Below are positions 1 through 64,000 of a DNA stretch of 64,000 nt, in pieces. The notes beneath the pieces were generated by a model. It was not told the DNA's origin. It made no database searches and worked only from the letters and a program-made list of their open reading frames with translations. Within the stretch, counting starts at the first letter, position 1, and every line of letters starts with the position of its first letter. The translations under genes were made by a program, and so were the position numbers. The stretch is from Candidatus Bathyarchaeota archaeon (GTDB lineage: Archaea > Thermoproteota > Bathyarchaeia > 40CM-2-53-6). The DNA is taken from positions 96,001 to 160,000 of the forward strand of contig CAVSBL010000002.1 in NCBI GenBank assembly GCA_963726255.1, read 5' to 3'.

Positions 1-815
1 ACAGAGTGTAGGTGGGAGCCTTCGAAGTCAACTCTTCGGGGTTGATGGAGGCAACAATGTAACACCACCTATCTGCGATCGCATCTCTAACTGTGCCTTA
101 GTGCACAGAACAACGGCTGGCGGGCAGTTCGGCTGGGGCGGCACCCCCTTGAAAAAATATCAAGGGGGCCCAAAGCTTGGCTCATCCGGGACAGAAACCC
201 GGAGTAGAGGGCAAGACCAAAAGCCAGGCTGACTGGATGCTCATCAGCAAGGCATCCAGAGGCGAAAGCCGGGTCTAGCGATCATTCATGTCCCCATTGT
301 TGGGGGCTGGATGTGACAGAAAAATTACCCCGGGAGTAATTGGCTCGTCTCCTCTGAGAGTCCCCATCGACGAGGAGGATTGGTTCTCCGCCGTCGTCCC
401 TTCCCATCCTGGGCCCGCAGCAGGGTCCAAGGGCGCGGCTGTTCGCCGATTAAAGGGGAATGCGAGATGGGTTTAGACCGTCGCGAGACAGGTCGGCCTC
501 TACCTGCTGGAAGTGCTGGTTGCCTGAGGGGAAGGCGCCCCTAGTACGAGAGGAACGGGGTATCGCAGCCTCTAGTTTACCGGTTGTCCGACAGGGCACT
601 GCCGGGCAGCCACGCTGTCGAGGATAAGGGCTGAAAGCATCTAAGCCTGAAGCCTCTCCCGAAAAAAGGCAGCCATTCTAACCCAAGACACCTGGCAACG
701 GGCGTCAGGGTTGGACAAGGGCTCCCAAAGAAGATGGGTTTGATGGAGCAGGCGTGTAAGCACGAAGACTTCGGTCGACGTGTTTAGCGCGCTGCCCCCA
801 ATCGCTCAAGGTGCT
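1..815 (+). rRNA. rrl: 23S rRNA gene, 3' portion (domains V-VI); 5' part lies outside the window, 3' end approximate
   Basis: Archaeal-type peptidyl-transferase-centre sequence (gttcgccgattaaag, gggtttagaccgtcgcgagacaggtcgg), sarcin-ricin loop ctagtacgagaggaac at ~541-556, and gctgaaagcatctaag. No 5S gene follows. Confidence 0.97.
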
Positions 816-957
816 GAACTGAAAATGGAATCCACCGTCAAATACACGTTCGAGGCCTATGCACGGTGCGAACCACTATCCCCTAACTCAGTTTTTTATA
901 CGTGTCACACCGTAGAATCCACTCCGAACTTTCCTTACAGACGACGGAGACCTGACC

Positions 958-2073
958 ATGATCAGAAAGATTCGCACTCGATCTATCTGTGCCTTAATCC
1001 TACTACTTGCTCTCATAGTTCTTTCCGCAAACGGACCCTATGTTACGAGGTTCGCGAGTGCTCAAGGAGCGCTTCCGACCATAACCTCGTACCGCGTAGA
1101 CGGCGCCCCTAACTATGATGCCCCCGGTAGCGAATCATTCTGGAATAGTGTCGGCGAGACAACGGTTCCATTAGCGGCCTCAGTGTCACCAGGTGGGGGT
1201 CATACCGCGAATGTCCTTGTCAAGTCCGCCAATAATGGGTACGATATCTACATCCTACTTCAGTGGCATGATGATCAGGGGCCCTCCTTCGGCTCCGCAA
1301 GCGAAATCTACCAAGCACAGAATGGAACGCTGCTACCCTTGGATCCTGCGAGCACTTCCAACGTGGGCCAATTATTTTACAATTCAACCTACTACTACCA
1401 AGACCGAGCAGCAGTGCTCTGGTTCCTTCCAAGTGCTTCCAACAGACAGCAGTCACCTGTAATGGAACTTGGGTCAAGTGGCGCCATTACTGGCGGCGCC
1501 GCGGACATTTGGCATTGGCAGTCAGTGCCAACTGACAATAGCTCCAACGATACTGATTTCCCAGGGGGCTATACGGACCCATCCGGAAACCCCATCTTTC
1601 CATCCGATAACTTGTCCTTCGCGGAGGATGACTACACTAACACGACAGGGTTCTTTGTTATCGCAGGCAGTTTTGGGCAAGACTCGCCGAACCTAGTCCC
1701 CAACGCAGACCCCTACATAGTCCACGTTGGAAATTCCTTCTCTACAACCGAGAAGACTTGGACGGTTGAAATGGTCAGGGCTTTCAATCCCTCGGACGCG
1801 GCAGGATATAGAGTGCTGCTTGCAAACGGGGCGAATTATTTCGTTGCCTTCGCTATTTGGAACGGAAGGTTGGGAGAGTCTGCCCACATCAAATCTGTCT
1901 CGCCATGGTACAACCTAGCGATAAGCAGCCAAGCACAACCAACACCAACAACCCAGCCCACTGGAGGCGGCGTCAGCCCTGCACTATCTGCTGTAGTTGC
2001 TATCGGTCTCCTCATCGTTGGAGTCGTCATTGGAATCCTGACAAGACCGAAACCGAAGAGAAGTAGGCGGTGA
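958..2073 (+). CDS. CbsA/ethylbenzene-dehydrogenase-gamma-like heme b (DOMON-type) membrane-anchored cytochrome
   Basis: N-terminal signal/TM; motifs YILLQWHD, QDRAAVLW, ADIWHW, WTVEMVR, FVAFAIWNG..GE...KS typical of EB_dh/cytochrome b558/566 subunit A; C-terminal TM; directly upstream of a Rieske gene. Confidence 0.75.
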   Translation: MIRKIRTRSICALILLLALIVLSANGPYVTRFASAQGALPTITSYRVDGAPNYDAPGSESFWNSVGETTVPLAASVSPGGGHTANVLVKSANNGYDIYILLQWHDDQGPSFGSASEIYQAQNGTLLPLDPASTSNVGQLFYNSTYYYQDRAAVLWFLPSASNRQQSPVMELGSSGAITGGAADIWHWQSVPTDNSSNDTDFPGGYTDPSGNPIFPSDNLSFAEDDYTNTTGFFVIAGSFGQDSPNLVPNADPYIVHVGNSFSTTEKTWTVEMVRAFNPSDAAGYRVLLANGANYFVAFAIWNGRLGESAHIKSVSPWYNLAISSQAQPTPTTQPTGGGVSPALSAVVAIGLLIVGVVIGILTRPKPKRSRR

Positions 2074-2077
2074 CGCA

Positions 2078-2707
2078 ATGGCCGCGCAAGAACGGTGGCG
2101 GAGAGTTAAGGAAACAAGACGGAACTTCCTAAAGGTCATCTTGACCTTCTCGGGCCTGTTAGTTATTGGCGGCGTTGCGGCCATCGCCAAGTCCATTACA
2201 AATTCAGCTGAAGGCACGAAGAACCCTGTCGGAACAAAATCATTTCCAAGAGTAAAGGTCGCCCAACTGGCCGATTTGAGCGTCAATCAACCAGTGGTCT
2301 TTGCGTATCCATTGGACAATGAGCCGAACATTCTCGTTAAACTGGGGCAGAAGGCCGACGGTGGAGTTGGCCCGGAGGGTGACCTAGTCGCATTTAGCGG
2401 CGTCTGCCAGCACCTGGGATGCATCTACGCCTTTCAGGCACCCGGAACATCTCCGACGTGTAACGCTTCCTACAGCGCGGCAGGGCCGGAAGGGTATTGC
2501 TGTTGTCATGGGAGCGTCTTCGACTTTCTGCATGGAGCGAAAGTGCGTTCAGGCCCTTCTCCGAGGCCTCAACCTCAAGTTCTCTTGGAAGTTGACGAAT
2601 CAGGAAATGTCTACGCGACGGGAATGACTCCGCCTACGATCTTCGGACATAACACCGGATCCAACGACGTTTCCTCAGATCTTGAAGGCGGAAACCCAGT
2701 GAGTTAA
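2078..2707 (+). CDS. Rieske 2Fe-2S protein (SoxL/AioB-like) with Tat signal
   Basis: Twin-arginine RRNFLK plus TM; Rieske boxes CQHLGC and CCHGS; GPSPRP motif. Confidence 0.93.
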   Translation: MAAQERWRRVKETRRNFLKVILTFSGLLVIGGVAAIAKSITNSAEGTKNPVGTKSFPRVKVAQLADLSVNQPVVFAYPLDNEPNILVKLGQKADGGVGPEGDLVAFSGVCQHLGCIYAFQAPGTSPTCNASYSAAGPEGYCCCHGSVFDFLHGAKVRSGPSPRPQPQVLLEVDESGNVYATGMTPPTIFGHNTGSNDVSSDLEGGNPVS

Positions 2708-2712
2708 TCTCT

Positions 2713-4200
2713 GTGAAACGAAACGAATACGATAACACGCTTGCTCGTCTGGTTAAATGGTTCGATAGTAGGCTAGGGCTCTCTTACCCGCTCCTGAGGC
2801 CTGCCCCCGCCTATTCGATCAACCCATTCTACTGGTTGGGAGCGCTCACCGTCGTAGCCTTTCTGATTCAAGGTGTCACGGGCGTCATAATGATGCTCTA
2901 CTACGTCCCCAGCCCAGCCGCGGCTTTCCCGTCAACTCAGTACATCTTCCAGGATGTCTACTATGGTAGGTTTCTGCAGACCGTTCATCTCTACACAGCT
3001 TACGCGATGATAGTGCTAGCGTTCATGCACATGATGCGAGGTTACTTCGTGTCGGTCTACAAGAAGCCGAGAGAAATGATGTGGGTTGTTGGGATGGTGA
3101 TGGGCTTCGTTACGCTAGGTTTTGGCTTCACAGGATACTTACTTCCGTGGACCGTGATTTCAAAATCTGCCACTGACGTTGGAATCGGGATAATCGATGC
3201 CTTGCCGCCCTCGCTGGCCTCATTTGTAAGCTTCCTGGCCGTTGGTGCAGGCGGAGATGCTACGGAACTGCTTCGGTTCTACGATTTGCATGTCGTAGTC
3301 CTCCCAGCGGTCTTACTAGTTCTCCTCACAACAAAGATGTACATGCTGGAAACTCACGGCATCTCAAAACCAGCAACAGGCCAACCTGCTCGCGGGAAAG
3401 AAACCAAGCTAATCCCGATTTTTCCGGATGTTCTCATGTACCTCCTCGAACTGGCAGCCATCTTCGGGAGCATGATGTTACTGATCTCCGTCATCTTCCC
3501 CCTAAGCCTTCCTCCGCAGTACACTCCGGAACTCGCCGCCCAATTCGTCCCACAACCAGACTGGTACTTCCTCTGGATCTACCAAATTCTCAAGATCTCG
3601 ATATTCGAAGGGCCCGGTCTTCCGATAGCACTCGCGATGGTAACAATAGTCTTCATCGTGCTCATTCTTCTTCCTTTCATCGACCGCGGGGCGGGCAGGA
3701 TGATTCGTGAAAGGCCTATGCATGTTACCCTTGGCCTAATCTTCATCGGTGAACTGATTGTGCTTGCATATTGGGGGCTTCTGACGCCGGGCCAGATCAT
3801 TCCATTCGATCAAGCTGCGGCAGTCCTAGGAGGTACGGCCCTCGTCATCGCTCTAATCTCATTCCTTCTGTACGTACTGACACAGAGCAAGCGATCAGGC
3901 CAAGCCGGGGTCGCGAAACCGCCAACGGGGTTGCGGAGACTGCCCGTCGCGATTTGCTTCGTCGGTGTGATAGCGCTTGGTTCTCTTGGGATCGGCAGGT
4001 CCCTGAATGACGTCGTGGAGATGGCTTTGAGTGGGTTTAGTCTTGCGAGGGAGGTGAGCTTTGGCTTTTCGCTTTCTTTGATTGGGGTCGCAGTGCTTGC
4101 CGCGATGTACCTATTGTATTGGCTTGGGTTCGAAGAAGGTTCGCTCAAGAGGAGAATCTACTTGTTCGACCTAGGATTGAGGGCGAATGGACCAAAGTGA
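2713..4200 (+). CDS. Cytochrome b of a Rieske/cytochrome b complex (fused cytochrome b/subunit IV, SoxN-like)
   Basis: Heme-ligand His in VHLY, MHMMRG and LHVVVLP; GFTGYLLPW; PDWY (PEWY-equivalent) Qo motif; many TMs. Confidence 0.93.
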   Translation: MKRNEYDNTLARLVKWFDSRLGLSYPLLRPAPAYSINPFYWLGALTVVAFLIQGVTGVIMMLYYVPSPAAAFPSTQYIFQDVYYGRFLQTVHLYTAYAMIVLAFMHMMRGYFVSVYKKPREMMWVVGMVMGFVTLGFGFTGYLLPWTVISKSATDVGIGIIDALPPSLASFVSFLAVGAGGDATELLRFYDLHVVVLPAVLLVLLTTKMYMLETHGISKPATGQPARGKETKLIPIFPDVLMYLLELAAIFGSMMLLISVIFPLSLPPQYTPELAAQFVPQPDWYFLWIYQILKISIFEGPGLPIALAMVTIVFIVLILLPFIDRGAGRMIRERPMHVTLGLIFIGELIVLAYWGLLTPGQIIPFDQAAAVLGGTALVIALISFLLYVLTQSKRSGQAGVAKPPTGLRRLPVAICFVGVIALGSLGIGRSLNDVVEMALSGFSLAREVSFGFSLSLIGVAVLAAMYLLYWLGFEEGSLKRRIYLFDLGLRANGPK

Positions 4201-4447
4201 ACAGATAGTTAGTTTACTCTTTTTGCTACAGGCGGTCGCGACCGTTTTCCTTTGGACTCTCGACGCGTTGAGCACCGTAAGCGAAGGCAAATTCGCAGTT
4301 TTCCTAGCCGTCGACCTGCTATCCTTTGCCATGATCTCTCACATATATCGGACGCAGAGATGGAAGAGGCTTCCCAACAGAACTTGGCTACTGTTGGGTT
4401 CTATTGGGCTAGTCATACTAATACTATCAGGCCTCCTCTTCCCATAA
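4187..4447 (+). CDS. Small 3-TM membrane protein, probable accessory subunit of the Rieske/cytochrome b complex
   Basis: Overlaps the end of the cytochrome b gene; three hydrophobic segments. Confidence 0.65.
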   Translation: MDQSEQIVSLLFLLQAVATVFLWTLDALSTVSEGKFAVFLAVDLLSFAMISHIYRTQRWKRLPNRTWLLLGSIGLVILILSGLLFP

Positions 4448-4619
4448 GTGAAACGTAGTCCCGAAGCCGGCCAAATGTTCACTTGCGGTCAACATCATAT
4501 TGATGCCGTAATGGCATACGGCATTGCGAAATCTTAGTCATGCGCGGGACAAGAAAAGTTATTGACGCACTCCTTCCTCAGGTGGCGTGCAGACTCATAT
4601 GAACGGGCGGTTGTGAGTA

Positions 4620-5090
4620 GTGGAGGATATTGTTTGGGATAGAGCGAAAGGTGAGCTGCGTATTGTGGGGAAGAGGCATGTGGCACTTGATGCCGAGGCG
4701 TTGTGCAGACACCTTGACGGCCTCGTTGGGTCGTCGGTTGCCGAGGTCATAATTCGAAATCATGAATTTCATCTAGGGAAAGAGGATGCGGAGAAGCATC
4801 GTAGAGATAACCCGAAGGCTACCATCGAGGATACCATTGAAATGGTCAAGTTGACCGACCTGCTTTCCGGCGTTGGTGTCACCAAGCATACTCTGAATCC
4901 TGATCACTCGGTTTCAATTGAGATAGCGAATCCATGCGTCAAGGAAGCCACCGGCGCCGCAAAGTCGCTACTCTTCGGCTACTGGAGCGGAATATTCTCA
5001 CACCTGTTCGGTAAGAACTATGAAGCGAACGACGTTTACTTCAACGAATCGAAAAACGTTCTGTCCGCCCGACTCGTCCCCAGAAGTTGA
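4620..5090 (+). CDS. V4R-like small-ligand-binding domain protein
   Basis: GELRIVGKRHV, SGVG and GYWSGIFSHLFG patterns resemble V4R/XylR-N domains; BRE/TATA-like gaaaagttatt upstream. Confidence 0.55.
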   Translation: MEDIVWDRAKGELRIVGKRHVALDAEALCRHLDGLVGSSVAEVIIRNHEFHLGKEDAEKHRRDNPKATIEDTIEMVKLTDLLSGVGVTKHTLNPDHSVSIEIANPCVKEATGAAKSLLFGYWSGIFSHLFGKNYEANDVYFNESKNVLSARLVPRS

Positions 5091-5485
5091 ACGGAATGAG
5101 CCCTGAAAAACTGGTCATTACTGCCGACGAAGTTTTCGCCGTCAACAAGAAGATTCGCTGGGTAGCACTAGCCTCGGATGAAGGGGATGTGTTGCTGAAC
5201 CAGATGCGGCCAGACGTACGAACCTATTCGCCCACCAAGTTCGACCGTGAATTCGTCACCCTCGGACCATTAACTATCATGGGCATCTGCGAGAGGTATG
5301 CCGAGTATGTACACGGCGTCGATTGTATCGTCGTCTGGTTCGGACTCGTTGCATGCATTTTTGCTCGGCTGGGGAAGCAAGTATTGGCGGTTTCAATGGA
5401 AAGAGACCGAGAGGCGGTATTAGCATTCGAGAAATGGCTGGAACGGAAGCGAAGAGAGATCACTGCAGACTTGCAAAAGAAATAA
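5087..5485 (+). CDS. Hypothetical protein, possible roadblock/profilin-like fold
   Basis: Translationally coupled to the upstream gene; IRWVALASDEG pattern seen in TACK roadblock-like proteins. Confidence 0.5.
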   Translation: MNGMSPEKLVITADEVFAVNKKIRWVALASDEGDVLLNQMRPDVRTYSPTKFDREFVTLGPLTIMGICERYAEYVHGVDCIVVWFGLVACIFARLGKQVLAVSMERDREAVLAFEKWLERKRREITADLQKK

Positions 5486-5632
5486 TCTCTCACTGGGGTA
5501 AGCATGCGCCCCAAGTCAGTGCCCTTTTCCGTCGATGTTGGTGGTCTTTTCATCTACGCGTCTGCGATTTGTAGTTATGACCCGTAATTGCAATAATTAA
5601 GCAACCACTAAGGGACCGCCTCCGTGATTTGA

Positions 5633-6895
5633 TTGGCCTCAATGGAATATGGTGATTCTTTCAAGGCAAAGCATCTCAAGGGATTGTCGCCGAGGGCGTT
5701 CTTTTGGATTTCATTATTCATTCTAAGCTCAATGGCCGTAGCTATCGAGGTCGGCTTCAGTGCCAATTATCTAACTCCGGTCACCGCGCCTCAGCTTTCA
5801 AACAATTCAACTTCGCAGGGGCTTATTGTTGACGTGTACACCGATAATGCCGGTCGAGGAGCAAACGTGCCGATCGGAACCTACACCGTGGGAGACTAAA
5901 TCAAATTCTACGTCTCACTCAGCCAAAATTGTTTGATAAAGCTTGAATTCATAACACCTGATGGTTCGATTTGGATTCACGAGGTGGCACTAGTAAGCGC
6001 TGGAACTTTCGTGGACTATTTTGAAGCGCAGTATCCCATCGGGCTATGGAGAATAGTGGTCGTAGCCCAACAGGGCTCAAGCACCGTCACGGAAACTGCT
6101 CCGTTTGAGGTGGTTGACAAGGCGCTCTATACTTTTACCCGAACAGTCTCATCCAACGCAAGTATCATTGAAGAAACCAGATTCGACGGGAAAGTCGTGC
6201 AGGTTTACCTATACCCGAGGGGAGGCGTTTATGGTTGGAACATATCGATCACACGCGTTTACCAAGGGCCAGAATCTATCAACACGACCGTGAGCGTTGG
6301 AGTAGTCACATATAATGAGGTTGTGAGCGTGTTGCCCAGCCTTCGTGCGGGCTACGTCGATCCAAACATCACGTTAGGAGATCAGGTGCAGGTTTACGGC
6401 TTGCTCTCTCAGAATACGGGCAAATTATCCGTCACCTTGAATGGTTCCGAGAATTACTACATCAAGAAAGCGAGCACGCTGTTCAACTCACCTGAAATCA
6501 TCTTGTTTGCAAGAGACGTATTTTCCGAAAATCTCACGGTAAGAATTGGCGGAATCGCTATCCCAGGAACCCAAAACGCCAAAATCACAACAGTGAACTG
6601 GAGTTGGGGAGACGGCCAAACCTCAGAACAACAATTTCCTGCAACCCACACGTACGACAAAGTAGGGACCTACGTCATTCAGATCAGCGCTACTCAAAAC
6701 GATGGCCTGTCGACAATCAAATCACTTTCAGTAACCGTCTCACCGAATGTGCACTCTGAAGCCGCGACTCAAACAACTGTTGCGAAAGCAAGTGATTCGA
6801 CGTTCGCCTTAGCAGCGGTCATAGCGACGATCGCACTGGTTTTGGTTGCAACCATACGATTCAGATTAAAGAAAGCGAAGTCAGCTACGACGTAG
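5633..6895 (+). pseudogene. PKD-domain cell-surface protein interrupted by an in-frame TAA at 5897-5899
   Basis: ORFs 5633-5899 and 5933-6895 are in the same frame (GTYTVGD*IKFYVSLSQNCLIKL); PKD motif WSWGDG...THTY; N- and C-terminal TMs. Confidence 0.75.
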
Positions 6896-7017
6896 TCGCT
6901 ACGGTACACCCACGCCAGGCTGTGTTTTGGAATAGTGCGATGCGACAAGTGCCATTATCTGTCACGGCGACAAGCGACCGAATACCATTCACAATCAAGT
7001 TGGCCACTAGTGGAAGC

Positions 7018-7110
7018 TGGTGGGCCTGGCCGGATTCGAACCGGCGACCCCACGATTTCTGAGAAGCACCCTATCAGTCGTGTGCTCCAGCCAAGCTGAG
7101 CTACAGGCCC
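7018..7110 (-). tRNA. tRNA-Ile(GAT) with a 15-nt canonical 37/38 intron (7057-7071), CCA encoded
   Basis: Minus strand GGGCCTGTAGCTCAGCTTGG...CACGA CT GAT A [intron] A TCGTG...GGTTCGAATCCGGCCAGGCCCACCA; clean bulge-helix-bulge (CTGA/TCAG). Confidence 0.95.
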
Positions 7111-7458
7111 TGCCGTGGGGGTGTGCTAATCCTTTTGTTTTAAGGATTTGTTCGCACTTCCGTTCAGGTTTAGTGTGTTGGTTATCTGTTTTTCAGAGAA
7201 TACGGACAGCTGAGTATCTTTCAAGGCTTGGCCAGTCCTGATGCGACATGTGCATGCTGTATATCTGATTCAGGTTTGGTCAGACGGTGGACAGTTCTCA
7301 CGATTCGGAGGTTTGAGTCGTGCAGATGTGTCGGGACCGAGTGTTCCCAGCTTGGGTTGAGGGGAACACATCTTTGCTTAGGGAGTATGTTCCATCTATA
7401 GAATCCATACGGCACTATGATTAGCATATACTTCGAGTGATGGTCCATCCAATGGAGT

Positions 7459-8022
7459 TTGAAGAACGTGCATGAGGTTAGATTTCACGGCCGAGCCGGT
7501 CAAGGCATACTGACCGCCAGCCGCCTGTTTGCTCAAGCCGCAATTCTGGACGGCAAGTATGCACAAGCGTTCCCCGACTTTGGTCCAGAACGATTGGGAT
7601 CGCCGGTAGCGGCATTTGCCCGCATCGATGACCAACCAATCGAAATCAGGAGCCAAATATACACCCCGACAGCTGTCGCAGTCTTCGAAAAAAGCCTGTT
7701 GGCGACAGTGCCTGTAACGCGAGGGCTCGTACCAGAGGGGCGTTTTGTGGTAAACTCCACAGAGTTAGAAGCGTCCGTTGTCAAGAAAATGAGTGATGAG
7801 TCCAAGGCATCCGCGTTTGTCGTCGACGCCTCTCGAATTGCAAGGGAACTAATCGGGACCCCCACCGTAAGCACGATAATGCTTGGGGCACTTGCGAACG
7901 CGTCTGCTTGCCTTAGCATCGAGGCCTTAGAATCTGCCGTGAAACAGAGGTTCCACGGCGAGTCGGGTGAAGTTAACGCGAAGATGGTTAGGATGGGGTT
8001 CAAGGAGGTTAAGCAAATTTGA
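7459..8022 (+). CDS. porG: Pyruvate/2-oxoacid:ferredoxin oxidoreductase gamma subunit
   Basis: EVRFHGRAGQG, QAFPDFGPERLGSPV. Confidence 0.92.
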   Translation: MKNVHEVRFHGRAGQGILTASRLFAQAAILDGKYAQAFPDFGPERLGSPVAAFARIDDQPIEIRSQIYTPTAVAVFEKSLLATVPVTRGLVPEGRFVVNSTELEASVVKKMSDESKASAFVVDASRIARELIGTPTVSTIMLGALANASACLSIEALESAVKQRFHGESGEVNAKMVRMGFKEVKQI

Positions 8023-8300
8023 AGGCTGCCGCAAAAGCTGGCTGGCGAGACATGGTTCGCGGCGCCGTAATTGTCGAACCAGGTTCTGCTAGAGAATTCA
8101 AGACTGGGGATTGGAAGACTAAGAAACCTATCTTGAATGAGGCGAAGTGTACCAACTGCCTCTTCTGTTGGATTTGGTGCCCCGAACCAGCAATTTTGCG
8201 CGGGCCGAAGGTCATCTCCTTCGACTACAACTATTGCAAGGGTTGCGGCATATGCGCAGTTGAATGTCCAGTCAAAGCAATCACGATGGAGGAGGAATAA
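8019..8300 (+). CDS. porD: Pyruvate/2-oxoacid:ferredoxin oxidoreductase delta subunit (2x[4Fe-4S])
   Basis: KTGDW; CTNCLFCWIWCP and CKGCGICAVECP. Confidence 0.93.
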   Translation: MKAAAKAGWRDMVRGAVIVEPGSAREFKTGDWKTKKPILNEAKCTNCLFCWIWCPEPAILRGPKVISFDYNYCKGCGICAVECPVKAITMEEE

Positions 8301-8303
8301 ACG

Positions 8304-9494
8304 ATGCAAAATACGAAGAAGACCCAACTGGTCCCGATGAGTGGGTCAGAAGCAATCGCAAAGGCAGTAATCCAGTCAAACGTGGATTTCATCTCAGCGT
8401 ACCCGATTACACCGCAGACAATAATTGTCGAACGCCTCAGCGACCTTGTGGCGGGCGGCGAGACCAAAGCGAAGTTTGTGAACGTAGAATCCGAACACTC
8501 TGCCCTCTCAGCGTGTGTTGGAGCGTGCCTGGCTGGTGGACGTGTCTTCACTGCAACTTCCAGCCAAGGCTTGGCTCTGATGCATGAAGTCCTCTACCTT
8601 ACGTCAGGTCTTAGGTGCCCAATTGTGATGGCGGTCGCCAACCGAGCACTCTCGGCTCCCATCAGCATTCACGGCGATCACTCCGACATGATGGGGTCAA
8701 GAGATTCCGGGTGGATTCAACTCTACGTTGAGAACGCGCAGGAAGGATACGATTGGATAATGCAGGCCTACCGAATTGCAGAAGATGAGCGTGTCTCATT
8801 ACCGTTCACGGTAAACATGGATGGCTACGTGATAACGCACTCAGTTGAACCACTAGAACTAGTCAATCAGAGCGAAGCAAACAAGTTTCTACCCGCGAGA
8901 CAATCTAGCCTGAAGCTCGACACCAAAAAACCAATTACGTTTGGGACGCTAACCCTACCTGACTACTACACGGAGTTCAAGAAACAACAGGACGAGGCGA
9001 TGCGAGCCGTCCCGGAAGTCTTCAACGAAGTGACAAAAGAATTCGCTGAACTAACGAGCCGCCGCTACGAGGAGATTACCCCTTACGCTATGGAAGACGC
9101 GAAGGTAGCGATCGTTTCCCTAGGGAGCGCATCAGGGACGGTGAGATGGGTCGTCCGCAATCTACGAAAACAAGGCCTACCTGTGGGCGCGATGAAAATC
9201 GCACTCTTCAGGCCATTCCCACATGAACAGGTCGGGAAACTGCTTGAACACCTCGATGTCGTAATAGTCCTAGAACGAGCCCTTAGCATAGGCGCCCATT
9301 GTGGGCCACTAGCCAGCGACGTAGTCTGCTCACTCTACAACCGCTCAGGGCAACCAAGAGTCTTAGATGTGGTAGCTGGGCTGGGAGGCCGCGACCTCTC
9401 GCCCGACAGCATTGAACAGATCTTCCGGACCGGGCTTGGAGCCGCTTCAAGGCCCACGGGCCTAGAGATGGAATTTGCGGGGGTGCGAGAGTAG
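8304..9494 (+). CDS. porA: Pyruvate/2-oxoacid:ferredoxin oxidoreductase alpha subunit
   Basis: AYPITPQT, VESEHSA, ATSSQGL, GLGGRD. Confidence 0.94.
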   Translation: MQNTKKTQLVPMSGSEAIAKAVIQSNVDFISAYPITPQTIIVERLSDLVAGGETKAKFVNVESEHSALSACVGACLAGGRVFTATSSQGLALMHEVLYLTSGLRCPIVMAVANRALSAPISIHGDHSDMMGSRDSGWIQLYVENAQEGYDWIMQAYRIAEDERVSLPFTVNMDGYVITHSVEPLELVNQSEANKFLPARQSSLKLDTKKPITFGTLTLPDYYTEFKKQQDEAMRAVPEVFNEVTKEFAELTSRRYEEITPYAMEDAKVAIVSLGSASGTVRWVVRNLRKQGLPVGAMKIALFRPFPHEQVGKLLEHLDVVIVLERALSIGAHCGPLASDVVCSLYNRSGQPRVLDVVAGLGGRDLSPDSIEQIFRTGLGAASRPTGLEMEFAGVRE

Positions 9495-10415
9495 ATGCCA
9501 ACCCTCAGAGAGCTGCAAGTCGAAGAACTATACGGCCCAGGACATCGACTCTGCGCTGGTTGCGGCGCATCGATCACAGCCCGAATGACATTGAAAGCCC
9601 TGAAACGGCCGACGTATGTCGTTAACGCAACCGGTTGTCTTGAAGTAGCAACGACGATCTACCCCTACACCGCTTGGCGGGTCCCTTGGGTTCACGGGCT
9701 GTTCGAAAACGCACCAGCCATAGCGAGTGGAGTCGAGACCTACCTGAAATCAATGAACGGCGGGAAGCTGGATGCGGACATAGTAATATTCGGCGGCGAC
9801 GGCGGAACTTTCGACATCGGTCTACAAGCGCTTTCAGGAGCTTTCGAAAGAAGGCACGACTTCGTCTACATATGTTATGACAACGAAGCGTACATGAATA
9901 CGGGAATTCAGCGTTCCAGCGCGACACCCGAAGGGGCTTGGACAACAACCACGCCAATCGGCGTAGCATCGCCGGGGAAGACAGGGCCGAAGAAAGATCT
10001 TGTCGCGATCGCACTAGCACACCACGTAGATTACGCGGCCACAGCCTCAACCGCCTATTGGAGCGACTTCATAACTAAAGTTCAGAAGGCAGCAGCGGTC
10101 GATGGCCCGGCCTTAATTCACGCAATCGCCCCCTGCCCGCTGGGCTGGCGTTTCAAGACGGAACAAACAATCCAGATGGGAAGGCTCGCGGTTCAAACTC
10201 GCTACTTCCCCCTGTATGAAGTTGAGAGAGGAAAGTACAAGCTCAGCTTCAACCCTCATGTTGAACCACTCGAAACCTTCCTCCGCATGCAGGGACGATT
10301 CAGCCACCTATTCCTGCCTCAGTACACTGACGAGCTGAACACTCTGAAGGCCCAGGTGGAGCAGCGGTGGGCCGCGCTCCAAGAACTCTGCCAGGGAAAA
10401 TATCCCACTTGGTGA
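9495..10415 (+). CDS. porB: Pyruvate/2-oxoacid:ferredoxin oxidoreductase beta subunit
   Basis: GHRLCAGCG; TPP motif GGDGG...DNEAYMNTGIQRS; PCP. Confidence 0.94.
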   Translation: MPTLRELQVEELYGPGHRLCAGCGASITARMTLKALKRPTYVVNATGCLEVATTIYPYTAWRVPWVHGLFENAPAIASGVETYLKSMNGGKLDADIVIFGGDGGTFDIGLQALSGAFERRHDFVYICYDNEAYMNTGIQRSSATPEGAWTTTTPIGVASPGKTGPKKDLVAIALAHHVDYAATASTAYWSDFITKVQKAAAVDGPALIHAIAPCPLGWRFKTEQTIQMGRLAVQTRYFPLYEVERGKYKLSFNPHVEPLETFLRMQGRFSHLFLPQYTDELNTLKAQVEQRWAALQELCQGKYPTW

Positions 10416-10455
10416 CGTTATCAAGCCGAAGTCAGCCGTATGGAGGTGAGAATGT

Positions 10456-10587
10456 TTGGGGACAATAGGGAGATGCGCCGAGTGCCGGGATTGCTACGGT
10501 AACAATTGCTCACAATGTACGATATGCGGAGCTGGGTCATATGAGGTGTGTCTTCACTGCCCACCGAGTATGACCTTAGGCGGGTGA
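10456..10587 (+). CDS. Unannotated 43-aa eight-cysteine microprotein (MGTIGRCAECRDCYGNNCSQCTICGAGSYEVCLHCPPSMTLGG)
   Basis: Translated by hand; perfect Shine-Dalgarno GGAGGTGA at 10442-10449, 6 nt before TTG; CxxCxxC-x4-CxxCxxC-x7-CxxC spacing. Confidence 0.6.
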   Translation: MGTIGRCAECRDCYGNNCSQCTICGAGSYEVCLHCPPSMTLGG

Positions 10588-10618
10588 AGGGGTCGACAAA
10601 CCCGCCGTTGTTTTTTCT
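10579..10618 (+). terminator. Hairpin plus T-tract, putative terminator of the por operon/microprotein transcript
   Basis: GGCGGGT(10579-85)...ACCCGCC(10600-06) followed by gttgttttttct. Confidence 0.5.
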
Positions 10619-10640
10619 CTAATCAGCATACTGCTCGAAT

Positions 10641-10654
10641 AAACCGTTTAAAGG
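10641..10654 (+). promoter_or_regulatory. BRE/TATA promoter of tRNA-Ala
   Basis: aaaccgTTTAAAgg about 25-30 nt upstream of the tRNA 5' end. Confidence 0.6.
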
Positions 10655-10676
10655 AGAGCTGGTTTTCTAGGGCTCG

Positions 10677-10794
10677 GGGCCGGTAGTTCAGCCTGGTATA
10701 CTCAACTTTCGGCTGGGGCCAAAGAACGTCCGGTTCGCATTCCTTTGAAAGAAAAACCGGAAGGCCGCGGGTTCAAATCCCGCCCGGTCCACCA
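10677..10794 (+). tRNA. tRNA-Ala(CGC) with two introns (D-arm ~21/22, 10700-10723; canonical 37/38, 10740-10755)
   Basis: GGGCCGG/CCGGTCC acceptor stem with the G3:U70 Ala identity pair; TCCGG-TT-CGC-A..A-CCGGA; TTCAAAT T-loop; CCA; BHB-like junctions. Confidence 0.92.
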
Positions 10795-10847
10795 AAATTT
10801 CATGACGATTCTTATGCTACGTTTCAAGTAAGTCTTTTAGCCAGTAA

Positions 10848-11921
10848 TTGAGAATGCCAGGGGAATCACTAACGCTAGGCGCTGTGGACATGCCAGTGAC
10901 TACACTCGACAACAATTCTTCGAGAGATGGCCTGGTTCATCAGTCCATCATACTCACAATTGTTGCGGCTATAATTGCGCTAGCGGCCGTTTTGAAGTCG
11001 CCAGAGCTATCAGCGGTCTTCTTTTCTCTCTTCACTAGGCTTCCGCAATTTTCTGAGCTCTACGCTCACTTCGATGCGGCGTTTATCCGAGGCCAGGCGG
11101 AAATGTTGCAAAGTCTCTCGGGCCAGATGATGGCTAAAGGAGAATGGGGCTCATTCGACTTCAGACCCCGATCTCTACCCTTTGGTATGAAACTGAAATA
11201 CCTGTTCGTGGTTGCGGCGACGGACATTTCAGTCATCATTCCGACATTGAATGAGGAAAAATACCTGCCCAACTGCCTCAGCTCGCTCATTAACCAATCA
11301 AGGAAAGAATTCCGTGAAATTATCGTCGTAGACGGGGGAAGCACCGATCAGACCGCTCAGGTGGCTCAAAAATACTCCGATAGCGTCCTGGTGAAGCCAG
11401 GGCAAACTGTGGGGGCATCTCGAAACATCGGTGCGTTAGCAGCCAAGGGTGAAATTCTCGCCTTCATAGATGCAGACACCATTGCCTCTGTTGACTGGCT
11501 CGAAGAAATTTCCCGCTCGTTCCATGACGATCCAGGGGCGGTTGGGGTAACAGGCCCAACACTGCCTTACGGGGGAACCAACTTGGACCAACTTGCTTAC
11601 CACGTAGCTACGGGATGGGCGCAACGGTTTTCGTTGAAACTCGGTCTACCCCATGTTGCCGGATTCAACTGCGCATACAAGAAGGAATCTTTCTGGGACG
11701 CAGGAGGATTCGACGAGAGCAGGGAGCTCTCCGAGGACGTGATGCTCAGCCTAAGAATTCGTCATCAGGGGCGTATAATCTTCAACCCTGACATGATGGC
11801 CTACACGTCGCTCAGGAGAATCAAGAAATACGGCTACCCTTACCTGACAACATACTACGCGATTAACGCTGCCATGCTGCTACTGTTCAAGAAGAACCTC
11901 GGATACCCTAAGGTCCGTTGA
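10848..11921 (+). CDS. Glycosyltransferase family 2 (true start likely near 11187-11208)
   Basis: ISVIIPTLNEE, VVDGGSTD, FIDAD (DxD), SEDV. Confidence 0.9.
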   Translation: MRMPGESLTLGAVDMPVTTLDNNSSRDGLVHQSIILTIVAAIIALAAVLKSPELSAVFFSLFTRLPQFSELYAHFDAAFIRGQAEMLQSLSGQMMAKGEWGSFDFRPRSLPFGMKLKYLFVVAATDISVIIPTLNEEKYLPNCLSSLINQSRKEFREIIVVDGGSTDQTAQVAQKYSDSVLVKPGQTVGASRNIGALAAKGEILAFIDADTIASVDWLEEISRSFHDDPGAVGVTGPTLPYGGTNLDQLAYHVATGWAQRFSLKLGLPHVAGFNCAYKKESFWDAGGFDESRELSEDVMLSLRIRHQGRIIFNPDMMAYTSLRRIKKYGYPYLTTYYAINAAMLLLFKKNLGYPKVR

Positions 11922-11944
11922 AATATCTACCGAACTAAGCTGCT

Positions 11945-12577
11945 TCATCTGTTTCCCATCCAAATCCTTGGCACTTGGAGGACCCACAATACGATCAATG
12001 GAACATACCAGAAAATCACTCTCACAGGAGTTCCCTCAAACCTCCATGCCAAGAACTGAGGAAGGGTGCTCACCAAGAAAAGAAACGCCGAGATGAAGAG
12101 CGTATTCCTTATTCTCTTTTGCTGACCTAGCAGGCGAGCGGGGATCAATCTTCTCTCCTCGGTAGTCAACATATGAGTGAACAGCCCCAAAATTGCCATA
12201 AGGCCGGCCAGGTCTAGCGCATAGACAACGGAGGCATAATCGTACAGCGAAACTGCTTCCGCTGAATTCAGAAGACTCAGCAAGTATGGTTCAACGGATA
12301 CTAGAAACAGTAATGCTATGTTCAAGAAAACCGTCGTCCCAGTTTCTAGCGGGAGCGTGGACATTATCCGAGTATAACGTAGCCACACTGAAATCAGAAT
12401 TATGAAACTAAATCCGAAGCCGAGAACGTCACCTCTAATGTCCGCCGGTGTACTTGGGGGTTTGCCGACGAGTGTTAACGCGCCTATCGATAAGGCCAGT
12501 CCGAACACGAGGTCGGAAAGTGTTTCAATGCGCGGTCTGGGAATCGTCTGTCCTCTGTTCCGTGGCAAAGGTTTCAT
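11945..12577 (-). CDS. TMEM175-family (DUF1211) potassium channel
   Basis: RIETLSDLVFGLALSI matches the RxxxFSD signature region; about 6 TMs. Confidence 0.8.
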   Translation of the reverse strand: MKPLPRNRGQTIPRPRIETLSDLVFGLALSIGALTLVGKPPSTPADIRGDVLGFGFSFIILISVWLRYTRIMSTLPLETGTTVFLNIALLFLVSVEPYLLSLLNSAEAVSLYDYASVVYALDLAGLMAILGLFTHMLTTEERRLIPARLLGQQKRIRNTLFISAFLFLVSTLPQFLAWRFEGTPVRVIFWYVPLIVLWVLQVPRIWMGNR

Positions 12578-12661
12578 TCATCCAAAATGACATGAGAGAG
12601 TGGGTTATCGCAACAGAATTTCACTGGCAACCCTTAAAGCTCTATTTAATCGGGCCTCACC

Positions 12662-12844
12662 ATGATTCGAATGAGAATCCACTTCTGGCCATTTCTGGTT
12701 GGTGCGTTGGTCCTCATCTGGGGCATCGCAACTCTGGCAACTGAAGTTCTGGGAATAAAAATACCGATATCTTGGTGGGCCGTAGTCGCAGTAATCGTAG
12801 GCCTTTGGATTCTTTCGCGCGCAGTCCGCAAACCGCAGGCATAG
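12662..12844 (+). CDS. Small two-TM membrane protein
   Basis: Two hydrophobic helices; immediately upstream of trpB2. Confidence 0.6.
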   Translation: MIRMRIHFWPFLVGALVLIWGIATLATEVLGIKIPISWWAVVAVIVGLWILSRAVRKPQA

Positions 12845-12848
12845 CCAA

Positions 12849-14153
12849 TTGAAGCAAGCGCAGATCGCGCTCCCTCTCGACGACCTCCCAAGGAAATGGT
12901 ACAACATAATTCCAGATCTCCCCTCTAAACTCCCTTCACCAAAAGAACCTGGCGAAGGGGAGTCGAGGATGGAAGCATTAGGAAGGCGGATGATAGGTGA
13001 ATGCCTCAAACAAGAATCATCAGACTCGCGGTGGATCGATATTCCTGAAGGAGTGCAAGAGCTCTACATCCAAGCTGGACGACCACGGCCACTCTACAGA
13101 GCCTACCGACTCGAGAAAAAACTGGGCTTAAAGAAAGTTCGAATCTACTACAAGAGAGAGGACCTGAGCCCAACCGGTTCCCACAAAGTGAACACGGCCC
13201 TTCCACAAGCCTACTACGCCGCGAGAGAAGGCAAGAAGGTTCTGGTCACAGAAACCGGTGCAGGGCAGTGGGGCACTGCCTTGGCCTACGCTGCAAGTTT
13301 GATGGGGCTCTCGACCGTAGTCTTCTGGGTCCGAGCCGTCTACGATTGGAAACTCGAACGAAGAGTTCTAATGGAATTGTATGGGGCAAAAGTCTACGCG
13401 TCCCCGAGCGACCAAACAACGTTTGGCAGGAAACTGCTCAGCGAAAACGCGAACCACCCTGGTTCTCTTGGGATAGCAGTTTCGGAAGGGCTCGAATTTA
13501 CTGATGGTTCGCCGGACAGGGTTTACTGCTTGGGTTCGGTCCTAAACCATGTGCTAATTCACCAATCCATAATTGGCCTTGAAACGATCAAGCAGTTCGA
13601 ACTTGCCGACGATTCGCCGGACTTGGTCGTCGCTTGCCTCGGCGGCGGGTCAAACTTCGGAGGAATTGCGCTCCCGTTCCTTGGCGAAGTTCTAGCTGGG
13701 AAGAGAGAATGCCAATTTCTCGCGGCTCAATCGGAGGCGGCGCCTAACTTAATCAAAGGCGAGTACAGGTACGATTTCGGAGACACCGCGGGCCATACGC
13801 CACTATTGATGATGTACACCCTCGGCCATGAAACGGTGATGAAGCCCATTCGCTCAGACGGGTTGCGCTACCACGCCGCTGCCCCAATCATTAGCGCCCT
13901 GAAACACGAGGGTTTGATTAGGGCTGTGGCCTATCCAGTTGACGAAGTGGCCGTCTTCTCCGCTGCCAGACTTTTCCTAGAGAGTGAGGGCTGGTTGATC
14001 GCAGGTGAATCGGCCCATGCGGTGCGGGCCGCAATTGATGAAGCGAAGCTGGCTGAGTCAAGAAACGAAGAGAAATGCATCCTCATGAACATTAGTGGAC
14101 ATGGCTTCCTAGACTTAGATGCCTACCGTTCGATCTTACGACTGGGCAGTTGA
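12849..14153 (+). CDS. trpB2: TrpB-like PLP enzyme (tryptophan synthase beta type 2)
   Basis: SPTGSHKVNT (PLP lysine), TETGAGQWG, GGGSNF, GLRYH, NISGHG; no trpA nearby. Confidence 0.92.
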   Translation: MKQAQIALPLDDLPRKWYNIIPDLPSKLPSPKEPGEGESRMEALGRRMIGECLKQESSDSRWIDIPEGVQELYIQAGRPRPLYRAYRLEKKLGLKKVRIYYKREDLSPTGSHKVNTALPQAYYAAREGKKVLVTETGAGQWGTALAYAASLMGLSTVVFWVRAVYDWKLERRVLMELYGAKVYASPSDQTTFGRKLLSENANHPGSLGIAVSEGLEFTDGSPDRVYCLGSVLNHVLIHQSIIGLETIKQFELADDSPDLVVACLGGGSNFGGIALPFLGEVLAGKRECQFLAAQSEAAPNLIKGEYRYDFGDTAGHTPLLMMYTLGHETVMKPIRSDGLRYHAAAPIISALKHEGLIRAVAYPVDEVAVFSAARLFLESEGWLIAGESAHAVRAAIDEAKLAESRNEEKCILMNISGHGFLDLDAYRSILRLGS

Positions 14154-14168
14154 CAAGCAACGGGAAAC

Positions 14169-15035
14169 TCATTTCAGTTTCAAGAGGCGCTTCGCATTAT
14201 CTCGTAGAATCATGTCTTTGATTTCTGGGCTCACGCCGAGTGTTTCGAAGTCTTGTAGCCACCGTTGTGGGCTAAGCATGGGATAGTCTGTCCCGAACAG
14301 GAATTTCTGCGGGATCATTTTCGTCATGTACGTGATTAGAAGTGGCTGGAAGTACTTGGGGGACCACCCTGAAAGGTCCACGTACACGTTGTTCTTGTGA
14401 GTGGCGACTGCGAGCTGCTCGTCCTGCCATGGCCATCCGGGATGAGCCATGATTAGTTTCAGCTCGGGAAAGTCTGCAGCCACGTCATCCAACAGCATGG
14501 GGTCTGAGAAACGCAACTTTACGCCGCCACCGCCCTCCAACCCAGCGCCCCAGTACGTTGAACCAGTATGGAATGTGACCGGTACGCCAAGTTCAACACA
14601 CTTCGAGTAAAGCGGATAGTAGGCTCTATCGTTCGGTTCGAATGCTTGCACTTGCGGGTGCAGTTTTAGCCCCCTAAGATTCAGGTCTCGAATTGCGTAT
14701 TCGAGGTTCTTGACGGCGGATTTCTTATGGGGGTCAACTGACGCGAACCCCACGACGCGCTCAGGATATCGGTCAGCGACCTTTGCAACAAATTCGTTGG
14801 CGACCTTTGGCATGTGACTGGTGGTTTCGGCGTCCCAAGCGAAGAGAACTAATTTCTCAACGCCACATTTCGAGTATTCCTCAAGCATCTGCTCGAAAGT
14901 TTTGAGTTCTATGGCGCGTCCGAATTTCTTTGCGGCTGCTTCAACGTGGCGTCCGCCCGAGTCTATCAGGAATTCCTTGGTAGGTGGATGGACGTGGACG
15001 TCAATGTAACCATGTTCCATTGTCGAAGACAACAT
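14169..15035 (-). CDS. Amidohydrolase family 2 metallohydrolase
   Basis: IDVHVH, GLKLHP, FHTG, AHPGWPW, LFGTDYP. Confidence 0.9.
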   Translation of the reverse strand: MLSSTMEHGYIDVHVHPPTKEFLIDSGGRHVEAAAKKFGRAIELKTFEQMLEEYSKCGVEKLVLFAWDAETTSHMPKVANEFVAKVADRYPERVVGFASVDPHKKSAVKNLEYAIRDLNLRGLKLHPQVQAFEPNDRAYYPLYSKCVELGVPVTFHTGSTYWGAGLEGGGGVKLRFSDPMLLDDVAADFPELKLIMAHPGWPWQDEQLAVATHKNNVYVDLSGWSPKYFQPLLITYMTKMIPQKFLFGTDYPMLSPQRWLQDFETLGVSPEIKDMILRDNAKRLLKLK

Positions 15036-15095
15036 CTACACCCTGTGCGCTTTAATGGTAATCCGCCCTGAGGTGATAAGGATTAGACATGTTCA

Positions 15096-15545
15096 TTGTT
15101 TGTGGGCAAGACGTTTTTGTACGGGCGCTCGTTACCTGAGGAGTTCGGGTTCGGTTGGGACATGAAGCAAACATATTCAGCCCTAATAGGAATCACCGGC
15201 GGCATTGTTGACTTGGTCGCAGGCTTAGCGCTTCTTCAGCCTGCCGGGATGGCGGAAGAACCCATGATGGTTCCTTCCCCTGCCACATGGGGCGGCTATT
15301 TCCTTTTGGGCTTGGGGGTTATCGTACTATTGACTGGCCTATACCTGCTCACGTCGCGTATGATGAAGAACCGCTCAATCTTTGGAGCACTAATGCTGCT
15401 CTACGGCGTAATCATGTTGATTTTGGGGGTGGCTATGCTCGGACAAGTGTTCTCGATGATGCAGGGCTCGATGCTTTCGGGTGCTGTTATGCTTCTGATG
15501 GGAGCAGCGATGCTCTACAGTGGCTATGGGATGATTAGGAAATAG
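15096..15545 (+). CDS. Four-TM membrane protein (start probably 15162)
   Basis: Four hydrophobic Gly/Met-rich helices. Confidence 0.65.
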   Translation: MFVGKTFLYGRSLPEEFGFGWDMKQTYSALIGITGGIVDLVAGLALLQPAGMAEEPMMVPSPATWGGYFLLGLGVIVLLTGLYLLTSRMMKNRSIFGALMLLYGVIMLILGVAMLGQVFSMMQGSMLSGAVMLLMGAAMLYSGYGMIRK

Positions 15546-16777
15546 CCGGCTGATCGGAACGTATCGTTATCGTTCGATGCGCCAGCTTGGAGAGCTGGGA
15601 TTCCAAGGCAGTTTTGTGTTTTAGCATATCCTTGCTGACCTCATCGATTCTCCTCTGCACTTCCCTGTGACGCGCCATCAGAGCTTCCTTCTCGTTGCGG
15701 ACTTTGGAAAGTGAATCTTCGACCTTATCCCTCTTTCCGAGAAGCCCACTTCCGGAGTTGCCGCAACGTTTCCTGAATGTTTGCCTGAATGGTCAGGTAT
15801 TCCTGACGCATCTCATCGATAGCTCCATTCTTGACGCTTTGTATCGTGTCCTCCGCCTTTCGTCTTTTCCTTTCCTCAATGTCCAACTGACCGCACGATA
15901 ATTCCTCGCCCAACTGTCCGAGAATCTTGATGATGGCAAAGGATTGGCCGGTCGCTAGAGTTTCAACAGGCGAGTCTACCAAGCCACGTAAAGTTTGGAT
16001 GTCGAGAACAGGAGTCTGCTTAACCGATACAACTCTCTCAAGCTTGACAAGGGGTTTTGCGACTGGTTGGAAGAACTGCCTTATTTCGTCCTCTTTCGAC
16101 CGCAATGATTCCTCGTAACGTCTCAGTTCAAGAAATTCTCCTTGAGAGGCCAATTCCATCTGGGTTCGCAACAGATCCTTTTCTCGCTCTGCAATTGACT
16201 CTAGTAAACCGTCGCATTCGGTTTCCTCTTTTCTCAACGTGAGAAGGTCGTCCCGCCTTCGTGCCAAGATTTCCACGTCTCTTCGAAGAGACTCGATCTT
16301 GGCTCCAGGCGACTCATCCAATGCAGCACCAAGCGACCTTACAGAGGCCTCGAGTCTCGCGAGGGCGGTGTTGAGAGCAGCCATTTCGGTCTTGAGGCCC
16401 CTGTGAACTTTGGGAAGGTACTTTCGGATGGTCACTATGATCTTGTTGAGGGCTCTGACCGAATCTTGATGGAATTTTTCAGCGTCTGGAAATTTCGACG
16501 AAGTTTGTGCTTGGTATACCTCTTCCGCGGTTTCTTGTATTGTGTGCGCTAAGCGCATTCCATATTCAGAAACGGCCTTGTCCATAGTCCCCCAGGCGTT
16601 TTTCACGCTTGACCCAAATCGGCCTGCAGTGGCTGAGAGTGTGCTCGAAGCTTCTCTTACCGCCTTCATTCTTTCTGCAAACCGTTTTTCATGGTCCTTC
16701 ATTATGTCCCGTGTTAGTGAATCGCAGAACTCGACGATTTTCTCGATAGGGGCTTCGCTAACGCTCAGCGCAATCAA
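15535..16777 (-). pseudogene. Long coiled-coil protein with an apparent frameshift near 15750
   Basis: ORF 15725-16777 ends abruptly; a shifted frame continues the coiled coil (SGLLGKRDKVEDSLSKVRNEKEALMARHREVQRRIDEV...) to TAA at 15535. Confidence 0.65.
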
Positions 16778-16817
16778 CCTGTTCGATGCTTATGGACGTG
16801 ATATGCAGAATAAGGTT

Positions 16818-17699
16818 CTATTGAGTATTTTTCGGGTTTGCAGTAATCTGCGCTTTCGATGATCGGTCAAGTGCCTGAGTAACCGCTAGGCGAAGTTCTT
16901 GACAGGCTGCATTTCTCACTTCCAACGCGTCGTTAGAAGTGTTTCTGTTGAATTCAGCGAGCTTGGCCTTCAGCCCTTCTTGGCGTTCTCTCAGATGTTT
17001 ACTCTTAACTTCGAAGTTTGCCCTTAGTTCGTCCAGTTCGTGCTGGAGCAGTGTTCCGCTCTTATCAAATTCAGTTCTTTTCGATTGCAGCACGCTCGTG
17101 CTTTCTTCGAGTTTCGTCCCGGGCCTGTGTAGGATTCTTTCAATGATCGAAGGCCGTTTCCGGAGCAATTTCAGCCGTCGCTTATCGAGCACGTCAATTT
17201 CGCCCCTGAGCTTTCCCACGGCACGTTCGTTTCTTTTCCTGGCATTGTACGTCTGGGTCCCATACTCATGTTCGAGCTTTGAGAGTTCAAGTTCACACGC
17301 ATTCAATTCTTGCATTAGCTTTGATGCTTCTCCGGAACTGTCTTTCTCTGCTTCAATCTGCTTTTGCAGGGCCTCTCGAAGAGATGACAGAACGTTCTGT
17401 ACGGTTACTCTGTACGGCTGGTCTGCCATGTTCGGCAGCTTTGTCTCGAACTCCGTCAAGACTGCTTCCACATCCTTAATCCAGCGTTCAAAATGTTCAG
17501 AGAAAGGTGGAAGTGCGAAGCGTTGAGTTCCAAGGTGTTCGAGCGTGTTCAGGATTTTTGACGAAACTTGGGATGGATCGATGGGTATTGCTTCTTGATA
17601 GAATATCGAAGTTTCGTGTTCTTCTCTCCTTTCCTTTGAGTGTTTCTTAGTGGATGGCCTGCGGAATCTTGTGCCGCGCATCCTAGGCTCGGAGCTCAT
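16818..17699 (-). CDS. Coiled-coil hypothetical protein
   Basis: 293-aa Glu/Lys/Leu-rich ORF coupled to the rhomboid gene; LGTQRFALPPFSEHF segment. Confidence 0.7.
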   Translation of the reverse strand: MSSEPRMRGTRFRRPSTKKHSKERREEHETSIFYQEAIPIDPSQVSSKILNTLEHLGTQRFALPPFSEHFERWIKDVEAVLTEFETKLPNMADQPYRVTVQNVLSSLREALQKQIEAEKDSSGEASKLMQELNACELELSKLEHEYGTQTYNARKRNERAVGKLRGEIDVLDKRRLKLLRKRPSIIERILHRPGTKLEESTSVLQSKRTEFDKSGTLLQHELDELRANFEVKSKHLRERQEGLKAKLAEFNRNTSNDALEVRNAACQELRLAVTQALDRSSKAQITANPKNTQ

Positions 17700-17739
17700 G
17701 AGTAAACCGTTCCCGTTTCATTGTATATATGAGAACGCA

Positions 17740-18297
17740 TTAGCTGCCAGTTCCTAACGGCGCTTTCCTGAGCCAAGAATAGTGAAGGGCTAAGCCGACA
17801 ACTAATCCGCCTGCGTGGGCCAAGAAACCGCCCCCTGCGAAAATGTCGAGGCCAATGAAAAAGACCATTCCCACAAGTCCTTTCACCCCTCCGGCTGCAC
17901 CGAGCAGACCCCATATCGCACCCGAAGCACCAACGCCGATAGCATCTCCCCCTAGGAAAAGGAAGGCGATGTTTCCTGCAAGCCCACTCGCGAAATACGT
18001 TGTCAGCCACTTTTTCGTAGAGACTTGTTCTTCCAAGGAAGTTCCGAATATCAACAAGAAGAGTACGTTTCCCCCTACATGGGCTGGGTTCGCATGCAGA
18101 AACATGGCTGTAAACAACATCCAAACTGCCCCCCGCCAAACGTCCGCGTTCACCTGGGCTAAAGGATAGAACATATCGTAATTCAGAGAGAGAATATTAC
18201 CTCCAGCGATTCCCATGCCGAAATATAGGATGACAAGGACCGCAGACATCCAAACTGACGGCGAATCCCTGATTCTCGAATTGTGATGGACCTGCAA
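17740..18297 (-). CDS. Rhomboid-family intramembrane serine protease
   Basis: FLHANPAHVGGN, GASG catalytic Ser, AHAGG catalytic His. Confidence 0.9.
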   Translation of the reverse strand: MQVHHNSRIRDSPSVWMSAVLVILYFGMGIAGGNILSLNYDMFYPLAQVNADVWRGAVWMLFTAMFLHANPAHVGGNVLFLLIFGTSLEEQVSTKKWLTTYFASGLAGNIAFLFLGGDAIGVGASGAIWGLLGAAGGVKGLVGMVFFIGLDIFAGGGFLAHAGGLVVGLALHYSWLRKAPLGTGS

Positions 18298-18367
18298 GGC
18301 ATATTCACCCGAAGTCTCGATTCGTTTAGTCCGATTTAATAAGTAAAAGCACTATGTCAAGCAGCTT

Positions 18368-19246
18368 GTGTCCTCGGCTTCGGCGGAAGCATTTCAAGCT
18401 GGCGAACGAATCGCCAAGCTCTCTGTAATAACCCTACTCGGCATAGGGATAGTAGAACTAACGGTCGGATATTGGACCGGCAGCCTAGGGCTTAAAGCAG
18501 ACGGGCTTGACTCCGTCTCCGACTCTGTTATCTCCCTCATCGTTTGGCTCGGATTGCATTATTCCCGAAGGCGGCCGGATGCGCGTTTTCATTTCGGCTA
18601 CCAAAAGGTGGAGAGTCTATCGGCCCTTGTTGTATCAATCGGGATGGTTGGCCTCGCGGCGTACGTCATGTTTCAGTCATATTTGACGTTCCTGAATCCC
18701 AGGCTCATCGTATTTCCGACGATCGCTCTCGCAACCGTTCTCGCGTGTGGAACAATCTCAATGTACCGCGCATTTCAGATGAAGGGGATTGCGAATAAGT
18801 ATGGGCTGCTATCGCTACGGACAGATGCCAATAATTCAATCAAGGATGGAACAGCGTCATTCGTTGTCTTCGTTAGCGTTCTAGGTGCATCACTTGGCAT
18901 CCGCGAACTTGACGCAGTTGGCGGCATGATAATCGCGATATACATTTTCGGCGTCGCCTACATCGCATTCAGAGAATCCTCCTTGGTCTTGTTGGACGCC
19001 TGTGAGAGCCCCGAACTGACATCTGCGTTGGCGGCCGCGCTCAAGACAGTGGAAGGGGTACGAGGTGTAGCGAGCATAAGGCTACGGCCTTCCGGGCCCT
19101 ACCTCACTGGTATAATCGCTGTGCTGGTTGACGGTTCGAAGACTGTTACGGAGACTGAGAATTTGCGCAGAAGGTTGCTTGAAACAGTTTGGGCGGTCGT
19201 TGAGCCTATCGGTGAAGTATCTATCGTCTTCAGGCCTGAAGCCTAG
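18368..19246 (+). CDS. Cation diffusion facilitator (CDF) transporter
   Basis: GSLGLKADGLDSVSD, FHFGYQKVE; 6 TMs plus C-terminal dimerisation domain. Confidence 0.9.
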   Translation: MSSASAEAFQAGERIAKLSVITLLGIGIVELTVGYWTGSLGLKADGLDSVSDSVISLIVWLGLHYSRRRPDARFHFGYQKVESLSALVVSIGMVGLAAYVMFQSYLTFLNPRLIVFPTIALATVLACGTISMYRAFQMKGIANKYGLLSLRTDANNSIKDGTASFVVFVSVLGASLGIRELDAVGGMIIAIYIFGVAYIAFRESSLVLLDACESPELTSALAAALKTVEGVRGVASIRLRPSGPYLTGIIAVLVDGSKTVTETENLRRRLLETVWAVVEPIGEVSIVFRPEA

Positions 19247-19270
19247 TCTCAACAACCGCCGAATAGGAAA

Positions 19271-19894
19271 TCAAATGTGGTCTATGGACTCGTACCATGC
19301 GCTTAGCTTAGTAAACCGTTCAGGGAACCGGTTTCCTGAGTAGACGACTGGGTTAACTGCTCCGAAGACCGCAAAGTCAGCTAGGCTTGGCTTATCGGAT
19401 ACGAGGAAGCGGTGCTCCTTTAACATATCCTCAATGATTTGGAAATGAGCTTCCATGTCGGCCTTGAATTCGGGTCGTCTGACCTCCATAAGTTGGAGCG
19501 GACCGCGCTTCAATTCTTGGATTTCGACGAAGACCCAGCGTTCCAAATCGTCTTTGAACGTTTTGGGGAAATCGACGACAGCGTAGCGCCATACGATTTC
19601 CTCAAGGCGGTAGTGTGCCCAGTTTTCGATCGCTTTCGTCAAAGCTTTGGTTCCGTCGGGGTAAATCGTAGGGTTGGGTTGGAATTTTTCCAAGAAGTCT
19701 GGTATGTCGGAGTAGGTTACGGTTTGGCCATCGTTCACTATGGTCGGAACGTAGTCTTGGCCAGTTGCGCTGATGAGTTCCCTCTTATCATAGTAACCGA
19801 CATTTTTCGTCTCGTATTTGATCTGCTTGTAGTCCATGATTTTCTTGGCTTTAATGCACCAGTGGCTGAATGGTTCCTGATAGAAAGTGATCAC
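19271..19894 (-). CDS. Glutathione S-transferase-family protein
   Basis: Thioredoxin-like N-domain (SHWC...GQDYVPTI), C-domain PSLADFAVFG. Confidence 0.8.
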   Translation of the reverse strand: MITFYQEPFSHWCIKAKKIMDYKQIKYETKNVGYYDKRELISATGQDYVPTIVNDGQTVTYSDIPDFLEKFQPNPTIYPDGTKALTKAIENWAHYRLEEIVWRYAVVDFPKTFKDDLERWVFVEIQELKRGPLQLMEVRRPEFKADMEAHFQIIEDMLKEHRFLVSDKPSLADFAVFGAVNPVVYSGNRFPERFTKLSAWYESIDHI

Positions 19895-19916
19895 TTGATA
19901 GAAACCTCCCTATGTT

Positions 19917-20639
19917 TTATGTCTTGATTTTCTCGACCAGCAACATCTTTCCAAGTGTAGTCAACTTGACCTTGGTTTTTCCCCTAGAATGCCTAGTGGC
20001 TTGGGCGAGGCCGAGGTCAATTAGGCCGCGTGCATCCTCCGAGCCGTGAATATGGTAACTAAGTAGGGGTTTACCGTAGTTTGTAAGCTTGCTCAACTCG
20101 TCTAGGCTTTCAACTTCTCCCCCGGCCTTGTCCAATGCTCTGAGTATGTTCAACTTCACGTCCGAAACCAATTCAGTGTAACTGAGCTTCATTGGGGGAA
20201 GCATGACGCACTCATCCCCTTTGCAGAAGAACGCTTTGAACCCCAGAATGAACGAGGTGACGGCAGCGGCGATGCAAATCATCTTATCGCCACTGCTAAC
20301 GTTCAGCAGGAAATCATCAAACTGATCCTTGTTCTTTTCGACAATTTCTGAGAAGACCTGCATGATGTCCTTGTAGGAGTGTTCAGGCCTAATCGTGTCG
20401 TAAACCTCGACTTCGGCCTTGAGTGTCTCTGTTATGCGCGTTGCCAAGCGCTTAACCCCCTCCTTGTCGCGGTCATAACAAATTAACGCAAGCTTATTCG
20501 CGGGTGCGTTCCTTACCCCGGCGAGGACCCCTTCTGAATCCTCCCCCACGGTCGATATTTGGAGGGTTTTCCGGAAGGCCCCGCCTGATTCGTCCTCAGA
20601 TTCTTTTCTACGATGGCTTGCGGTCTCCAAAACTGTCAA
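19917..20639 (-). CDS. CARF-like plus winged-HTH regulator (Csa3/DUF6293-like)
   Basis: Rossmann-like N-domain with LNVSSGDK motif; C-terminal wHTH (SLDELSKLT...LSYHI...LTTLGK). Confidence 0.75.
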   Translation of the reverse strand: MTVLETASHRRKESEDESGGAFRKTLQISTVGEDSEGVLAGVRNAPANKLALICYDRDKEGVKRLATRITETLKAEVEVYDTIRPEHSYKDIMQVFSEIVEKNKDQFDDFLLNVSSGDKMICIAAAVTSFILGFKAFFCKGDECVMLPPMKLSYTELVSDVKLNILRALDKAGGEVESLDELSKLTNYGKPLLSYHIHGSEDARGLIDLGLAQATRHSRGKTKVKLTTLGKMLLVEKIKT

Positions 20640-20772
20640 TTTTCCCTTATCCTTTTCCTTGGAAGGGCCCGCCGTCGAAGTAAAGCTTGCTGGTCAGCGA
20701 GTCCTGCCTACTGCAAGCTGCGCTTTGCCAGAGGTGGAAAATCCTTCTAAGGCAGGCGATTAATCTGGTCCG

Positions 20773-21594
20773 ATGGCCTTGGGTATTAGGATAGGGTGCA
20801 GTGGCTGGTCATACGCCGATTGGGTCGGGCCATTCTACCCGAAGGATACTACGCCTCACGATTACTTGAAACTGTATTCGGGTGTCTTTGATTGTGTAGA
20901 GATTGATTCCACGTTTTACCGCACGCCGTCCCCAGCGATGGTGCAGCAATGGAATAGTGCTACCCCATCGGGTTTCTTGTTCGCGCCGAAGCTACCGAAA
21001 CGGATTACACACGACCAGCACCTGAAGGAAGTTTCATCTTATCTTGAGCACTTCGTCAGAACCTTAGCTCAGTTGCGGGAGAAGCTTGGGCCATTCGTCG
21101 TACAGCTCCCACCATCCTTCAAAATTCCTAAGCATGAGAAGGCCTTAGCCGACTTTATCGGAACCCTTGACCCACAGTATAAGTACGCTATAGAATTCCG
21201 TCACAAATCCTGGTTTAATCCGACCGTGGAAAAGCTGCTCCGAAGCAGGAACATCTGCCAAGTCTGGTCAGTTAACCAATACTTGACAACGCCGCCTACC
21301 GTGACCTCAGACTTCGTCTACATGCGCTTCGTCGGGGACCGAGAACTCACCAAATTCGGGAAGGTACAGAAGGATCAATCTAAGGTCACAAAGACCTGGA
21401 GTCAGACACTGCAAGAAGTTGGTGATGAGGTTAAGGACCGATTCATTTTCTTCAATAACCACTTCGCCGGTTTTGGCCCTGCCTCCGTGAACGAATTCAG
21501 GAGGCTAATGGGGCTGGTGCAGCTTGATTGGTCAGACTTGAAAGAACCTCAGGGCCCGCAGAAAACTCTCTTCGACTTCTCCAAACCACGCTAG
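20773..21594 (+). CDS. DUF72 (YecE-like) TIM-barrel protein
   Basis: IGCSGWSY, VEIDSTFY, QLPPSF, EFRHKSW, FFNNH. Confidence 0.9.
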   Translation: MALGIRIGCSGWSYADWVGPFYPKDTTPHDYLKLYSGVFDCVEIDSTFYRTPSPAMVQQWNSATPSGFLFAPKLPKRITHDQHLKEVSSYLEHFVRTLAQLREKLGPFVVQLPPSFKIPKHEKALADFIGTLDPQYKYAIEFRHKSWFNPTVEKLLRSRNICQVWSVNQYLTTPPTVTSDFVYMRFVGDRELTKFGKVQKDQSKVTKTWSQTLQEVGDEVKDRFIFFNNHFAGFGPASVNEFRRLMGLVQLDWSDLKEPQGPQKTLFDFSKPR

Positions 21595-21612
21595 TCTAAT
21601 GTTGGAGTCAAG

Positions 21613-22710
21613 TTGGCGCGCGTAATATTTCACGTTGATCTGGATGCTTTCTATGCTTCGGTGGAGCAAAGGGAGAACCCATCCCTACGTGGCGTCCCAC
21701 TCATTATTGGCGCCGATCCTAAAGCGGGAAAGGGCAGGGGCGTTGTTGTTGCCTGTTCCTATGAAGCGAGAAAGTTTGGGCTTCACTCGGGCCAGCCCAT
21801 TTCTAGAGCTTACAGACTATGCCCGCGAGGCGTGTATGTTCCACCCAACCTCGCATTATACGGCCAAGTTTCCGCAGATGTTATGGAGCGAATCAAGAAG
21901 TATGCTGATAGATTTGAGCAGGTGAGCATAGACGAAGCATACTTGGATGTGACTGAAGGCAGCAAACGTTACGGTAGCCCTATTGAACTGGCTAAGCTGA
22001 TTAAAGCTGACGTCAAGGAACATGAGGGGCTCACCTGCTCTATCGGAATAGCTCCGAACAAATCTACCGCGAAGATAGCTTCAGATTTCAAGAAGCCTGA
22101 TGGCCTAACGTACGTGGAGCCCGCTCATGTCAAGGATTTCCTCGCTCCACTACCAGTTTCCAAGATAAGCGGGGTTGGAAAGAAGACAGAGCTAAGGCTC
22201 AACCAACTTGGAATCAAAACCATAGGTGACCTTGCGAAATACCCACCGAAAAACCTCCTCAAAGAGTTCGGCAAATCCGCAGTCTGGCTCTGGGCCATAG
22301 CCAACGGCGAAGAGCAGGTGGAAGTTCAAGAGAATTATGTTATGAAATCCATTGGGGCCGAGCACACGTTTGACATCGACACGGATGACTGGGTTGCGAT
22401 AGATCGTCAACTCCTCGACCTAATCGACCTTGTCTACAAGAGATTGATTGACGAAAGTATGTCTTTTCGTACCGTAACGTTGAAGATTAGGTTCGTTGGC
22501 TTCGAGACTTATACCCGAGCAAAAACACTGCGATTCACAGCTTCGAACAAGGACGCAATCGTCGAATCAATACGATTTCTCGTAGAAGAGTTCAAGAATC
22601 ATCCAAAGAAGGTACGACTTCTCGGTGTCAGGTTATCCGGCTTAGAGGAGAAAGCTGGGAAACGGGCAGCGAAGAATACCTTGGATGCCTTTGGCGCGAG
22701 TCGGCCTTAG
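21613..22710 (+). CDS. dinB: Y-family DNA polymerase IV (DinB/Dpo4)
   Basis: FHVDLDAFYASVE, SYEAR, SIDEAYLD, AKIASDFKKPDG, GVGKK. Confidence 0.95.
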   Translation: MARVIFHVDLDAFYASVEQRENPSLRGVPLIIGADPKAGKGRGVVVACSYEARKFGLHSGQPISRAYRLCPRGVYVPPNLALYGQVSADVMERIKKYADRFEQVSIDEAYLDVTEGSKRYGSPIELAKLIKADVKEHEGLTCSIGIAPNKSTAKIASDFKKPDGLTYVEPAHVKDFLAPLPVSKISGVGKKTELRLNQLGIKTIGDLAKYPPKNLLKEFGKSAVWLWAIANGEEQVEVQENYVMKSIGAEHTFDIDTDDWVAIDRQLLDLIDLVYKRLIDESMSFRTVTLKIRFVGFETYTRAKTLRFTASNKDAIVESIRFLVEEFKNHPKKVRLLGVRLSGLEEKAGKRAAKNTLDAFGASRP

Positions 22711-23687
22711 CTTGTTAGCTTCAATTCTGGTAGAATGTGGTTCACTGTGGCGCGCAGGGCTTCTATCTCCTGAGGGTGCATCCGTCGTAGCGGGAGCTTC
22801 ACGTAGCCGCTCCTCAGCCCCCTCATCTTCAGAGTCTCCAGGATTGGTGCAATAGGAGGTGTAGACAAGACATTGCGAATTGCGCGCATTTTCATTTGAA
22901 CAGTCTTTCCTTTCTCCAAATCTTTCGCTTTGTACGCTTCGTACAATTCAACAAAATGTTCGGGAAAAGCGTTCGCAATCGCCGACACGCCTCCGTGAAC
23001 GCCCGCGCAGAAGGCTGAAAACAAATACGAGTCCGTTCCAGTGATGACATTGAACTCATCGGGAACTATGCGCAGGTAATCCAACAGCTGCGTGAAATCG
23101 CCGCTGCTATCTTTGATTCCAACAACTTTCGGAATCCTACTCAGCCTCTCGAGTAACTTGGCGTTGACATTGAACCCTGTATTTGGGGGGATATTGTAGA
23201 CAAACAAGGGGAGGTCCGTGGCGCGGGATATTTTCTCATAGTACTCGATAATTGCATCTTCCCCCGGATGATAGTAGAACGGGGTCAGGCTGGCCACGGC
23301 GTCGGCCCCAATGTTTTCAGCGTGGCGTGCCAGTTCTAGGCTAGCGTTCGGGTCAGATGCGCCTACCTGCACGATGACCGGGACGCGGCCATTCGTTTCT
23401 TCCACAACAACCTCCGCAACTCGTTTTCTCTCACTCGTCTCCATCGCCGGACCCATCCCAGTAGTTCCAAGCGGGTAGAAGCCGTTAACTCTGCTTCTCA
23501 ACTGGAATTGAACAATTTCGCGTAATGCCTCTTCATCAACCTCACCGTTCTGTGCAAAAGGCGTCACAAGGGCTGTAACAATGCCTCGGAGCTTGAAGTT
23601 GTTCGCCATCGAGCTAGTTCGCCGCGAAAGGCGTTTGTAACCGTAACTAAAATGCGTTAGTATTCTCAGAGAATCGCGACCCAGCAA
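22707..23687 (-). CDS. Dihydrodipicolinate synthase-family aldolase (DapA/KDG aldolase-like; start likely 23609)
   Basis: TPF, GTTG, YNIP, GIKDS Schiff-base lysine. Confidence 0.88.
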   Translation of the reverse strand: MLGRDSLRILTHFSYGYKRLSRRTSSMANNFKLRGIVTALVTPFAQNGEVDEEALREIVQFQLRSRVNGFYPLGTTGMGPAMETSERKRVAEVVVEETNGRVPVIVQVGASDPNASLELARHAENIGADAVASLTPFYYHPGEDAIIEYYEKISRATDLPLFVYNIPPNTGFNVNAKLLERLSRIPKVVGIKDSSGDFTQLLDYLRIVPDEFNVITGTDSYLFSAFCAGVHGGVSAIANAFPEHFVELYEAYKAKDLEKGKTVQMKMRAIRNVLSTPPIAPILETLKMRGLRSGYVKLPLRRMHPQEIEALRATVNHILPELKLTS

Positions 23688-23740
23688 TTAGGGCCCGAAT
23701 TGTTCAACGATAGCTTCAAAGCCGAGAATGGTTCCCGGCC

Positions 23741-24094
23741 ATGTTCATGGAATATCGAATGAAATTGCATTCGGCAGATTTCGATGGCAAACGGTTGAAG
23801 AGCACGGGAACAATCCCTGTACTATTCTATGCACAATGGTGCCCTTTCTGCAGAAGTTTCGATCCAAAGTTCGAGGCTGCGATGAACGGTAAGGGCGTGC
23901 GTTGGGCGGAGGTTGACATCAGCGACGATGAGGATCCGCTCTGGGAAACTTTCAACATAAACGTCGTCCCGACGGTAATTGTCTTCAAAGACGGCCAACC
24001 AATCTTCAGAAGGGATGGTTTACTCGGACGTGGCCTGTCGGAGAAGGCAATCGAAGAGACTCTTCAGGAGATCGAGACGCATGCAACACACTAG
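23741..24094 (+). CDS. Thioredoxin-family protein
   Basis: FYAQWCPFC active site; VPT cis-proline motif. Confidence 0.88.
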   Translation: MFMEYRMKLHSADFDGKRLKSTGTIPVLFYAQWCPFCRSFDPKFEAAMNGKGVRWAEVDISDDEDPLWETFNINVVPTVIVFKDGQPIFRRDGLLGRGLSEKAIEETLQEIETHATH

Positions 24095-24099
24095 ACGTT

Positions 24100-24399
24100 C
24101 TAACCATCGCACTCATACACAGTTTCACGGTCAAGTGGTTTGCCCTTCCTAAACCTCCATATTTCGACTGTTCCATGGAAAGCCTCTCCCCATAGCTTCA
24201 GCGTCTTACGGTCTTCGTCTGTAGCTCTGCCTTCTCCGCTTTTCACTTGAACCATCAACATGCGCCCTCCGCGGCCAGCGAAAATATCAACTGGACCGTG
24301 AGAGGCTGCGCTTCTACTGCAAAACCAGCCTTCCTTCCTCAACATGCGTAGGACTTGGTATTCGCGGCTCCTGCCTCTAGTGTATGGGGTAGATACCAT
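24100..24399 (-). CDS. Hjc-like Holliday junction resolvase / PD-(D/E)xK nuclease
   Basis: GRSRE...GWF..RSAASHGPVDIFA...VQVKS. Confidence 0.8.
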   Translation of the reverse strand: MVSTPYTRGRSREYQVLRMLRKEGWFCSRSAASHGPVDIFAGRGGRMLMVQVKSGEGRATDEDRKTLKLWGEAFHGTVEIWRFRKGKPLDRETVYECDG

Positions 24400-24493
24400 C
24401 TATCTTCCAATCCCTCTGGATGCTCAATTCTCCACCATGAATGTGTGCTATTCGCACCGGCCCAACGAGTTTACAATTAACGCAGATATGTGA

Positions 24494-24542
24494 AATACTT
24501 AACACCACTCTATAGTGTTGGTTAAAACACGTTTTTTGACTC
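24494..24542 (+). repeat. Motif A copy 1 (semi-palindromic site)
   Basis: aatacttaacaccactctatagtgttggttaaaacac is identical over 37 bp to 28160-28196, and 46/49 when extended. Confidence 0.9.
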
Positions 24543-24667
24543 AGCAGATTGCTTAATCAAGTAAATCAGCTCATTAGTGCTGGTAAAATCCAAAATTCTG
24601 TGAGAATCTAGTACTGATCTCTTTCCAACCTAGTTTACCTAGTGTTTAATGGAAGTCTAGAAGATGA

Positions 24668-24691
24668 GTTCAAATTTGCTTGCCCGCACCA
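24668..24691 (+). pseudogene. Degenerate tRNA(Leu-like) 3'-end remnant
   Basis: G-TTCAAAT-ttgct-TGCCCGC-A-CCA has exact T-loop/5/7/discriminator/CCA spacing; 24668-24699 matches the reverse complement of 30298-30329 at 29/32. Confidence 0.6.
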
Positions 24692-24723
24692 GCTGACCCA
24701 CACACAAATCTGATTACCCTTGT

Positions 24724-25215
24724 GTGAGAGTTTGTTTCAGGCAGTATCCCTTGGAATCATCATCTGTGATTATTCGTAACTACGTGAAAGAGAGCGACTT
24801 GCAAGGATGCGCTTTCTTGTTGAGAGAGTTGACCGAGTGGCATCGCGAAATGTATGAAAACCCGCTCACTAAGTGGGGTCCCATAGAGAGTGACTATGAC
24901 AGAGATCTAGATACCGTGGATCCAAGCCTGTTTTGGGTTGTTGTCCACGGTTCCAAAGTCATAGGAATGGTTGGACTTCTCAAGGAAGGAAGGTGGGGAA
25001 AGGACGCCGAAGTCGAGCCCATCATGGTCACCCGGGAATTTTCCCTTGAATGCCATGTCAAGGATAGAAGGGAGCATTGCGTCTCCGATTCGGAACTACG
25101 GGTAGGTTATGAGCCCTTTCTCTTCAAGCGTTCCTTGCAGTTTTGCGATGGATCTGTGTACCTCCGCCTCTTTCTTGCCGCCCGTACAAACGAGCTTTCC
25201 GCTTCCGAAGATTAG
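24724..25215 (+). pseudogene. Truncated GNAT acetyltransferase
   Basis: IIRNY...DL, FWVVVHGSKVIGMVGL, EVEPIMV, then loses the acetyl-CoA GxG loop and runs antisense into tbp. Confidence 0.6.
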
Positions 25216-25665
25216 TATGACTACTTTCGGGTCTTCCATTCTGTAGATGAGGCCGGGGAACTGTTCGGGTTCATACATCGTATGTCTGAGTGAATAGGTC
25301 GCCTTTTCCAAATCAATATGGCCGCCTAAACCTGCCGAAGCCACTATGTTTTGAACCTGAATCTCAGGCTTACTCAGAATGACGATCCCGTTACGGTTGA
25401 GCTCGTCCGCAACTTTCGCGACGGCCTTGTGAGCCTGCCGCTCCGACTTCGTCCCAGTGCAGACCATTTTACCCGAGCCGAAGATCAACGTAGTGGACTT
25501 CGGTTTCTTCAATCGATATACTAAACCGGGAAATTGTTCAGGCCGATATTCGACGCCAGGGAACACGCGCACAATAGAGTTCAGGTCAATATTCTGGTGG
25601 AGATTACCTGTCGCGACCACGTTCTCTATGCTGATGTACGCTTTGTGTTCGGCCAGAGGGCGCAC
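25096..25665 (-). CDS. tbp: TATA-box binding protein
   Basis: Two direct repeats NVVA/NIVA...Y(R/E)PEQFPGL(V/I)YR...LIFGSGK(M/L)VCTG. Confidence 0.96.
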   Translation of the reverse strand: MRPLAEHKAYISIENVVATGNLHQNIDLNSIVRVFPGVEYRPEQFPGLVYRLKKPKSTTLIFGSGKMVCTGTKSERQAHKAVAKVADELNRNGIVILSKPEIQVQNIVASAGLGGHIDLEKATYSLRHTMYEPEQFPGLIYRMEDPKVVILIFGSGKLVCTGGKKEAEVHRSIAKLQGTLEEKGLITYP

Positions 25666-25676
25666 CCGAGTGATAC

Positions 25677-26087
25677 TTAAGGTGCGCTTTGTGAAGGAAG
25701 CCTATCTATCATCCGCCTCTCGTGAACCTCGAAATAGTGTCGGTATCCTTTCGCGTCCTCCTCGTAATCATACTTCGTCAGCGTACGCCGGTCTATGTAC
25801 AAACCTGACCCAAGGTGATCCATCTGCATATTTCTTGTGCGAGTTGTCTGAACATCGAGAATGTCCACGTAGTTCAGCCCCTTACCCGGCTTCCACTCCG
25901 TGACTGGAGAGGGCTCACTCATCGTGATGAGCTTCAAGAAGTGTCTGGGAGAACGCTGTTCACTGTGGCCACCTCGACAAGCAAAAACCTTTGAGTCCAT
26001 GAAATCATTGAAATGCTCATAGCTTCCGGTGAACTCAAACCGGACACCGCATTTTTGGCAGCAACACAAGAAGACACGATTTGACAT
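25677..26087 (-). CDS. Zinc-binding hypothetical protein
   Basis: CQKCG...CRGGH; co-oriented 11 bp upstream of tbp. Confidence 0.6.
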   Translation of the reverse strand: MSNRVFLCCCQKCGVRFEFTGSYEHFNDFMDSKVFACRGGHSEQRSPRHFLKLITMSEPSPVTEWKPGKGLNYVDILDVQTTRTRNMQMDHLGSGLYIDRRTLTKYDYEEDAKGYRHYFEVHERRMIDRLPSQSAP

Positions 26088-26703
26088 GGGCCTCTATAGT
26101 CCGCTCACCTAATAGACGTCCCTACCAGGAATCTCAAACAGCAAGCCATCAAATCCGCCACAAGAACCGAAGTGTTGTTTGCGACATCACTGAGAGCCAA
26201 CATGCTATTCTACCACGAATTCTGTAGTTATCCTAATCGAAATCCAAACCGCTCCGTCTGCTTATGTGTACCGGATAGCCAGGACGTGCGATCTTAGGAA
26301 CTAATCAGCAAGAGAAGAGCCCGCACCACTAGCCCCACCCCCCCAAAGTCCAGAAAACTTTTGAGAAAGAACCTGACTTTATACCAATTGCTAACAAGTC
26401 CCGAGCCCCGGCCAGGGCGATGACGGAACCAACTCTAAAACAGAATGTACCAAGAATTGAACAAGACTTGGCCCTAATGGCCATAATGATTTAGCAGAAA
26501 ACTTCTAAATCACGAATTTCGTTGTGAACTCTACTTGTCTTTCTATCCTTATATTGAACCAAGGCGAGAATGCACAAAGTTAGTTGTCGAGAACGAGAGG
26601 CACGAGTCATTTGCAACGATTGACCGCATGTTCTTCTTCTTGATGCAACTGACCGAAGTCGCCGAAGTCTGAGGAAACAACCGAAATCTCGTTCCGACGA
26701 TAA

Positions 26704-28017
26704 GTGAAAGACGGAACCAGTCTTCGGTCTTCATCTTGGACCCGCGACGTGGAAGATAAGGAGAAAAAATCTGTGAGTACTTTCGAGAAACTGGGTTTAA
26801 GCCCAGAAATATTGGATGCTATCAAAGCACTTGGATTCGAGCGACAGTTTCCGATCCAAGAAGCAACGATTCCGCTTCTGCAACACGGAACCGATGTGAT
26901 TGGTCAAGCTCATACCGGAACTGGAAAAACCGCAGCCTTCGGGATACCGCTCCTAGAGATCGTTGACGAAAAGAACCTGAATATTCAAGCGCTGGTGCTC
27001 GTTCCGACACGCGAGCTTGCAGTGCAAGTAGCAGGCGACATCAACTCGTATGGCAGATTCACTCGCAAGCGTGCTCTTGCAATCTATGGTGGTCAATCAA
27101 TTAATGTTCAAATACGCGCCTTAGAAGATTGCCCGCAGATCATAGTTGGAACACCCGGGCGAGTCATCGACCATATAGAACGTGGATCCCTTCACCTTGA
27201 AAAAGTTCAGTGCGTTGTTCTGGATGAGGCTGACAGGTTGCTGGACATGGGCTTCATTCATGACGTTGAGCATATCCTAACTAAGACTAGAAGTAAACGT
27301 CAAATCGCGTTCTTCTCCGCAACGATGCCCAAAGAAGTACTGAAACTTGCCCGCAGGCATATGAAGAACCCTCGCGAAATCCTGATCGAACCGGAGGATT
27401 TCAACGTCAAGGAAATCAGCCAATACTACTACCAAGTTGACCATGAAAGAAAACTTGATGCGCTCCTAAGAATCCTGCAGGACAAAGAAGTACAACGTGC
27501 CATAGTTTTCTGTCGAACCAAACGCAGCACATTCTGGCTGAACCAATCACTCGGGAGAAGAAATCAAGACGCCATAGCACTAAACGGCGACCTCACCCAA
27601 CATCAACGCGATAGAGCAATGAACGCATTTCGAAGCGGTCACAGCCGTATACTGGTTGCCACTGACCTAGCGGGAAGAGGTTTAGACATTGACGGAGTTA
27701 CACACATCATCAACTATGACGTCCCTCAGAATCCGTACACTTACTTCCACAGGATTGGTCGAACCGGACGAGCTGGAAAAACAGGAACCGCAGTGACGAT
27801 AGTATCCGCGGAGCAAAATGGCGACTTTCGGGCAATACAATCGATGGCAGACGACCGGATTGAGCGACTTAACTTCACCTCTGGCCCTGGGGGAGAGAGG
27901 AATCGTGGATATCTAGTGGTGAAACTCGTCGCGCGTTCGGGGGAAGATCACGATACCCAAGGCACCGCCGCCGTTCAAACTATCGATATTCGCGCCGCTG
28001 AAGCTGCGCATTCATGA
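26704..28017 (+). CDS. DEAD-box RNA helicase (CshA/DeaD-like; start likely 26773)
   Basis: Q motif, AHTGTGKT, PTRELA, TPGR, DEAD, SAT, HRIGRTGRAG. Confidence 0.95.
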   Translation: MKDGTSLRSSSWTRDVEDKEKKSVSTFEKLGLSPEILDAIKALGFERQFPIQEATIPLLQHGTDVIGQAHTGTGKTAAFGIPLLEIVDEKNLNIQALVLVPTRELAVQVAGDINSYGRFTRKRALAIYGGQSINVQIRALEDCPQIIVGTPGRVIDHIERGSLHLEKVQCVVLDEADRLLDMGFIHDVEHILTKTRSKRQIAFFSATMPKEVLKLARRHMKNPREILIEPEDFNVKEISQYYYQVDHERKLDALLRILQDKEVQRAIVFCRTKRSTFWLNQSLGRRNQDAIALNGDLTQHQRDRAMNAFRSGHSRILVATDLAGRGLDIDGVTHIINYDVPQNPYTYFHRIGRTGRAGKTGTAVTIVSAEQNGDFRAIQSMADDRIERLNFTSGPGGERNRGYLVVKLVARSGEDHDTQGTAAVQTIDIRAAEAAHS

Positions 28018-28106
28018 AATACTGTAGCGGCTAGTATCCTATACTTCTATACTACCGTAAAATGAACAAACACATCCTACCATTTCGCCCCGAAGGGGCG
28101 CGGCGA

Positions 28107-28142
28107 AGTGTGTGTGTGCGTACCACTCGACCCACACACACT
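28107..28142 (+). repeat. Motif B (GT/AC hairpin) copy 1
   Basis: agtgtgtgtg...cacacacact stem; 28111-28142 matches the reverse complement of 30339-30370 at 27/32; preceded by a cgcccc-gaa-ggggcg hairpin. Confidence 0.8.
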
Positions 28143-28159
28143 ACTGAGCGAATGAGGAT

Positions 28160-28208
28160 AATACTTAACACCACTCTATAGTGTTGGTTAAAACACAATT
28201 CTTGACTC
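28160..28208 (+). repeat. Motif A copy 2
   Basis: Direct repeat of 24494-24542. Confidence 0.9.
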
Positions 28209-28267
28209 CAAAGGCTCAGCGAACGACAAACTTCCGGGGTTCATCCGGTCAAGCGCAGAAAAACACG

Positions 28268-28295
28268 GGGGTTCAAATCCCACCCCCGGCGCCAA
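28268..28295 (+). pseudogene. tRNA(Ser-like) 3'-end fragment (att-like)
   Basis: GGGGG-TTCAAAT-CCCAC-CCCCGGC-G-CCA; no intact anticodon arm upstream. Confidence 0.8.
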
Positions 28296-28330
28296 GGCAT
28301 GAACGCGCGGATTTCACAGTTTTCGAGGGA

Positions 28331-30022
28331 TTAATCGCAGGCGGGTCGTGGATTCCACAACTTTGACAATAGACTGCCCCCACTCTTCGGAGCTTGAGCC
28401 GCTTGTGTTGGCCCGCTTGGTTTTCTGCGCCTGGAGGCGACGATAACCGCACCGACGAGTAGGATGACGGCAGCGAGTATCAGCAATTGGTTTTGCTGAA
28501 GCATGCTCGTCAAATCTCCGACCACTGGGCTGGGAGCCTGCGTGCTTGTTTGAGTTGATGTCTGTGTGGCTGGATTAATGTTCAGGACGAGGTTGGCAGC
28601 TCTGTTTACTCCACCGCCAGCCCCGGTTACTATTAATGTGAATGGTCCGGTGGGTGCGTTCGCTGGGAGCGTAACTGTAAGCGCTGAAGTAAAGTCTGGG
28701 GTTCCGGATGTAACGGTGAAAACCCCGTTGGCGCCGGACGGTAATCCTGACACGGACAAAGTGACTTGCGAGTTGAAACCGTTCAAACCGACCACGCTGA
28801 CCTGGTATGTGGTTGTTCCTCCCTGGGTCGATGTCTGGGATGGGGGGTTCACGTCTATTCTGAAGTCTGGTGACTGCCCAACCGTTAGCATGAATGCGGC
28901 TGTGTGTGATGTTGTTCCAGCGGTGCCCGTGATCGTTAAGGTGTACTTTCCAGAGGCCGCAGACGCTGTTGTTGTGATGGAGAGTATTGAACTGAACTTT
29001 GGCGTCCCTGATTTCGGATTCAGCGACGCAGAGACTCCCTTCGGAGCGCCAGTAACTTTCAAAGCCACGTTCTGGGACGTTCCCGATAACAGGCCGACCG
29101 TAACCGTTGAGGTTGTGCTTGCTCCGGGTGTGATGGTCCGTTGCGCTGGTGAGGCTGAGATGGAGAAGTCGAAGGGCTGTACCGTCTTCACCGTCAGAAG
29201 AGCGTTCGCCTGATGCTTCACGCCATGCGAAGAGCCGGTGAGAGTGACAGGGTAACTGCCCGGGGGAGTTGAGCTGGAGGTTGAAACCCGTAGGGTGGGT
29301 GGACTTGGTATCACCTGGTAATTCATTCCCGGGCCCAGGCCCGAGACCTGAATGTTGATGGTAGTACCGCTGTAGGAGGGGTCGCTGTAGGATATGAGGA
29401 CCTGAAACGTCGCAGTGTCACCCTGCTTCACCGTAACAATAGCCGGGGACAACCCGAGGCTGAAATCGAACGGGGTTGTCGCGGAGGTTATAATGACGTG
29501 TGTCACAGCGGTTTTCACGGCGGTTGTCGCGGAGGTTGTCGCCGCGGTTGTCGCGGAGGTTACAATGACGTGTGTGGGGGGAGCCACTTGGACCACTTGG
29601 AAGTAAGCAGATCCCAGTGCTACTATTTCGCCGCTACCTGACTCATCGACACCCACCACGGCAATATAGTTATTTCCAGGAGTGCTTAGGCCGGGAGGGG
29701 ATACTCGGTAAGTCAACTCGGGTGCTACGTTCATGATGGGTGCACTATCCCAAATGTGCGGATATGCCAAAGCGGGGCTCTTGCTCCAGTCATAAGTTGT
29801 AATACTTACGCGGGCAATTTCCATACCCGTCCACGCTATCCCAGCAGTTGCGATCCGGAAAGCAATCGTGAACGACTGGCCTACGGCCACAGATGTTGGA
29901 CTAACAGATACGTAAACAGTCCCCCCAGGCGCATTTACGGCCATAGTAACACCGCCCACCGACACGGCAAATAGGAGCAAAATCGCTAGACCGGATCTAG
30001 CTCGCAAAATCTCAATACTCAT
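28331..30022 (-). CDS. Ser/Thr-rich cell-surface protein with tandem Ig-like repeats and a C-terminal TM
   Basis: Signal peptide; three (F/P)DF..(S/N)P...G.T repeats; TM plus RRRK; C-terminal zinc ribbon (YCQSCG) sits out of frame. Confidence 0.8.
   Translation of the reverse strand: MSIEILRARSGLAILLLFAVSVGGVTMAVNAPGGTVYVSVSPTSVAVGQSFTIAFRIATAGIAWTGMEIARVSITTYDWSKSPALAYPHIWDSAPIMNVAPELTYRVSPPGLSTPGNNYIAVVGVDESGSGEIVALGSAYFQVVQVAPPTHVIVTSATTAATTSATTAVKTAVTHVIITSATTPFDFSLGLSPAIVTVKQGDTATFQVLISYSDPSYSGTTINIQVSGLGPGMNYQVIPSPPTLRVSTSSSTPPGSYPVTLTGSSHGVKHQANALLTVKTVQPFDFSISASPAQRTITPGASTTSTVTVGLLSGTSQNVALKVTGAPKGVSASLNPKSGTPKFSSILSITTTASAASGKYTLTITGTAGTTSHTAAFMLTVGQSPDFRIDVNPPSQTSTQGGTTTYQVSVVGLNGFNSQVTLSVSGLPSGANGVFTVTSGTPDFTSALTVTLPANAPTGPFTLIVTGAGGGVNRAANLVLNINPATQTSTQTSTQAPSPVVGDLTSMLQQNQLLILAAVILLVGAVIVASRRRKPSGPTQAAQAPKSGGSLLSKLWNPRPACD
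29474..29575. repeat. Intragenic tandem repeats encoding a T(S/A)ATT linker
   Basis: Repeated ggttgtcgcggaggtt units and a duplicated (ta/ca)atgacgtgtgt. Confidence 0.7.
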
Positions 30023-30305
30023 TCTCGTGAGTGGTAATTAATGGGCCGCGACGCTATTTGACACTTTGCATGAAACGTTCGAGAAATTGAGAGAACCGAA
30101 AACTCGACACGGGAGAACGAAGGCGCTGTTCATTGAAGCACCGACAAACCTACACACCCTCAAGAACGTCACTTTCTCTGATTGTCCTGAATTCTGTCAG
30201 CCAGACAGTCGCCACGGCAAAACCCAACCTCGCACGCGACAACAGAAGGACAGCTATGCGAGGGTTAGCGCGCACGCGTAAATCCCCCGAGCGTGTGGGG
30301 TCAGC

Positions 30306-30329
30306 TGCTACGGGCAGGCAAATTTGAAC
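30306..30329 (-). pseudogene. Degenerate tRNA(Leu-like) 3'-end remnant, second copy
   Basis: Minus strand GTTCAAAT-ttgcc-TGCCCGT-A-GCA, homologous to 24668-24691. Confidence 0.5.
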
Positions 30330-30338
30330 CGTATTTTC

Positions 30339-30370
30339 AGTGTGTGTGGGTCTGATGGTGCGCACACACT
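30339..30370 (-). repeat. Motif B copy 2 (inverted)
   Basis: agtgtgtgtgggtctgatggtgcgcacacact. Confidence 0.8.
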
Positions 30371-30578
30371 CCAGAGTGCAACAGGAAAGATTGTATTCGT
30401 CCGTAATAGTCTATCAGGAGCAAGAGAATTGCCTTCCTCGGGACCACACGGTTCGGACACCCTGGTCTAATCTTTTGTCCAGACGAGAGACACTTTCCCG
30501 TTAATTAGCAATGAAAAGGGACTATATGTGGTCAGTTCGATTTTCATTGAATCAACGCAAAATGACCCCCGATTTGCA

Positions 30579-30610
30579 TTTTAACCAACACTATAGCGTG
30601 CTCTAAAATA
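30579..30610 (-). repeat. Motif A copy 3 (inverted)
   Basis: Reverse complement tattttagagcacgctatagtgttggttaaaa, 27/32 identical to 24496-24527. Confidence 0.8.
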
Positions 30611-30630
30611 CTTAAGGCATCGGGGTTCGA

Positions 30631-32307
30631 TTGCACGAAACGAGAAGACCGGGGTTGCCCATTTCAGCGCGGCCACTTTTGACGCTGCTCGTCTGCATAG
30701 TCATCGCTGGCCTTTTCATCCCAACTGTTCGTGCGCAGGCAACTTACGCGGTTTCAATAACAATCGCGGGCCTCCCCACCACAATTAGCACGAATGTCTA
30801 CGTCGACGGGTCATTCAATACGACGATGGTCGGTGGCCAGACAAGCTCCTTCAGTTTCGCAACTTCAAACATAGGCCATGTGATTACGGTAGACTCCTAC
30901 ACCCCAAGCAGCATCGGTGCAAACGGCACCCGATACTATGAGCAAGAAGCATCATGGGGTTTCAGCGCGTCAGGAAACCATGTTTTCACCTACACGGCGC
31001 AGTACTATCTTACTGTACAGTCATCCTACAGTACTGCGACCGGTCAGGGATGGTACAACTCCGGTGCGTCAGCACAGGCAACTGTTCAAGATCGTCAGAT
31101 TGACGAAGGCCAGGGGACGCGGCAAGTATTTGCTGGCTGGTCGGGAGATGCATCTGGCACCGATACGAGTTCGAATAGCATCCTGATGAGCGGGGCAAAA
31201 ATTGCCATAGCGAACTGGAAGACACAGTTTTTCTTGACGGTTGAATCGGACCCGCCCAATGTCTCGAGTCTTGCCGGTTCTGTGTGGTATGATTCAGGGA
31301 GTCAGGCTACTTTCTCAGTAAATGCGATTGTCACGGCCACAGACAATACGCGGCTGAAGTTTGATCACTGGAGCGGCGATTACACAGGCCAGTCGCTGAC
31401 CGGCCACATAGTGATGGACAGGCCGCATACAGTTAAGGCCAATTTCCTCGCCCAATACCTACTTACCGTTCAGTATGATCCCGCTACCATTTCAACCAAA
31501 TACAATGAATCTGATGCGGGCTGGTATAATGCCAACGCAAACGTTCAACTTGGGCCGGCTCCCTTGACCCTCGATTTGAGTTCCATCGAACGGCTTCGTT
31601 TCGTTGGGTGGGTTGACAATGGATCATCTTTCCCGACCCCATCGTACACGGTGGTGATGGATCAACCGCGTACAGTCACCCTATCGTACAATACACAGTA
31701 CTACGTGGACGTCCGTTCTTCGCATGGTTCAGTTTCCGGTTCGGGATGGTACGATCGCGGGGCGTCCGCGAAGATTACTGTTCTGGCGGACGGACAAAGT
31801 TGGCCGATAACATACGCTCTCACCGGTTTGCGGCTCGACCCACCAACGGGGGTACTCCAGAAAACTGGTGATTCGTGGAACCTGACAGTCGACAGGCCAT
31901 ATGTTGTTGAAGCCCAGTGGAGCTTTGACTACTTCCCGCTGATCGCAATACTTGGCGGTGGAGGACTAGCAGCCATTCTCAGCGTTGGAATCGTACTCGC
32001 GTATAGGCGAGGTGTTTTCAATCGCAAAGCGCAAAAATTCCACCCACCAGTAGGCTCACCCACGCTCGTCGCCGCAACGCAGGTTTGCAGCACGTGTGGG
32101 AATCTTGTGCCGAAAGGCGCATTTTGTGAAAAGTGCGGCGCGCCGTTGGAAATGCCCGCGGCTTCATCAGACGAAAAAGTATTCGATTACATCGTGAAAC
32201 ATGAAGGTGTCATATCATTAAGCAAGGCTTCATCCGATCTCGGAATTCCTGTGGGCGAACTCAAGGAAATAACGGAGCGGCTGAAGAGTCAGGGGCGCCT
32301 GACCTAA
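30631..32307 (+). CDS. Single-pass membrane protein: extracellular beta repeats, TM, cytoplasmic zinc ribbon and winged helix
   Basis: Repeated QYYLTV...GWY..G...F.GWSGD units (InlB B-repeat/thermopsin-like); CSTCG...CEKCG; C-terminal wHTH-like segment. Confidence 0.8.
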   Translation: MHETRRPGLPISARPLLTLLVCIVIAGLFIPTVRAQATYAVSITIAGLPTTISTNVYVDGSFNTTMVGGQTSSFSFATSNIGHVITVDSYTPSSIGANGTRYYEQEASWGFSASGNHVFTYTAQYYLTVQSSYSTATGQGWYNSGASAQATVQDRQIDEGQGTRQVFAGWSGDASGTDTSSNSILMSGAKIAIANWKTQFFLTVESDPPNVSSLAGSVWYDSGSQATFSVNAIVTATDNTRLKFDHWSGDYTGQSLTGHIVMDRPHTVKANFLAQYLLTVQYDPATISTKYNESDAGWYNANANVQLGPAPLTLDLSSIERLRFVGWVDNGSSFPTPSYTVVMDQPRTVTLSYNTQYYVDVRSSHGSVSGSGWYDRGASAKITVLADGQSWPITYALTGLRLDPPTGVLQKTGDSWNLTVDRPYVVEAQWSFDYFPLIAILGGGGLAAILSVGIVLAYRRGVFNRKAQKFHPPVGSPTLVAATQVCSTCGNLVPKGAFCEKCGAPLEMPAASSDEKVFDYIVKHEGVISLSKASSDLGIPVGELKEITERLKSQGRLT

Positions 32308-32738
32308 AAGAGCGAGAAGGGGGAACGGGCCTGCTGCTCACTCGCAACCGCGTATTGTCCGAGTGGAGCGCCTAGTTTGGGAGCTAATCCCCAGTAACAT
32401 TCTGTGCAGAGGCTTAGAGCCCCGTATTGCCTGTTACAGGCTGCGCAAATCGACCTGCCGCATCTTGAACATATGAACGATGATGGGAGCTCAGAGTGAT
32501 AGTAGCAGCTTCCCTGTCTTTGGCCCTGTCTTGAAACGTACGTGGACGGAGCGATTGGAGCGACCGGAGTTGGTTTCATGGAGGGAGTTAAGGGCGATCG
32601 CACTTCAACCTTCACAGGTGGTCCACGGGAAACCATCGCACCGCATTTGAAACAGTACTTTGCATCCCCAGAGTTGGGTGAGCCGCAAGCCGGACACATC
32701 GACATGCTGAAATCCCAACATCCATTGGCATCAAGCAT
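32304..32738 (-). CDS. Zinc ribbon plus B-box-like zinc finger protein (start likely 32705)
   Basis: CPACG...CFKCG; CYYH-x7-CSRCGRSICAAC-x8-CTEC. Confidence 0.8.
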   Translation of the reverse strand: MLDANGCWDFSMSMCPACGSPNSGDAKYCFKCGAMVSRGPPVKVEVRSPLTPSMKPTPVAPIAPSTYVSRQGQRQGSCYYHSELPSSFICSRCGRSICAACNRQYGALSLCTECYWGLAPKLGAPLGQYAVASEQQARSPFSLF

Positions 32739-32861
32739 TTCTTAACGGTTGCTTAGGGCGGAAAGGGTTCGTCCATCCCAATTCGGCGTGAAATGTGGCA
32801 ATCCATGGGAGTTGGAATGACCCGCGTGCAAAAGTGTGACACGGTTATTACAAAATTCACA

Positions 32862-34106
32862 CTATGTAAGCCTTAGAATTGATTCGTGAAACTCTCCGTT
32901 CTTGTCTTCGCCGAGAACTCTGAGATAGTCCCCCCGGGCGATACCCTTTCCTAGCCTTGAATGCCCGTCAAGTAGTCTTGAACCCTCTGAAGTTTCCGCT
33001 AGGACGTTCAATGTTCCGGCTTTGATTTTGGTGTGATGGCGGATAGTTCCTTCCAAACTCTCCTTCGAACTATGGGCAACCTCGAACGGCAAATCAGCCC
33101 GTTGGGCAGGTTCTCTAGTCGTCCCTTCCTTTCCGCACACGAAGCATTTCTCACCACGTTTCAAGTCAATCGGGGTGTACCGATTATTCTTCAAATCCAT
33201 GAACAAGACAGATCTGAGGGGTTGACCGCTGGTTCCAGGCCATTTTGCGTTCGCCCGGTATTCCTTCATCCCTAGGATCAGCTTGATTGTTTCCTGGGCA
33301 AGTATTGATGAGACCAGTGAAATCGTCGTTGCAAAGGATGGAACGGCCTCCTGCTCCAACGGTGCATCACATGGGTTTCGTAAGCCAACGATCTTAGAGT
33401 ACTGGTTGGGCGGAAACATGCATACAGGGCACGCATCGTCGGGCGGTAGATAGACATGTACTCTACCGTTCAGCCCGGTGATTCCCCCGTCAACTAATGG
33501 GATGGAGTATTTTCTGCAAATCTGAGTTAGGAAAATTCGCGAGACGACATTGTCGAGCCCGCAAACAACTACGTCCGAATCCAAATAGAACTTCAGAGGC
33601 ATCTTCTCGAGGTCGCCCCTGAAGGCAATCGTCTGAACGAAAGGGTATTTTCTGTGGAGGTTTCCTGCCAGAACCTCGGCCTTATTCCGTCCTAGGTCGT
33701 TTTGTTGAAAGAGCACCATGCGGCTAACGTTAGACATTTCGACAATATCCCGGTCTACAATGAAGACTCTGCCGACTCCTAACATGGCTAGGTTCTTGGC
33801 CACCTCGTTCCCGATGGCGCCGGCCCCAGCGAGTAGCACCGATGAATCCCTTATTCTCCGCTGGCCTTCTGGCCCCCAAACGAGCAAGTGTCGCGCCCAA
33901 AGGTAGTCAACGGTCACTTTGCCCTTGATTTTCGACAGTCGGCTTTGTTCCGGGAGGAGTTTGCCGCCTGCCAGCAGATTGGTGAGATCTGGTTCAATGC
34001 CTAGTTTCTTGCAAATTATTTCCTTGACGTCCTTCACCGTCTTGTTTGGGTTCAGCTCCACTTCGAGCTCTTTGTAGGAAGGGAGCGAGGCTCTTATGCG
34101 CATCAA
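32862..34106 (-). CDS. Ubiquitin-activating enzyme E1 (ThiF/MoeB fold) with an N-terminal ubiquitin-like domain
   Basis: N-terminal beta-grasp pattern (TVKDVKEIICKKLGIEP...LLAGGKLL); GAGAIG, DRD..E.SN.SR, GLDN; CPVC/CFVC zinc pair; putative catalytic Cys in RNPCD. Confidence 0.9.
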   Translation of the reverse strand: MMRIRASLPSYKELEVELNPNKTVKDVKEIICKKLGIEPDLTNLLAGGKLLPEQSRLSKIKGKVTVDYLWARHLLVWGPEGQRRIRDSSVLLAGAGAIGNEVAKNLAMLGVGRVFIVDRDIVEMSNVSRMVLFQQNDLGRNKAEVLAGNLHRKYPFVQTIAFRGDLEKMPLKFYLDSDVVVCGLDNVVSRIFLTQICRKYSIPLVDGGITGLNGRVHVYLPPDDACPVCMFPPNQYSKIVGLRNPCDAPLEQEAVPSFATTISLVSSILAQETIKLILGMKEYRANAKWPGTSGQPLRSVLFMDLKNNRYTPIDLKRGEKCFVCGKEGTTREPAQRADLPFEVAHSSKESLEGTIRHHTKIKAGTLNVLAETSEGSRLLDGHSRLGKGIARGDYLRVLGEDKNGEFHESILRLT

Positions 34107-34696
34107 GAAGACGCTCGTCGTGCCCGTCCAGGGATATCGAACCTAACTATGTCATCTGCGCCTAAAGATTTGGCCAATTCGGGGACAGGGACTACGTTGA
34201 AGCGGACAATATCGTTGGCTTCCTTATTCGTCGGCCTAGCTTTCGTCATCTTGGGAAATCCGTAGGAGCGACAAACGCCTGCTGCTTTGAGCGCCCGGGG
34301 GTTATCAAAAACACTCTGAGGGTTTGGATCCGTCAGAAGGTAATGTAACGCGTTGACGACAGATACGAGTTTCAGCCTGGGGTCCCATTTTTCTCCGAGT
34401 ATTGAAACGCATACGGCATTCGGTATTTTCGGGACTATGTTTGGATGGGCGATTTCCGTAAGCCAGGTAGCCACGGGTGGCTTCAACGGGTATTCTGGGG
34501 GAATATCAAGTCTGAAGCGGTGCCAATTCGTGTAATCCGTGAAGGGCCAGACTCCCTTCTCGGACAGCTTCATGACTTCCCCTTTCTCGCAGCGAATGAG
34601 CCCTTCGAATTGAGTAGGTGGGTCGTCGATGGCAGTGATTGTAGGGAACTGATGGTTGAGCAGGCTCTTTTCCTTCAGCAGCAACGAGACATCCAA
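34103..34696 (-). CDS. Ubiquitin-conjugating enzyme E2 (UBC fold)
   Basis: IPPEYPLKPP, HPN motif, catalytic Cys in AVCVSIL, WDP, LLTDPNP. Confidence 0.92.
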   Translation of the reverse strand: MDVSLLLKEKSLLNHQFPTITAIDDPPTQFEGLIRCEKGEVMKLSEKGVWPFTDYTNWHRFRLDIPPEYPLKPPVATWLTEIAHPNIVPKIPNAVCVSILGEKWDPRLKLVSVVNALHYLLTDPNPQSVFDNPRALKAAGVCRSYGFPKMTKARPTNKEANDIVRFNVVPVPELAKSLGADDIVRFDIPGRARRASS

Positions 34697-34707
34697 ATCT
34701 AGCCAGC

Positions 34708-34974
34708 CTACCCGCCGATGATGTTGTATGGCATGAGTGCAAGCTGAGCATTTTCAGGAATGCCTAATCTTGCAACGGTGGTACTCTCGTCTAGTATCGC
34801 GCCTCCATACATGAGAGCCACGGTGCTCGGGTCAACGTTGAACGATTGGCAGACCTGTTGCTTTATTTCCGCAACTGTATGGTCTGGGATTACATCGATC
34901 TCCGCTAGGCCAGTCTGGGGGCCGATGGGCGCTTGGACGAACAGTTTCATTTGTCGTGTTTCACCTCCACTCAT
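34708..34974 (-). CDS. Eukaryote-like ubiquitin-fold modifier ending in Gly-Gly
   Basis: MKLFVQ...TVAEIKQQV...LMYGGAILDESTTV..LGI...L.L....IIGG-stop; Shine-Dalgarno-like ggaggtga before the internal ATG at 34950. Confidence 0.9.
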   Translation of the reverse strand: MSGGETRQMKLFVQAPIGPQTGLAEIDVIPDHTVAEIKQQVCQSFNVDPSTVALMYGGAILDESTTVARLGIPENAQLALMPYNIIGG

Positions 34975-35160
34975 GCTGGGCCTTCATTTTCGCAGATGAG
35001 CTTAAACTGTCTTGCTATGAATCGGTTGGTGCGTGAAGGTAAGGTCCTCGGCCCGGGCGGCTCTTGCTGGGTACATGGGGTGTATTGTGAGGCTGGGAGG
35101 CCGATTTGGTCACCTTCCGTTCCGGAGTCTTCGTGTAGCGTCGTGGTCTTCATATTCATT

Positions 35161-36315
35161 TTATTCAGCCAGCTGCGGTGCGGAACCCTTTGAACCGCGA
35201 ATGATGAGTCCGATTGAAGCGACCTCAATCCACAACAGTATTGATCCGATGGACAGTCTATCAGCAAGACCTGCGTACGGGGCGGAAATCGAGACGAGGC
35301 CGAGGACACCCAGGGTAAGCGCGATTGGTAGCATTACGATACTGAAACGGTCGTAGCCTTTCCAACGTGGGTCGAGACGGAATTGTAGCCAAAAGAGAGC
35401 AATCGCTGCAAGCGAGAAGAATGCAATAATTCCTGTGATGACTAAGTGCAGCATGCCCAATACAGCGAACGGAGGACTGGCGGTATAATCTTGCGGGAAA
35501 AGAAAGAGAACCAGGCCCCCAGCGCCTGCGGCGACTAGGAACGCCGAACCCCAAATGTGTCTGGCTTCTTTCTGGATTCCATAGTATAGACCAACCGCCA
35601 GAAGGATCAAGCAAACATCGTAGAAGGCGAAAAGAGGCACCATTATGACTTGGTTAGGAGCACGTGAAGAGAGAAGAGTACTCACCGTCTCGCTATAGTG
35701 TGAGTACCCAGGCCACAAGAAACCGCCAATCAAGACGGCGGCGATATAGACAATAGGACCAACGGCTCCGAAGATTCCAAGTACGCGTATCCCGGAATTA
35801 GACTGCTTCACTTCGACTGTTGGTATCGCAGCAGGAGGCGCCGCTCTTGCCTCGGGCCGAACCGCCGCCGACCGCACGGTGTAGACTGTAATTCTTTCAC
35901 CAGGTATACGGACGGCTTGCCCACTCGAAGGCTCTACGCGAAAGAAGCCTACATCGCCGGTCGAGGCGTCTACGACCATTCCAGAAATGAGGGTTGAAAA
36001 CTGTTGGAGTACTGATTGCGTGGCGATGTCTGTTTGCGAGAAGAAGAGCCCACCATGGGTGTGTGAGTGGTACCAGCCGACAATATTGCCCTTTATCCGG
36101 CCGGTCACAATTCCGTCCGCAATTTCGGCCAACGCTTTCGATGAGAGGATTGCCCGGTGCGGCTCGGTGGCGGATTCACCAGTGACTGAGTCTTCGATTA
36201 TTATGGTATTGTCTTGAAACCGCCCTATCAGTACGCCGATTATTTCATTCTTAGTCGTGCGCGCAGCCCGGACTATTTTATCGTTAACGGGCTTCGCTAT
36301 GCTCACGTAGGACAA
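35161..36315 (-). CDS. JAMM/MPN+ metalloprotease fused to a DUF998-like multi-TM domain
   Basis: EIIGVLIG...GWYHSH-x7-S..D JAMM motif; C-terminal PGYSHYSETVSTL and 5-6 TMs. Confidence 0.88.
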   Translation of the reverse strand: MSYVSIAKPVNDKIVRAARTTKNEIIGVLIGRFQDNTIIIEDSVTGESATEPHRAILSSKALAEIADGIVTGRIKGNIVGWYHSHTHGGLFFSQTDIATQSVLQQFSTLISGMVVDASTGDVGFFRVEPSSGQAVRIPGERITVYTVRSAAVRPEARAAPPAAIPTVEVKQSNSGIRVLGIFGAVGPIVYIAAVLIGGFLWPGYSHYSETVSTLLSSRAPNQVIMVPLFAFYDVCLILLAVGLYYGIQKEARHIWGSAFLVAAGAGGLVLFLFPQDYTASPPFAVLGMLHLVITGIIAFFSLAAIALFWLQFRLDPRWKGYDRFSIVMLPIALTLGVLGLVSISAPYAGLADRLSIGSILLWIEVASIGLIIRGSKGSAPQLAE

Positions 36316-36370
36316 AGCCTACACCAAGAAACCGGAAGGAGACAAAAAATTGGGAATGATTATTGTGCCG

Positions 36371-37144
36371 CTAGCGTCCTAGCATGCCGAGTATTCCACC
36401 CAGCACGCCCAGAACGAATCCGGCCACGAAGCCACCGCCGATCAACAGGCTCAAGACCGCAAGTGGAAAGACGACTATGCTGCCTATGGTTCCGTATCCT
36501 AGTAGCATCAGTATTGACCCGATTACCAGTATGAGCCCGATTATCGCTCCTATAGCGAACGTCAAACTCGCCGGGCCAACAGCTGGCAACCAGAAGAAGA
36601 CGCCTGTCCATAGAGTGTAGAAGCTCGGTGAAAGCAAAGCTGCTGCGTTAAGTATCACAAGTATACCTGCGATCATTGCTAGTATGAAGCCCCAGAGCGC
36701 TCTCGGGGGAGCAGGTTGGTAAAGCGGGGGCAATGGTCCCATGAAGGGAGCCGGCGCTGCCATTGGGGGTGGACCGTAGGCGGGTTGCATAGGTGGCATT
36801 TGCATCGATGGCATTTGCTGTTGTGGAGCTGCTACCATCGGTACTACGCCTTGGTAACATTGCGGACAGAGTACAAGGTCCATGTAGGCCTTCGAGTCGT
36901 CGCGGCAGATTGCTCTTCCACAACGGTTGCAAACATAGACGGCGGGTAGGTTAGGGTGATAGTAACATTGGCCAGGTGCTGGAACCCTGATCGGGCTGCC
37001 AGGGCTGACAGGTGTTACAACGCGGACTGAAGGGACTGGTTTGAGCATGGGTCCTGCTGCGCCTGCGAGCGATGAGCCACAGCTTGAGCAGAATGCTGCG
37101 TCGTCGCGGTTGTTGTAGCCGCATGCTGGGCATTTTCTGACCAT
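36371..37144 (-). CDS. Zinc ribbon, B-box-like finger, Pro/Met-rich linker and C-terminal TMs
   Basis: CPACG...CSSCG; CYYH-x7-CNRCGRAIC...CPQC; 3-4 hydrophobic helices; Shine-Dalgarno aggagg upstream. Confidence 0.8.
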   Translation of the reverse strand: MVRKCPACGYNNRDDAAFCSSCGSSLAGAAGPMLKPVPSVRVVTPVSPGSPIRVPAPGQCYYHPNLPAVYVCNRCGRAICRDDSKAYMDLVLCPQCYQGVVPMVAAPQQQMPSMQMPPMQPAYGPPPMAAPAPFMGPLPPLYQPAPPRALWGFILAMIAGILVILNAAALLSPSFYTLWTGVFFWLPAVGPASLTFAIGAIIGLILVIGSILMLLGYGTIGSIVVFPLAVLSLLIGGGFVAGFVLGVLGGILGMLGR

Positions 37145-37560
37145 TTTCCTAATTAGCCTCCTTTAGTTAATTTAACTCGGAAATACGCTGCCGTCGTCAA
37201 CGCACTTAAGCGTTTGCTTAACTATTGGCAAATTGGTGAATGATAAAAGCGCAATAATACCATTTTTTAACGCAAAACGTTGTCACTGGGTCTAGAGACC
37301 CCGTTCTCTTGTTACTGGTATACCTGTAATAGGGGTTTTTCACTAATGACACCATGTAGTTCCGTTTAGAACGCTTGTCACTCAGAAGAATGTCCGATCG
37401 CCTAGTCGCCCAGCGAGTTATCCTTCGGAGACAAAGTTCTCAAGAACTGAGTAAGGTTCTATCAACCTTGTCGTTATTCTACACGACTTCTCTTCAGAAA
37501 TGCCGGGTGTCTTCTCAGCACATATTTAGCGAAGTTGTGTATAGGGCAGCCCGCTCGAAG

Positions 37561-37669
37561 GCCCCGGTGGCTCAGCCTGGTAGAAACAAGACAACGCCAA
37601 AAGCGCCGCCTTGGTAACGAACAGACAAAGAGGCGAAGGTCGTGGGTTCAAATCCCGCCCGGGGCTCCA
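37561..37669 (+). tRNA. tRNA-Thr(GGT) with two introns (D-arm 37584-37601; canonical 37617-37630)
   Basis: GCCCCGG/CCGGGGC acceptor stem, T discriminator, CCA; CCGCC-TT-GGT-A..A-GGCGA (one C:A mismatch); TTCAAAT T-loop. Confidence 0.9.
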
Positions 37670-38697
37670 ACTTCTGTCAGACCGTCAATGGGCCGGATTC
37701 TGACCCATCTGCGACCTTGTTTTTCATAGAGGCGTCTCCATTCGATAGCGGCTCGTCGTGCGTCATATGACTCTAGTAGGCGGAGGGCGACGGACATCTT
37801 CTCGTGCTTTCTTTCCAGTCCGAACCCGATGACTTCACAAAATCGCTTTTGATCCAGCCGGCTCGAAATGGTGAGATGATAACATCGACGTTTGCTCCAC
37901 ATTGGCTTTCGCTTTCTCTCTTGGAAGATTCTTGAACGTATGCCGAACCGCGTTTCTAACAATCCTTGGATGTACACCAAAAGCCAATGCTTAGTGTTGA
38001 CCAGGACGACATAGAGGGCGAGATTACGAACAATCTCAGAGGTGCTAGATGATCTTGTGTAGACTGAAACTACTGGCGAGCCTTCGGCGTCCGCAAATCC
38101 CCTTATGAACTCGGAGGGATAGACACCTGTAGTTTCCCGAATTCTTTGCCAATCTGAGAGGAATTCAAAAAGCAATCTGCTCCAGAATCTAACTACAAAG
38201 AATCCTTTCTTATCGAAGAAGGGCAGCTTCTTTTTTCCCAAGACAACGCTCGCGCAAGTTGCTACAGTTTCGGCGAATTGCCGATCTCTCACCCTCAATC
38301 GCAATTCATAGTGGAATGCACTGCTTTTGATAAGGGCACCATCGCCGAGAAAGGCGCCCGCAACATAGCTCAATGAAGTAGAAGGACGAAGGTCTGGATT
38401 CGTGCAGCTACCAAAAGGGGAGTTTATTCCACGTAACCAATTGTACACAGTGGGACATGGAAGTCCCAGCAGCTTGGCAATCCGAGTGTGATCCATGCCT
38501 CGCTCTCTGTTTAGTTCTAGCACAACCGGGTATGCAGCCACCCTCTCAGCCAGCGAAATCCGCCTGGACGTTTTGACTGGCATGGATAAATGTCCAGTAG
38601 CTTTGACAGATGTTGCCGGTCATTAGTATGAGAGCTTAGTGAAAGTGTTCTGAGATAATCGCCTGACTTGTGGGTTCAATTCCCGCCCGGGGCTCCA
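37642..38697. mobile_element. ~1 kb tRNA-integrated element bounded by 28-bp direct repeats and carrying only a LAGLIDADG gene
   Basis: gtgggttcaa(a/t)tcccgcccggggctcca at 37642-37669 and 38670-38697 (27/28 identical). Confidence 0.85.
37648..38583 (-). CDS. Free-standing HTH plus double-motif LAGLIDADG endonuclease
   Basis: HTH (RIAKLLGLPCPTVYNWLRG); LAGLIDADG helices LSYVAGAFLGDG and SEFIRGFADAEG; no intein splice motifs. Confidence 0.9.
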   Translation of the reverse strand: MPVKTSRRISLAERVAAYPVVLELNRERGMDHTRIAKLLGLPCPTVYNWLRGINSPFGSCTNPDLRPSTSLSYVAGAFLGDGALIKSSAFHYELRLRVRDRQFAETVATCASVVLGKKKLPFFDKKGFFVVRFWSRLLFEFLSDWQRIRETTGVYPSEFIRGFADAEGSPVVSVYTRSSSTSEIVRNLALYVVLVNTKHWLLVYIQGLLETRFGIRSRIFQERKRKPMWSKRRCYHLTISSRLDQKRFCEVIGFGLERKHEKMSVALRLLESYDARRAAIEWRRLYEKQGRRWVRIRPIDGLTEVGAPGGI

Positions 38698-38967
38698 GCT
38701 AAACTCAAACTCAGCGTGTCCAATTACTCGTCGGTAATGTGCGGGGTTTTCGGTTTTTCTTGTGTTCGCGCGGGCTTATGTCATTCGACACCTAACGACA
38801 TGTACCTTGTCTGAACGGTCGGCTGACCTGCTAGGCGCTAACTGCGCGGGCTCGATGGTATCGGAGTCGTTCCACGCTATCGTAGCAGGATGAGAAGAAT
38901 GAGTGGTTATTTGTGATACGAACTCAAAGAAAAGAGTTCGCGAAGACTTGAAGGCTTTCGTCTGTGC

Positions 38968-39057
38968 TTAGTGCGCTGACTTTGCGTGTGCTTCAAGTTC
39001 TTCCCTTGTTTTGAAGAACATTTTGCAAGCAGGGCAAACATATGTTCCTAGAGACAA
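38968..39057 (-). CDS. Unannotated 29-aa single C2H2 zinc-finger microprotein (MSLGTYVCPACKMFFKTREELEAHAKSAH)
   Basis: Translated by hand; Y-x-C-x2-C-x3-F-x5-L-x2-H-x4-H consensus; GGTGA Shine-Dalgarno 5 nt upstream of TTG. Confidence 0.8.
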   Translation of the reverse strand: MSLGTYVCPACKMFFKTREELEAHAKSAH

Positions 39058-39165
39058 TCAACTCACCAGTTGAGAATTACAGGCGCTTGGATATATTAAA
39101 TGGCTTGAATGCTTCAACCCAAGAAAAGGTAGATCAATGGACCGTGCTAGGCCTAACTTGATTTG

Positions 39166-39573
39166 CTAACGAGGCTTCTTTCGCTTGTCGGTGCCGAAGA
39201 GCTCAATCCAGATTCCGTCCGGGTCCTTTACGTAGGCTAATCTCTCGCGGCCATTAGAGAAGGGTGCAACTGCTCTCTTAGCCCCCTTTGCGATGAGCAT
39301 GGCATAAGTTCGGTCAACATCATCGGCCCAGAACCCAATATGGTCCATCTCCGTTCCTGGCCGGTACCGTTCGTAAAACTTGTTCCGGGACGGATAGTAG
39401 TTGAGTTCCAACCTCTGCGCCGATCCGGGCTTCTTGAGGTGGACGAAGACTCCTCCGTGGTGCATAGTTCCCCTGTGAATTACCTTCATGCCCAAGACTT
39501 TCGTGTAGAACCGAAGCGACCGGTTCAGGTTGCTTACTCGAATGCCAAAGTAAACGAAGCGCATAGGTACCAA
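39166..39573 (-). CDS. VOC/glyoxalase-family protein
   Basis: GIRVSNL.RS..FYT.VLG, LELNY, HIGF, DPDGIWIEL. Confidence 0.9.
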   Translation of the reverse strand: MVPMRFVYFGIRVSNLNRSLRFYTKVLGMKVIHRGTMHHGGVFVHLKKPGSAQRLELNYYPSRNKFYERYRPGTEMDHIGFWADDVDRTYAMLIAKGAKRAVAPFSNGRERLAYVKDPDGIWIELFGTDKRKKPR

Positions 39574-39687
39574 CCATTAATTCACCTACTTGGTTATGTA
39601 AGAAGCTTGCCAGCGTGGGACGGTAAATGACGCGCCGGAGGTTTGAAAAGGCGCAAATGAAAGTTGAGGGGCTGAGGGAAGCTTGGC

Positions 39688-40911
39688 TTGGAAGGTTCTT
39701 TCGCGGAATCAGTTCAGCTGGCTAGTCAACTGCGCGACCTGAGCGATGAGCAGCTGAAAATTCTGGAACGCGTGGATGAAGCGTGCAAGGAGCTTTACCT
39801 TTCCGAGTTCGAACATTACATTGCACACAAGTATAATCCCGACACGCCAGAGACGCTGAAGAAATACAATCTCATGGGCCTCACAGTTTCCCAGGAGTAT
39901 GGAGGAGTCGGAGCCGACTCGCTCACGTGGGCACTGGCGCTTGAACGTTTCGGGCAGATTGGGTTGAGTGTGGTTACGTTCGTTGACGTCCACTGCCTCC
40001 TAGCCTCACTGGCAATTCAGCAATGGGGCAACGAACATCTGAAGAAGGAATACCTCGTTCCGGCAGCTAAGGGGCAGAAGGTTCTAGCTTATGGTTTGAC
40101 AGAGCCCGAAGCAGGAAGCGAACCAACCTCACTCAAGACCAGCTATGAGGAGCGTGATGGCGGCTACGTTCTCAACGGCACCAAATACCTCATCTCGAAC
40201 GGGTCCGTCGCCGACGCGCTCATAATTTTCGCTTACCCGAAAGGCAAGAAGGAAGGCATGTCAGCCTTCGTCGTCGACTCGAAGTCTGAAGGCTTCTCCG
40301 TTGCCATGCACCTCGAAGAGAAAATTGGCCTCTTCACTTCGGACACGGCTATGCTTGAAATGTCCGACGTACGCGTCCCCAAGGATAACTTACTGGGACA
40401 GCCTGGGAAGGGGTTGCATGTTGCCTACTCGGCGCTTTTGAACGGAAGAATTGGGATAGGGTCTGGATGCGTTGGCATCATTGGAGATTGTCTTAACTCG
40501 GTAACGGAACGTGCAAAGTCGCGCGTGCAACACGGGAAGCCCATCGGCAAACACCAATTGATTCAACGCCACATCGCAAACATAGCGATGAACCTCGAGA
40601 TGGCAAGATGGCCAACGTATTATGCTGCTCTCCAGAAGACGAGGCTTGACTCGAACCCTGCCGACCTAGAGCTTAGAAACAAGGTCGACCTTCATTCGGC
40701 CATAGCGAAGCGTGTCGCTTCTCGACTGGCGTACGAAAGCGCCGACTTAGCGGTTCAGGTCTTCGGCGGTTTCGGTTATTCCCTGCTCTCCCCCGTTGCC
40801 AGGCATTTCTGCGATGCTCGGGTGGCAAGAATCTATGAAGGGACGGACGAGATCATGGAGCTCAAGATAGCTTCGTTGATTCTGGGGAAAGGTTTCGAAG
40901 CGTACAGCTGA
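39688..40911 (+). CDS. Acyl-CoA dehydrogenase
   Basis: YGLTEPEAGS, LNGTKYLISNG, QVFGGFGY, IYEGT. Confidence 0.93.
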   Translation: MEGSFAESVQLASQLRDLSDEQLKILERVDEACKELYLSEFEHYIAHKYNPDTPETLKKYNLMGLTVSQEYGGVGADSLTWALALERFGQIGLSVVTFVDVHCLLASLAIQQWGNEHLKKEYLVPAAKGQKVLAYGLTEPEAGSEPTSLKTSYEERDGGYVLNGTKYLISNGSVADALIIFAYPKGKKEGMSAFVVDSKSEGFSVAMHLEEKIGLFTSDTAMLEMSDVRVPKDNLLGQPGKGLHVAYSALLNGRIGIGSGCVGIIGDCLNSVTERAKSRVQHGKPIGKHQLIQRHIANIAMNLEMARWPTYYAALQKTRLDSNPADLELRNKVDLHSAIAKRVASRLAYESADLAVQVFGGFGYSLLSPVARHFCDARVARIYEGTDEIMELKIASLILGKGFEAYS

Positions 40912-41025
40912 CTGCTCATTCAACCACCCTAGCTGTGAGAATAGTGAAAAACGAGAGCGATTACCAAGACTCCCTATTGTACCCCGCCTGCCCACCAGTC
41001 TCGGGCAATGGCCTTATCGATAGGG

Positions 41026-41475
41026 CTAAGCGCCGGCGCGTTCCTTCAACCTGTTCTTGAGGTTCTCTATAACCTGTCCTACCATCTTGCTTGACGTGGA
41101 ATCAAGAAGCTTCGTCCCAAGCCCAGCCATAATCCCTCCCACGTTCACATCGGCAACCCATCCGACCTTCGTCCCAGCGCCTGCCTCTTCAAGAGTGAAA
41201 CCGGTTTGCATATCAATTGTGCTTCCCACGCCTCGCCCGGTTCCGATGAGTTTCGCGGAGCTTGGCGGAACTTTGTCGGCTGTTCGGAATTCAAATTCCA
41301 TCGTCCCCTTCACAAGCGATATGCCCACCTTGACTTTGGCCCTGAAGCTATCCGGGGAGAGTATCACCATCGATTGCAGATCAGGAAAGCATGGTGCGAT
41401 ATCCTTCGGGCTGAGGAGGAAATCGTACACAATCTTTCGGGGCGCTAGAGTTTCAAATGAACCTTCGAAATGCAT
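41026..41475 (-). CDS. CoxG/SRPBCC-family protein
   Basis: V..FLL.P...APCFP and GG.MAGLG.KL patterns. Confidence 0.8.
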   Translation of the reverse strand: MHFEGSFETLAPRKIVYDFLLSPKDIAPCFPDLQSMVILSPDSFRAKVKVGISLVKGTMEFEFRTADKVPPSSAKLIGTGRGVGSTIDMQTGFTLEEAGAGTKVGWVADVNVGGIMAGLGTKLLDSTSSKMVGQVIENLKNRLKERAGA

Positions 41476-41716
41476 GCATTCTCAACCTCCGTTGTCATTA
41501 GCCTTGGATGCAGAGGATGGTAAAAGACTTCATGTTCGCGCCAAGGAAACGCGAAAGCATGATGCAACTTTTCAACCAATGAATCCGAAACTATTCAACG
41601 CTTGCAGGTTTTGAAATAATTGTGTCGAGTCTTGATGCATTCAGAATGACTCCTTAATGGCGCGAAGCATTAATACACTCAATCAAAGATAACCATACGT
41701 AATTCAGGGGCCGATC

Positions 41717-42358
41717 TTGGTCAGCTTGGTCACGGTCATCGCATTTTGGAAGAGAAAAGAATCCCGCACTGCCCCTGAACCGGAGAGGGTCATTCCACTC
41801 CCAAACTTGCCTGCGTCAACGCTGGGCGCTCCCCATTCCACTTCACTTGAGGCAGTGAACCGGGCTAGGGAGGCCCTCAAAGTCCTGAGGCTGGAACGGC
41901 AGATACTGGGCTCAGCGGTAACCACTATTTACGAGTCACAAACGAAGGGGGTCATCACGGAGGCGGAACGGGATCGGCTCCTTGAGAAGTACAAGGTGGA
42001 TCTGAAGAGGCTTGAAAGCGCGATCGAGGAAAACCAGCGAGTAGTCGACCTCTTTGACCTAGAAGTTGAGAGGGAAGAGGTCGCAAAGAATTACAAAGCC
42101 AAACTGGCAGAGATTGAAACTAGAATTAAGGAGCTTAGGTCGGGGACATCAAGGCCCCAGAATCCTATGCAACTGACACGGGAACAACGCGAACGGGCGA
42201 CGGAGAGAAAGGTGACCGAAGGAGAGCAGTCAAGCCAGAACCCGCTGGGGAAGCAGGAAGAGGAGCAGGTTACTGACGCTGAGAAACGTATCGAAAAGAT
42301 ACGCGAGGAAATTCTTCAAGCCATGGACCGACTTGAACAGATTGAAACGGAAGAATGA
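41717..42358 (+). CDS. Coiled-coil hypothetical protein
   Basis: Glu/Arg-rich ORF coupled to rpiA. Confidence 0.7.
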   Translation: MVSLVTVIAFWKRKESRTAPEPERVIPLPNLPASTLGAPHSTSLEAVNRAREALKVLRLERQILGSAVTTIYESQTKGVITEAERDRLLEKYKVDLKRLESAIEENQRVVDLFDLEVEREEVAKNYKAKLAEIETRIKELRSGTSRPQNPMQLTREQRERATERKVTEGEQSSQNPLGKQEEEQVTDAEKRIEKIREEILQAMDRLEQIETEE

Positions 42359-43053
42359 ACTTGTCTTGGGTTGAGAGCGCAAAACACAAAGCGGTCCTCA
42401 GAGCCCTGCAGCCCATAAAGAATGGGTGGATAATCGGCCTCGGCAGCGGTTCCACAATGGCCTACGCCGTAGCCGAACTCTCAAGGTTGATCAAAGGTAG
42501 AAAACTAGAGGTTTCCGTTGTCCCCACGTCGCACCAGATTGAAAATCTAGCCATATCCCATGGGCTCAGAATCCTCAGTATGAATGAGGCATTCACAATC
42601 GATTACGCAATTGATGGAGCTGACCAGGTTGAGTTGCCTTCGCTCAACCTAATCAAAGGCGGAGGCGGCGCCCTTCTTAGAGAGAAGATAGTCGACTCGG
42701 CAGCGAGGAGAGTCGCAATAGTTGTAGACGAAAACAAACTATCGAAACACCTTGGTGGCGCGCAACAAATCCCATTAGAGGTATTGCCTTTCGCGCATAA
42801 GCATGTGCAGATTCAGGTCACGAGGATGGGTGGTAGAGCGAAGCTCCGAGAGGGTCAAGGAAAAATTGGCCCGGTCGTGACGGACAACGGAAACTTCGTT
42901 CTAGACGCTGATTTCGGTAAGATAGAAAACGCAGCCCTTCTGCAACGACGTTTGAAAGCTGTGCCAGGATTGATAGAGACCGGGTTATTTCTGAATTTAG
43001 CTGATGTAGTCTACGTCGGGCGCCGAACCGGCGAAGTAGACGTACTTCAGTAA
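42355..43053 (+). CDS. rpiA: Ribose-5-phosphate isomerase A
   Basis: GLGSGST, DGADQV, KGGGGALLREK, TDNGNF. Confidence 0.96.
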   Translation: MNLSWVESAKHKAVLRALQPIKNGWIIGLGSGSTMAYAVAELSRLIKGRKLEVSVVPTSHQIENLAISHGLRILSMNEAFTIDYAIDGADQVELPSLNLIKGGGGALLREKIVDSAARRVAIVVDENKLSKHLGGAQQIPLEVLPFAHKHVQIQVTRMGGRAKLREGQGKIGPVVTDNGNFVLDADFGKIENAALLQRRLKAVPGLIETGLFLNLADVVYVGRRTGEVDVLQ

Positions 43054-43130
43054 ACGCCGGCTCTCCGTTTCCGCCGCAGCAATGCCCGTGTTACGAACGA
43101 ATAAATAACCAGCGGCGTTTCTCAGCCATC

Positions 43131-44516
43131 ATGCCGAGGTCCACAAATTTCAGCAAATTTGATGAGTTCATCACCACCAACGCCAGCGAAACTAATCTTC
43201 CGAGCGTCACTGCGGGACTAATTGAAACCGGGAAGGCCGTTCATTCGATTGCGTACGGGTTCAAAGATATCGCTTCATCGACACCAGCATCTATCAGCAC
43301 TCTCTATGGCGTTGGTTCAATCACAAAGTCCTTTACCGCGCTCTCCGTCGCGAAACTAGTTGAGAAAGGCAAACTACGTTTCCACGATAAAATAGCTGAT
43401 TTCTTGCCTCTGAAGCAGAAGGCGTTTCGAGAAGTTGAGATCCACCACCTTCTAACCCATACAAGTGGGATTCCTGGCCTCGGGTTTTCAGAAGTTCAGA
43501 TCTACAATACGCTTGGGGCTTACAAGCGGCCGTTGCCCATCTCAAATCTTGACGATGTTATCCAATTCTTGGACGAGGTGGATGACTGGGTTGAGTCGAA
43601 ACCAGGTGAGAAGTTGTTCTACCTAAACGAAGGTTACGACCTCCTTGGAGAGGTCATAACAAAAGTGAGCGGCCGTCCGTATACCGAATTCGTGAAGGAG
43701 GAAATTCTTAGCCCGCTGCGTATGACGAGGTCGTTCTTTGCAAAAGACCAAATTGAACAGGATGCAGACAGGGCAACGCCATATGTAGTCAAGGACGGTA
43801 AGGCTAACCCTTCGAAAATTCCCTATGGTTCCAGCCCCGCCGGTGGGCTCGTGTCAAATGTTGTCGATCTTTCAAACTATGTTACGATGTTAATCAATGG
43901 TGGAGCGTTCGAGGGGAAGAGAATAGTCGGCGCGGACACATTGGAGAAGATGGAAACTCCATACGTTAGATGGCCGAGGGAAACGTTCCCAGGCCAAGGC
44001 TATGGCTACGGCTTAGAGATCATACCCAGTTTCTACGGCCGCAAGGTTGTCTTTCATGGTGGGTCCGTGGAAGTGTTCACAGCCTGTTTCGCCTACTCTC
44101 GCAGTGCTGGGTACGGTATCGTATGCCTTGCGAACGGGACTGGCTACTCGATTGAAAGAATTGCGCTGTATGGAATGGCCCTTCTGATGGATAGGGATCC
44201 CGAGGAGCTGCCGGTCATTAAGCTAGACAACCTTCTCAGACGACTTGAGGGCGAGTATTCGGCGTACAAAGGCACTGTGTTGGCGGAAGTGAAACGAAAC
44301 GGCTCTTTCCTTATGCTATCCGGCGAGGACATAGGCGAAAACATAGTTCTGGTCCCTGAAAGCGAGGATGCGGATAGGGCTAGCTTCTATTCTCTGGCTG
44401 GGACAGCCAGGATGATGGTCGAGTTCAGGTTCAACAGGCACGGCGTCGAAATGATTTACGAGAGATACAAGTACAGAAAGACGGGGCCGCTTCGGCGCAA
44501 AGCGACGACTAATTGA
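43131..44516 (+). CDS. Beta-lactamase-like serine hydrolase (Pab87/CubicO-type peptidase)
   Basis: SITK (SxxK), LLTHTSG, YLN, HGG. Confidence 0.88.
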   Translation: MPRSTNFSKFDEFITTNASETNLPSVTAGLIETGKAVHSIAYGFKDIASSTPASISTLYGVGSITKSFTALSVAKLVEKGKLRFHDKIADFLPLKQKAFREVEIHHLLTHTSGIPGLGFSEVQIYNTLGAYKRPLPISNLDDVIQFLDEVDDWVESKPGEKLFYLNEGYDLLGEVITKVSGRPYTEFVKEEILSPLRMTRSFFAKDQIEQDADRATPYVVKDGKANPSKIPYGSSPAGGLVSNVVDLSNYVTMLINGGAFEGKRIVGADTLEKMETPYVRWPRETFPGQGYGYGLEIIPSFYGRKVVFHGGSVEVFTACFAYSRSAGYGIVCLANGTGYSIERIALYGMALLMDRDPEELPVIKLDNLLRRLEGEYSAYKGTVLAEVKRNGSFLMLSGEDIGENIVLVPESEDADRASFYSLAGTARMMVEFRFNRHGVEMIYERYKYRKTGPLRRKATTN

Positions 44517-44562
44517 GTGTAGGAAGAAACATTGCGAAGTACGAAGTGGAAATCTCGCAGGG

Positions 44563-44769
44563 CTACTTTCGTCTGAAGGGCCAGCATCTTCTAGAACGCA
44601 AGTAGTAGATCTCAAGAGTTCCTAGCAGGTTAATGAAGGCAAATACGATGAACCAGGCTTTCTCATTCTTTCTAGCCGAAAACCATAGTCCAAGGACCTT
44701 CCAGAAAGCGCTCCAAATTACTATTGGAACGATCAGCCAAATGACGTAAGCAGGGTATAACGGAAACAC
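44563..44769 (-). CDS. Small membrane protein (DUF5652-like)
   Basis: WS..WK..GLW.SAR.....WF......N.LG.LEIYY pattern. Confidence 0.7.
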   Translation of the reverse strand: MFPLYPAYVIWLIVPIVIWSAFWKVLGLWFSARKNEKAWFIVFAFINLLGTLEIYYLRSRRCWPFRRK

Positions 44770-44853
44770 GGGTTTTCTTCCACCTCAACCCAGAAGCATT
44801 ATCGCGAGAGAAATAAAAAAGTACTTCCAGACTTCAGAGTATCTGCGAGGATC

Positions 44854-45627
44854 TTAGATTTCTCTCCATCTCGCTTTGGTTCTCGCTACAAGAAATAGGC
44901 TTGAAGCTACACCAATCAAAATCGTCCAGTTAAGCGCTGTAGTTGCGGGTGACAGGGTCAGATATCCAGCAAAGCTCTGGGCCAGTTCAGCAGCGTAGGT
45001 GGTTGGAGACAGGTAGGCGAGGTACCTGTATGGAATCGGAATGTAAGTAATTGGATAGTATACCGGCGGTATCGTTGCGAAAAGGGTTGAGATCAACCTC
45101 GAGAAGGCAAAGCTTTGGACGATGTCGGACGAGAAGGTTGAAAGGGTGAAACCAATCGCAACCGAAGTGAGAAACATCAAGAGAAGTACTCCGATAAACG
45201 CTAGGGTTCCTATTGGGCTCAAATTCGTGAAGTAATATGCAAGTACGCAGAGCACGAGCAGGGCTGGGACAGAGTAAACAATTTCTGAAATCGCCATGCC
45301 AAACATGTAAGTCTGCCATGAGGTTGGGGAACTCACCACCATATCTTGCAGCTTGAAATCATTTTTCAGGTGCGAGAGGTCCCCTTGCAGAGAAACGCCA
45401 GCTGAGAACATGCTCATGATGAATCCGCCCTCCACGGCTTCTCCTATCAAGCTTCCGTGACTCACGAAAACAATGAGAAGCAGAAACGACAGAGGGGAAA
45501 GAACCGTGTTGATTAGAACAATCGGGTAATTTCTCATTTCGTATACGGAATTGACGAGTATTGCAGCGAGAAACTGGCTAAACCTACTCCTCTTCCTCAA
45601 TACAATACTATCGGACATTCTAGTCAC
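44854..45627 (-). CDS. ABC-2 type transporter permease
   Basis: 6 TMs; PPVYYP and SPTTY; adjacent to an ABC ATPase. Confidence 0.85.
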   Translation of the reverse strand: MTRMSDSIVLRKRSRFSQFLAAILVNSVYEMRNYPIVLINTVLSPLSFLLLIVFVSHGSLIGEAVEGGFIMSMFSAGVSLQGDLSHLKNDFKLQDMVVSSPTSWQTYMFGMAISEIVYSVPALLVLCVLAYYFTNLSPIGTLAFIGVLLLMFLTSVAIGFTLSTFSSDIVQSFAFSRLISTLFATIPPVYYPITYIPIPYRYLAYLSPTTYAAELAQSFAGYLTLSPATTALNWTILIGVASSLFLVARTKARWREI

Positions 45628-46480
45628 CCGCTCTCCGGCTCGCTAGGTAGAAGAATATGTCATCAAGTGAAACCGGGTTGATCGTGAACTTGAGACCATG
45701 TTTGGCAAGCTCGCTCGAGATCCTGAAGGCTTCATCTTCGACTGTAAGGATTCTGATACTGCCGTCCGGTCCTGTTATTACCTCTCCCTTTTCCACGGCT
45801 GGAAGAGGGGCCGGAGGTGTTTCGAGGAGCCGCAGGCTGTAATTGTAGTTCACGCTTTGGCGTAATTCCTCCAATGTGCCTATGCGGATTAGATGGCCTC
45901 GGTCGAGTATGCCGATCTTGTCGGCCAACTGTTCCGCCTCCTCCAGATAATGCGTTGTAAGAAATGTGAGGCGTTGGTTTCCGATTTCTCGTAGCGTTCC
46001 CCAAAACTCTCTTCGTGAAATCGGGTCGAGTCCCGTCGTTGGTTCGTCTAGGAAAATTACTTCTGCCTCCGATGAGAGGACTGTGGCCACCATGACTTTC
46101 CTTCTCATTCCGCCAGATAGCGAGCGATTCATAGCGTTGGATGATTGGGCGAGTCCGAGCCTTTGAAGCGCCCGGTACGCCCGCCGCTTAGCTTCACCGT
46201 AGCCGAACCCCCTCCAGAGAAGGTACGAGAGCACCGTCTGCATCGGCGTCATCCAAGGTATCGGTCTAGCTTCTTGAGGGACGATAGCGATCTTTTCCCT
46301 GAGCCTTCGAGCCTCCTTTACGACATCGATCCCGTTTATCGTCGCTTTTCCGGACGTTGGTTCGAGTTGCGTGGCCAAGATCCGTACGAGCGTGGTCTTT
46401 CCAGAACCGTTTCTCCCAATCAGCACGAAGATGCCACGAGAAGGCAAACAAAAGGTTACGGAGTCGAGGGCCTTCGCCGG
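45620..46480 (-). CDS. ABC transporter ATP-binding protein, apparently 5'-truncated
   Basis: GRNGSGKTT, LSGGM, FLDEPTTGLD, TTHYLEEAE; recognisable sequence begins at KALDSVTF. Confidence 0.85.
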   Translation of the reverse strand, partial: PAKALDSVTFCLPSRGIFVLIGRNGSGKTTLVRILATQLEPTSGKATINGIDVVKEARRLREKIAIVPQEARPIPWMTPMQTVLSYLLWRGFGYGEAKRRAYRALQRLGLAQSSNAMNRSLSGGMRRKVMVATVLSSEAEVIFLDEPTTGLDPISRREFWGTLREIGNQRLTFLTTHYLEEAEQLADKIGILDRGHLIRIGTLEELRQSVNYNYSLRLLETPPAPLPAVEKGEVITGPDGSIRILTVEDEAFRISSELAKHGLKFTINPVSLDDIFFYLASRRAGD

Positions 46481-48063
46481 CCAACGTTCACTTTGCCAGC
46501 AGCAATGTTGGGGTCGCAACCGTCACGGATTCTGGACTGGTCACCGCGGTTCATACGCCAACGAATTTCGGCGACACTCCATACGTAACCGCCCAGGCCG
46601 ACGGTGTCTCAGCGTCAAACGCGGCGCTCATCCGGGTCACTCAACATTCCGTGGCATTGACGCTAGATGTTTACTGGAGTGAACACGTGGTTTTCTATCT
46701 TCCCCGTCAATCAATCGGCGACTACAATTACACAAGAATTGCTTCAAGTTACCAAGTCATTCGATTAGTAGACTTGGGTTACGAGTTGGAAAATGAGGCT
46801 ACGGCAGCCCCACCGTTCGATGGAGACATGCAATTCCTAGTGACCGATCCAGGCTCAGATAGCACAGTTCCATGCGGGCTCAGCGGAAACCCCGTGAGAT
46901 TCGGAGTAAGACTCGATAAGACAGTAAACAACAGCTGTTTCATCGTAGCGTGGCAGACCGGGAATCCCCAATGGGGAGTCTACTTTCATGAAATAGGACA
47001 CAACCACCTAGCTTTGGGCACGAAGATCAATCAGTTCTGGGGTGTTGCTGCGCCGACGGGCAACACCATTTTCGCAGAAGGCCTGGCGACAGCGCTCGCC
47101 ATGTACGCGGCGAAGATGATAGAAACGCGAGCTTCTTCGTATTCAATTTCGCAATCAATCCTCGATAGCATGCTCCGCCCGAACGGAGGAGACTGGTCTG
47201 GAAGGGTGTGGCGTTTCGGAACAACCACCGAACTCAATCAATACGTGGCGGCAGGCGCAATGTACAGTCAGATGACGCCGGACATACTCGACGAAATCAT
47301 CGACAAACTCTTCACCAAGTATGGCTACGATAAACTGCCAAACGTTTACTCCATCTTCCTCCCTCGAGACACAGCGTATCCTTTTCCGCTTCGAACGGAA
47401 TCAGACCAAGCCACCTTATTCGTGGCAGGAGTCAGCGCAGCAGTTGGCAAGGACCTTCAAGCTGAATTCCGCGCTTGGGGATTTCCAGTGAACCACACGT
47501 ACTACAACGAAATATGGTCTGCAGTGACCAAACTAATTTATCAGAGGAATCCAAACCTCCAACCTCTAATCGGGATTCCCCTATCGACTGGTTGGAACTT
47601 GATCTCGCTTCCGCTCATTCCGAGCGACAACAAAATCACCTCGATTGGTGCGACAGTGACGTCTGTTTGGGCGTACGATGCGATGCATAGCTCGTGGAAG
47701 TTCTACATGCCAGGAAAGTCAAGCACGTTGACTCAAATGACAGATGGAAATGGATATTGGATTCTAATGACGCATCCTGACGTTCTCTACGTGGATGGTA
47801 ACATTATAGAGCCGGGCGCGGCTCCGCCAAGCTATTCGTTGACTGTCGGTTGGAACCTGATAGGTTTCAAACCTCAACCTAAGGTCGCTAACGAAACGGT
47901 AGGATCCTACCTATCTAGCATAGCAGGGAGTTATGACAAGAACAATGTTTGGACGTATGATAATCAGAACGGGACATGGATTCGCGCTACAGACGTCACT
48001 TGGCTTCGACCTAGCCAAGCAATGTGGGTTCTGATGACCTCGCCAGCGACACTCCGACCCTAG
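46470..48063 (+). CDS. 5'-truncated secreted protein: Big_2 Ig domain, HExxH metallopeptidase-like domain, C-terminal GWNLI repeats
   Basis: SSNVGVATV..SGLVTA (Big_2); FHEIGH...EGLA; two GWNLI(S/G) repeats; no signal peptide or credible start codon. Confidence 0.7.
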
Positions 48064-48262
48064 AATTCAATGCCATTAGTCTTCGGATATTGCCAGATTA
48101 TCCTCTGAGGCAGACATCTGGCATGCGGAGGAAAGCATGTTTCCGGATCCTCGGGAACACGCGCAACCGAACGCCGCAACCCAACCCCATTAAGAACCAA
48201 ACTAGTCGACATGTACAGTGTCGGCGACGGATAACCAACACCCCGGTAATGACAAGTATCGG

Positions 48263-48372
48263 TGGTGCCGGGGGCGGGGTTCGAACCCGCGGCTTCTGGG
48301 CCCACGGCTCTCCAGATTATGAGTTTCGTCCCTTAAGCCTGGCTGGCGCTCTACCAGCTGAGCCACCCCGGC
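48263..48372 (-). tRNA. tRNA-Met(CAT), elongator type, with two non-canonical introns (30/31: 48325-48342; 45/46: 48294-48309)
   Basis: GCCGGGG/CCCCGGC-A-CCA; CCAG[intron]A-CT-CAT-AA-TCTGG; perfect BHB (CTGG/CCAG) in the variable loop. Confidence 0.9.
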
Positions 48373-48490
48373 CCCGCCCAGAAAGCTGGCGCTTGATGTA
48401 AAAACGTTCGCATCAAATTCCCAGATGAGGTGGTCGTGGCGCGGAGTGAAAAGCGTTTAATGAACACGAGGCTATCGTTCCGGTTATTGG

Positions 48491-49729
48491 TTGGACGCGC
48501 AAGGAATGGAGTTCAACTACCTAACCCTCGACGACTTCGAGCTCCGCGACAAACGCGTACTGCTGAGGTTAGACATCAACGTTCCAATGGACCCCAACAC
48601 CAAGAAGATCCTTGACGAAGGAAGGATTGTCGCCGCAACGCCAACGTTAGACGCGCTCGCAAGTGCCAAAGTCGTAATTCTCTCACACCAAAGCCGTCCG
48701 GGAAGGGACGATTTTACCCCTCTTCAACAACACGCAATAATCCTGCAGAACAACTGCGCAAGACCCGTTAGTTTCATTGATGATGTCATGGGACCCGCTG
48801 CACGAGGAGCAATAAAGGAGCTCAGGAGTGGCGAGGTTTTGGTGTTGGATAATGTACGTTTTTGCGCCGAGGAGAATCTAGAAGAAACGGGTGAGAAGCT
48901 TGCTAGATCAAACCTTGTCTTGCGCCTGGCGCCGCTATTTGACCTGTACGTCAACGATGCCTTCGCCGCAGCTCACAGGTCGCAGGCCTCGCTCGTAGGT
49001 TTCCCACATGTCCTCCCGTCAGCCGCCGGCAGACTAATGGAGAAAGAGCTTGCTGCACTCAAACGGTTACTTGTAGAGCCTGATCGGCCGAGTACTTACA
49101 TTCTGGGCGGTGCTAAGGTTGAAGACAAAGTACCTGTCATCGATAACCTTCTCTCAACAGGGAAGGCGGACCATGTTCTCGTAGGGGGAAACGTTGCGAA
49201 GGTATTCCTGAAGGCTGCGGACCGCGAGTTCAGCGAAGCCGATGAGAGTGAGTTGGCGAGTGTTACGGACGAAGTCTTGAAAGCCAACCGGATTCTTTCA
49301 AAGTATCGAAAACGTATTTTGCTCCCCACAGATTTTGGAACAGTCCTAAACGGTAAACGTGCTGACACGCCGGTCGCGAAATTACCCCACGCTGGCCGTG
49401 CGCTCGACATAGGCTCAAAGACAGCTGAAAGGTTCTCAGACATCATTAGCGAATCGAAGACAGTTGTTGCCGCTGGGCCCATGGGCGTCTTTGAGGAGGA
49501 TGGTTTCGAAACTGGGACTAAAGCCGTCCTAGAGTCTATGGCAGATTCGGACGCATTCACCGTAATCGGCGGTGGGCACCTTTCAGGTTACGCTGGCATA
49601 CTCGGCATCTCGGACAGATTGTCCCACGTCAGCACAGCGGGAGGCGCGATGCTCTCTTTGCTAGCCGGTGAGGAGCTTCCAGCGATCGAGGCACTTGTGG
49701 ATGCGGCTAGGCGTCACAAAAGCAGATAG
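48491..49729 (+). CDS. pgk: Phosphoglycerate kinase (start likely 48506)
   Basis: RLDINVP, SHQSRPG, VNDAFAAAHR, GGAKV, GGGH, STAGGA. Confidence 0.96.
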   Translation: MDAQGMEFNYLTLDDFELRDKRVLLRLDINVPMDPNTKKILDEGRIVAATPTLDALASAKVVILSHQSRPGRDDFTPLQQHAIILQNNCARPVSFIDDVMGPAARGAIKELRSGEVLVLDNVRFCAEENLEETGEKLARSNLVLRLAPLFDLYVNDAFAAAHRSQASLVGFPHVLPSAAGRLMEKELAALKRLLVEPDRPSTYILGGAKVEDKVPVIDNLLSTGKADHVLVGGNVAKVFLKAADREFSEADESELASVTDEVLKANRILSKYRKRILLPTDFGTVLNGKRADTPVAKLPHAGRALDIGSKTAERFSDIISESKTVVAAGPMGVFEEDGFETGTKAVLESMADSDAFTVIGGGHLSGYAGILGISDRLSHVSTAGGAMLSLLAGEELPAIEALVDAARRHKSR

Positions 49730-49779
49730 CGAGTCGCCTTAGCGAGAATTTTAAGCTGGTCCGTTAATACTCCGCCGAC

Positions 49780-49892
49780 GCCTCGGTGGCTCAGCCTGGT
49801 AGATGCCCTACATTGGGCACTGGGGAGCAGCCGCCTTGTAACTGAATCAGGAGAGCGGCAGGTCGCGGGTTCGAACCCCGCCCGAGGCTCCA
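49780..49892 (+). tRNA. tRNA-Thr(TGT) with two introns (D-arm ~49803-49825; canonical 49841-49853)
   Basis: GCCTCGG/CCGAGGC-T-CCA; GCCGC-CT-TGT-A..A-GCGGC; TTCGAAC T-loop. Confidence 0.92.
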
Positions 49893-49910
49893 TAATACTG
49901 GTTCATAGCC

Positions 49911-50256
49911 TTGCATTTTACTATTGGGCATCTAGCTTTGAGAAAGAAGATAGACATCCACAACTGGGACAGGCGTTACGAACTCACACTGGCCCGGCTA
50001 ATGAGCAATAATCGCATCAGCGATATCAATCGTCAGGCTATCCTTGAGTTCGTTGACGAATGCAAAGCGAATAATCTGAGCATAGCCCGCCGAGTCAAGT
50101 ACCTATACACACTTCCAATTCTGGCCGAACGATTAGGGGGGAATTTCGAATCTGCTACAGTCGATGACATCAAGAAACTTGTGGGATAAATCAACGACGA
50201 TAAAGGTTACGCTGACTGGACGAAGAACGATTTCAGAGTGGCCCTGAAACGGTTCC
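49911..50256 (+). pseudogene. N-terminal remnant of an archaeal tyrosine integrase/XerA-like recombinase
   Basis: DIHNW...IS..N...ILEF...SIAR..KY...F..AT.DDIK.LV; continues in frame past TAA (50187-89) as INDDKGYADWTKNDFRVALKRF; catalytic domain missing; starts 18 bp after the tRNA. Confidence 0.75.
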
Positions 50257-50909
50257 TCATAATACCGCCATTAGAAGCACGCCGAATCACGTGGATGAAC
50301 ACAATTGCAGAACGACTGAAGTCACTGGAAAAGACAATTGAAGGGTTCAGCTTCCAAGGTCTGCAAGGTAATCCCTTGTTCGTTACGGCGGTTATACACG
50401 CTACAACTATAGCGCTGAGAAATCGCCAGAAAGAGAAATTGGAGGCTCTTCAAAATGCAGTTGTGAACACTGCTGTTGGCATCGACATCGAAGAGAACCT
50501 CCAACTATTCTTCCTAGAGATGGTGGACGAGCTGACTCCTCTACAACTGAGGATATTGACTTACTTCAACGATCCGAAGAAATGGTTCAAGATGCAAGGA
50601 CAAGAACTCTCGACGGTTCAGGCCCATTCGAGTCCATTTGGCAAGCCCGTTCCGTATTATGCATTGTATGAAGCAATACCTGAATTTAATGACCTGGATG
50701 GTCGAAGTGTCACTGATTTCATCGTAGACGACCTTCATAACAAAGGTCTCTTGGTTCCCAAAGTGGAGGACTTGGAGAAAGAAACAGCAACTAGGATGTT
50801 TGATTCTAGAACTACCAAGCTAGGAAGGCAATTCATTCAGTACCTTTCGGCGGCAAAGCCTGCAAAACACAACGACCACCGTTACGAATCAGGTGTGCCG
50901 GAACTCTGA
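50238..50909 (+). CDS. Hypothetical protein resembling the Abi-alpha/DUF4393 type; N-terminus fused to the integrase remnant
   Basis: QKEKLEALQNAVVN...FLEMVDELTPLQLRIL...TTKLGRQFIQY pattern. Confidence 0.55.
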   Translation: MALKRFLIIPPLEARRITWMNTIAERLKSLEKTIEGFSFQGLQGNPLFVTAVIHATTIALRNRQKEKLEALQNAVVNTAVGIDIEENLQLFFLEMVDELTPLQLRILTYFNDPKKWFKMQGQELSTVQAHSSPFGKPVPYYALYEAIPEFNDLDGRSVTDFIVDDLHNKGLLVPKVEDLEKETATRMFDSRTTKLGRQFIQYLSAAKPAKHNDHRYESGVPEL

Positions 50910-51309
50910 ACTCTCGGTCTTTTGGTTCCAACCCTACTCGACTCGTTTCCGATCGCATACTTCTGAAACATTGACAAATGCGTTGGCGACCCACAAACGT
51001 GCCTTAGCTATCCAATACCGCTGGTAGAAGTATGAAGTTGTTTCATGTTGATAGTAGCGTAGTTGAGTACTGTTATAGATAGATAAATGAGTGAAGTATT
51101 CTCAGTCAACGTTTCAAATGAAACGTAGTCAGACGTTTCAGATTGTATGCGCTCTTTAAGCCCTGAGATAACAGGAACATGTTTGACTGCGAGTCTGCAT
51201 CGTGGAGAACTAGAATGGACCTCCCTATTGGGACTTCGCCTCGAAGCCTCGCCTTGAAGCTACTCGGAACCAATAAATTCAAAGTAACCTAACAATTAAC
51301 GACAGACGT

Positions 51310-52779
51310 TTGACACAGGTTCAGTCTTGGATGGACTTCTATGGGTTGCTAGGCGACCCTTTCGATACGTTGGCCCTACGGTCCAATGATGAGCTAAGGA
51401 CGTTATTCGTCAAGACGCATGATATAGTTGAGCAGGTTGACCCCTTAATTGACCACTTCATGGATTTGAGCGCATTCATTAGAACGGTCATGGGTCCGAG
51501 AGGCGCTGGCAAATCCACCTGTCTCTGGTACATGGTTTCGAAGGCTCGAGGATTCGAGAATTCGATCGCAGCGTATATTCCCTATCAATACTCGATTCTT
51601 TCCGGAAAGAGCGATCCCCAATATGCTGTGGGTCTTGACGCACTCAACAGAATTGTGCATGAACTAGCTAATGCCCTGAATCAAAGATATCAGTCACGCC
51701 CTCCGCCGTCCGAACTAAAGAAGATCTTGAGAGGGATTCAGCTTTTAGACACAGATTATGACGTGACTAGTGAGAATTTCTACCGTGCCCTATCCAATTC
51801 CTTGGACGAGATCCTCAATCTTGGTGCAAAGTCGAATCTGAAAGGGTTAGTGGCGATAGATAACTATGACAAGGTCCCTGACGAAAAGGTCGCGTTGGGT
51901 TTTCTTCGCAGTTCATATGCACGACAATTATTTGAGCGTCTTCAGAAAAATGGCGTATCTATCGTCTTTACTGCAGAGCAAAGTTGGGGCTATTCAATCG
52001 CAGCCGACCCCGAGTTCAGTTATCTAGGCCACCCGATCAACCTTGGACAGCTTAGTCCAGCTGAAGCAGAGCAAATCGTGCGCGTGAGACTTCAAGCTAA
52101 GAAGTCTACAAATGTCAACCTACCATTTCCGTTCTCCGACCAGGCACTTTCTCGAATCGTTGTTGCTAGGAACGGCATAGCTAGAGACATCCTGGAAACC
52201 TGCCGGTCTTGTCTCCTTCAAGCAGCGAGCATGAAGATCCCGCAAATCGACGAAAGCTGGGTGACTGAATATCTTTCGGCCGAACAACGTGCAGAAAAAA
52301 GGTACTACGAAACCATGTTTCAAGGCGGAATAGAACACAGAATTTTCGAATACGAAAAAGTAGCGTTGCAGTTAGAAGACTATCCAGATTACCTATCCGC
52401 GTATTGGCCGAGCAGGATTTCCTCAAGAGAATTGGTGAATCTGTTGGAGAAAATGAGCTTGCTCTCAGGTGACATCAACTTTTCTATCGTTCGTAAGAAG
52501 CCAACCAATGAGGTTTTGTACAACGAAGAAATGCTGGATCTGAAGAGTTTTCGTGAAATACCGGATGCCGAGAAAGTCATCACATTTCTCAGGATTGACG
52601 CGTCTGAATTTAGTATAACTTGGAATTATGACGAAATCGCTAACATGGTGGGTTTCATCGTTCCCAAGAAAACCAACGATGCGCTAATTGCGTCAATTGT
52701 CAGCCTTCACGCAAAAACCGCCCAATTTCCAGGAACCGAACTGCGCAAGTTGGTCGAACTGTCGGTGAAAGATGATTGA
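51310..52779 (+). CDS. P-loop AAA+/STAND-like NTPase with an unknown C-terminal domain
   Basis: FYGL..DPF N-terminus, Walker A GPRGAGKS, Walker B VAIDNYD, NGIARDIL sensor. Confidence 0.8.
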   Translation: MTQVQSWMDFYGLLGDPFDTLALRSNDELRTLFVKTHDIVEQVDPLIDHFMDLSAFIRTVMGPRGAGKSTCLWYMVSKARGFENSIAAYIPYQYSILSGKSDPQYAVGLDALNRIVHELANALNQRYQSRPPPSELKKILRGIQLLDTDYDVTSENFYRALSNSLDEILNLGAKSNLKGLVAIDNYDKVPDEKVALGFLRSSYARQLFERLQKNGVSIVFTAEQSWGYSIAADPEFSYLGHPINLGQLSPAEAEQIVRVRLQAKKSTNVNLPFPFSDQALSRIVVARNGIARDILETCRSCLLQAASMKIPQIDESWVTEYLSAEQRAEKRYYETMFQGGIEHRIFEYEKVALQLEDYPDYLSAYWPSRISSRELVNLLEKMSLLSGDINFSIVRKKPTNEVLYNEEMLDLKSFREIPDAEKVITFLRIDASEFSITWNYDEIANMVGFIVPKKTNDALIASIVSLHAKTAQFPGTELRKLVELSVKDD

Positions 52780-53228
52780 ATATGAGGCTTATCTGCGACA
52801 GGGAATATCTCGGTAGAGATGGTGTCAAATGGCGGGTGTACGCAACAACTGAGGATTGCCGGTTGCTAACCGGTATGCCCTGCAAGCTCTGCGTGGAGGT
52901 CAGGAATCCAATGCCGGGACACCTAGAGGCTAAGGTCCGAGCTACGGCTCTGAATCGCATAGTACTGTTTGGCTCACAGGTTCAGAATCCAGACTGGAAT
53001 GTACAAATGATTGTGCCACCCAGAAACGGGCCTCGACATCCTGGCGTTGCGTTGGAAGTTACACAGGTTACTGGCGGAAAGTCAGGCCCGGGTCGCGAAA
53101 CCATAGACGTTCAGGTTTCTCACATCATTCCCGCTTTTTCTCGAGGACCTACACCTGTGACCCTAAAGCTAGATCTGGAACTAATCGAACCAAGTTTCGT
53201 ACCCCTGCACAGTGAAAATAACCGTTAG
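52776..53228 (+). CDS. Hypothetical beta-rich protein
   Basis: Overlaps the NTPase stop codon (translational coupling). Confidence 0.55.
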   Translation: MNMRLICDREYLGRDGVKWRVYATTEDCRLLTGMPCKLCVEVRNPMPGHLEAKVRATALNRIVLFGSQVQNPDWNVQMIVPPRNGPRHPGVALEVTQVTGGKSGPGRETIDVQVSHIIPAFSRGPTPVTLKLDLELIEPSFVPLHSENNR

Positions 53229-53250
53229 ATTACTCAGGTTTTGAAGCCCA

Positions 53251-53733
53251 ATGTTTACCCTTGATATTGTTCCGTTCGTGATTGCTATTTTCCTCGACTT
53301 AATCTCGCCTTTTTCCCCGTTCACAAAGAGGATCATGGAGAATCTTGAGGGAACACTACGGTACGAGAATGCCGACGCCTACCTCATCGAAATCATCAAG
53401 GATTGGGTCACTTACGTTTCTGATTCATCACTTGTATTTACGTCGATTTGCGTTTCTATCGCAACTGTTCTTGTACTGCCGATCTTTAGAGCGAGTTTTG
53501 TACTTGACCTAACAGCTTTGCGACTCGGGTTGTACGCCGTACCCTACTTTTACTTGCTCCTTACCGAAACCATGCTCTGCTCTCTGTTAGCTTATACCTA
53601 TTTCCGTCTGCCCAAAACAAGTCCGTTCGTTTTTGCTGTGGGTAAACTAAAGTGGGGATATGGTTGGACTGCCCTTGCTTCACTCGGAATGGACATCCTG
53701 ATTGTTGTCAGCATACTCGTGTATCAAGCCTAG
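53251..53733 (+). CDS. Hypothetical ~4-TM membrane protein
   Basis: Hydrophobic helices; third gene of the NTPase operon. Confidence 0.6.
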   Translation: MFTLDIVPFVIAIFLDLISPFSPFTKRIMENLEGTLRYENADAYLIEIIKDWVTYVSDSSLVFTSICVSIATVLVLPIFRASFVLDLTALRLGLYAVPYFYLLLTETMLCSLLAYTYFRLPKTSPFVFAVGKLKWGYGWTALASLGMDILIVVSILVYQA

Positions 53734-54566
53734 ACGTTAGAATCTGTCCAACGACCTCACGAATGTTGTAACTTACCTTTCGGGCGGTCCGCATCGAAAC
53801 CGATTTTCGCTACACTAGTCGTACACTAGAATGGATTTGATTCCAGTAAATATCCCGGCAGCCCTACTAATGCGAGCATATATGTACCGGTAAATTGGGG
53901 TCAGAATCCTCTTCCACGCTAGATTGCCGGTATGAGTTCTGATTTTGATTTTGACTTGCTAAGTGAAGGCGTCTCTTTTGTGCAGCGAAAATGCGTCTTC
54001 TGGGGTCTAAGCGTCGCCTCGATCAGTGGTAAGGGAGTTGAACTAGTGTTTAATATCCCGCCCGAGGCTCCAACATGTACCGTTAGAAGCTTGGTATCTG
54101 AACCGTGTCGGTACTTTCCACGCGGTGCGGGTTGGTTTGTTTGGTTGAGCGTGTTTTGCAGCTTGCGCCTAGTAGGGTTGTTGAGGATCACGATGAAGGC
54201 TTTGTATTTCGTCCCTATCCAGAAATCAATATGGTCGCCCACTCGGGGACGGCCACGCCTAGTTCTGTCCGACATAGAAGATTATGTGTCGGACAAAATT
54301 CAATCCACTCTATTTCGCATTCTTCATAGCTTTCAGGGCTGTTTTCTCAGCCTTCTTGGTTGCAACTATGACGTTGTTGGCTACTACGGCCGCATACATC
54401 GCAACCGGCGCGACGAGCGTGGCGATGCCAAGCCTGGGATCCCGAGGAAGGAAAGCCTTCTCGTTGACCCTTACGGAAGATTCCCTGATTGGTTTAGACA
54501 CGAGATGGCTTTCTAGCAGAAACCGCCTAGTCGCAAGGGTTCCGGAAAAGATTACTTAGGCCGAGT

Positions 54567-56969
54567 GTGCTCTTGGCGCTGGGTGGTAGTGGCACCGTGC
54601 AAGTCGCCGAGTACGATTTGTTCATCGACCTGGATTTTACTAATTTGAAATTCAAAGGAAAGCTGCTTATCAAGCTGAAGACGGAAGAAGACATACTCCT
54701 GAACTCTGTCGGCCTAAACATAGAACATGTCAGCTCGGGCCAAAGCGTCTTCCGCTTCAGTCAGAAAGACGAGGACCTAACTATCGAGACAGGGCCATTC
54801 GACGGCACCGTGCAAATCAATTATGCAGCTGCCATTCCGAATTCCTTAGCAGGAATCTACAGCGCTCCATACGACCATACGCATATCGTAACCACGCATT
54901 TCGAGGCAGCTCAAGCGAGGCGAATGTTCCCATGCGCTGACCGGCCCGACGTTAAAGCCGAGTTTAAGCTCGCAGTGAAAATCGACATGGGCCTTGAAGC
55001 AATTTCGAACATGCCCGTACAATCTGTTAGCCAGGATGGAGAGAAGAAAACAGTTACTTTTGAAAAGACACCGCGAATGTCCACCTACCTCCTTTACCTT
55101 GGAGTCGGTAAGTTCGAAACGCAGACAGAGAAACTCGGCAAGACCGAAATAATCGTGGCAACGACCCCAGGCAAGACGAAGCTGGGCAAATTCGCACAGG
55201 ATGAAGCCCGGCAAGCAATCAAATTCTTCAATTCCTACTATGGCCTACCATACTCGCTTCCAAAGGTGCACTTGATCGGTGTCCCTGAATTCGCGATGGG
55301 GGCAATGGAGAATTGGGGGGCTATTACTTTTCGCGAAATCATGCTGTTTGTTAACGCTAACACGAGCACTAGGATAAAGATGCGTTCTTCGATGGGCGTA
55401 GCTCACGAGTTAGCCCACCAGTGGTTTGGGGACCTAGTTACCATGAAATGGTGGGACGACATTTGGCTGAACGAAAGTTTTGCAACGTTCATGTCATACA
55501 AGGCGGTAGACTCTATCCACCCAGACTGGAAGATCTTGGATAATTTCTACAACGGGGAACCAAGAGTTGAAACACTCGCCGGAGCCTTAGGCAGAGATTG
55601 CCTGAAGAACACTCACCCAATCGAAGTCAAAGTAAAATCGCCTGACGAAATCGAACAAATCTTCGACGCCATTAGCTACGGCAAGGGTGCCCACGTACTC
55701 AGAATGATTGAGGCCTACATTGGTGAAGAAGCATTTCGGGAAGGTGTAAGCCGCTATCTCTCAAAGTACGCATACTCGAACGCCACTGGGAATGACCTGT
55801 GGTCCATGCTTGAAGCTGCGTCCGGGAAGCCTGTGAAGCAGATAATGTCTCATTGGGTGAAGCAGCCAGGATATCCAATTGTAACTGTTTCGTTGCGTGA
55901 CGGAAAGCTGGCTCTTCGGCAAGAGAGATTCCTTCTCTCGGGTGATACGGAGAATGTCACTTGGCCGATTCCAATTGTGATTGAAGTGAATGGCGAAAGA
56001 AGGCGGATCCTCATGGAGAAGGTGGACGAGATAGTTGAAACCAAGGGTTTGAAGTCGTTAATAGTGAACCCTGACTGCACGGGCTTCTTCTTGGTGAAGT
56101 ACGTCGGCCTCGATGCCCTTCTGTGGGAAAGTGAGCTTTCACCGTTTGACAAATGGGGAATAGTGTTCGACGCGTTCCTTTTCCTCCTTTCCGGAAGAAT
56201 CACTTACAAGGAGTATCTGGAGGTTCCGAACAAGTTCAGTAGAGAAGCCAGTACTCTTCCGGCGGGAGAGATTTCAGACCAACTAGGATTACTGTACACG
56301 CTTGTTCCTTCAAAAGTTGCCGAAAATGCAAAGGAATTTCATCGAACGCAGCTCGAATTGCTGGAGCACAAGACCGACGGGAACAGTTCAATCTTACGGG
56401 GCAAAGTGGCGTACAGGTTGGCGCTGGTCGATGAAGGATACGCCTCCAAATTAGGCAAAGATTTCAAAGATTACCAAAAGGTCCCACCCGACATGAAACA
56501 AGCCGTAGCTCTAGCCTATGCACGATCAACTAACGATTTCGACGGTCTCGCGAAGGCTTACAAGGAAAGCGGTTCGGACGAGGACAAAATCAGGTTCCTT
56601 AACGCGATGACCGGCTTCGCAGATGAGGCGTTGCTTCTAAAGACCTTGAGTCTTGCTCTGAGTGGCGAAGTCAAGAGACAAGACGTCGTCGCCGTAATTG
56701 GCGCCGCTGCTGAGAAGCCGCATGCTGGCGACACCATATGGCCTTGGCTGCAACTGAATATTGAAAGGATTCGGGACCTGTACCATAATACGGGAGTGCT
56801 TTCGGGAATGTTCGGAAGTCTGATCCCGATCTTAGGAGTCGGTAGAATCCAAGAGGTCGAGAGTTTCTTCGACAAGCACAAAATGCCCGAGGCAGAAATG
56901 GGGATCAAGGCCGGGCTTGAAAGACTGCCGGCATATGATCGGCTCGTCAAAAGCATCATGCAAACTTGA
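54567..56969 (+). CDS. M1 aminopeptidase (tricorn-interacting factor F2/F3-like)
   Basis: GAMENWG, HELAHQWFG...NESFA, YGKG. Confidence 0.95.
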   Translation: MLLALGGSGTVQVAEYDLFIDLDFTNLKFKGKLLIKLKTEEDILLNSVGLNIEHVSSGQSVFRFSQKDEDLTIETGPFDGTVQINYAAAIPNSLAGIYSAPYDHTHIVTTHFEAAQARRMFPCADRPDVKAEFKLAVKIDMGLEAISNMPVQSVSQDGEKKTVTFEKTPRMSTYLLYLGVGKFETQTEKLGKTEIIVATTPGKTKLGKFAQDEARQAIKFFNSYYGLPYSLPKVHLIGVPEFAMGAMENWGAITFREIMLFVNANTSTRIKMRSSMGVAHELAHQWFGDLVTMKWWDDIWLNESFATFMSYKAVDSIHPDWKILDNFYNGEPRVETLAGALGRDCLKNTHPIEVKVKSPDEIEQIFDAISYGKGAHVLRMIEAYIGEEAFREGVSRYLSKYAYSNATGNDLWSMLEAASGKPVKQIMSHWVKQPGYPIVTVSLRDGKLALRQERFLLSGDTENVTWPIPIVIEVNGERRRILMEKVDEIVETKGLKSLIVNPDCTGFFLVKYVGLDALLWESELSPFDKWGIVFDAFLFLLSGRITYKEYLEVPNKFSREASTLPAGEISDQLGLLYTLVPSKVAENAKEFHRTQLELLEHKTDGNSSILRGKVAYRLALVDEGYASKLGKDFKDYQKVPPDMKQAVALAYARSTNDFDGLAKAYKESGSDEDKIRFLNAMTGFADEALLLKTLSLALSGEVKRQDVVAVIGAAAEKPHAGDTIWPWLQLNIERIRDLYHNTGVLSGMFGSLIPILGVGRIQEVESFFDKHKMPEAEMGIKAGLERLPAYDRLVKSIMQT

Positions 56970-57001
56970 ATGGCGAAGAGTGTTGTGCGAGGTTCTTACG
57001 G

Positions 57002-58654
57002 TCATAATATTTTCTTCTTAACGAGGACCAAGAATACTACTGCGAGGCCTAGAACGACTGCGACAAGGGTTTCCACTTCCCGCCAGTTGACTGTTGATTC
57101 CTGATTACTCGTGAGACTTTGCCCGGTTAGTGGATTGAGTAGAGTCTCAACAGGTGCGTAATTATCCGTTAGGACGGGTGCGTTGCCCGTGTCTAATGCG
57201 AGATAGTTTGCCACATAGCTATTTAGTGCCGGGATTTTGACGGTTGTCGTGCTCGCTGCGAGATTTGCGAAGTCGGTTTTTGTCAGGGGGTTGGGGAGTC
57301 GTGTCGCGAGTATTATGACGTTCTGCGGTTCTTGGTAGTCGGCCCCGTTAACTGGGAAAACGTAGACTTCCGGGAAAACCGTGCTCACCGTCTTCACCTC
57401 GGCCATAAGCAGCTGGGCTTGGTCGCCGGAAGTTGCAGCAATAAGGTTGGAAATTAGGCTTCCTTCTCCAGTCAAGTGAGATGAAACTAGCGCGAAGAAC
57501 TCAGCAGTCATGAGGTGAAACGGGACATAACTCTTTGAGTACGCGTCCAAGACGACTAGGTCGTACTTGTGGGAGTTTCCTTGGAGAAATATGCGGCCAT
57601 CTTCGTTGTAGATGTGCAGCCTAGGGTTGCTGGCGTTTACGGCGAAATACGTTTCCGCGACTCGGATGACTTCAGGGTCGATTTCAGCGACATCAACCGT
57701 GACTTTAGGGTAGTCCTTCAGGAACGCTTTGGGGCCCGTGAAGCCACCGCCCCCAATGAACAGTACGCGGGTGATGTTCGAATTGAGGAGGAAGCCTAGG
57801 TGGAAATAGTCTGTGTATTCGAAGACCGTGCGGTCCGGATTATTGAGGTCCATGGCGCTGTGCAAGTTGTCATCCAAGATCAGGTAACGGACTGTTGATT
57901 GATGCGCGGGGTCATAGGCATCAGCCACTAGCAAATGATGGTACGGGGTATCCGCCTCGTATATTGTGTCGCCGAGCGCCAAGGTGTAGGCGGCGACAGT
58001 TAATCTTCGGCTAACCATGTACGGGGCCGCAAACGGCAGCACCAGGAGTACTAGTAGAACAAAGACTTTCATTCGAAAACCAAGCCCAAGAAATGCGACA
58101 ACCAATAAAGTCGCCCCAAGGCCGAGGACGATTTTGTTTACGCCAAATGCAGGGATGAGGACGAAAACGGTGACGAACGTACCCACTATGCTCCCAAGCG
58201 TTGACAACGCGTACAGATTTCCAGACAACTTACCTAATTTCTCGAAGCTTTTCGCTGCGAGGCGTATCGCATAGGGCGACACCATGCCCAACAGAATGCT
58301 TGGAAGCCCAAGCAGCACCGTCGTCGCCAAGAGCGGCGAGTACCGATCACCGATACCGAGCCTAACCACGAAATCAAAAACAGGTGGAGCGAGGGTAGGC
58401 AAAACTGTGACAAAAAGGCCTGCGACGAAAATGAGGAGAGACAGAATATGAAAATCTGGCTTGCGGTCGGCAACTTTTCCCCCCAAGTAGTAGCCTAGGC
58501 TTAGGGCCGCGAGAACGACACCGATGAGGCTGCCCCATACAAAGATTGAATTGCCGAAAACAGGGGCAAGTAGCCTACTCCCTAGAAGTTCAAGCGCCAT
58601 CACGACCGCGCCGGACACAAAAACAGAACATAGCAGTCGCAGTTGGTACGGCAT
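57002..58654 (-). CDS. Fused membrane domain/spermidine-synthase-like methyltransferase-fold protein
   Basis: N-terminal TMs (ELLGSRLLAP.FG), IGGGG, EIDP, DGR, LDAY. Confidence 0.88.
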   Translation of the reverse strand: MPYQLRLLCSVFVSGAVVMALELLGSRLLAPVFGNSIFVWGSLIGVVLAALSLGYYLGGKVADRKPDFHILSLLIFVAGLFVTVLPTLAPPVFDFVVRLGIGDRYSPLLATTVLLGLPSILLGMVSPYAIRLAAKSFEKLGKLSGNLYALSTLGSIVGTFVTVFVLIPAFGVNKIVLGLGATLLVVAFLGLGFRMKVFVLLVLLVLPFAAPYMVSRRLTVAAYTLALGDTIYEADTPYHHLLVADAYDPAHQSTVRYLILDDNLHSAMDLNNPDRTVFEYTDYFHLGFLLNSNITRVLFIGGGGFTGPKAFLKDYPKVTVDVAEIDPEVIRVAETYFAVNASNPRLHIYNEDGRIFLQGNSHKYDLVVLDAYSKSYVPFHLMTAEFFALVSSHLTGEGSLISNLIAATSGDQAQLLMAEVKTVSTVFPEVYVFPVNGADYQEPQNVIILATRLPNPLTKTDFANLAASTTTVKIPALNSYVANYLALDTGNAPVLTDNYAPVETLLNPLTGQSLTSNQESTVNWREVETLVAVVLGLAVVFLVLVKKKIL

Positions 58655-58669
58655 TCAGATCAACGTCCG

Positions 58670-61651
58670 TCAACGCTTGGTCGTGTTGTAGTCAAACTTG
58701 TCCGTAGATGTAAGCAAGTTCGACGACAACATCCACGAAGATGAGAGCGCGGTTGATACTGGTGATGGCTGGTAATCGTTCAGCCAGATTTGCATATTGA
58801 TATCGGCGCCTGAAGGGACATTCAGCAGGGCTGAGTACGGGGAATATCCGGCGAGTGATACCCCAATACCATAGCTTCCACCCGGCACCCAGACTTGGAA
58901 CGAACCATCCAGACTAAATGTTGTGTAATTCCCGGGCCTAACATCAATGATGGCTGTCAACGTGTAATTGTTTGGTTCCAAAGTTATAGCGGCCCAAGAC
59001 AAGGGGCGTGCGATATTGTAGAAGTCTGGGCCCGTGATGGTTCCAGAGATTCTTGTGGCGCGATCCAGGGACTCCGCCGTTGAAACGTTGCCCCTCGCGG
59101 GCACAAGCACTTGCAGCGGGATTGTCTGATAATAACCGTCAACCCACATCCTGACAACATACCAACGGGGCGAATCACTCCATGGATACAGAATTAATCC
59201 TCCCGGGCTCTGACCAGCACCGTCGGTCGTGTCATAGAATCCTGACCAGACAAACCTTGGGTCGCCGTAATAACGGTCGAACCCAGCCAAGATGAAGTGG
59301 GCGGTACGTGTGAGGGTTTTGTCTTCAGCGAAATTGGGTATGTAGCTTGCGTTGGCTGCCACAAAATTCCCATGGTCGTCGAATACTTCGATACGTGCTG
59401 GTGTGCCGTCCAAATGATTGATTGGTTGAGCATAAGGCTGCGTTGAGTTGATGATCGAGAGTAGGCCCTCGTCCCTGAAGTTGACAGTCAAGTCAATGAC
59501 GGGGTTCTCAATCATCCAGACCGCGGCATCGGTGTTGCTGCCCAGCACTACGTTGACATGCAGTATCTCTCTTTGAGTGTACCCGAGGGTTTGTACGACA
59601 ATGTCGTAACTATCAGTCTGCAGTCCTAGGTATGTGAGACTCACGTTTGCTAAAGCGCTCGGCTTGTCCACCAGACTCAGTTGTGTAGCATTTGCTTGAT
59701 AGACTGCGCCGTTGGATTCGATTATCATTATGTTGATCGTGGCCCCCGACCTGGTCGTGGAATTAGAATAGTCCCATGGCCTGCTCACCGGCGGAGTTTG
59801 GTCGTCGACGGAATAAATTGAAAGCAGTAGTCCACCTGCCTTGTACACGATAAGGCTCAGACTCACAACGACGTCTCCCAGCCCCATGGTTGCTTGAACG
59901 TTAGTCCTCTGGTAATAGAAATCTCGGATTCCAAGGTTGGCGAAACCAGCGAAACTTGGCGAGGAACTTACCCGAGCAATGATCTGATATGTTCCGGGCA
60001 GGAGCCCACCGTTTTGAGAGAAAAGCGATGAGATGCCGAAGCTTCGAGAGTTACTGAACCCCTGTAGCTCCACCGTGGCATTAGTTGCTCCCGCGGGTAC
60101 AAACGTCGTGTTCTGTGCTCTAAGTACACCCTGCTGATCGTACGCCGAGACAGTGAGTGTTGAATTGACCTCAAGTTGTCCTATCTCCGCTATCCTATTG
60201 AGTTGATCTGGTCCTATTGTTGAGTTCAGGTCCCTGAAGTGCACAGTCACATTGAACGTGCCAGATCGAATAAGAGGGATGGTGGAAACCGTCCTCGTCG
60301 TCTCATTACCCACATGCACATACACCTCTTCGAGCTGGATGTACGACGTAACGTAGGCATACAACAAATAATCACCGGAGGTCAGGCCGGATGTGAAACC
60401 CGCGGAATTCTGGGGGATTCGGCCATCAAACCCCAACTGATACTGAATCGCGAAAGGAAATGATGTTGCCTTATGTTGCGTCGTCAAAGCGAAACTGGAA
60501 GGCGGAGGAATCGAAGCCACAACAGACCCGTCTAGGTTGACGAGTCTCACCGATATCGATCGGTTTGTTGGACGGCTATGTCCAGAGATGTCGATACCAA
60601 AGAGTGTTCCCCAAGGGACAGGGAGTCCTGCAGCAGATGTCGACAGAACTGTTCCCGTCACGTTGACACTCTCGGTCATATAGATGTCAACGCCTTCAAG
60701 TGATTGGGCTGGGCCTACATTGACAGTGGTCGGTCTGGTTGTTGGGATATGCCCAGCTGCATAAGCGGTTATGTTGTAAGTGCCAGGGGCGACTCCGAAT
60801 ATGGTATACTGCCCTTGAGCAGTGGAGTTGACGAATGCTTGGGCTGAAACCGGTTCTCCGAGATAATCTGAGCCAGTCGCGATGATCTGAGCTCCCATTC
60901 CATTAGGTAGAGTTATCGGCTGTCCTGCCCTCGTCTTGTTGCGGTCACCTAGTTCTCTGAGTGTTCCTGAGATGTAGGCGGGGTCCCGACTTGCTTTGAC
61001 GACTATGGTCGGGAAATTTCTTGGACCGATTGATGTTCCGTTCAGGAATGCCTTGAAGAAATATCTTCCAGCTATGGATGGCGATGTCACTTGAGAGAGC
61101 CTGATATATTGTGTCTGGTTTTCGAGGAATATTCGGTTAGCTGTCATGTTGATGTTGTCCTTCGGGTAATTCAGGTCGGATGTCACTATCAGGTTGTAGA
61201 CTGTGATTTTCCACCAATTTGGCCCAATCTGGTCCCCGGATGAGAGTCTCGATAGCGAGATGCTGTGGGGGTCGTAACTGTTTGTGAAGCTAGTCCACAA
61301 ATTACCTATAGTTAGGCCCGAGAAGTCGGGCGGAATGTAGATGTTAACACTGCTATACAACGCGGCGTCGGGCACGCCTTGGATTGTGCGGCTGGAAGGG
61401 GTTGCGTTGAGCGTTACTGTGAAGAGTAGGTCTCCCACGCTGTTTGTTAGGATGCTGCTGTTCGGATAAGCCAGCTTAACTGGCCCAAAACCCGGGAATC
61501 CTGCACCCAGCCTGAGGTCGTATTTGCCGGGCGAGACCGCGATGTCGTTGCTGAAGACCTTCTCCTCGGGCATCGGGGCTAGTAAGAGACTCGACAAAGC
61601 CAAGCAGATAATGAGAACGCGGAAGCACCGAGTCCATGTGCCCGACATCAA
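58670..61651 (-). CDS. Large secreted protein with carboxypeptidase-regulatory-like (beta-sandwich) domains
   Basis: Signal peptide; repeated ISGT.../PGTYNITAYAAG motifs; many N-x-S/T sequons. Confidence 0.75.
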   Translation of the reverse strand: MMSGTWTRCFRVLIICLALSSLLLAPMPEEKVFSNDIAVSPGKYDLRLGAGFPGFGPVKLAYPNSSILTNSVGDLLFTVTLNATPSSRTIQGVPDAALYSSVNIYIPPDFSGLTIGNLWTSFTNSYDPHSISLSRLSSGDQIGPNWWKITVYNLIVTSDLNYPKDNINMTANRIFLENQTQYIRLSQVTSPSIAGRYFFKAFLNGTSIGPRNFPTIVVKASRDPAYISGTLRELGDRNKTRAGQPITLPNGMGAQIIATGSDYLGEPVSAQAFVNSTAQGQYTIFGVAPGTYNITAYAAGHIPTTRPTTVNVGPAQSLEGVDIYMTESVNVTGTVLSTSAAGLPVPWGTLFGIDISGHSRPTNRSISVRLVNLDGSVVASIPPPSSFALTTQHKATSFPFAIQYQLGFDGRIPQNSAGFTSGLTSGDYLLYAYVTSYIQLEEVYVHVGNETTRTVSTIPLIRSGTFNVTVHFRDLNSTIGPDQLNRIAEIGQLEVNSTLTVSAYDQQGVLRAQNTTFVPAGATNATVELQGFSNSRSFGISSLFSQNGGLLPGTYQIIARVSSSPSFAGFANLGIRDFYYQRTNVQATMGLGDVVVSLSLIVYKAGGLLLSIYSVDDQTPPVSRPWDYSNSTTRSGATINIMIIESNGAVYQANATQLSLVDKPSALANVSLTYLGLQTDSYDIVVQTLGYTQREILHVNVVLGSNTDAAVWMIENPVIDLTVNFRDEGLLSIINSTQPYAQPINHLDGTPARIEVFDDHGNFVAANASYIPNFAEDKTLTRTAHFILAGFDRYYGDPRFVWSGFYDTTDGAGQSPGGLILYPWSDSPRWYVVRMWVDGYYQTIPLQVLVPARGNVSTAESLDRATRISGTITGPDFYNIARPLSWAAITLEPNNYTLTAIIDVRPGNYTTFSLDGSFQVWVPGGSYGIGVSLAGYSPYSALLNVPSGADINMQIWLNDYQPSPVSTALSSSWMLSSNLLTSTDKFDYNTTKR

Positions 61652-61652
61652 G

Positions 61653-62066
61653 TTAGCCCGGTTTGAGTTTCGATAATTCTTCGGTCTCTAGCGATTCGGA
61701 TTCCTCGTTTAGTTCGGAGTCGCCCTTGCGAACTCGGCCGTACACAGCTGCAATGGCGAAAACAGCTGCCACAATGAGGAAGCCAGCTATGAACGAGGAA
61801 ACGGTGAAGCCAATCTCTGAAGTCGAACGTACAAGAGTGGTGGTAGCTCCGAATCCCCTGAATGTCGGTACTGGCGTTAGAATGTAAACGACATAAGCGT
61901 TGGCCGCGTTTAGGCCCCCGGCCACCAAAGCCCACAAAGTGATTTTTCTGGCTGAGGTTTTCTTTCCTGATTTCTGTAACGAGCCAATTAGGACGCCGAT
62001 GATTATGATGGGAATGATGATTGGCAGCTGAGGCATTTGGCGTGAACTCCAATGGCGGCGGGGCAA
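61653..62066 (-). CDS. Three-TM membrane protein (start likely 62036)
   Basis: Hydrophobic helices; coupled to the downstream secreted protein. Confidence 0.6.
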   Translation of the reverse strand: MPRRHWSSRQMPQLPIIIPIIIIGVLIGSLQKSGKKTSARKITLWALVAGGLNAANAYVVYILTPVPTFRGFGATTTLVRSTSEIGFTVSSFIAGFLIVAAVFAIAAVYGRVRKGDSELNEESESLETEELSKLKPG

Positions 62067-62120
62067 AGGTGACCGTGTTTATATAAGGCTAACTACATCG
62101 CATAGTTAGGAATCAGCACG

Positions 62121-62552
62121 TTGAAATTTCACGCGGTCCGTCCCAACCATCCCAATCTCAGATTTGCTTTGGGTGATCTTGAGGCCGTCGTTCTCAGACA
62201 ACTTTGGGAATCTCACAAACCACTCTCCGTGAGAGAATCCCAATCTAGGACTGCAAGGACGCGGCCAGTTGCCGTCACGACGGTCGCAACAATCTTGGAC
62301 CGTTTGTATAGAAAGGGGGTGGTTTCGAGGCAGCTGGCGAGAGACGGTGGCCCCCACTACCTGTATACGGCCAAGGTTACCGAGGAAGAGTTCAAGCAGG
62401 CGGTCGTTAGGAACGTAATGGACGGGCTCCTCCACGGCTTTAATGAGGTCACAGTTGCTTACTTGGCTGAAAAAATGGGTGCCTCCGACGGAAGCGATTT
62501 GCATTTCGTTTCGAAATACTTGAATCGTCTGCGCAAGAAGGACAAGAAATGA
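62121..62552 (+). CDS. BlaI/MecI/CopY-family transcriptional repressor
   Basis: LGDLEAVVLRQLW, TTVATILDRLYRKG. Confidence 0.9.
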   Translation: MKFHAVRPNHPNLRFALGDLEAVVLRQLWESHKPLSVRESQSRTARTRPVAVTTVATILDRLYRKGVVSRQLARDGGPHYLYTAKVTEEEFKQAVVRNVMDGLLHGFNEVTVAYLAEKMGASDGSDLHFVSKYLNRLRKKDKK

Positions 62553-63487
62553 TCCTTATTCTTCCGCGATACTTTTTCTTGATTAGCTGGCTGATTGCTG
62601 GTCCGCCCATACTTGCACTTCCGACCATAGGCCTACTCGCTGGCGGGGTCGCTCTGGTATTTGTTCTGCGGCGGTCGTATCGCGAGCGGACCCTTGCTTT
62701 GCTAGGAATCTTTGGGTTGATGCTGGTTGAGAGCGTGTTCGTCGTTGGGGTAACCATTCACTTCCTGTGGAGAGGCGAACCTGCGCATCTTGTGGAAAGT
62801 TCTAGAAGTTTCTTTGACCTATTTCACGCCTTGGACGTAGGGACGGTTCTGCTTGGGGCACTGGCTGCCGGATGCGCAGCAGTCTTCATCGAACTCGGAA
62901 AATCGCGCATGAGCCTTTCGAAAGCATTTCCGCAGATCACATTTCTCAATCCGCCAACTCGTCTGGAGGAGATGGTTAACCGACTGGCGACGGCGGCTGG
63001 AATTTCAGCCCCTGATGTTCGTTTGATTGATTCCGGTGCGCCTTCGGCGTTTACGGTGCGGGCTAATCGAAAATATACAGTTACGGTCTCGGTAGGTCTC
63101 CTGGAGTCTTTGGAAGATTGTGAAGTGGAAGCGTGTCTAGCTCACGAGATTGCTCACTTGAAAAATCATGATTTCACTGTAAGGTTCGCTGCGACCCTCG
63201 CGAAGGTCGCTCTATTCACCCGACCACTGAGCTACCTCCTTGAGCCTGCGGTCTACAGAGCCCGAGAATTCTTGGCAGACTTAACAGCGGTTAAATTAGT
63301 TGGGGAGCCAGACGCTTTAATCTCCGCGCTAGCCAAGCTGAAAGAGGCGAGCGACTTCGAGTTGGTAGTGCCAGGGTCCTCATGCGTGTGCAATCTAACA
63401 GGCCGAAGGGGAGTAGTTCGAATATTCGACAAGCATCCAACCTTAGAGGCTCGAATAAGCGCACTTTGGGAAATGAAACAAAAGTGA
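62549..63487 (+). CDS. M56/M48 membrane zinc metalloprotease (BlaR1/HtpX-like)
   Basis: PSAFT, LAHEIAH, REFLAD, HPTLEARI; coupled to the BlaI-like gene. Confidence 0.88.
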   Translation: MILILPRYFFLISWLIAGPPILALPTIGLLAGGVALVFVLRRSYRERTLALLGIFGLMLVESVFVVGVTIHFLWRGEPAHLVESSRSFFDLFHALDVGTVLLGALAAGCAAVFIELGKSRMSLSKAFPQITFLNPPTRLEEMVNRLATAAGISAPDVRLIDSGAPSAFTVRANRKYTVTVSVGLLESLEDCEVEACLAHEIAHLKNHDFTVRFAATLAKVALFTRPLSYLLEPAVYRAREFLADLTAVKLVGEPDALISALAKLKEASDFELVVPGSSCVCNLTGRRGVVRIFDKHPTLEARISALWEMKQK

Positions 63488-64000
63488 ATGCGTCCCATAC
63501 GATCCAGCCTTTGATTCTTGTCCTCCTGACCGTATGTTTATTGTCTGTGCCGATGGGTTCTGTTCAAGCTCAGAGTGTTCCACACTTGACAGTCACAGTG
63601 ACGGGACAGGCTCTGACGGCGGGATTCGACGATAATGTGACCGTTACAGTACTCAATAACTACTACAACTACCCGGCCATATACGATGTTGATGTGGCCG
63701 TTACTATCCCGGCTGGTTTGGCTATGTATGGCGGCAGTCACTGGCGCTATGATACAATGCAGTTAGGGCAGTCGGTTGCGATCAACTTTCAGGTGTACGC
63801 TCCAACAGCGGCCATTGGGGCCACCTATCAGGGTTCTGTAACTGTAACCTACAAGGCGTTAGGGGACGTATCTTACACTCAAGAGGTCCACTCGGTCAGT
63901 TTCTCTGTTTATGCCTACATCAACCTCATCCTGTATGGGGTACAGGTCACGCCTTCAACCTCAACGCCCGGCGGGAACGCTACAATCTCAGGCAACCTCT
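63484..64000 (+). CDS. S-layer-domain (COG1361-like) secreted protein, runs off the window end
   Basis: Hand-translated open frame from GTG overlapping the upstream TGA: signal peptide ...VQAQ, then beta-rich ...TPGGNATISGNL. Confidence 0.7.
   Translation, partial: MNASHTIQPLILVLLTVCLLSVPMGSVQAQSVPHLTVTVTGQALTAGFDDNVTVTVLNNYYNYPAIYDVDVAVTIPAGLAMYGGSHWRYDTMQLGQSVAINFQVYAPTAAIGATYQGSVTVTYKALGDVSYTQEVHSVSFSVYAYINLILYGVQVTPSTSTPGGNATISGNL

Follow-up and report, generated by a model that had tools for sequence, protein, structure and literature searches.

A hypervariable gene-cassette island with dispersed tRNA-end-like repeats at its module edges in a Candidatus Bathyarchaeota genome

Introduction

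What organises a stretch of accessory genes in which a short semi-palindromic motif and fragments of tRNA 3' ends recur side by side? The question arises at positions 24494 to 30610 of a 64,000-nt stretch of DNA (the window) from the genome of an uncultured soil and sediment archaeon (G000; 2.42 Mb, 98.5% complete). An earlier note, made from the sequence alone, had described three units of a motif (motif A) followed by a tRNA remnant, and had read them as stacked ends of tRNA-targeting elements or as a cassette array served by a recombinase in trans. Comparison with the rest of the genome and with genus mates partly supports this interpretation, and assigns different roles to the two components of the supposed unit.

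Results

Positions 24707 to 30540 of the window form a hypervariable gene-cassette island, flanked by a conserved Hjc-like gene and a conserved gene for a secreted protein. In the closest genome, G021 (95-96% nucleotide identity), positions 19000-24706 and 30541-35000 are matched with just 214 bp between them, and at the same place G004 holds 1.1 kb, G015 5 kb and G014 7.3 kb of other DNA; island content is different in all five genomes compared. In one metagenome contig, 398 letters of other sequence stand between 24598 and 30580. Homology to G021 stops at 24706, and right-hand homology to all four relatives restarts at 30534-30541. The cargo is not fixed in order across relatives, and the idea of a cassette array holds in that content differs in five of five genomes; what does not hold is the notion that motif A is its organising site.

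Homology to all four relatives continues through the left flank gene, a short Hjc-like ORF of the Holliday junction resolvase family (24100..24399, minus strand, 99 aa; PF01870, E 1.3e-6, 28.6 bits against a cut-off of 21.1). Since G000 has no other match to that family, and the family is matched in 21 of 23 genus genomes (exactly once in 18 of these), the gene is probably a housekeeping one. The right flank gene, kept in the relatives, encodes a 558-aa protein with an InlB B-repeat domain (30631..32307, plus strand; PF18998, E 1.4e-10). The block directly upstream of it, 30541..30630, is nearly invariant in all five genomes, the flanks there being 75-96% identical, and in the relatives' version it holds the palindrome TTCAAT-TTTC-ATTGAA.

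The three tRNA-like fragments of the earlier note (Leu-, Ser- and Leu-like) are present as described, and none scores as a tRNA; ARAGORN reports none in the region, and Rfam, at E up to 10, returns nothing there but a 13-nt T-loop match. They belong to dispersed, intergenic repeat families of ~45 nt, which we named T, H and S and which occur across the genus; they resemble the 3' end and trailer of tRNA-Leu and tRNA-Ser genes. In T, five variable bases separate a T-loop-like GTTCAAAT from TGCYCGCACCA, and another three precede the final GACCCACACACAC; H consists of GTGTGTG and CGCACCA-NNN-GACCCACACAC, the latter part being common to T. At the island's left edge lies a T repeat (24661..24708, plus strand; nhmmer E 7e-9) that reads GTTCAAAT-N5-TGCCCGCACCA-GCT-GACCCACACACA, followed on the same strand by a degenerate T/H repeat, CCCGCACCACTAGCCCCACCC (26312..26345; a pattern match with at most two mismatches), and by an H repeat, GTGTGTGTGCGTACCA-CTC-GACCCACACACAC (28105..28144; E 1e-7). 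On the minus strand, a degenerate T repeat, the second Leu-like fragment (30293..30336; E 0.4), has an H repeat directly upstream of it (30335..30378; E 6e-9), forming an H-T pair, and positions 24668-24699 and 30298-30329 (minus strand) make up an inverted repeat of 91% identity. Metagenome contigs break within the left T repeat (24668 and 24706), at the end of the S repeat (28294) and within the right H repeat (30340 and 30369). The members at 28105-28144 (plus) and 30335-30378 (minus) had been missed in the earlier note, as had the fact that the tRNA-like pieces are genome-wide rather than local repeats.

Across G000, nhmmer finds 90 T/H hits, 65 of them at E<0.01, and a pattern search gives 35 matches against 0 for the reversed control. 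Twenty of 22 genus mates have the pattern, as does one of the 18 searched genomes of other genera. Fifty of the 65 copies are intergenic, without orientation bias (16/13/11/10), and more than 10 places in the genome have cassette-like islands that contain T/H repeats. At the relatives' version of our locus, all nine nhmmer repeat hits fall within the island and none in the flanks; in G014's 7.3-kb island, nhmmer gave 0 hits.

The S repeat (28204..28294, plus strand; 89% over 89 nt to C2:1250332-1250420) joins a conserved stretch of ~65 nt to the last 26 nt of tRNA-Ser: aligned with tRNA-Ser genes, 28269-28294 (GGGTTCAAATCCCACCCCCGGCGCCA) is identical to their 3' end. There are about seven copies in G000, two of which stand in tandem downstream of tRNA-Ser, at distances of 0.8 and 2 kb (1248-1250 kb). 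The T repeat is not a plain displaced tRNA end, because its TGCCCGC acceptor occurs in none of the tRNAs of G000; the native tRNA-Leu genes carry CCCACAC 0-7 nt past CCA in two of five cases. The tRNA genes of G000 are themselves unusually fragmented (17 by Rfam against ~30, up to 190 nt long, in our own scan), and those for tRNA-Leu carry several insertions.

The repeats border single-gene modules, which are reshuffled among genomes sharing 92-97% identity. From the left, a truncated GNAT-like ORF (24724..25215, plus strand; weak PF00583 match, E 2e-4, confined to profile positions 3-71 of 116) overlaps, at its 3' end, the gene for a TBP paralog (25096..25665, minus strand; Pfam E 5e-62), whose module spans 25037-25705, the left boundary being approximate. 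This module occurs in other contexts in many genus mates at 87-92% nucleotide identity, and G000 has two further TBP-like loci, one of which is also flanked by T/H repeats. Next comes a 136-aa ORF (25677..26087, minus strand) in a module at 25715-26215, with paralogous copies at C2:476477-476976 (96%), ~100 nt beyond which lies a T repeat, and at C2:1439939-1440362 (90%). A 199-bp module (26334-26532) follows the degenerate T/H repeat and leads to a DEAD-box helicase (26704..28017, plus strand; Pfam E 3e-49), whose module, 26532-28116, recurs at 89-94% identity in 10 or more genus mates, with sharp ends at 26532 and ~28024-28116. The best matches of the helicase outside L001, a genus-level relative (94% at the amino acid level), are bacterial and reach at most 46%. 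The last cargo gene encodes a 563-aa secreted or surface-type protein (28331..30022, minus strand), parts of which are found in G004 at 90%, ~30 kb away on the same contig. TBP, the DEAD-box helicase and a GNAT fragment had all been named in the earlier note and are recovered here, the last as a weak, truncated match; its "zinc protein", the 136-aa ORF, has no Pfam family, and its "Ig-repeat surface protein", the 563-aa one, has only a sub-threshold match to Transglut_N. Its remark that neither a recombinase nor an intact matching tRNA lies inside agrees with Pfam, which finds no recombinase domain in any ORF of the region, and with the ARAGORN result.

In three genomes, T/H repeats mark the ends of the helicase, TBP and 199-bp modules. 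The left half of the T repeat at 24661..24708 has a different right half in each of G000, G021 and G015. A full H repeat precedes the 199-bp module in G014 and G021, where ~477 bp more lie between that module and the helicase, and the helicase module is succeeded not by H but by an inverted T repeat starting with the same GTGTGTG. A second island holds modules of 93-97% identity in different order in G000 and G021; of the 13 breakpoints there, five have an nhmmer-called repeat within 65 nt, where ~10% would be expected by a rough estimate, and the other eight have no called repeat. Positions of the breakpoints within the repeat vary (after GTTCAAAT, at NNN, or at the outer GTGTGTG/CACACAC), a spread that one site-specific crossover would not produce, and some module homologies stop ~100 nt before the repeat.

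As for motif A, the earlier count of three copies is borne out: its 18-mer core CTATAGTGTTGGTTAAAA has exact matches in the window at 24510-24527 (plus), 28176-28193 (plus) and 30579-30596 (minus), where 0.02 are expected in shuffled sequence and three were reached in 0 of 100 shuffles. With up to three mismatches, the whole 2.42-Mb genome holds the core in five places, namely these three and two with three mismatches each in unrelated contexts. Copies A1 (24494..24542, plus strand) and A2 (28160..28208, plus strand) share 49 nt at 94%, 37 of them identical; A3 (30579-30612, minus strand) is inverted relative to both, at 76-80% identity. An orthologous A1 is found in G021 and G015 and is missing from G004 and G014. 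A2 is confined to G000 among the genomes compared, its matches in relatives being only their copy of A1, and is a local duplicate. A3, inside the 30541..30630 block and at -52 to -19 of the conserved right-hand gene, is nearly invariant together with its surroundings in five of five genomes. Motif A is most likely the promoter or operator region of the flanking genes rather than a recombination site. The comparison here is with archaeal BRE/TATA promoters accompanied by an operator palindrome. Motif A's palindromic core between two A+T-rich boxes would match that layout, and the distal box of A3 stands ~25-30 nt before the conserved gene start in a block conserved genus-wide; a difference from such promoters is that the motif recurs, as an inverted copy on the island's other side and once more within it.

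The scan that the earlier note had proposed, for motif A spaced to tRNA fragments, reveals no copies elsewhere in the genome; among the T/H repeats listed for the genome, none other than those at this locus has motif A upstream. Its own counter-reading, a duplicated promoter or gene-start fragment unlinked to tRNA fragments elsewhere, is what we find for motif A. The pairing of motif A with a tRNA remnant is a by-product of position: the motif stands at the island's flanks, next to the first cassette boundary. Service of motif A by XerA, as at dif, fails because G000 has no PF00589 gene.

Indeed, no PF00589 (tyrosine integrase) match is present in this 98.5%-complete genome, nor is any serine recombinase, Cas1, reverse transcriptase, Y1 transposase or DDE_Tnp_1 gene; of the recombinase families tested, only two TnpB and two weak rve genes were found, none of them near T/H repeats. 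G007 and G006 also carry the repeats without any PF00589 match, and 19 of 22 genus mates have PF00589 genes. At seven of eight extended integrase loci, the integrase adjoins a tRNA 3' end (Leu in four, Ser in two, one other), including, in relatives, a tRNA-Ser whose 3' end equals the last 26 nt of S. A T repeat lies 19 nt past the integrase stop codon in G003, and on an IMG/VR record (G041) a Leu-like T piece lies 255 nt upstream of a divergent integrase. Both the Ser and the Leu pieces are linked in this way to tRNA-targeting integrases, broadly in line with the earlier note. T/H repeats were absent near four of the eight extended loci examined, and the sequence past CCA at integrase-adjacent tRNAs (tttacyrgta) is unlike the T trailer.

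Discussion

We would give about even chances to a scheme in which att-site-like repeats delimit mobile cassettes, with recombination in trans or by homology, and motif A serves as promoter/operator. The repeats would be att-type recombination sites or their decayed copies, left and spread by integrative elements; in relatives, tRNA-Leu and tRNA-Ser are the tRNAs that have tyrosine integrases of such elements beside them. Repeats would bound single-gene modules, which could be gained, lost, inverted and moved via recombination at the repeats. Perhaps integrases given in trans from viruses or integrative elements perform site-specific recombination, with a crossover inside GTTCAAAT or in the NNN spacer of H's 10-8-10 dyad. 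Several results weigh against the scheme: G000 carries ~90 repeats but none of the tyrosine or serine recombinase, Cas1, reverse transcriptase or Y1 families, and G007 and G006 have repeats without PF00589; breakpoints are spread over the repeat; T matches no tRNA acceptor of G000, and its trailer differs from the sequence past CCA at integrase-adjacent tRNAs; and repeats are missing near four of eight extended integrase loci, at eight of 13 breakpoints of the second island and, by nhmmer, in G014's island, while some module homologies stop short of the repeat.

Ranking below this, and possible rather than probable, is the explanation that T/H are REP- or MITE-like dispersed repeats without a dedicated site-specific recombinase, in effect portable homology through which ordinary homologous or microhomology-mediated recombination would delete, invert and move the DNA that lies between two copies, and the likeness to tRNA ends would reflect origin only. 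REP/BIME, Neisseria intergenic mosaic elements and "minimal mobile elements" are short, partly palindromic intergenic repeats in tens to hundreds of copies, enriched around variable genes between conserved flanks, where genes may be exchanged by recombination. T/H are likewise short, partly palindromic, intergenic and placed around variable genes; H is nearly palindromic, its GTGTGTG...CACACAC ends often running on into TTTC...GAAA, and similarity between copies rarely exceeds 50-70 nt. The scattered breakpoints, the lack in G000 of all tyrosine and serine recombinase, Cas1, reverse transcriptase and Y1 families tested, and the flanking of KaiC-like RecA-superfamily ATPase genes by T/H repeats (5/10 loci in G000, 15/30 genus-wide) point the same way. 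T/H differ from REP/BIME and the other named elements in that no RAYT/Y1 transposase is present, that they resemble a tRNA end and that the host is an archaeon. Against this explanation, neither target-site duplications nor a cognate transposase were seen, the TnpB and rve genes being distant from the repeats and DDE_Tnp_1 absent. Moreover, the strict CGCACCA-NNN-GACCCACACAC, with NNN free, throughout the genus and in one further genus suggests a protein recognition site with a spacer, and the repeats are linked to integrase genes on the viral record and in G003.

It is improbable that the fragments are instead functional RNAs, whether 3' halves of split or heavily interrupted tRNA genes or a multi-copy small-RNA family whose 3' end is tRNA-like, with motif A as the promoter. 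The fragmented tRNA genes of G000, the intergenic placement independent of gene orientation and the placement of A1 and A2, which precede T and S on their strand by 108-174 nt, would suit such RNAs, but 5' halves with a matching acceptor strand (GCGGGCA or GCCGGGGG, then a D arm) are absent from the genome, a single acceptor sequence is common to ~35 copies, unlike tRNAs of different identity, and sequence is conserved beyond CCA. Nor does a putative T stem covary (mean best stem 3.45 versus 3.28 +/- 0.21 for mismatched partners, a value reached in 456 of 2000 shuffles), and the other ~87 repeats lack motif A. Less probable still, and already largely refuted, is a dif- or attI-like recombination site in motif A itself, with motif A and tRNA remnant as a stacked element end. 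The presence of three copies, with two in inverted orientation on either side of the island, and the flanking of the variable region by A1 and A3 in G021 and G015 too would fit; however, T/H islands elsewhere lack the motif, A3 belongs to the conserved flank in 5/5 genomes and A1 is missing in 2/5, in L001 the helicase and an H-T pair occur with no motif A, and G000 has no XerA-type gene.

Returning to the cassette scheme, one comparison is with integron cassette arrays (IntI, attI, attC), which have been reported in archaeal MAGs too (10.1101/2022.02.06.479319). G000 is similar to integrons in its mostly single-gene, functionally diverse modules between short conserved sites, in module order and content that differ among close relatives, in a fixed island junction adjoining a conserved flank with a putative promoter, and in hybrid sites with one conserved half and different partner halves. 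Unlike integrons, it has no IntI or any tyrosine recombinase, its sites, which mimic tRNA 3' ends, are not attC-like and gave no sign of hairpin covariation, both orientations occur among sites and genes, and there are many islands rather than one platform. Tycheposon islands of Prochlorococcus, with scattered partial tRNAs (10.1101/2020.12.28.424599), and Islander-type islands, which are tRNA-targeted and have displaced tRNA fragments (PMC4383910), offer another comparison. The differences are that our island and most T/H clusters lie away from an intact tRNA, that T matches no tRNA of G000, and that ~90 copies typically surround single genes, not whole elements. The likenesses are the partial tRNA 3' ends scattered in variable islands, the many genomes with remnants but without integrases, the tandem copies downstream of a target tRNA, as at tRNA-Ser (1248-1250 kb), and the integrases that adjoin the same tRNAs in relatives.

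A cassette-like accessory island

The locus is a cassette-like accessory island, set between a conserved Hjc-like gene and a conserved InlB B-repeat gene at window 24707-30540. The closest genome, G021, is 95% identical over window 19000-24706 and 96% identical over 30541-35000, and has 214 bp between these two flanks; G004, G015 and G014 have the same flanks in common and carry other DNA between them, of 1.1, 5 and 7.3 kb, respectively. The right edge is constant in all four relatives (30534-30541), and the left edge differs among them (24415, 24456, 24562 and 24706). Pieces of the island recur elsewhere in other genomes as separate, sharp-ended modules: at least 10 genomes have the helicase module (26532 to about 28116) at 89-94% identity, other genomes have the TBP module (25037-25705) at 87-92% and a 199-bp piece at 95-97%, and the module of a 136-aa ORF has two paralogous copies in the present genome itself, G000 (96% and 90%). 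In L001, the record of a genus-level relative, the helicase and TBP are both there in a changed order. The earlier note had proposed a cassette-like accessory array, and this part of it holds, since content and order differ between close relatives when the locus is compared among genomes of the genus. Among metagenome contigs from four runs of one study, one joins 24598 to 30580 via 398 other letters, which is the G021-like short form, and contigs break at 24668, 24706, 26532, 28294, 30340 and 30369; since the contigs mostly stem from relatives and dispersed copies, the breaks mark the limits of homology, not excision.

The window is archaeal; it opens on the end of an archaeal 23S rRNA, contains four interrupted tRNA genes and corresponds to C2:96001-160000 of G000, a 2.42-Mb genome in five contigs. 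Pfam searches confirm two of the genes named as cargo in the earlier note, TBP and the DEAD-box helicase. Its GNAT protein gives a weak, truncated match, its surface protein a sub-threshold match, and its 'zinc protein' has no Pfam match. The earlier note had also placed neither a recombinase nor an intact matching tRNA inside the island, and rightly so: ORFs of window 20.7-34.7 kb contain no recombinase domain in Pfam, and no tRNA lies within 24.5-30.6 kb, the nearest being at 37561. The helicase is 94% identical in amino acids to the record of a Candidatus Bathyarchaeota archaeon MAG. Because the best matches of this gene (26704-28017) beyond the genus-level relative are bacterial (Paenibacillus and Bacteroidota, 40-46% identity), they suggest that the cassette gene was taken up from bacteria.

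Could the Hjc-like gene on the left flank be a nuclease specific to the island? It is the sole match in G000, sits in a conserved position and is matched in 21 of the 23 genus genomes, exactly once in 18 of them, and so it is probably a housekeeping gene. Beyond the right edge, on the minus strand, window 32862-34696 encodes a ThiF (E1-like) protein with an N-terminal ubiquitin-family domain, adjoining a UQ_con (E2-like) protein - a eukaryote-like ubiquitin system pair.

The tRNA-like pieces belong to dispersed repeat families

The tRNA 3'-end fragments described in the earlier note are present (Leu-like at 24668 and at 30329 on the minus strand, Ser-like at 28269), and none of these island pieces scores as a tRNA. 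A genome search shows them to belong to dispersed families and not to be local, and they are members of a genus-wide, att-like boundary repeat family. We distinguish three types: T, with the consensus (AC)GGTTCAAAT-N5-TGCYCGCACCA-NNN-GACCCACACACAC; H, with the consensus GTGTGTG-CGCACCA-NNN-GACCCACACAC, commonly with TTTC added on the left and GAAA on the right; and S, about 90 nt long with the terminus GGGGGTTCAAATCCCACCCCCGGCGC(CA), in which ~65 nt of conserved upstream sequence include GAACGA-type repeats that recur before T. A profile based on 48 matches to the pattern detects 90 T/H copies in G000, 65 of them at E<0.01. Four good copies lie in the window, namely T at 24661-24708 (+) and 30293-30336 (-) and H at 28105-28144 (+) and 30335-30378 (-), together with a degenerate T/H copy near 26322 and the single S of the window at 28204-28294.

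Fifty of the 65 T/H copies are intergenic; the copies cluster in a dozen regions, and H-T and T-T pairs are common. The genes between them are typically single and of accessory type, and include glyoxalase, MFS transporters, a second TBP, hemerythrin and cupin as well as SnoaL, CMD, CBS and alpha/beta-hydrolase proteins. T/H repeats within 200 nt flank paralogous KaiC-like ATPases of the RecA superfamily at 5/10 loci in G000 (C2:1249292-1250113, 1774683-1775366, 1839931-1840704, 1890484-1891197 and 923439-924145), where T, gene and H mostly follow one another on a single strand, and at 15 of the 30 genus loci examined; these ATPases may simply be common cargo. The pattern GCGCACCANNNGACCCACACAC, with up to two mismatches, has 35 matches in G000 and 2 to 46 copies in each of 20 of the 22 other genus genomes, is found in 1/18 searched genomes of other genera of the order, and gives 0-1 matches in a reversed control.

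What kind of sequence are these repeats? Their orientation relative to neighbouring genes shows no preference (16/13/11/10), which argues against a strand-specific UTR or terminator element. A longer mobile element behind the repeats was rejected as well: similarity between copies seldom extends past 50-70 nt, and an all-against-all comparison of the 1-kb flanks of the 65 copies yielded only 36 pairs of at least 50 nt, most of them 50-70 nt long and inside the repeat itself. Nor is a covarying hairpin seen in T, where 22 copies show no covariation and the best stem averages 3.45 nt, against 3.28 +/- 0.21 with shuffled partners. Were they split tRNA 3' halves, a 5' half would be expected; neither GCCGGGGG nor GCGGGCA is found with a following D arm, and plain matches do not have the look of a tRNA 5' half. 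As we read the consensus, H carries a dyad of 10-8-10 whose spacer holds the variable NNN; recombinase core sites have this shape. The open-access literature searched holds no description of T, H or S; these tRNA-like pieces should not be annotated as tRNA pseudogenes or as att sites of this island alone.

Repeats lie at module edges and breakpoints

In the relatives' loci, the conserved flanks are free of nhmmer matches and all nine lie in the variable island; the island of G014 has none. The left half of the T repeat at the left edge is orthologous, with its upstream flank, in G000, G021 and G015, and is joined in them to three right halves in which N5, NNN and the downstream DNA all differ. 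The helicase module terminates in GTGTGTGTG in three genomes: in G000 there follows CGTACCA-CTC-GACCCACACAC, which makes an H repeat, and in G014 and G021 an inverted T.

A second island, at C2:437-457 kb, contains nine stretches with 89-97% identity to G021, reordered on two G021 contigs. Five of its 13 usable breakpoints lie at most 65 nt from a repeat called by nhmmer, against a chance expectation that we roughly put at ~10%, and about three more lie at repeat-like sequence judged by eye. The position of the break varies, falling after GTTCAAAT, at NNN or at the outer GT/CA tract, and two singleton repeat loci, when compared with relatives, proved to lie in mosaic DNA too and gave no clean empty site. 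On contig C2 of G003, two repeat copies 8.6 kb apart (positions 6567-6598 and 15188-15216 of the locus) have CGCACCACGATAAC in common, the first with a T-type left arm and the second with the left arm GGCGGGGGCGG, which also occurs in G000 (C2:455229-455253) and in G019; such a pair would be expected if an element inserted into a T site and the crossover fell near the NNN spacer.

Motif A resembles a promoter or operator

The 18-mer core of the semi-palindromic motif A has three exact copies, at 24510 (+), 28176 (+) and 30596 (-), one in each motif A placed by the earlier note, against 0.02 expected; the whole G000 genome holds no further exact core. The first two copies (24494-24542 and 28160-28208) have 49 nt in common at 94% identity. 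The third (30579-30612) and ~40 nt on each side of it are almost invariant in an alignment of all five genomes, in which the flanks are only 75-96% identical; this nearly invariant block, 30541-30630, begins at the island edge. This copy ends 19 nt 5' of a TTG at 30631, which starts a 558-aa ORF with a signal peptide and an InlB B-repeat domain. About 25-30 nt before the TTG, by eye, lies the box CTCTAAAATAC, positioned as would be expected for the archaeal TATA box of a leaderless message; among the three copies, a conserved A+T-rich box at this distance from a gene start, as in archaeal promoters, is found for the third only. The first copy is found at the orthologous left position in G021 and G015 and is absent from G004 and G014, and the second is found only in G000 among the genomes compared.

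Since the third copy lies in a conserved block upstream of a gene, and no motif A is found near the other T/H repeats of G000, motif A is best read as a putative promoter or operator serving the genes on either flank, with one duplicate in inverted orientation and another inside the island; being nearly symmetric, it may also fire into the island. The recombination site that the earlier note had seen in motif A must therefore be given up, given this promoter-type block of the flanks and the lack of copies elsewhere in the genome. A degenerate second half-copy lies ~60 nt downstream of the first copy, at window 24570-24597; in G000 it is visible by eye only, and a motif search finds it in G021.

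Integrases and their tRNA targets in the genus

G000, which is 98.5% complete, has no match to PF00589 and hence no tyrosine recombinase, and this disposes of the suggestion that a host XerA serves the array as dif modules. PF01797, PF00078, PF00239, PF01867 and PF01609 have no match either, and Y1, serine, Cas1 and RT enzymes were likewise rejected for G000. TnpB occurs in two copies and rve in two weak copies, none of them near T/H repeats. The weak rve matches (DDE integrase-like) are in ORFs of 369 and 403 aa that are separated by 4 kb (C2:1268434-1268670, +, and 1272329-1272571, -), and 14 of the 22 genus mates have similar genes, none near T/H.

Tyrosine integrases are found instead in the genus mates, 19 of 22 of which have PF00589 genes (1-12 each). 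In seven of the eight loci that were extended, the integrase lies beside a tRNA 3' end: tRNA-Leu in four, tRNA-Ser in two and another tRNA in one. The 3' ends of the integrase-adjacent tRNA-Ser genes of G002 and G003 match the final 26 nt of S exactly. The tRNA-Ser gene at C2:1248 kb of G000 is followed, 0.8 and 2 kb downstream, by two S copies of like orientation, and a second tRNA-Ser gene has another copy 2.2 kb downstream; this is the classic picture of stacked att remnants. The tRNA-targeting elements that the earlier note had inferred would fit S and the loci of the relatives; G000 itself has no integrase. The likeness of T to tRNA-Leu is limited to GGTTCAAAT and CGCACCA, and no G000 tRNA has its acceptor TGCCCGC. 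Native tRNA trailers are a poor source for GACCCACACAC, as CCCACAC lies within 7 nt of CCA in only two of the five tRNA-Leu genes of G000 and not in other tRNAs.

T is met beside integrases in two cases. In G003 a T repeat lies 19 nt past the integrase stop codon, and an IMG/VR viral record has a bona fide T in divergent orientation to a 363-aa integrase, 255 nt upstream of it; a KaiC-like ORF adjoins this integrase and lies 240 nt from the repeat. The remaining extended integrase loci have no T/H nearby. In IMG/VR, a shorter pattern has four matches, two of which are true T repeats near record ends (in a second record, within 1 kb of the end); the H-type pattern has one exact match in an unrelated context, and the S core has none. 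Of separate interest are a dense tyrosine recombinase cluster in G013 (C16:1240-12959), with six PF00589 matches within 12 kb, and window 49938-50255 (+), where 46% identity to a 413-aa integrase of G019 extends over that protein's first 105 residues, with one internal stop in the window's stretch; just after a tRNA (49780-49889), it looks like an N-terminal integrase remnant beside a tRNA gene.

How might the modules move?

The nearest described systems are integron cassette arrays and tRNA-flanked islands with scattered partial tRNAs (10.1101/2020.12.28.424599). As in integrons, cassette order and content vary between close relatives; the IntI-type tyrosine recombinase that adjoins an integron array is absent here, both from the ORFs of 20.7-34.7 kb and from G000, the 22 T copies show no covarying attC hairpin, and the sequence of T is unlike GTTRRRY. 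A tRNA-targeted element would have its target tRNA intact at the proximal island end, a feature missing here and present at the tRNA-Ser of C2:1248 kb, and a cognate integrase; candidates for the latter are absent from G000, present in 19 of the 22 genus mates, and found beside tRNA-Leu or tRNA-Ser at extended loci. The identity to the 3' part of a tRNA gene that marks a displaced att remnant holds for S and fails for T. Set against a MITE, H has the ends GTGTGTG...CACACAC; the repeat junctions examined show no target-site duplication, and no transposase is linked to T/H repeats in G000. Overall, the observation of the earlier note stands and its interpretation is half right: the cassette-like island with tRNA-like pieces holds, and motif A as a recombination site falls.

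Are the modules moved by integrases acting in trans, or would plain homologous recombination between repeats suffice? We posit, as a tentative and on balance unlikely proposal, that the genus has an integron-like but unrelated gene-cassette system, moved by passing tRNA-targeting tyrosine integrases. Dozens of single-gene cassettes would be spread over many chromosomal islands, and each cassette would have at its bounds sites of ~45 nt imitating the tRNA-Leu or tRNA-Ser 3' end with its trailer; by virtue of this mimicry any cassette would be a substrate, and the tyrosine integrases of passing viruses or integrative elements would capture, excise and shuffle cassettes. Insertions in the T arms of the true tRNA-Ser and tRNA-Leu genes of the same genome would shield those from integration. 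If tRNA-targeting integrases do act on the repeats, cassette arrays would have arisen here by a path independent of integrons. Bathyarchaeia are abundant and uncultured, and gene exchange among them is poorly known; here, a whole genus has, at the edges of its shuffled single-gene modules, a short repeat that is easy to search for. Some of these modules are bacterial-type (the DEAD-box helicase) and others paralogs of core transcription factors (TBP).

Interrupted tRNA genes

The tRNA genes of G000 are heavily interrupted. With its tRNA model, Rfam detects only 17, and scanning for a T arm plus acceptor raises this to ~30, the longest of 190 nt; ARAGORN detects almost none, and none of the interrupted ones. 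The tRNA-Leu genes, five in number, measure 140-210 nt. In two tRNA-Ser genes and one tRNA-Leu gene (C2:1248190-1248375, C2:1889170-1889350 and C2:1289560-1289770), the T arm contains an insertion of ~40-60 nt at a point that is uninterrupted both in S and in the integrase-adjacent tRNAs of relatives. That interruption of tRNA genes protects against integration is a long-standing proposal, and the T-arm insertions would fit the idea that tRNA introns break integration sites; an integrase-free genome with insertions at the integrase core of tRNA-Ser and tRNA-Leu offers a concrete case for it. The same insertion, of 39 nt relative to S, is found in a metagenome contig at window 28278-28280.

Follow-up and report, generated by a model that had tools for sequence, protein, structure and literature searches.

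Ubiquitin systems of archaea are regarded as precursors of the eukaryotic system, and to our knowledge the only archaeal one that has been reconstituted uses a RING ligase. The genome of a soil archaeon, a Candidatus Bathyarchaeia MAG with 98.5% completeness, contains a ubiquitin-type operon that raises the question of which proteins occupy the ligase position if no RING protein is encoded. In the 64,000-nucleotide stretch of DNA analyzed here (the window; GCA_963726255.1, CAVSBL010000002.1:96001-160000), ORF reading confirmed six co-oriented minus-strand genes at positions 32304-37144 in the order F1-JAMM-Ubl-E2-E1-F2, just as a first-pass annotation had described them. With two neighbors, the features are as follows:

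36371-37144, minus strand: F1, Zn-ribbon/B-box-like/TM protein (257 aa)
35161-36315, minus strand: JAMM protein, JAMM fused to DUF998 (384 aa)
34708-34974, minus strand: Ubl, ending ...NIIGG-stop (88 aa)
34103-34696, minus strand: E2 with a divergent UBC core (197 aa)
32862-34106, minus strand: Ubl-E1, N-terminal Ubl domain plus ThiF (414 aa)
32304-32738, minus strand: F2, soluble Zn-ribbon/B-box-like protein (144 aa)
30631-32307, plus strand: seventh gene, convergent with F2; surface protein with a Zn-ribbon/HTH tail
28331-30022, minus strand: surface protein with signal/TM, Ig-like repeats, and a C-terminal TM; membership in the system uncertain

The E1 start and the E2 stop overlap by 4 nt. 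Kyte-Doolittle analysis revealed three hydrophobic spans in F1 and six in the JAMM protein, which places both at the membrane, and none in Ubl, E2, E1, and F2. The arrangement is not due to chance, because relatives have the same order in 20/20 loci around E2 (including one cut by a contig end) and, across the order of the host, in 39 of the 42 loci whose sequence extends at least 6 kb past F1, where Ubl, E2, and E1 follow in sequence; the remaining three F1 genes lack ubiquitin genes downstream. F2 was adjacent in 32/38 loci by script (33/38 with locus L092 read by eye) and, in the clade of L074, L076, and L077, has moved out of the operon. Among 301 Bathyarchaeia genomes, E2 exceeded the cut-off in 54, all of which carry the finger module of F1 and F2 (best E value of ≤7.4e-19), and a strong module was present in only 4 of the other 247 genomes (88, 90, 98, and 69% complete), the threshold for "strong" having been chosen after seeing the gap between 7.4e-19 and 2e-12. 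The first-pass proposal had been made dependent on finger genes conserved next to Ubl, E1, and E2 in relatives, and both surveys bear this out.

The reference for such clusters is the Caldiarchaeum subterraneum-type operon, which comprises Rpn11, Ub-E2-E1-small RING (srfp) as far as the cited accounts set it out (PMC3082918, PMC5654768, PMC6043591). This layout was re-derived on four Thermoproteota loci (L182-L185), our RING-type comparison set. The host cluster likewise unites a Gly-Gly Ubl, one E2, an E1 of the ThiF type, and a JAMM/Rpn11-like protease, and here too E1 is immediately followed by a gene for a small zinc finger protein. The JAMM/MPN+ isopeptidase domain (aa 4-113) was recognized as Rpn11-like by Pfam JAB (3.3e-11; Prok-JAB, 1.4e-9) together with the motif E...HSHTHGGLFFSQTD (HxHx7Sx2D). 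In contrast to the Caldiarchaeum type, it is fused to membrane domains, i.e., to a C-terminal DUF998 (PF06197; 6.7e-21, 75.2 bits versus a cut-off of 30; residues 185-366 on profile positions 2-181 of 184). This fusion characterizes the subclade of the host genome, whereas most relatives have a JAMM with one TM and an extracellular part (about 500-550 aa) instead of DUF998. The modifier matches Pfam ubiquitin (1.8e-10) and is a Gly-Gly ubiquitin-fold protein whose Gly-Gly stands immediately before the stop codon; unlike its Caldiarchaeum-type counterpart it requires no processing, and some orthologs have a few residues past this pair (GGTL in L096, GGR in L072). Since the ORFs of most relatives begin with MKLFVQAP (80 aa), the true start is probably the second Met.

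The single E2 of the host genome exceeded the UQ_con cut-off (6.4e-17) but aligned only with the UBC core (positions 47-122 of the 140 in the profile), whereas those of the RING-type clusters match positions 1-139 at 1e-26 to 1e-31. Its motif HPNIVPKIPNAVC contains HPN and Cys96 (H84, P85, N86, and C96 are invariant in 41 sequences), and two DIVRF-type motifs occur in the C-terminal tail. E1 matched Pfam ThiF (4.9e-51, aa 72-283), and its N-terminal ubiquitin domain (1.8e-6, aa 11-60) is a further difference from the Caldiarchaeum type, with which the pairing of a ThiF-type E1 and a UBC-fold HPN/Cys E2 is shared. The match of E1 to the NCBIfam SAMP-activating E1 (4.9e-29) was below the cut-off, and a Pfam search matched no family in the C-terminal 82 aa of the approximately 85-residue tail. 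With GAGAIGNE in E1, the catalytic motifs of all three enzymes are intact in the translations, as had been annotated.

The small RING E3 of the Caldiarchaeum type was not found in the host cluster, whose finger proteins combine a Zn ribbon with a B-box-like module. The first-pass annotation had seen no RING consensus and had considered that a RING E3 elsewhere might account for conjugation; in both the cluster and the rest of the genome, no RING or U-box exceeded the cut-off of PF13639, PF14447, PF14446, PF00097, PF04564, or a profile of archaeal RINGs. The same RING models did pick up the small RINGs in related clusters (about 1e-10), whereas F1 and F2 reached no RING cut-off (best Prok-RING_1, 16.1 bits versus 29.1; E value of 0.011 on F1). 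In the comparison loci, which we tentatively take to be Caldarchaeales, a small RING directly follows E1 in two of four, i.e., in the slot of F2, and in three a 4-TM protein with a C-terminal RING is encoded nearby, parallel to F1. F1 and F2 are therefore positionally equivalent to the membrane-bound and soluble RING pair of related clusters. Together with a hydrophobic C-terminal tail on the JAMM of one locus, this also means that the membrane link is not unique to the Bathyarchaeia variant, and the contrast drawn at first with the known clusters was overstated.

What, then, are the proteins in this slot? F1 consists of an N-terminal Zn ribbon (aa 5-22, C-x2-C-x10-C-x2-C; Pfam DZR, 1.2e-7), the conserved linker motif KPVPSVRVVTPV (aa 35-46), a B-box-like two-zinc module (aa 60-96) with Asp as the sixth ligand (CRDD), a Pro/Met-rich spacer, and a C-terminal membrane domain with its hydrophobic spans at 153-241; C5, C8, C19, C22, K35, C60, H63, C72, C75, C80, C93, and C96 are invariant in 18 orthologs. 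F2 is its soluble paralog (cross-matches of 1e-17 to 1e-23), with a Zn ribbon (aa 15-32; Zn_Ribbon_1, 7.4e-6), the linker PPVKVEVRSPL, and a module (aa 78-114) whose ligands are all Cys except for the His. Zn_Ribbon_1/DZR exceeded the Pfam cut-off on both proteins. Across 43 module sequences, the ligand pattern is C-x2-H-x8-C-x2-C-x4-C-x2-[C/D]-x9-C-x2-C, in which six Cys are invariant and the His is present in at least 90%; Asp also serves as a ligand in L096 (CSRD).

The first six ligands and their spacings fit those of eukaryotic B-boxes (C-x2-H-x7/8-C-x2-C/D-x4-C-x2-C in TRIM, CONSTANS, and PML; PF00643), and the use of Asp as a ligand in some members and a predicted two-zinc mini-domain are further points of likeness, but the module ends in C-x2-C, spaced by 9 residues, instead of H-x2-H after a shorter spacer. 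Moreover, unlike eukaryotic B-box proteins, F1 (zf-B_box, 0.0056, 17.3 bits) and F2 (zf-B_box, 0.0018, 18.8 bits) stay below the gathering cut-off of 24.1 bits, have neither a RING nor a coiled coil alongside the module, and join it to a Zn ribbon of prokaryotic type as well as, in F1, to a membrane domain. One finger paralog elsewhere in the host genome exceeds the cut-off (28 bits), and zf-B_box is present in 32 to 46% of the members of named Atlas neighbors. In a PDB profile search, the B-boxes of CONSTANS, PML, and TIF1-beta (E values of 0.025-0.16) were the only class that aligned from the first ligand pair. On sequence grounds B-box is the best label for the module, though it falls below the Pfam cut-off.

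The AF2 model of F2 (pLDDT of 82-92 for the finger blocks and 84-92 for the module) superposes the module on the FYVE domain 2yw8 (Z score of 4.7, rmsd of 2.1 over 47) and on RIM, RING, and PHD, all with Z scores below 5, a level that the search tool rates as common. A comparison of the module profile with archaeal RINGs gave a probability of 59.7% over 39 columns. The residue after the last Cys pair, presumably the RING "linchpin," is basic in related archaeal RINGs (CPICKR, CPICRR) and Tyr, Phe, or another residue in the module, a difference that counts against the RING role. The finger is best described as a predicted two-zinc cross-brace mini-domain with weak fold matches: the annotated B-box likeness stands as the best sequence match, but the fold search ranked FYVE/RIM/RING-type cross-braces at Z scores of 4.7 or less. 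Three further module-bearing proteins are encoded in the host genome away from the ubiquitin genes, and weak module matches also occur in E2-less Bathyarchaeia and in RING-type genomes, so the fold, as judged from its distribution, is not specific to ubiquitin.

Some B-boxes have ligase activity. F1 and F2 occupy the positions that hold RING ligases in related archaea, which makes them the likely candidates for ligases or adaptors. The reading that we favor, which we regard as evenly poised, is a vertically inherited Ubl conjugation system of one Bathyarchaeia order that works at the cytoplasmic membrane face with F1 and F2 in the RING role. We infer conjugation itself, the E3 or adaptor role, and the targets as follows. 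E1 would adenylate the Gly-Gly end of Ubl and hand Ubl to the single divergent E2; F2, as a soluble ligase or adaptor, and F1, as its membrane-anchored counterpart, would fill the role of the RING proteins of Caldiarchaeum-type clusters and carry E2~Ubl to targets, probably the cytoplasmic tails of membrane proteins, with the neighboring receptor-like protein as the prime candidate. The membrane-bound JAMM would strip the tag and, in relatives with residues past the Gly-Gly pair, also mature Ubl. The variant cascade at the membrane that had been suggested, with the fingers as E3s, adaptors, or substrates, thus agrees with the lack of a RING, the conserved fingers beside Ubl, E2, and E1, and the hydropathy of F1 and the JAMM protein, while its action stays a proposal.

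The same data would also suit fingers that are dedicated targets or regulators instead of ligases, an explanation we consider possible though clearly less probable: E2 alone would place Ubl on the linker lysine (K35 of F1), switching a membrane function of F1, and JAMM would reset it. F1 has only three lysines, all 18 orthologs keep K35 unchanged together with the KPVPSVRVV motif around it, F2 has a similar PPVKVxV motif, and an invariant lysine in the linker could be an acceptor as readily as part of a docking motif, just as the strict co-occurrence of fingers and E2 suits a target as well as a ligase. Bacterial E1/E2/JAB operons (CBASS Cap2, Bil), which act on dedicated targets without an E3, offer a precedent. 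However, two paralogous targets, one soluble and one membrane bound, exactly in the slots of a soluble and a membrane RING would be less economical, and conservation is strongest in the two-zinc module and is not limited to the lysine. We think it very improbable that the fingers are general-purpose membrane/zinc-ribbon proteins beside a RING-less, E3-independent Ubl system, or that Ubl and E1 serve mainly sulfur transfer. Zn-ribbon/B-box-like/TM proteins do exist without ubiquitin genes, and databases name the fingers only "zinc ribbon domain-containing protein" or "hypothetical"; yet the strong F1/F2 subfamily follows E2 across the 301 genomes, and both were lost together in two sister genera (g2, E2 in 0/19 and a weak module in 1/19; g3, 0/3 and 1/3). 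The presence of both an E2 with HPN-Cys and a JAMM favors protein conjugation over sulfur transfer.

Bacterial Ubl operons (Bil, CBASS Cap2/Cap3, and 6A-MBL) also encode E1, E2, JAB, and Ubl together, as far as the cited reports describe them (bioRxiv 10.1101/2023.09.26.559546, PMC11601596). An antiviral defense of the Bil/CBASS-Cap2 kind, in which viral or host proteins are tagged upon infection, would account for the matches of E1 to PADLOC E1-E2 models (best 2.4e-17) and BilD (1.8e-8) and of JAMM to a PADLOC JAB model (8.9e-4). These matches nevertheless extend only over the generic cores of the adenylation and JAB domains; no PADLOC family was matched by Ubl, E2, F1, F2, or the seventh gene, so that the system-specific models were not matched across all components, and in contrast to the bacterial operons the host has separate E1 and E2 proteins and a eukaryote-like Ubl. 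Throughout the sampled genera, which represent nine families of the order, the cluster retains a single gene arrangement, with flanking genes partly common to relatives' loci, and was absent from the seven surveyed genomes of one family (f9, 0/7). The single arrangement and the partly shared flanks argue for vertical inheritance in one archaeal order and not for a patchy defense island, and we regard the defense explanation as very improbable.

If F1 and F2 indeed act in place of the RINGs, this second lineage would mean that different cross-brace fingers could already stand in for one another as ligases before eukaryotes arose: B-box-like fingers hold the RING slot, the membrane houses the protease and one of the fingers, and a gene for a receptor-like partner lies alongside. 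The system would also suggest that ubiquitin served early on to control membrane proteins, and Ubl, E1, E2, and F2 would form a small, soluble, thermostable-free set for asking whether a B-box-type fold alone acts as an E3. If the fingers are targets, an E3-less archaeal cascade with dedicated substrates would be likewise informative.

The linked receptor-like gene, a further difference from the Caldiarchaeum type, is the conserved seventh gene, which was absent from the first-pass list. Its 3' end overlaps that of F2 by 4 nt, and a convergent homolog just past E1/F2 was found in 34 of the 38 loci with room for it. The protein comprises a signal/TM, extracellular InlB-B-repeat domains (Pfam Flg_new_2, 1.4e-10), a TM, and a cytoplasmic tail, aligned across 38 sequences, that contains a Zn ribbon and a three-helix HTH; in the AF2 model (pLDDT of 70) the HTH resembles Lrp/AsnC/MarR, with Z scores of up to 8.0. 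A far-reaching and improbable extension is receptor-coupled ubiquitylation, in which F1 and E2 would tag the Zn-ribbon/HTH tail of this surface sensor, tagging or its removal by JAMM would control whether the HTH, acting as a membrane-tethered transcription factor, is released or active, and the B-box-type ligase would predate TRIM proteins. If true, it would be an archaeal counterpart of the ubiquitin-dependent processing of membrane-bound transcription factors. The adjacent surface protein at 28331-30022, with hydrophobic spans at residues 5-23 and 512-530, shows homology both to the ectodomains of relatives' long JAMM proteins and to a gene that stands by itself between F1 and Ubl in L098-L104 (phmmer E values of 1e-10 to 1e-24).

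The first-pass annotation had described a ubiquitin operon of six minus-strand genes at 32304-37144 with intact catalytic motifs, and this layout is indeed present in the stated order with the expected Pfam domains:

Genes of the ubiquitin operon (window coordinates, operon order)
36371-37144, minus strand: F1, membrane protein with Zn ribbon, B-box-like part, and transmembrane (TM) region, 257 aa; Zn-ribbon families over the Pfam cut-off
35161-36315, minus strand: JAMM protein, 384 aa; Pfam JAB (3.3e-11) and DUF998 (6.7e-21)
34708-34974, minus strand: ubiquitin-like protein (Ubl), 88 aa, C terminus NIIGG-stop; Pfam ubiquitin (1.8e-10)
34103-34696, minus strand: E2, 197 aa; Pfam UQ_con (6.4e-17), profile positions 47-122 only
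32862-34106, minus strand: E1, 414 aa; Pfam ThiF (4.9e-51) and N-terminal ubiquitin domain (1.8e-6)
32304-32738, minus strand: F2, soluble paralogue of F1, 144 aa; Zn-ribbon families over the Pfam cut-off

The start of E1 overlaps the stop of E2 by 4 nt, and reading of the sequence confirmed the motifs of the JAMM protein (HxHx7Sx2D), E2 (HPN...C), and E1 (GAGAIG). A hydropathy scan revealed three hydrophobic spans in F1 and six in the JAMM protein; Ubl, E2, E1, and F2 have no such span. Metatranscriptome contigs from four libraries of three studies, which are 90-99% alike, cover parts of all six genes, but they stem from relatives, may reflect DNA carry-over, and are not taken as proof of expression; gene parts without cover carry no meaning. 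The genome assembly comprises 2.42 Mb in five contigs (98.5% complete, 9.3% contamination).

The operon with B-box-like fingers is a real, conserved feature. The E2 protein is present in 35 of 41 relatives, the genome under study counted in, and the order F1-JAMM-Ubl-E2-E1-F2 recurs across 20 loci around E2, which represent the same genus and nine further families in the order, one of the loci being broken by a contig end and two without a downstream F2. An independent sample of 79 loci was obtained via an F1 search; a long F1 is encoded in 53 of the 59 archaeal loci (L052-L110), 42 of which offer at least 6 kb after F1. Ubl, E2, and E1 follow downstream in 39 of these 42 (exceptions: L053, L079, and L093), with a JAMM match in between in 32 of the 39. 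According to the script, F2 is adjacent in 32 of 38 loci with room after E1, or in 33 when L092 with its overlapping called ORFs is included, and in the clade of L074, L076, and L077 an F2-like gene is located on a different contig of the same assembly (L105-L107). The association of both finger genes with Ubl, E1, and E2 thus holds in the relatives.

Several loci of this sample deserve separate mention. In L053 (987-9799), from the same genus, two large convergent genes (703 and 1,092 aa), neither of them JAMM, follow F1, and the E2 of seemingly the same contig lies, by coordinates, about 10 kb off; the cluster seems to have received an insertion specific to this lineage. The complete archaeal operon is also found on three contigs under bacterial bin names (L056, Methylomirabilota; L063, Acidoferrum; L089, Acidiferrales), which are probably mis-binned. 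A distant variant is located at 6140-11897 of L109, a contig titled Thermoprotei archaeon, where Ubl is fused in frame to E2 (291 aa; ubiquitin, 2.2e-7; UQ_con, 1.1e-13; ...LIGG at the junction); a Ubl-E1 gene adjoins the fusion, and the opposite strand encodes a JAMM-TM protein (595 aa) and a finger protein of Zn-ribbon/module/TM type (156 aa).

That no RING is visible in the operon had been stated from the window, and the statement is upheld genome-wide: no RING or U-box protein over the cut-off was found in the genome with zf-RING_2, Prok-RING_4, Prok-RING_1, zf-C3HC4, U-box, and an archaeal-RING profile, and the weak RING matches are no better than those in control genomes without a ubiquitin system. 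A phylum sample of 401 genomes was searched for canonical E2, which occurs in other families (e.g., f43, 17/17; f48, 24/24) and covers profile positions 1-139 with E-values of 1e-26 to 1e-31, whereas the E2 of the window matches positions 47-122 only. In four RING-type loci of other Thermoproteota (L182-L185), with a Caldiarchaeum-type layout, the JAMM gene is divergent from Ub-E2-E1, and its product has no hydrophobic span in three loci and a hydrophobic tail in the fourth. A RING of 76-80 aa (zf-RING_2, ~1e-10) directly follows E1 in two of the four, a count from which the 55-aa ORF floor may hide others, and three encode nearby a protein of 231-250 aa that combines four hydrophobic spans with a RING at its C terminus. 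In both cluster types, a soluble finger after E1 therefore has a membrane-bound counterpart; the pairing is alike, and the type of finger alone differs. Module matches in five RING-type genomes are weak (best, 4.5e-12), and none lies at the ubiquitin locus. Reconstitution of the Caldiarchaeum cascade with its RING is described in PMC5654768. Two further genes recur in the L182-L185 loci listed and may belong to the RING-type system, namely, a conserved gene of 257-266 aa without a Pfam family adjoining JAMM and a coiled-coil gene of about 280 aa after the small RING.

F1 and F2 are paralogous (cross-matches of 1e-17 to 1e-23). In both, a Zn ribbon is combined with a linker that is conserved (KPVPSVRVVTPV in F1) and a module with the pattern C-x2-H-x8-C-x2-C-x4-C-x2-[C/D]-x9-C-x2-C. 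Six Cys of the module never vary, and at least 90% of 43 module sequences have the His. Sequence comparisons favour a B-box. The zf-B_box model matches F1 (E 0.0056) and F2 (E 0.0018), in both cases under the Pfam cut-off of 24.1 bits, which one module paralogue exceeds with 28 bits; among PDB sequences, the B-boxes of CONSTANS, PML, and TIF1-beta match the module profile at E 0.025-0.16, and no other class aligns with it from the first pair of ligands onwards. The nearest named Atlas clusters carry zf-B_box on 32-46% of their members (score 0.89, lead level). In the AF2 model of F2, only the two fingers are predicted with confidence (blocks of pLDDT 77-92). A Foldseek comparison of this model with the PDB gave no match at E<=0.001, with LIM, ribosomal Zn ribbons, and NZF at poor rmsd in the top rows, and an all-against-all structural search placed FYVE (2yw8; Z 4.7, rmsd 2.1 over 47 residues) before RIM/rabphilin, RING, PHD, and the piggyBac cross-brace finger, every match having Z <5. 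When the module profile was compared with that of the small RINGs from related clusters, the probability was 59.7% across the final three ligand pairs. On the basis of the sub-cut-off B-box matches, the fold ranking, and the RING comparison, the module is labelled two-zinc, cross-brace, and B-box-like, and none of the models tested identifies it as a RING. The original designation as B-box-like fingers is thus retained as the best sequence match, tempered by the low Pfam and fold scores.

Two candidate readings of these proteins were discarded. The top matches of the module profile in the PDB, PRDM9 C2H2 fingers, are spurious hits to repeats of YVCRECGR. The spacing of the N-terminal Zn ribbon (C-x2-C-x3-N-x6-C-x2-C) fits a ubiquitin-binding NZF, yet this was rejected as unsupported, because the aromatic residue after the second Cys, which counts among the NZF determinants, varies among orthologues and Pfam DZR/Zn_Ribbon_1 score far above RanBP.

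An E2 over the cut-off was detected in 54 of 301 Bathyarchaeia genomes, and in 58 of the 301 the module match reaches at least the level of 7.4e-19, a threshold chosen after the gap to the next-best genome (2e-12) had been seen. All 54 E2-positive genomes fall within the 58; the remaining four (G020, G155, G158, and G291) are 88, 90, 98, and 69% complete. Within the family of the studied genome, E2 and module occur in 12 and 13 of 13 genomes of genus g1 and in 7 and 8 of 8 of genus g14; genera g2 (0/19) and g3 (0/3) lack E2 and show one weak module match each, as does family f9 of the same order (0/7) with two. In G051, which belongs to a different family of the class, E2 and module are neighbours (L096). 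Since the relatives are not independent, the co-occurrence represents a small number of shared gain or loss events, not 54 independent ones. The weaker module matches in E2-less orders constitute a small 'module + TM' family. Its member in the studied genome (second entry) is one of five module proteins encoded there, including the following:

G000:C2:866551-866955, plus strand: Zn-ribbon and module protein, 134 aa
G000:C2:303644-304060, minus strand: module and 3-TM protein, 138 aa; adjoins ribosomal protein genes
G000:C2:897087-897638, minus strand: module protein with F1-like membrane domain, 183 aa

With a single E2, the five finger proteins could represent a small set of alternative adaptors. 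Of 308 longer proteins, the best 120 are F1/F2-like without exception, and in none of these 120 is the module fused to E2, JAMM, or Ubl.

The membrane link of the cluster is conserved, and its form varies among the relatives. Most of their JAMM proteins (~500-550 aa) combine JAMM, one hydrophobic span, and an extracellular part that is homologous to the window ORF at 28331-30022, and the JAMM-DUF998 architecture is limited to the subclade of the studied genome (L032, L033, and L034, by full-length E-values). L096 encodes a 212-aa JAMM with a single C-terminal span and L072 a Zn-ribbon-JAMM-TM protein, the ectodomain being encoded by a gene of its own. The gap between F1 and Ubl holds only this single-pass surface protein and no JAMM in L098-L104, L085, and L100.

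In these protein families, the modifier is passed from E1 to E2 and on to a target. The Ubl would take the same route here, with F1 and F2 as putative E3s or adaptors, a role to which we give an even chance in view of their position, the co-occurrence, the missing RING, and the predicted cross-brace fold. A complex prediction for E2 (41-row alignment) with F1 residues 1-110 returned a score of 0.00, i.e., no answer, and says nothing either way on binding. The main rival, that the fingers are dedicated targets or regulators of the cascade, is less probable and yet a serious contender: Lys35 in the F1 linker is invariant, as would befit a target, and E3-less ubiquitin-like systems exist in bacteria. 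A defence system is unlikely, since the PADLOC matches cover generic E1 and JAB cores only and inheritance looks vertical. Of the variant membrane cascade proposed in the first-pass annotation, the RING-less, conserved, and membrane-linked nature accordingly stands, while the ligase role of the B-box-like fingers is one that we infer.

Prokaryotic RING and treble-clef fingers were reportedly treated by Burroughs, Iyer and Aravind in 2011. No description of a B-box-like, membrane-bound operon variant was found in the main texts of the open literature on Bathyarchaeota ubiquitin, archaeal ubiquitin operons, and prokaryotic B-box/treble clef, and the fingers are listed in databases as 'hypothetical' or 'zinc ribbon domain-containing protein'. 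For single-cell genomes of MCG/Bathyarchaeota, Saw et al. 2015 (PMC4571567) note a 'ubiquitin protein modifier system'.

A seventh gene (30631-32307, plus strand) encodes a surface protein whose InlB-B-repeat ectodomains (Pfam 1.4e-10) lie between a signal/TM segment and a further TM segment, with a cytoplasmic tail (aa 462-558) beyond the latter. Its homologue directly follows E1/F2 in convergent orientation in 34 of 38 loci with room and is located upstream in L096. The last ~50 residues of the tail are the best-conserved part (38-41 homologues), preceded in most homologues, not all, by a Zn ribbon. AF2 predicts the ribbon and three helices (pLDDT 70), which match Lrp/AsnC/MarR-type HTH domains with Z up to 8.0, a level called common by the tool. 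The gene suggests, as a hypothesis, that cytoplasmic tails of surface proteins are clients of the cascade.

The E2 tail (34103-34250) contains two DIVRF(N)(V)VP-like motifs, and the finger linkers are located at 37007-37042 in F1 (aa 35-46) and at 32580-32621 in F2 (PPVKVEVRSPL). These stretches, all short, beta-strand-like, and Val-rich, might dock on one common site, e.g., the Ubl surface.

Beyond the operon, the window carries the following RNA genes and one associated ORF:

1-821: 3' end of the archaeal LSU rRNA, at the window start
37561-37666, plus strand: tRNA match, 106 nt, Rfam 38.8 bits; room for an intron
37648-38583, minus strand: ORF of 311 aa with LAGLIDADG_3 (1.9e-13) and N-terminal HTH; overlaps the 3' end of this tRNA
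7018-7110, 48266-48372, and 49780-49889: three further tRNA matches of 90-110 nt, one without ARAGORN assignment

The ORF may be a homing-endonuclease-like gene beside the tRNA, and the long tRNAs, whose lengths fit intron-bearing archaeal tRNAs, presumably contain introns.

Follow-up and report, generated by a model that had tools for sequence, protein, structure and literature searches.

The window, by which we mean the whole 64-kb stretch of DNA analysed here, contains a tRNA-Thr(GGT) gene whose 3′ end is found a second time on the far side of an endonuclease gene encoded on the opposite strand. The coordinates of these features are collected in Table 1. The anticodon GGT occupies positions 37613-37615 and the gene is interrupted by two introns, at about 37585-37602 in the D-arm and at about 37618-37631 next to the anticodon loop, with limits read by eye from the sequence and not taken from a tool output. 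ARAGORN, which reports a single tRNA in the 64-kb window, misses the gene at 37561, apparently owing to these two introns. The tRNA is 98% identical to that of the relative G021.

Table 1. Features of the tRNA-Thr(GGT) locus (positions within the window)
Feature	Position	Strand	Remarks
tRNA-Thr(GGT), encoded CCA	37561..37669	+	Rfam RF00005, 38.8 bits (gathering score 29) at 37561-37666
Repeat copy 1 (B*)	37642..37669	+	3′ part of the working tRNA from T-arm to CCA, including acceptor 3′ strand and discriminator
HTH-LAGLIDADG endonuclease gene, 311 aa, stop included	37648..38583	-	antisense to the tRNA
Body of the element (unique sequence, 1000 bp)	37670..38669	.	absent from the same-genus relatives G021, G004, G015, G014 and G011
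LAGLIDADG motif 2, ...GFADAEG..., residues ~156-168, putative catalytic Glu167	38080..38118	-	model helix 156-167
LAGLIDADG motif 1, ...GAFLGDG..., residues ~69-82, putative catalytic Asp81	38338..38379	-	model helix 69-81
N-terminal three-helix (HTH-like) domain, residues ~11-51	38431..38553	-	AlphaFold2 helices 11-28, 32-39 and 43-51
Repeat copy 2 (B′)	38670..38697	+	displaced tRNA 3′ end, no tRNA 5′ part ahead

The 28-nt core of the repeat, running from the 5′ strand of the T-stem to the CCA, matches at 27 of 28 positions with a spacing of 1028 bp, and the extended repeat (37642-37672 versus 38670-38700) at 29 of 31. Its local-alignment score of 52 lies above every shuffle of the far-side region (maximum 24-28 in 100-200 shuffles), so that the recurrence of the tRNA end claimed in the initial annotation is borne out. 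Among the 38 tRNA-like genes that our own tRNA heuristic counts in the 2.42-Mb genome, only for this one do the last 20 nt recur within 3 kb when up to two mismatches are allowed. The downstream copy B′ carries a changed T-loop (TTCAATT) and is directly followed by GCTAAACT. The GC content of the element body is 0.487, compared to 0.511 for the genome.

The 311-aa ORF is the sole supported gene between the repeat copies; other short ORFs (at least 40 aa) overlap the interval in other frames, with support for none of them. The ORF terminates within the tRNA, sharing its final 22 nt with the tRNA 3′ end, and its stop codon TGA is formed by the strand complementary to the T-loop TCA. The ORF lies outside the tRNA introns and has its own start. 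As it is antisense to the tRNA, is confined to an open frame of 323 aa and has no extein flanks, it is free-standing and belongs to neither an intron nor an intein.

The protein matches Pfam LAGLIDADG_3 (PF14528) with an E-value of 1.9e-13 and 50.9 bits (cut-off 22.5), while LAGLIDADG_WhiA (residues 72-109) gives a weak match below cut-off. Two further weak matches, both below cut-off, are HTH_23 at residues 21-53 (8.1e-4) and Sigma70_r4_2 (1.3e-3). An AlphaFold2 model with a pLDDT of 85.2 shows a three-helix N-terminal domain followed by two LAGLIDADG halves that form the pseudo-symmetric αββαββα double fold. With this model as query, Foldseek assigns a probability of 1.00 to I-Tsp061I, I-DmoI and I-OnuI, and the nearest structures by target-normalised TM-score are I-Tsp061I (0.70) and I-DmoI (0.69-0.74). 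This is further supported by a profile of 11 family members searched against the PDB, which finds 2dch (3.9e-13), listed as a putative homing endonuclease and titled I-Tsp061I in the Foldseek listing, and I-DmoI (1.3e-12). G80, D81 and G82 are invariant in all 11 aligned members, as are D165 and G168, and E167 is found in at least 90% of the rows, with Asp in one. Near-invariant positions across the family further include W49, G52 and P56. Of 12 within-clade pairs for which dN/dS was tried, two yielded no estimate, nine gave values of 0.14-0.32 and the tenth 0.62. The Pfam match, the helices of the model and the 323-aa frame agree with the initial description of the gene as a free-standing two-motif LAGLIDADG endonuclease with an N-terminal HTH. 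Judged from its sequence and the model, the protein is probably a monomeric, I-DmoI-like homing endonuclease with two LAGLIDADG motifs and an added N-terminal HTH, and is predicted to cleave DNA.

Same-genus relatives hold an empty site at this position and not a larger, integrase-bearing island. G021, with flank identities of about 95%, has its tRNA joined without interruption to the sequence that follows copy 2 in the occupied allele, and about 1.1 kb is absent at the same place in G004, G015 and G014. The G021-type empty junction is also carried by contigs of runs X2 and X4, and occupied and empty forms are present within one study. Contigs of four runs gave no circular or element-skipping joint within the G000-like strain, though contigs are poor at showing such joints and cannot reveal rare forms. 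The flank of G021 is rearranged 8 nt past the junction by an inversion and about 600 bp, and its empty site is therefore no pristine counterpart of the occupied one. Compared to this empty allele B* differs at one of 28 positions (T-stem GTGGG versus GCGGG) and B′ at two, one of them shared with the tRNA copy. Because the copies differ so little from the empty allele, a pattern of foreign and native ends is invisible at the tRNA-Thr locus. The sequence next to the insertion shows three mismatches in 169 nt relative to G021, which are too few to inform on a co-conversion tract. The insertion point likely lies inside the tRNA gene, at the boundary between variable loop and T-stem around position 47-49. 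Of the initial proposal that a selfish cassette homes into the 3′ flank of the tRNA, the selfish cassette at a tRNA end is thus supported, whereas the point of entry likely has to be moved from the flank into the gene.

A profile search of 59 genomes of the host's Bathyarchaeia family yielded 37 free-standing homologues in 18 genomes; a search for related loci with the single protein of the window returned no relative. Tail-to-tail orientation with a tRNA 3′ end is found for 23 of the 37, namely 22 recognized by the heuristic and G064a, where a 45-nt repeat ends in the tRNA 3′ end. Six others directly precede the 5′ end of a tRNA gene and share its strand, three lie at sod (superoxide dismutase) 3′ ends, and five are inside a thiolase operon, between the thiolase and DUF35 genes, without repeats. 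The ORF is convergent with a tRNA or sod gene at 26 of the 37 loci; convergence with a tRNA is expected by chance for about 0.2% of genes (38 tRNAs in 2.42 Mb). In most of the homologues the invaded gene end recurs beyond the endonuclease gene. At 13 of the 22 convergent loci the far-side copy of the tRNA 3′ end beats all 100 shuffles, and one more (G007b) was added by inspection. Three of the six same-strand loci have a second copy of the tRNA 5′ end or anticodon region, and at the sod loci 62-90 nt from the 3′ end of the coding sequence recur in diverged form. The geometry of the tRNA-Thr locus thus recurs, mostly with a duplicated tRNA end. The targeting of tRNA 3′ ends proposed in the initial annotation holds in the main, but tRNA 5′ ends, sod 3′ ends and the thiolase operon are used as well.

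Repeats are spaced by 853-1264 bp across the loci, corresponding to a one-gene unit of about 0.85-1.3 kb. Broken copies comprise G034 with an internal TAG, the N-terminally truncated G007b and a 126-aa remnant beside sod in G011, in agreement with the life cycle of homing endonucleases. In the pair G017/G019 a block covering half of the gene is 93% identical against a background of 87%, while the other half is unalignable. At gathering score Rfam finds a tRNA in eight of 16 related loci and, in a second scan, in three of 20 (four matches). Since Rfam misses most multi-intron tRNAs, we applied our own T-arm/acceptor heuristic; this is blind to T-loop introns, and counts of loci with no tRNA are therefore upper bounds.

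Two further readings of the locus were considered. If copy 2 were an alternative 3′ exon of the tRNA, the 1-kb interval would be a giant intron or the spacer of a split gene. The archaeal tRNAs of this lineage do carry many non-canonical introns, and at some loci the displaced copy keeps a T-arm-like shape. However, the tRNA is complete without copy 2, the ORF is antisense, the T-loop of copy 2 is changed and the displaced copies at other loci are decayed, and in the empty allele the tRNA is joined directly to the flank. We rejected this origin and assign it next to no probability. Only marginally more probable is that the element was left by deletions in a larger integrated virus or plasmid which once had an integrase. 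Decayed integrated elements have precedent at archaeal tRNA genes, but the same one-gene unit is found at many independent targets and in many genomes, the relatives have empty sites in place of larger islands, and the gene has stayed intact under purifying selection. On these three grounds a remnant origin was likewise rejected.

The origin of the two ends can be read where the copies have diverged. At tRNA-Val(GAC) in G014 and G007 the working tRNA has a foreign T-stem, the changes being compensatory, while the displaced copy retains the native T-stem of the lineage. At sod the in-gene ends of the occupied genomes are 84-87% alike, and the displaced copy of G007 is nearest to a cassette-free relative (80%). 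Protein clades correspond to targets, with SH-aLRT values of 95-100 for seven target groups in a quick IQ-TREE run from which seven of 66 rows had been removed beforehand (short, broken or failing the motif regex). The junction of the Thr clade falls at the identical tRNA position in four genera. Cassettes are associated with replacement of T-stems and with the presence or absence of tRNA introns.

Tyrosine integrases also have to be considered as the agent. The element could be a miniature integrative satellite moved in trans by the tyrosine integrase of a virus or plasmid that shares the tRNA attachment site, with the LAGLIDADG-HTH protein as cargo or DNA-binding accessory factor. The direct repeat of the target at both ends (27/28) is that of integrase-type elements, and a foreign end in the tRNA with the native one displaced is the classical attL/attR arrangement; phages, moreover, can insert at the 3′ ends of protein genes and supply a substitute end. 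In PMC3293823 an insertion with comparable tRNA flanks is read as integrase-type. Because insertion by an integrase leaves the same pattern, repeats of tRNA ends alone cannot discriminate between the two. However, no match to PF00589, PF16795 or PF00239 was found at E ≤0.01 in the 98.5%-complete genome, that is, no tyrosine, SSV-type or serine recombinase, while the same families were detected in 14, three and 12 of 14 control genomes, respectively. The element was initially described as integrase-free, and the genome-wide search extends this, with no recombinase in the element and none detected in the genome. In addition, the distance between the repeats leaves no room for an integrase-sized gene at any locus, and what every locus does have is the endonuclease gene, with its catalytic residues conserved. 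In some members the duplicated end is a tRNA 5′ end, others lie in an operon and have no repeats, and protein clades follow targets. Taken together we consider a satellite unlikely.

Another reading takes the protein as a domesticated DNA-binding protein with which the host regulates or maintains its tRNA loci; the repeats would then be incidental local duplications. The low dN/dS values extend over large synonymous distances, and such long-term purifying selection could mean a host function; the added HTH domain and the retention of a copy without repeats in the thiolase operon of five genomes point the same way. Against this, the copies are free-standing and patchy (18 of 59 genomes), close relatives have empty sites, copy number varies and many different targets are used. 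Broken copies exist and catalytic residues are retained, and we regard domestication as quite improbable.

We conclude that the element is probably a selfish homing-endonuclease cassette of about 1 kb that consists of one gene, overwrites the terminal part of the gene it targets and is presumably mobile. The family extends beyond the Bathyarchaeia family of the host, with matches in 45 of 401 genomes sampled from other lineages of the phylum, often in several copies. At this level 16 of 40 loci are convergent with a tRNA, and all five full copies of G402 are so placed, at five different tRNAs; the remaining 24 have no adjacent tRNA according to our own heuristic, which misses intron-rich tRNAs. 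A clearly significant duplicate was seen at one of 12 tRNA-adjacent loci in these other lineages and at none of five in a further set. In a library of 1.8 billion proteins the family comprises 460 clusters at E ≤1e-30. No near-identical copy was found in a distant genome, the best full-length relatives being 57-59% identical.

The closest parallel is provided by the mobile ORFs (mORFs) of fungal mitochondria, for which PMC3630166 cites Paquin et al. 1994. According to the accessible part of PMC3630166 they form 'hybrid genes', as in Allomyces macrogynus atp6-ORF360 and in atp6, atp9, cox2 and nad3 of Glomus. As described there, a free-standing endonuclease ORF is combined with a foreign terminal part of the host gene, and the native end is displaced downstream as a diverged duplicate while the host gene stays functional. 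The same pattern of foreign and native ends was found at the tRNA-Val(GAC) and sod loci of the family. In contrast to mORFs, the cassettes reside in archaeal chromosomes and not in organelles, mainly at tRNA genes (at 3′ ends, and in one subfamily at 5′ ends). Their ORF is usually antisense and ends inside the target, whereas the mORFs described in the accessible text are on the same strand and often in phase, and their predicted enzyme has an extra N-terminal HTH.

Like I-DmoI and I-Tsp061I, the cassette enzyme is a predicted two-motif monomer with catalytic acidic residues. These two enzymes are encoded on the sense strand inside bulge-helix-bulge introns of archaeal rRNA genes, whereas the cassette gene is free-standing and antisense to the tRNA. 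The cassette enzyme is about 110 residues longer owing to the HTH and C-terminal helices, and its target is kept whole by duplication instead of splicing. Integrative elements of the SSV and pNOB8 types differ from the cassette, which measures about 1 kb and has one endonuclease gene and no integrase. T4 SegB, a free-standing phage endonuclease in a tRNA gene cluster, cuts the cassette-free allele and promotes its own inheritance; it differs in residing in a phage genome, in being a GIY-YIG enzyme and in having no duplicated tRNA end.

An archaeal precedent may exist in the tRNA-Thr(GGU) of Caldiarchaeum subterraneum, where the accessible text of Sugahara et al. 2012 (PMC3293823) describes a 1,868-bp insertion with an 813-bp ORF 'b' and a 545-bp repeat 'a'. 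The insertion is multi-copy and is linked by these authors to intron gain and tRNA fragmentation. In that text ORF b is called a putative recombinase/integrase on the basis of SVMProt, and attP/attB recombination is proposed; the accessible part nowhere speaks of a 'homing endonuclease'. Compared by description only, the insertion, with one ORF flanked by a displaced tRNA fragment on one side and the working tRNA on the other, resembles our 5′-end subfamily. In the open-access literature we found no paper that links LAGLIDADG genes with duplications of archaeal tRNA ends, and this large cassette family is apparently undescribed. The initial suggestion of an undescribed class is in keeping with this, but has to be qualified by the precedents in mORFs and, as far as the accessible part of the source describes it, in the Caldiarchaeum insertion.

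For the spread of the cassette we propose the following scheme, in which cleavage, the cut position, immunity and repair-mediated spread are what we infer. The empty alleles of relatives and the agreement of protein clades with targets lend indirect support to cleavage of the cassette-free allele. The enzyme would recognize and cut the uninterrupted tRNA-Thr gene of cassette-free relatives at about position 47-49, and a cassette-bearing copy would serve as template for repair of the break. Repair would copy in B*, which we propose to be the replacement end brought by the element, and behind it the antisense endonuclease gene, both in front of the original 3′ end (B′). The tRNA would thereby remain whole and functional, and the original end would be left as the second repeat copy. 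This end and the tRNA body could jointly provide homology arms for repair even where the genome flanks differ. The occupied allele may be protected from re-cutting by the base changes of B* beside the junction and by the lack of the 5′ half-site in B′.

Outside organelles and phages, homing endonucleases are regarded as passengers of introns and inteins. If our reading is correct, a large family of them is free in archaeal chromosomes and spares its host genes by duplication and not by splicing. Direct repeats of tRNA ends would then be no safe signature of an integrase, which matters for the calling of integrated archaeal elements. Each clade would represent a natural meganuclease whose target, 20-odd bp of a tRNA gene, is defined and highly conserved, and these enzymes might be of use as tools.

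The cassettes would also offer a candidate mechanism for the disruption of tRNA genes. It is a speculative possibility, to which we give clearly less than even weight, that they are a main engine of this disruption in Thermoproteota, as they would cut tRNA genes and put foreign copies in place of the ends. In such a case T-stems would be swapped, junction introns added or removed and tRNA fragments scattered, and introns that break cassette target sites would be selected for. The displaced tRNA end would then be no scar but a portable homology arm for homing into the same tRNA of unrelated genomes. For Asgard archaea the route of intron arrival is still open according to the accessible part of a 2026 preprint (10.64898/2026.10.13.758758). 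If the cassettes act as proposed, the long-debated origin of multi-intron and split tRNA genes in archaea would gain a testable agent, an endonuclease and not an integrase.

The window holds a tRNA-Thr(GGT) gene whose end, from the 5' strand of the T-stem to the CCA, recurs downstream. The two copies are identical at 27 of 28 positions (29 of 31 if three bases are added) with a spacing of 1028 bp, and their alignment scores 52, against at most 24-28 for shuffled sequences, so that the 3'-end duplication reported in the initial annotation is real. According to a genome-wide heuristic, tRNA-Thr(GGT) is the sole one among 38 tRNA-like genes of the host genome G000 (2.42 Mb, 98.5% complete) to have a nearby copy of either of its own ends. 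An ARAGORN run on the window did not detect the tRNA-Thr at 37561; of the three further intron-bearing Rfam tRNA genes (90-110 nt) it reports just 7021-7110, with the anticodon undetermined.

Features of the window (window positions)
Feature	Position	Strand	Basis or remark
Archaeal LSU rRNA	1-821		Rfam
Intron-bearing tRNA gene	7021-7110	-	Rfam
tRNA-Thr(GGT)	37561-37666		Rfam match, 38.8 bits vs gathering score 29
Two introns of tRNA-Thr	~37585-37602, ~37618-37631		read from sequence
Anticodon GGT of tRNA-Thr	37613-37615		read from sequence
Repeat copy 1, T-stem 5' strand to CCA	37642-37669		sequence comparison
HTH-LAGLIDADG endonuclease gene, 311 aa	37648-38583	-	sole supported gene between repeat copies
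Encoded CCA of tRNA-Thr	37667-37669		read from sequence
Repeat copy 2	38670-38697		sequence comparison
Intron-bearing tRNA gene	48266-48372	-	Rfam
Intron-bearing tRNA gene	49780-49889	+	Rfam

A single gene was claimed to lie between the repeat copies and to be free-standing, and both statements hold: the open frame around the endonuclease gene comprises just 323 aa, and it is therefore borne by neither an intein nor an intron. The gene's final 22 nt run antisense to the 3' end of tRNA-Thr, and its stop codon is formed by the complement of TCA in the T-loop. Many ORFs of the family formed by this endonuclease and its homologues (window 37648-37669; loci L011, L012, L013, L202) end in ...GG(I/R)(I/T)-stop, with terminal codons antisense to the tRNA acceptor and T-arm and a TGA stop complementary to the T-loop.

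The protein matches the Pfam model LAGLIDADG_3 at 1.9e-13 and, weakly, models for a second LAGLIDADG half and for an HTH. In an alignment of 11 family members motif 1 GDG (D81) is invariant, as are D165 and G168 of motif 2 DAEG, while E167 is nearly so. Compared with solved structures, the alignment profile matches archaeal intron-encoded enzymes best (2dch, 3.9e-13; I-DmoI, 1.3e-12), over profile positions 72-247. The AlphaFold2 model (pLDDT 85.2, pTM 0.76) predicts an N-terminal three-helix domain (11-51), two alpha-beta LAGLIDADG halves and C-terminal helices (242-285), and a Foldseek search with it places I-Tsp061I at the top (target-normalised TM 0.70), with I-DmoI at 0.69-0.74. Twelve within-clade pairs were tried for dN/dS, two giving no estimate; the ratio is 0.14-0.32 in nine of the ten estimated pairs and 0.62 in the tenth, a nearly identical pair. 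G000 has only one other LAGLIDADG_3 match (G000:C2:1802581-1802862, L201), on the same contig but outside the window; it falls within an open frame of 1619 aa and presumably belongs to an intein of a large host protein.

A DNA search with window 36900-39600 finds the flanks in all 23 genomes of the genus. In the related genome G021 (flanks ~95% identical) the tRNA-Thr is 98% identical over 169 nt and is followed directly by GCTAAACT, the eight bases found after repeat copy 2 in the window; past these, G021 is rearranged, with an inverted piece and ~600 extra bases. In G004, G015 and G014 ~1.1 kb is absent between tRNA-Thr and the downstream glyoxalase-family gene. The site, for which empty alleles had been suggested as a check, is thus empty in these four relatives, and the cassette-free tRNA-Thr(GGT) of the latter three (L023, L024, L025) has a third intron, located in the T-loop. 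In contigs of the sequencing runs X2 and X4, which come from one study with the probable source sample, the occupied form appears without differences in X2 record 13 (37613-38296), and a G021-like empty junction as loose ends after 37669 (X2) and after 38705 (X4); the two forms are two co-occurring strains, not a within-strain polymorphism. Opposite 145 bp of the window (38706-38850), G021 (L022, G021:C126 reverse complement, ~2280-3033) has ~750 bp that include window 38713-38795 in inverted orientation (79% identity), as do X2 and X4 contigs, and the flank downstream of tRNA-Thr may be a rearrangement hot spot.

A first protein search gave matches in 12 of 61 relatives, with an Rfam tRNA beside 8 of 16 homologue loci; the three closest homologues (50-57% identical) adjoin a multi-intron tRNA-Thr(GGT) missed by Rfam. 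A profile search of 59 host-family genomes yielded, in 18 genomes, 37 free-standing matches, all of which we examined. The endonuclease lies tail-to-tail with a tRNA 3' end at 22 loci by the tRNA heuristic and also at G064a, where a 45-nt repeat terminates in a tRNA 3' end carrying an intron-like insert, so that the homologues' association with tRNA 3' ends, likewise suggested as a check, is seen at 23 of 37. The chance of a gene 3' end falling within 150 nt of a convergent tRNA 3' end is ~0.2% (38 tRNAs, 2.42 Mb). Six members, mostly short, HTH-less forms, immediately precede the 5' end of a tRNA on the same strand, three are convergent with a Fe/Mn superoxide dismutase gene (sod), and five are flanked by a thiolase gene and by one for DUF35/ChsH2 on the same strand. 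By our reading of the outputs, target tRNAs include Thr(GGT), Pro(TGG), Val(GAC), Val(CAC) and several others, one being read as Arg(TCG) and one as Pro(CGG). The thiolase-operon members, from five genomes of a sister genus (L070, L072, L073, L074, L058), have no flanking repeats; four are 316-322 aa long, the fifth has a 423-aa open frame, and the DUF35/ChsH2 neighbour is an OB-fold protein. They are either homing endonucleases residing in this operon or copies that have been domesticated.

Duplications were called where the best local alignment of the tRNA with the sequence beyond the endonuclease gene exceeded all 100 shuffles. A tRNA 3'-end copy is found by this measure at 13 of 22 convergent loci, where repeat spacings are 853-1264 bp; G007b scores slightly lower, yet a T-arm copy is plain on inspection. 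Three of the six same-strand loci also qualify, with upstream duplicates of the tRNA 5' end in G028c (17/19) and of the anticodon region in G001a (16/17). The sod loci carry a second copy of 62-90 nt from the 3' end of the coding sequence, with many differences of synonymous type.

Which copy is foreign can be read at tRNA-Val(GAC), a gene detected in 20 of the 23 genus members. In one sub-lineage the seven cassette-free genomes have the T-stem GAGAG/CTCTC, while in the two occupied ones, G014 and G007, the working tRNA has GGTGG/CCGCC and the displaced copy a GAGAG/CTCTC-type stem; the flank after G007's displaced copy is that of cassette-free G005. G004 belongs to the other sub-lineage, whose native stem is GCCGG/CCGGC. 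The endonuclease at this gene in G004 is of an unrelated lineage; the tRNA has the stem GAGAG/CTCTC, and the displaced copy has GATGG/CCGTC. Likewise, in-gene sod 3' ends of occupied genomes are alike (G007-G001 87%, G007-G011 84%), and G007's displaced sod copy is nearest to cassette-free G020 (80%, vs 72% to its own in-gene copy). These patterns therefore indicate that a replacement end arrives with the cassette and that the native end is pushed downstream. G020 itself (L222, G020:C50:1-2005) has the foreign T-stem GGTGG/CCGCC in its tRNA-Val(GAC); no endonuclease match was found in this genome and the contig stops ~400 nt downstream, the stem reflecting either a cassette missing from the assembly or the footprint of a conversion.

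In the window the two copies are too alike to show a foreign/native pattern: against G021, the tRNA copy has a single change (GTGGG for GCGGG), and the displaced copy departs from G021 there and at one T-loop position. The displaced copies of the Thr-clade members in G000, G028, G076 and G034 all have their left edge at one tRNA position (~47-49). In G028 and G076 (L042, L045) a T-loop intron is present in the displaced, native copy and absent from the working tRNA-Thr; cassette insertion thus goes with T-loop intron loss. Of the selfish tRNA-targeting cassette originally proposed, the homing form is supported, and the insertion point is to be moved from the 3' flank into the tRNA.

The main rival is an integrase that mobilises the cassette in trans. 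It predicts identical repeats and an identical foreign/native pattern, and four findings make it less probable. A recombinase was not detected in G000: searches of the whole genome with E up to 0.01 gave no match to PF00589 (tyrosine recombinase; controls positive 14/14), PF16795 (SSV-type integrase; 3/14) or PF00239 (serine recombinase; 12/14). An endonuclease is always present and has its catalytic residues intact. In one subfamily it is the 5' ends of tRNAs that are duplicated, and a further subfamily lies within an operon. The protein clades also match the targets. In a quick maximum-likelihood tree of 59 proteins (66 rows prepared; 7 short, broken or failing the motif regex were dropped) proteins group by target, with SH-aLRT 100 for the Pro(TGG) 3', Arg(TCG) 3', sod, thiolase operon and Pro(CGG) 5' groups, 99 for Thr 3' and 95 for one further tRNA group; Val(GAC) is the target of two unrelated lineages. 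Thr loci of G023, G028 and G076 have the tRNA and cassette alone in common (77-81% over ~1.1 kb), with no detectable flank homology. Collinearity extends over 3.8 kb between the Arg loci of G023 and G073. With no PF00589 match in the 98.5%-complete G000 (E up to 0.01), a XerA-type enzyme is likewise not detected. The Pro(TGG) cassettes L046 and L047 (G017, G019) share a 629-nt block at 93% identity (genome background ~87%) and the gene's other half is not alignable as nucleotides, a mosaic structure.

Among 301 genomes sampled from the class, matches with E up to 1e-25 occur in 15 of 43 of the host family and in 0 of 257 of other families. In the phylum sample 45 of 401 genomes have matches, concentrated in a few other families and often multi-copy; 16 of 40 loci are convergent with a tRNA, one is of the same-strand type, and at the remaining 23 no adjacent tRNA was found by the heuristic, which misses T-loop introns. 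All five full-length copies of G402 lie at different tRNAs. Of 12 tRNA-adjacent loci tested in other phylum lineages G626 alone has a clearly significant duplicate, and a second phylum set has none in five. At L181 (G531:C3), from another Thermoproteota lineage, a family endonuclease gene adjoins two identical whole tRNA-Val(CAC) genes (oriented 1098-1191 and 1325-1418, 227 nt apart). With E up to 1e-30, 460 clusters match in a library of 1.8 billion proteins, and a word-indexed protein search returned 24 proteins, a single one named ("intein-encoded DNA endonuclease-like").

At the tRNA-Thr(GGU) locus of Caldiarchaeum, Sugahara et al. (2012) describe 1,868 bp of inserted DNA, bordered on one side by a displaced 5' fragment of the tRNA and on the other by the working tRNA. 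The insertion has a repeat and an 813-bp ORF assigned by SVMProt to DNA binding or recombination, and the authors propose integrase-type recombination leading to intron gain and tRNA splitting (PMC3293823). In its layout this insertion resembles our 5'-end subfamily. Full-text searches of open-access papers found neither LAGLIDADG genes linked to duplicated tRNA ends in archaea nor the term LAGLIDADG in the archaeal tRNA papers listed. A 2026 preprint on Asgard tRNA introns leaves the route of intron arrival open, and the term "homing" is absent from its main text (10.64898/2026.10.13.758758).

The simplest account of the sequence patterns is that the element would be a "terminal replacement" homing-endonuclease cassette. 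The endonuclease would cut the uninterrupted target gene, and repair off an occupied copy would place a foreign terminal segment and the endonuclease gene before the native terminal segment, leaving the host gene intact. The displaced tRNA end may also serve as the right-hand homology arm for repair where the flanks of genomes differ, and base changes next to the junction may shield the occupied allele. Mobile ORFs of fungal mitochondria, described as having a native terminal segment that matches close relatives and a foreign inserted one, follow the same terminal-replacement logic (PMC3630166). Compared with these, the archaeal cassettes are new in their chromosomal setting, in having tRNA gene ends (3' and 5') as main targets, in the antisense overlapping layout and in the added HTH.
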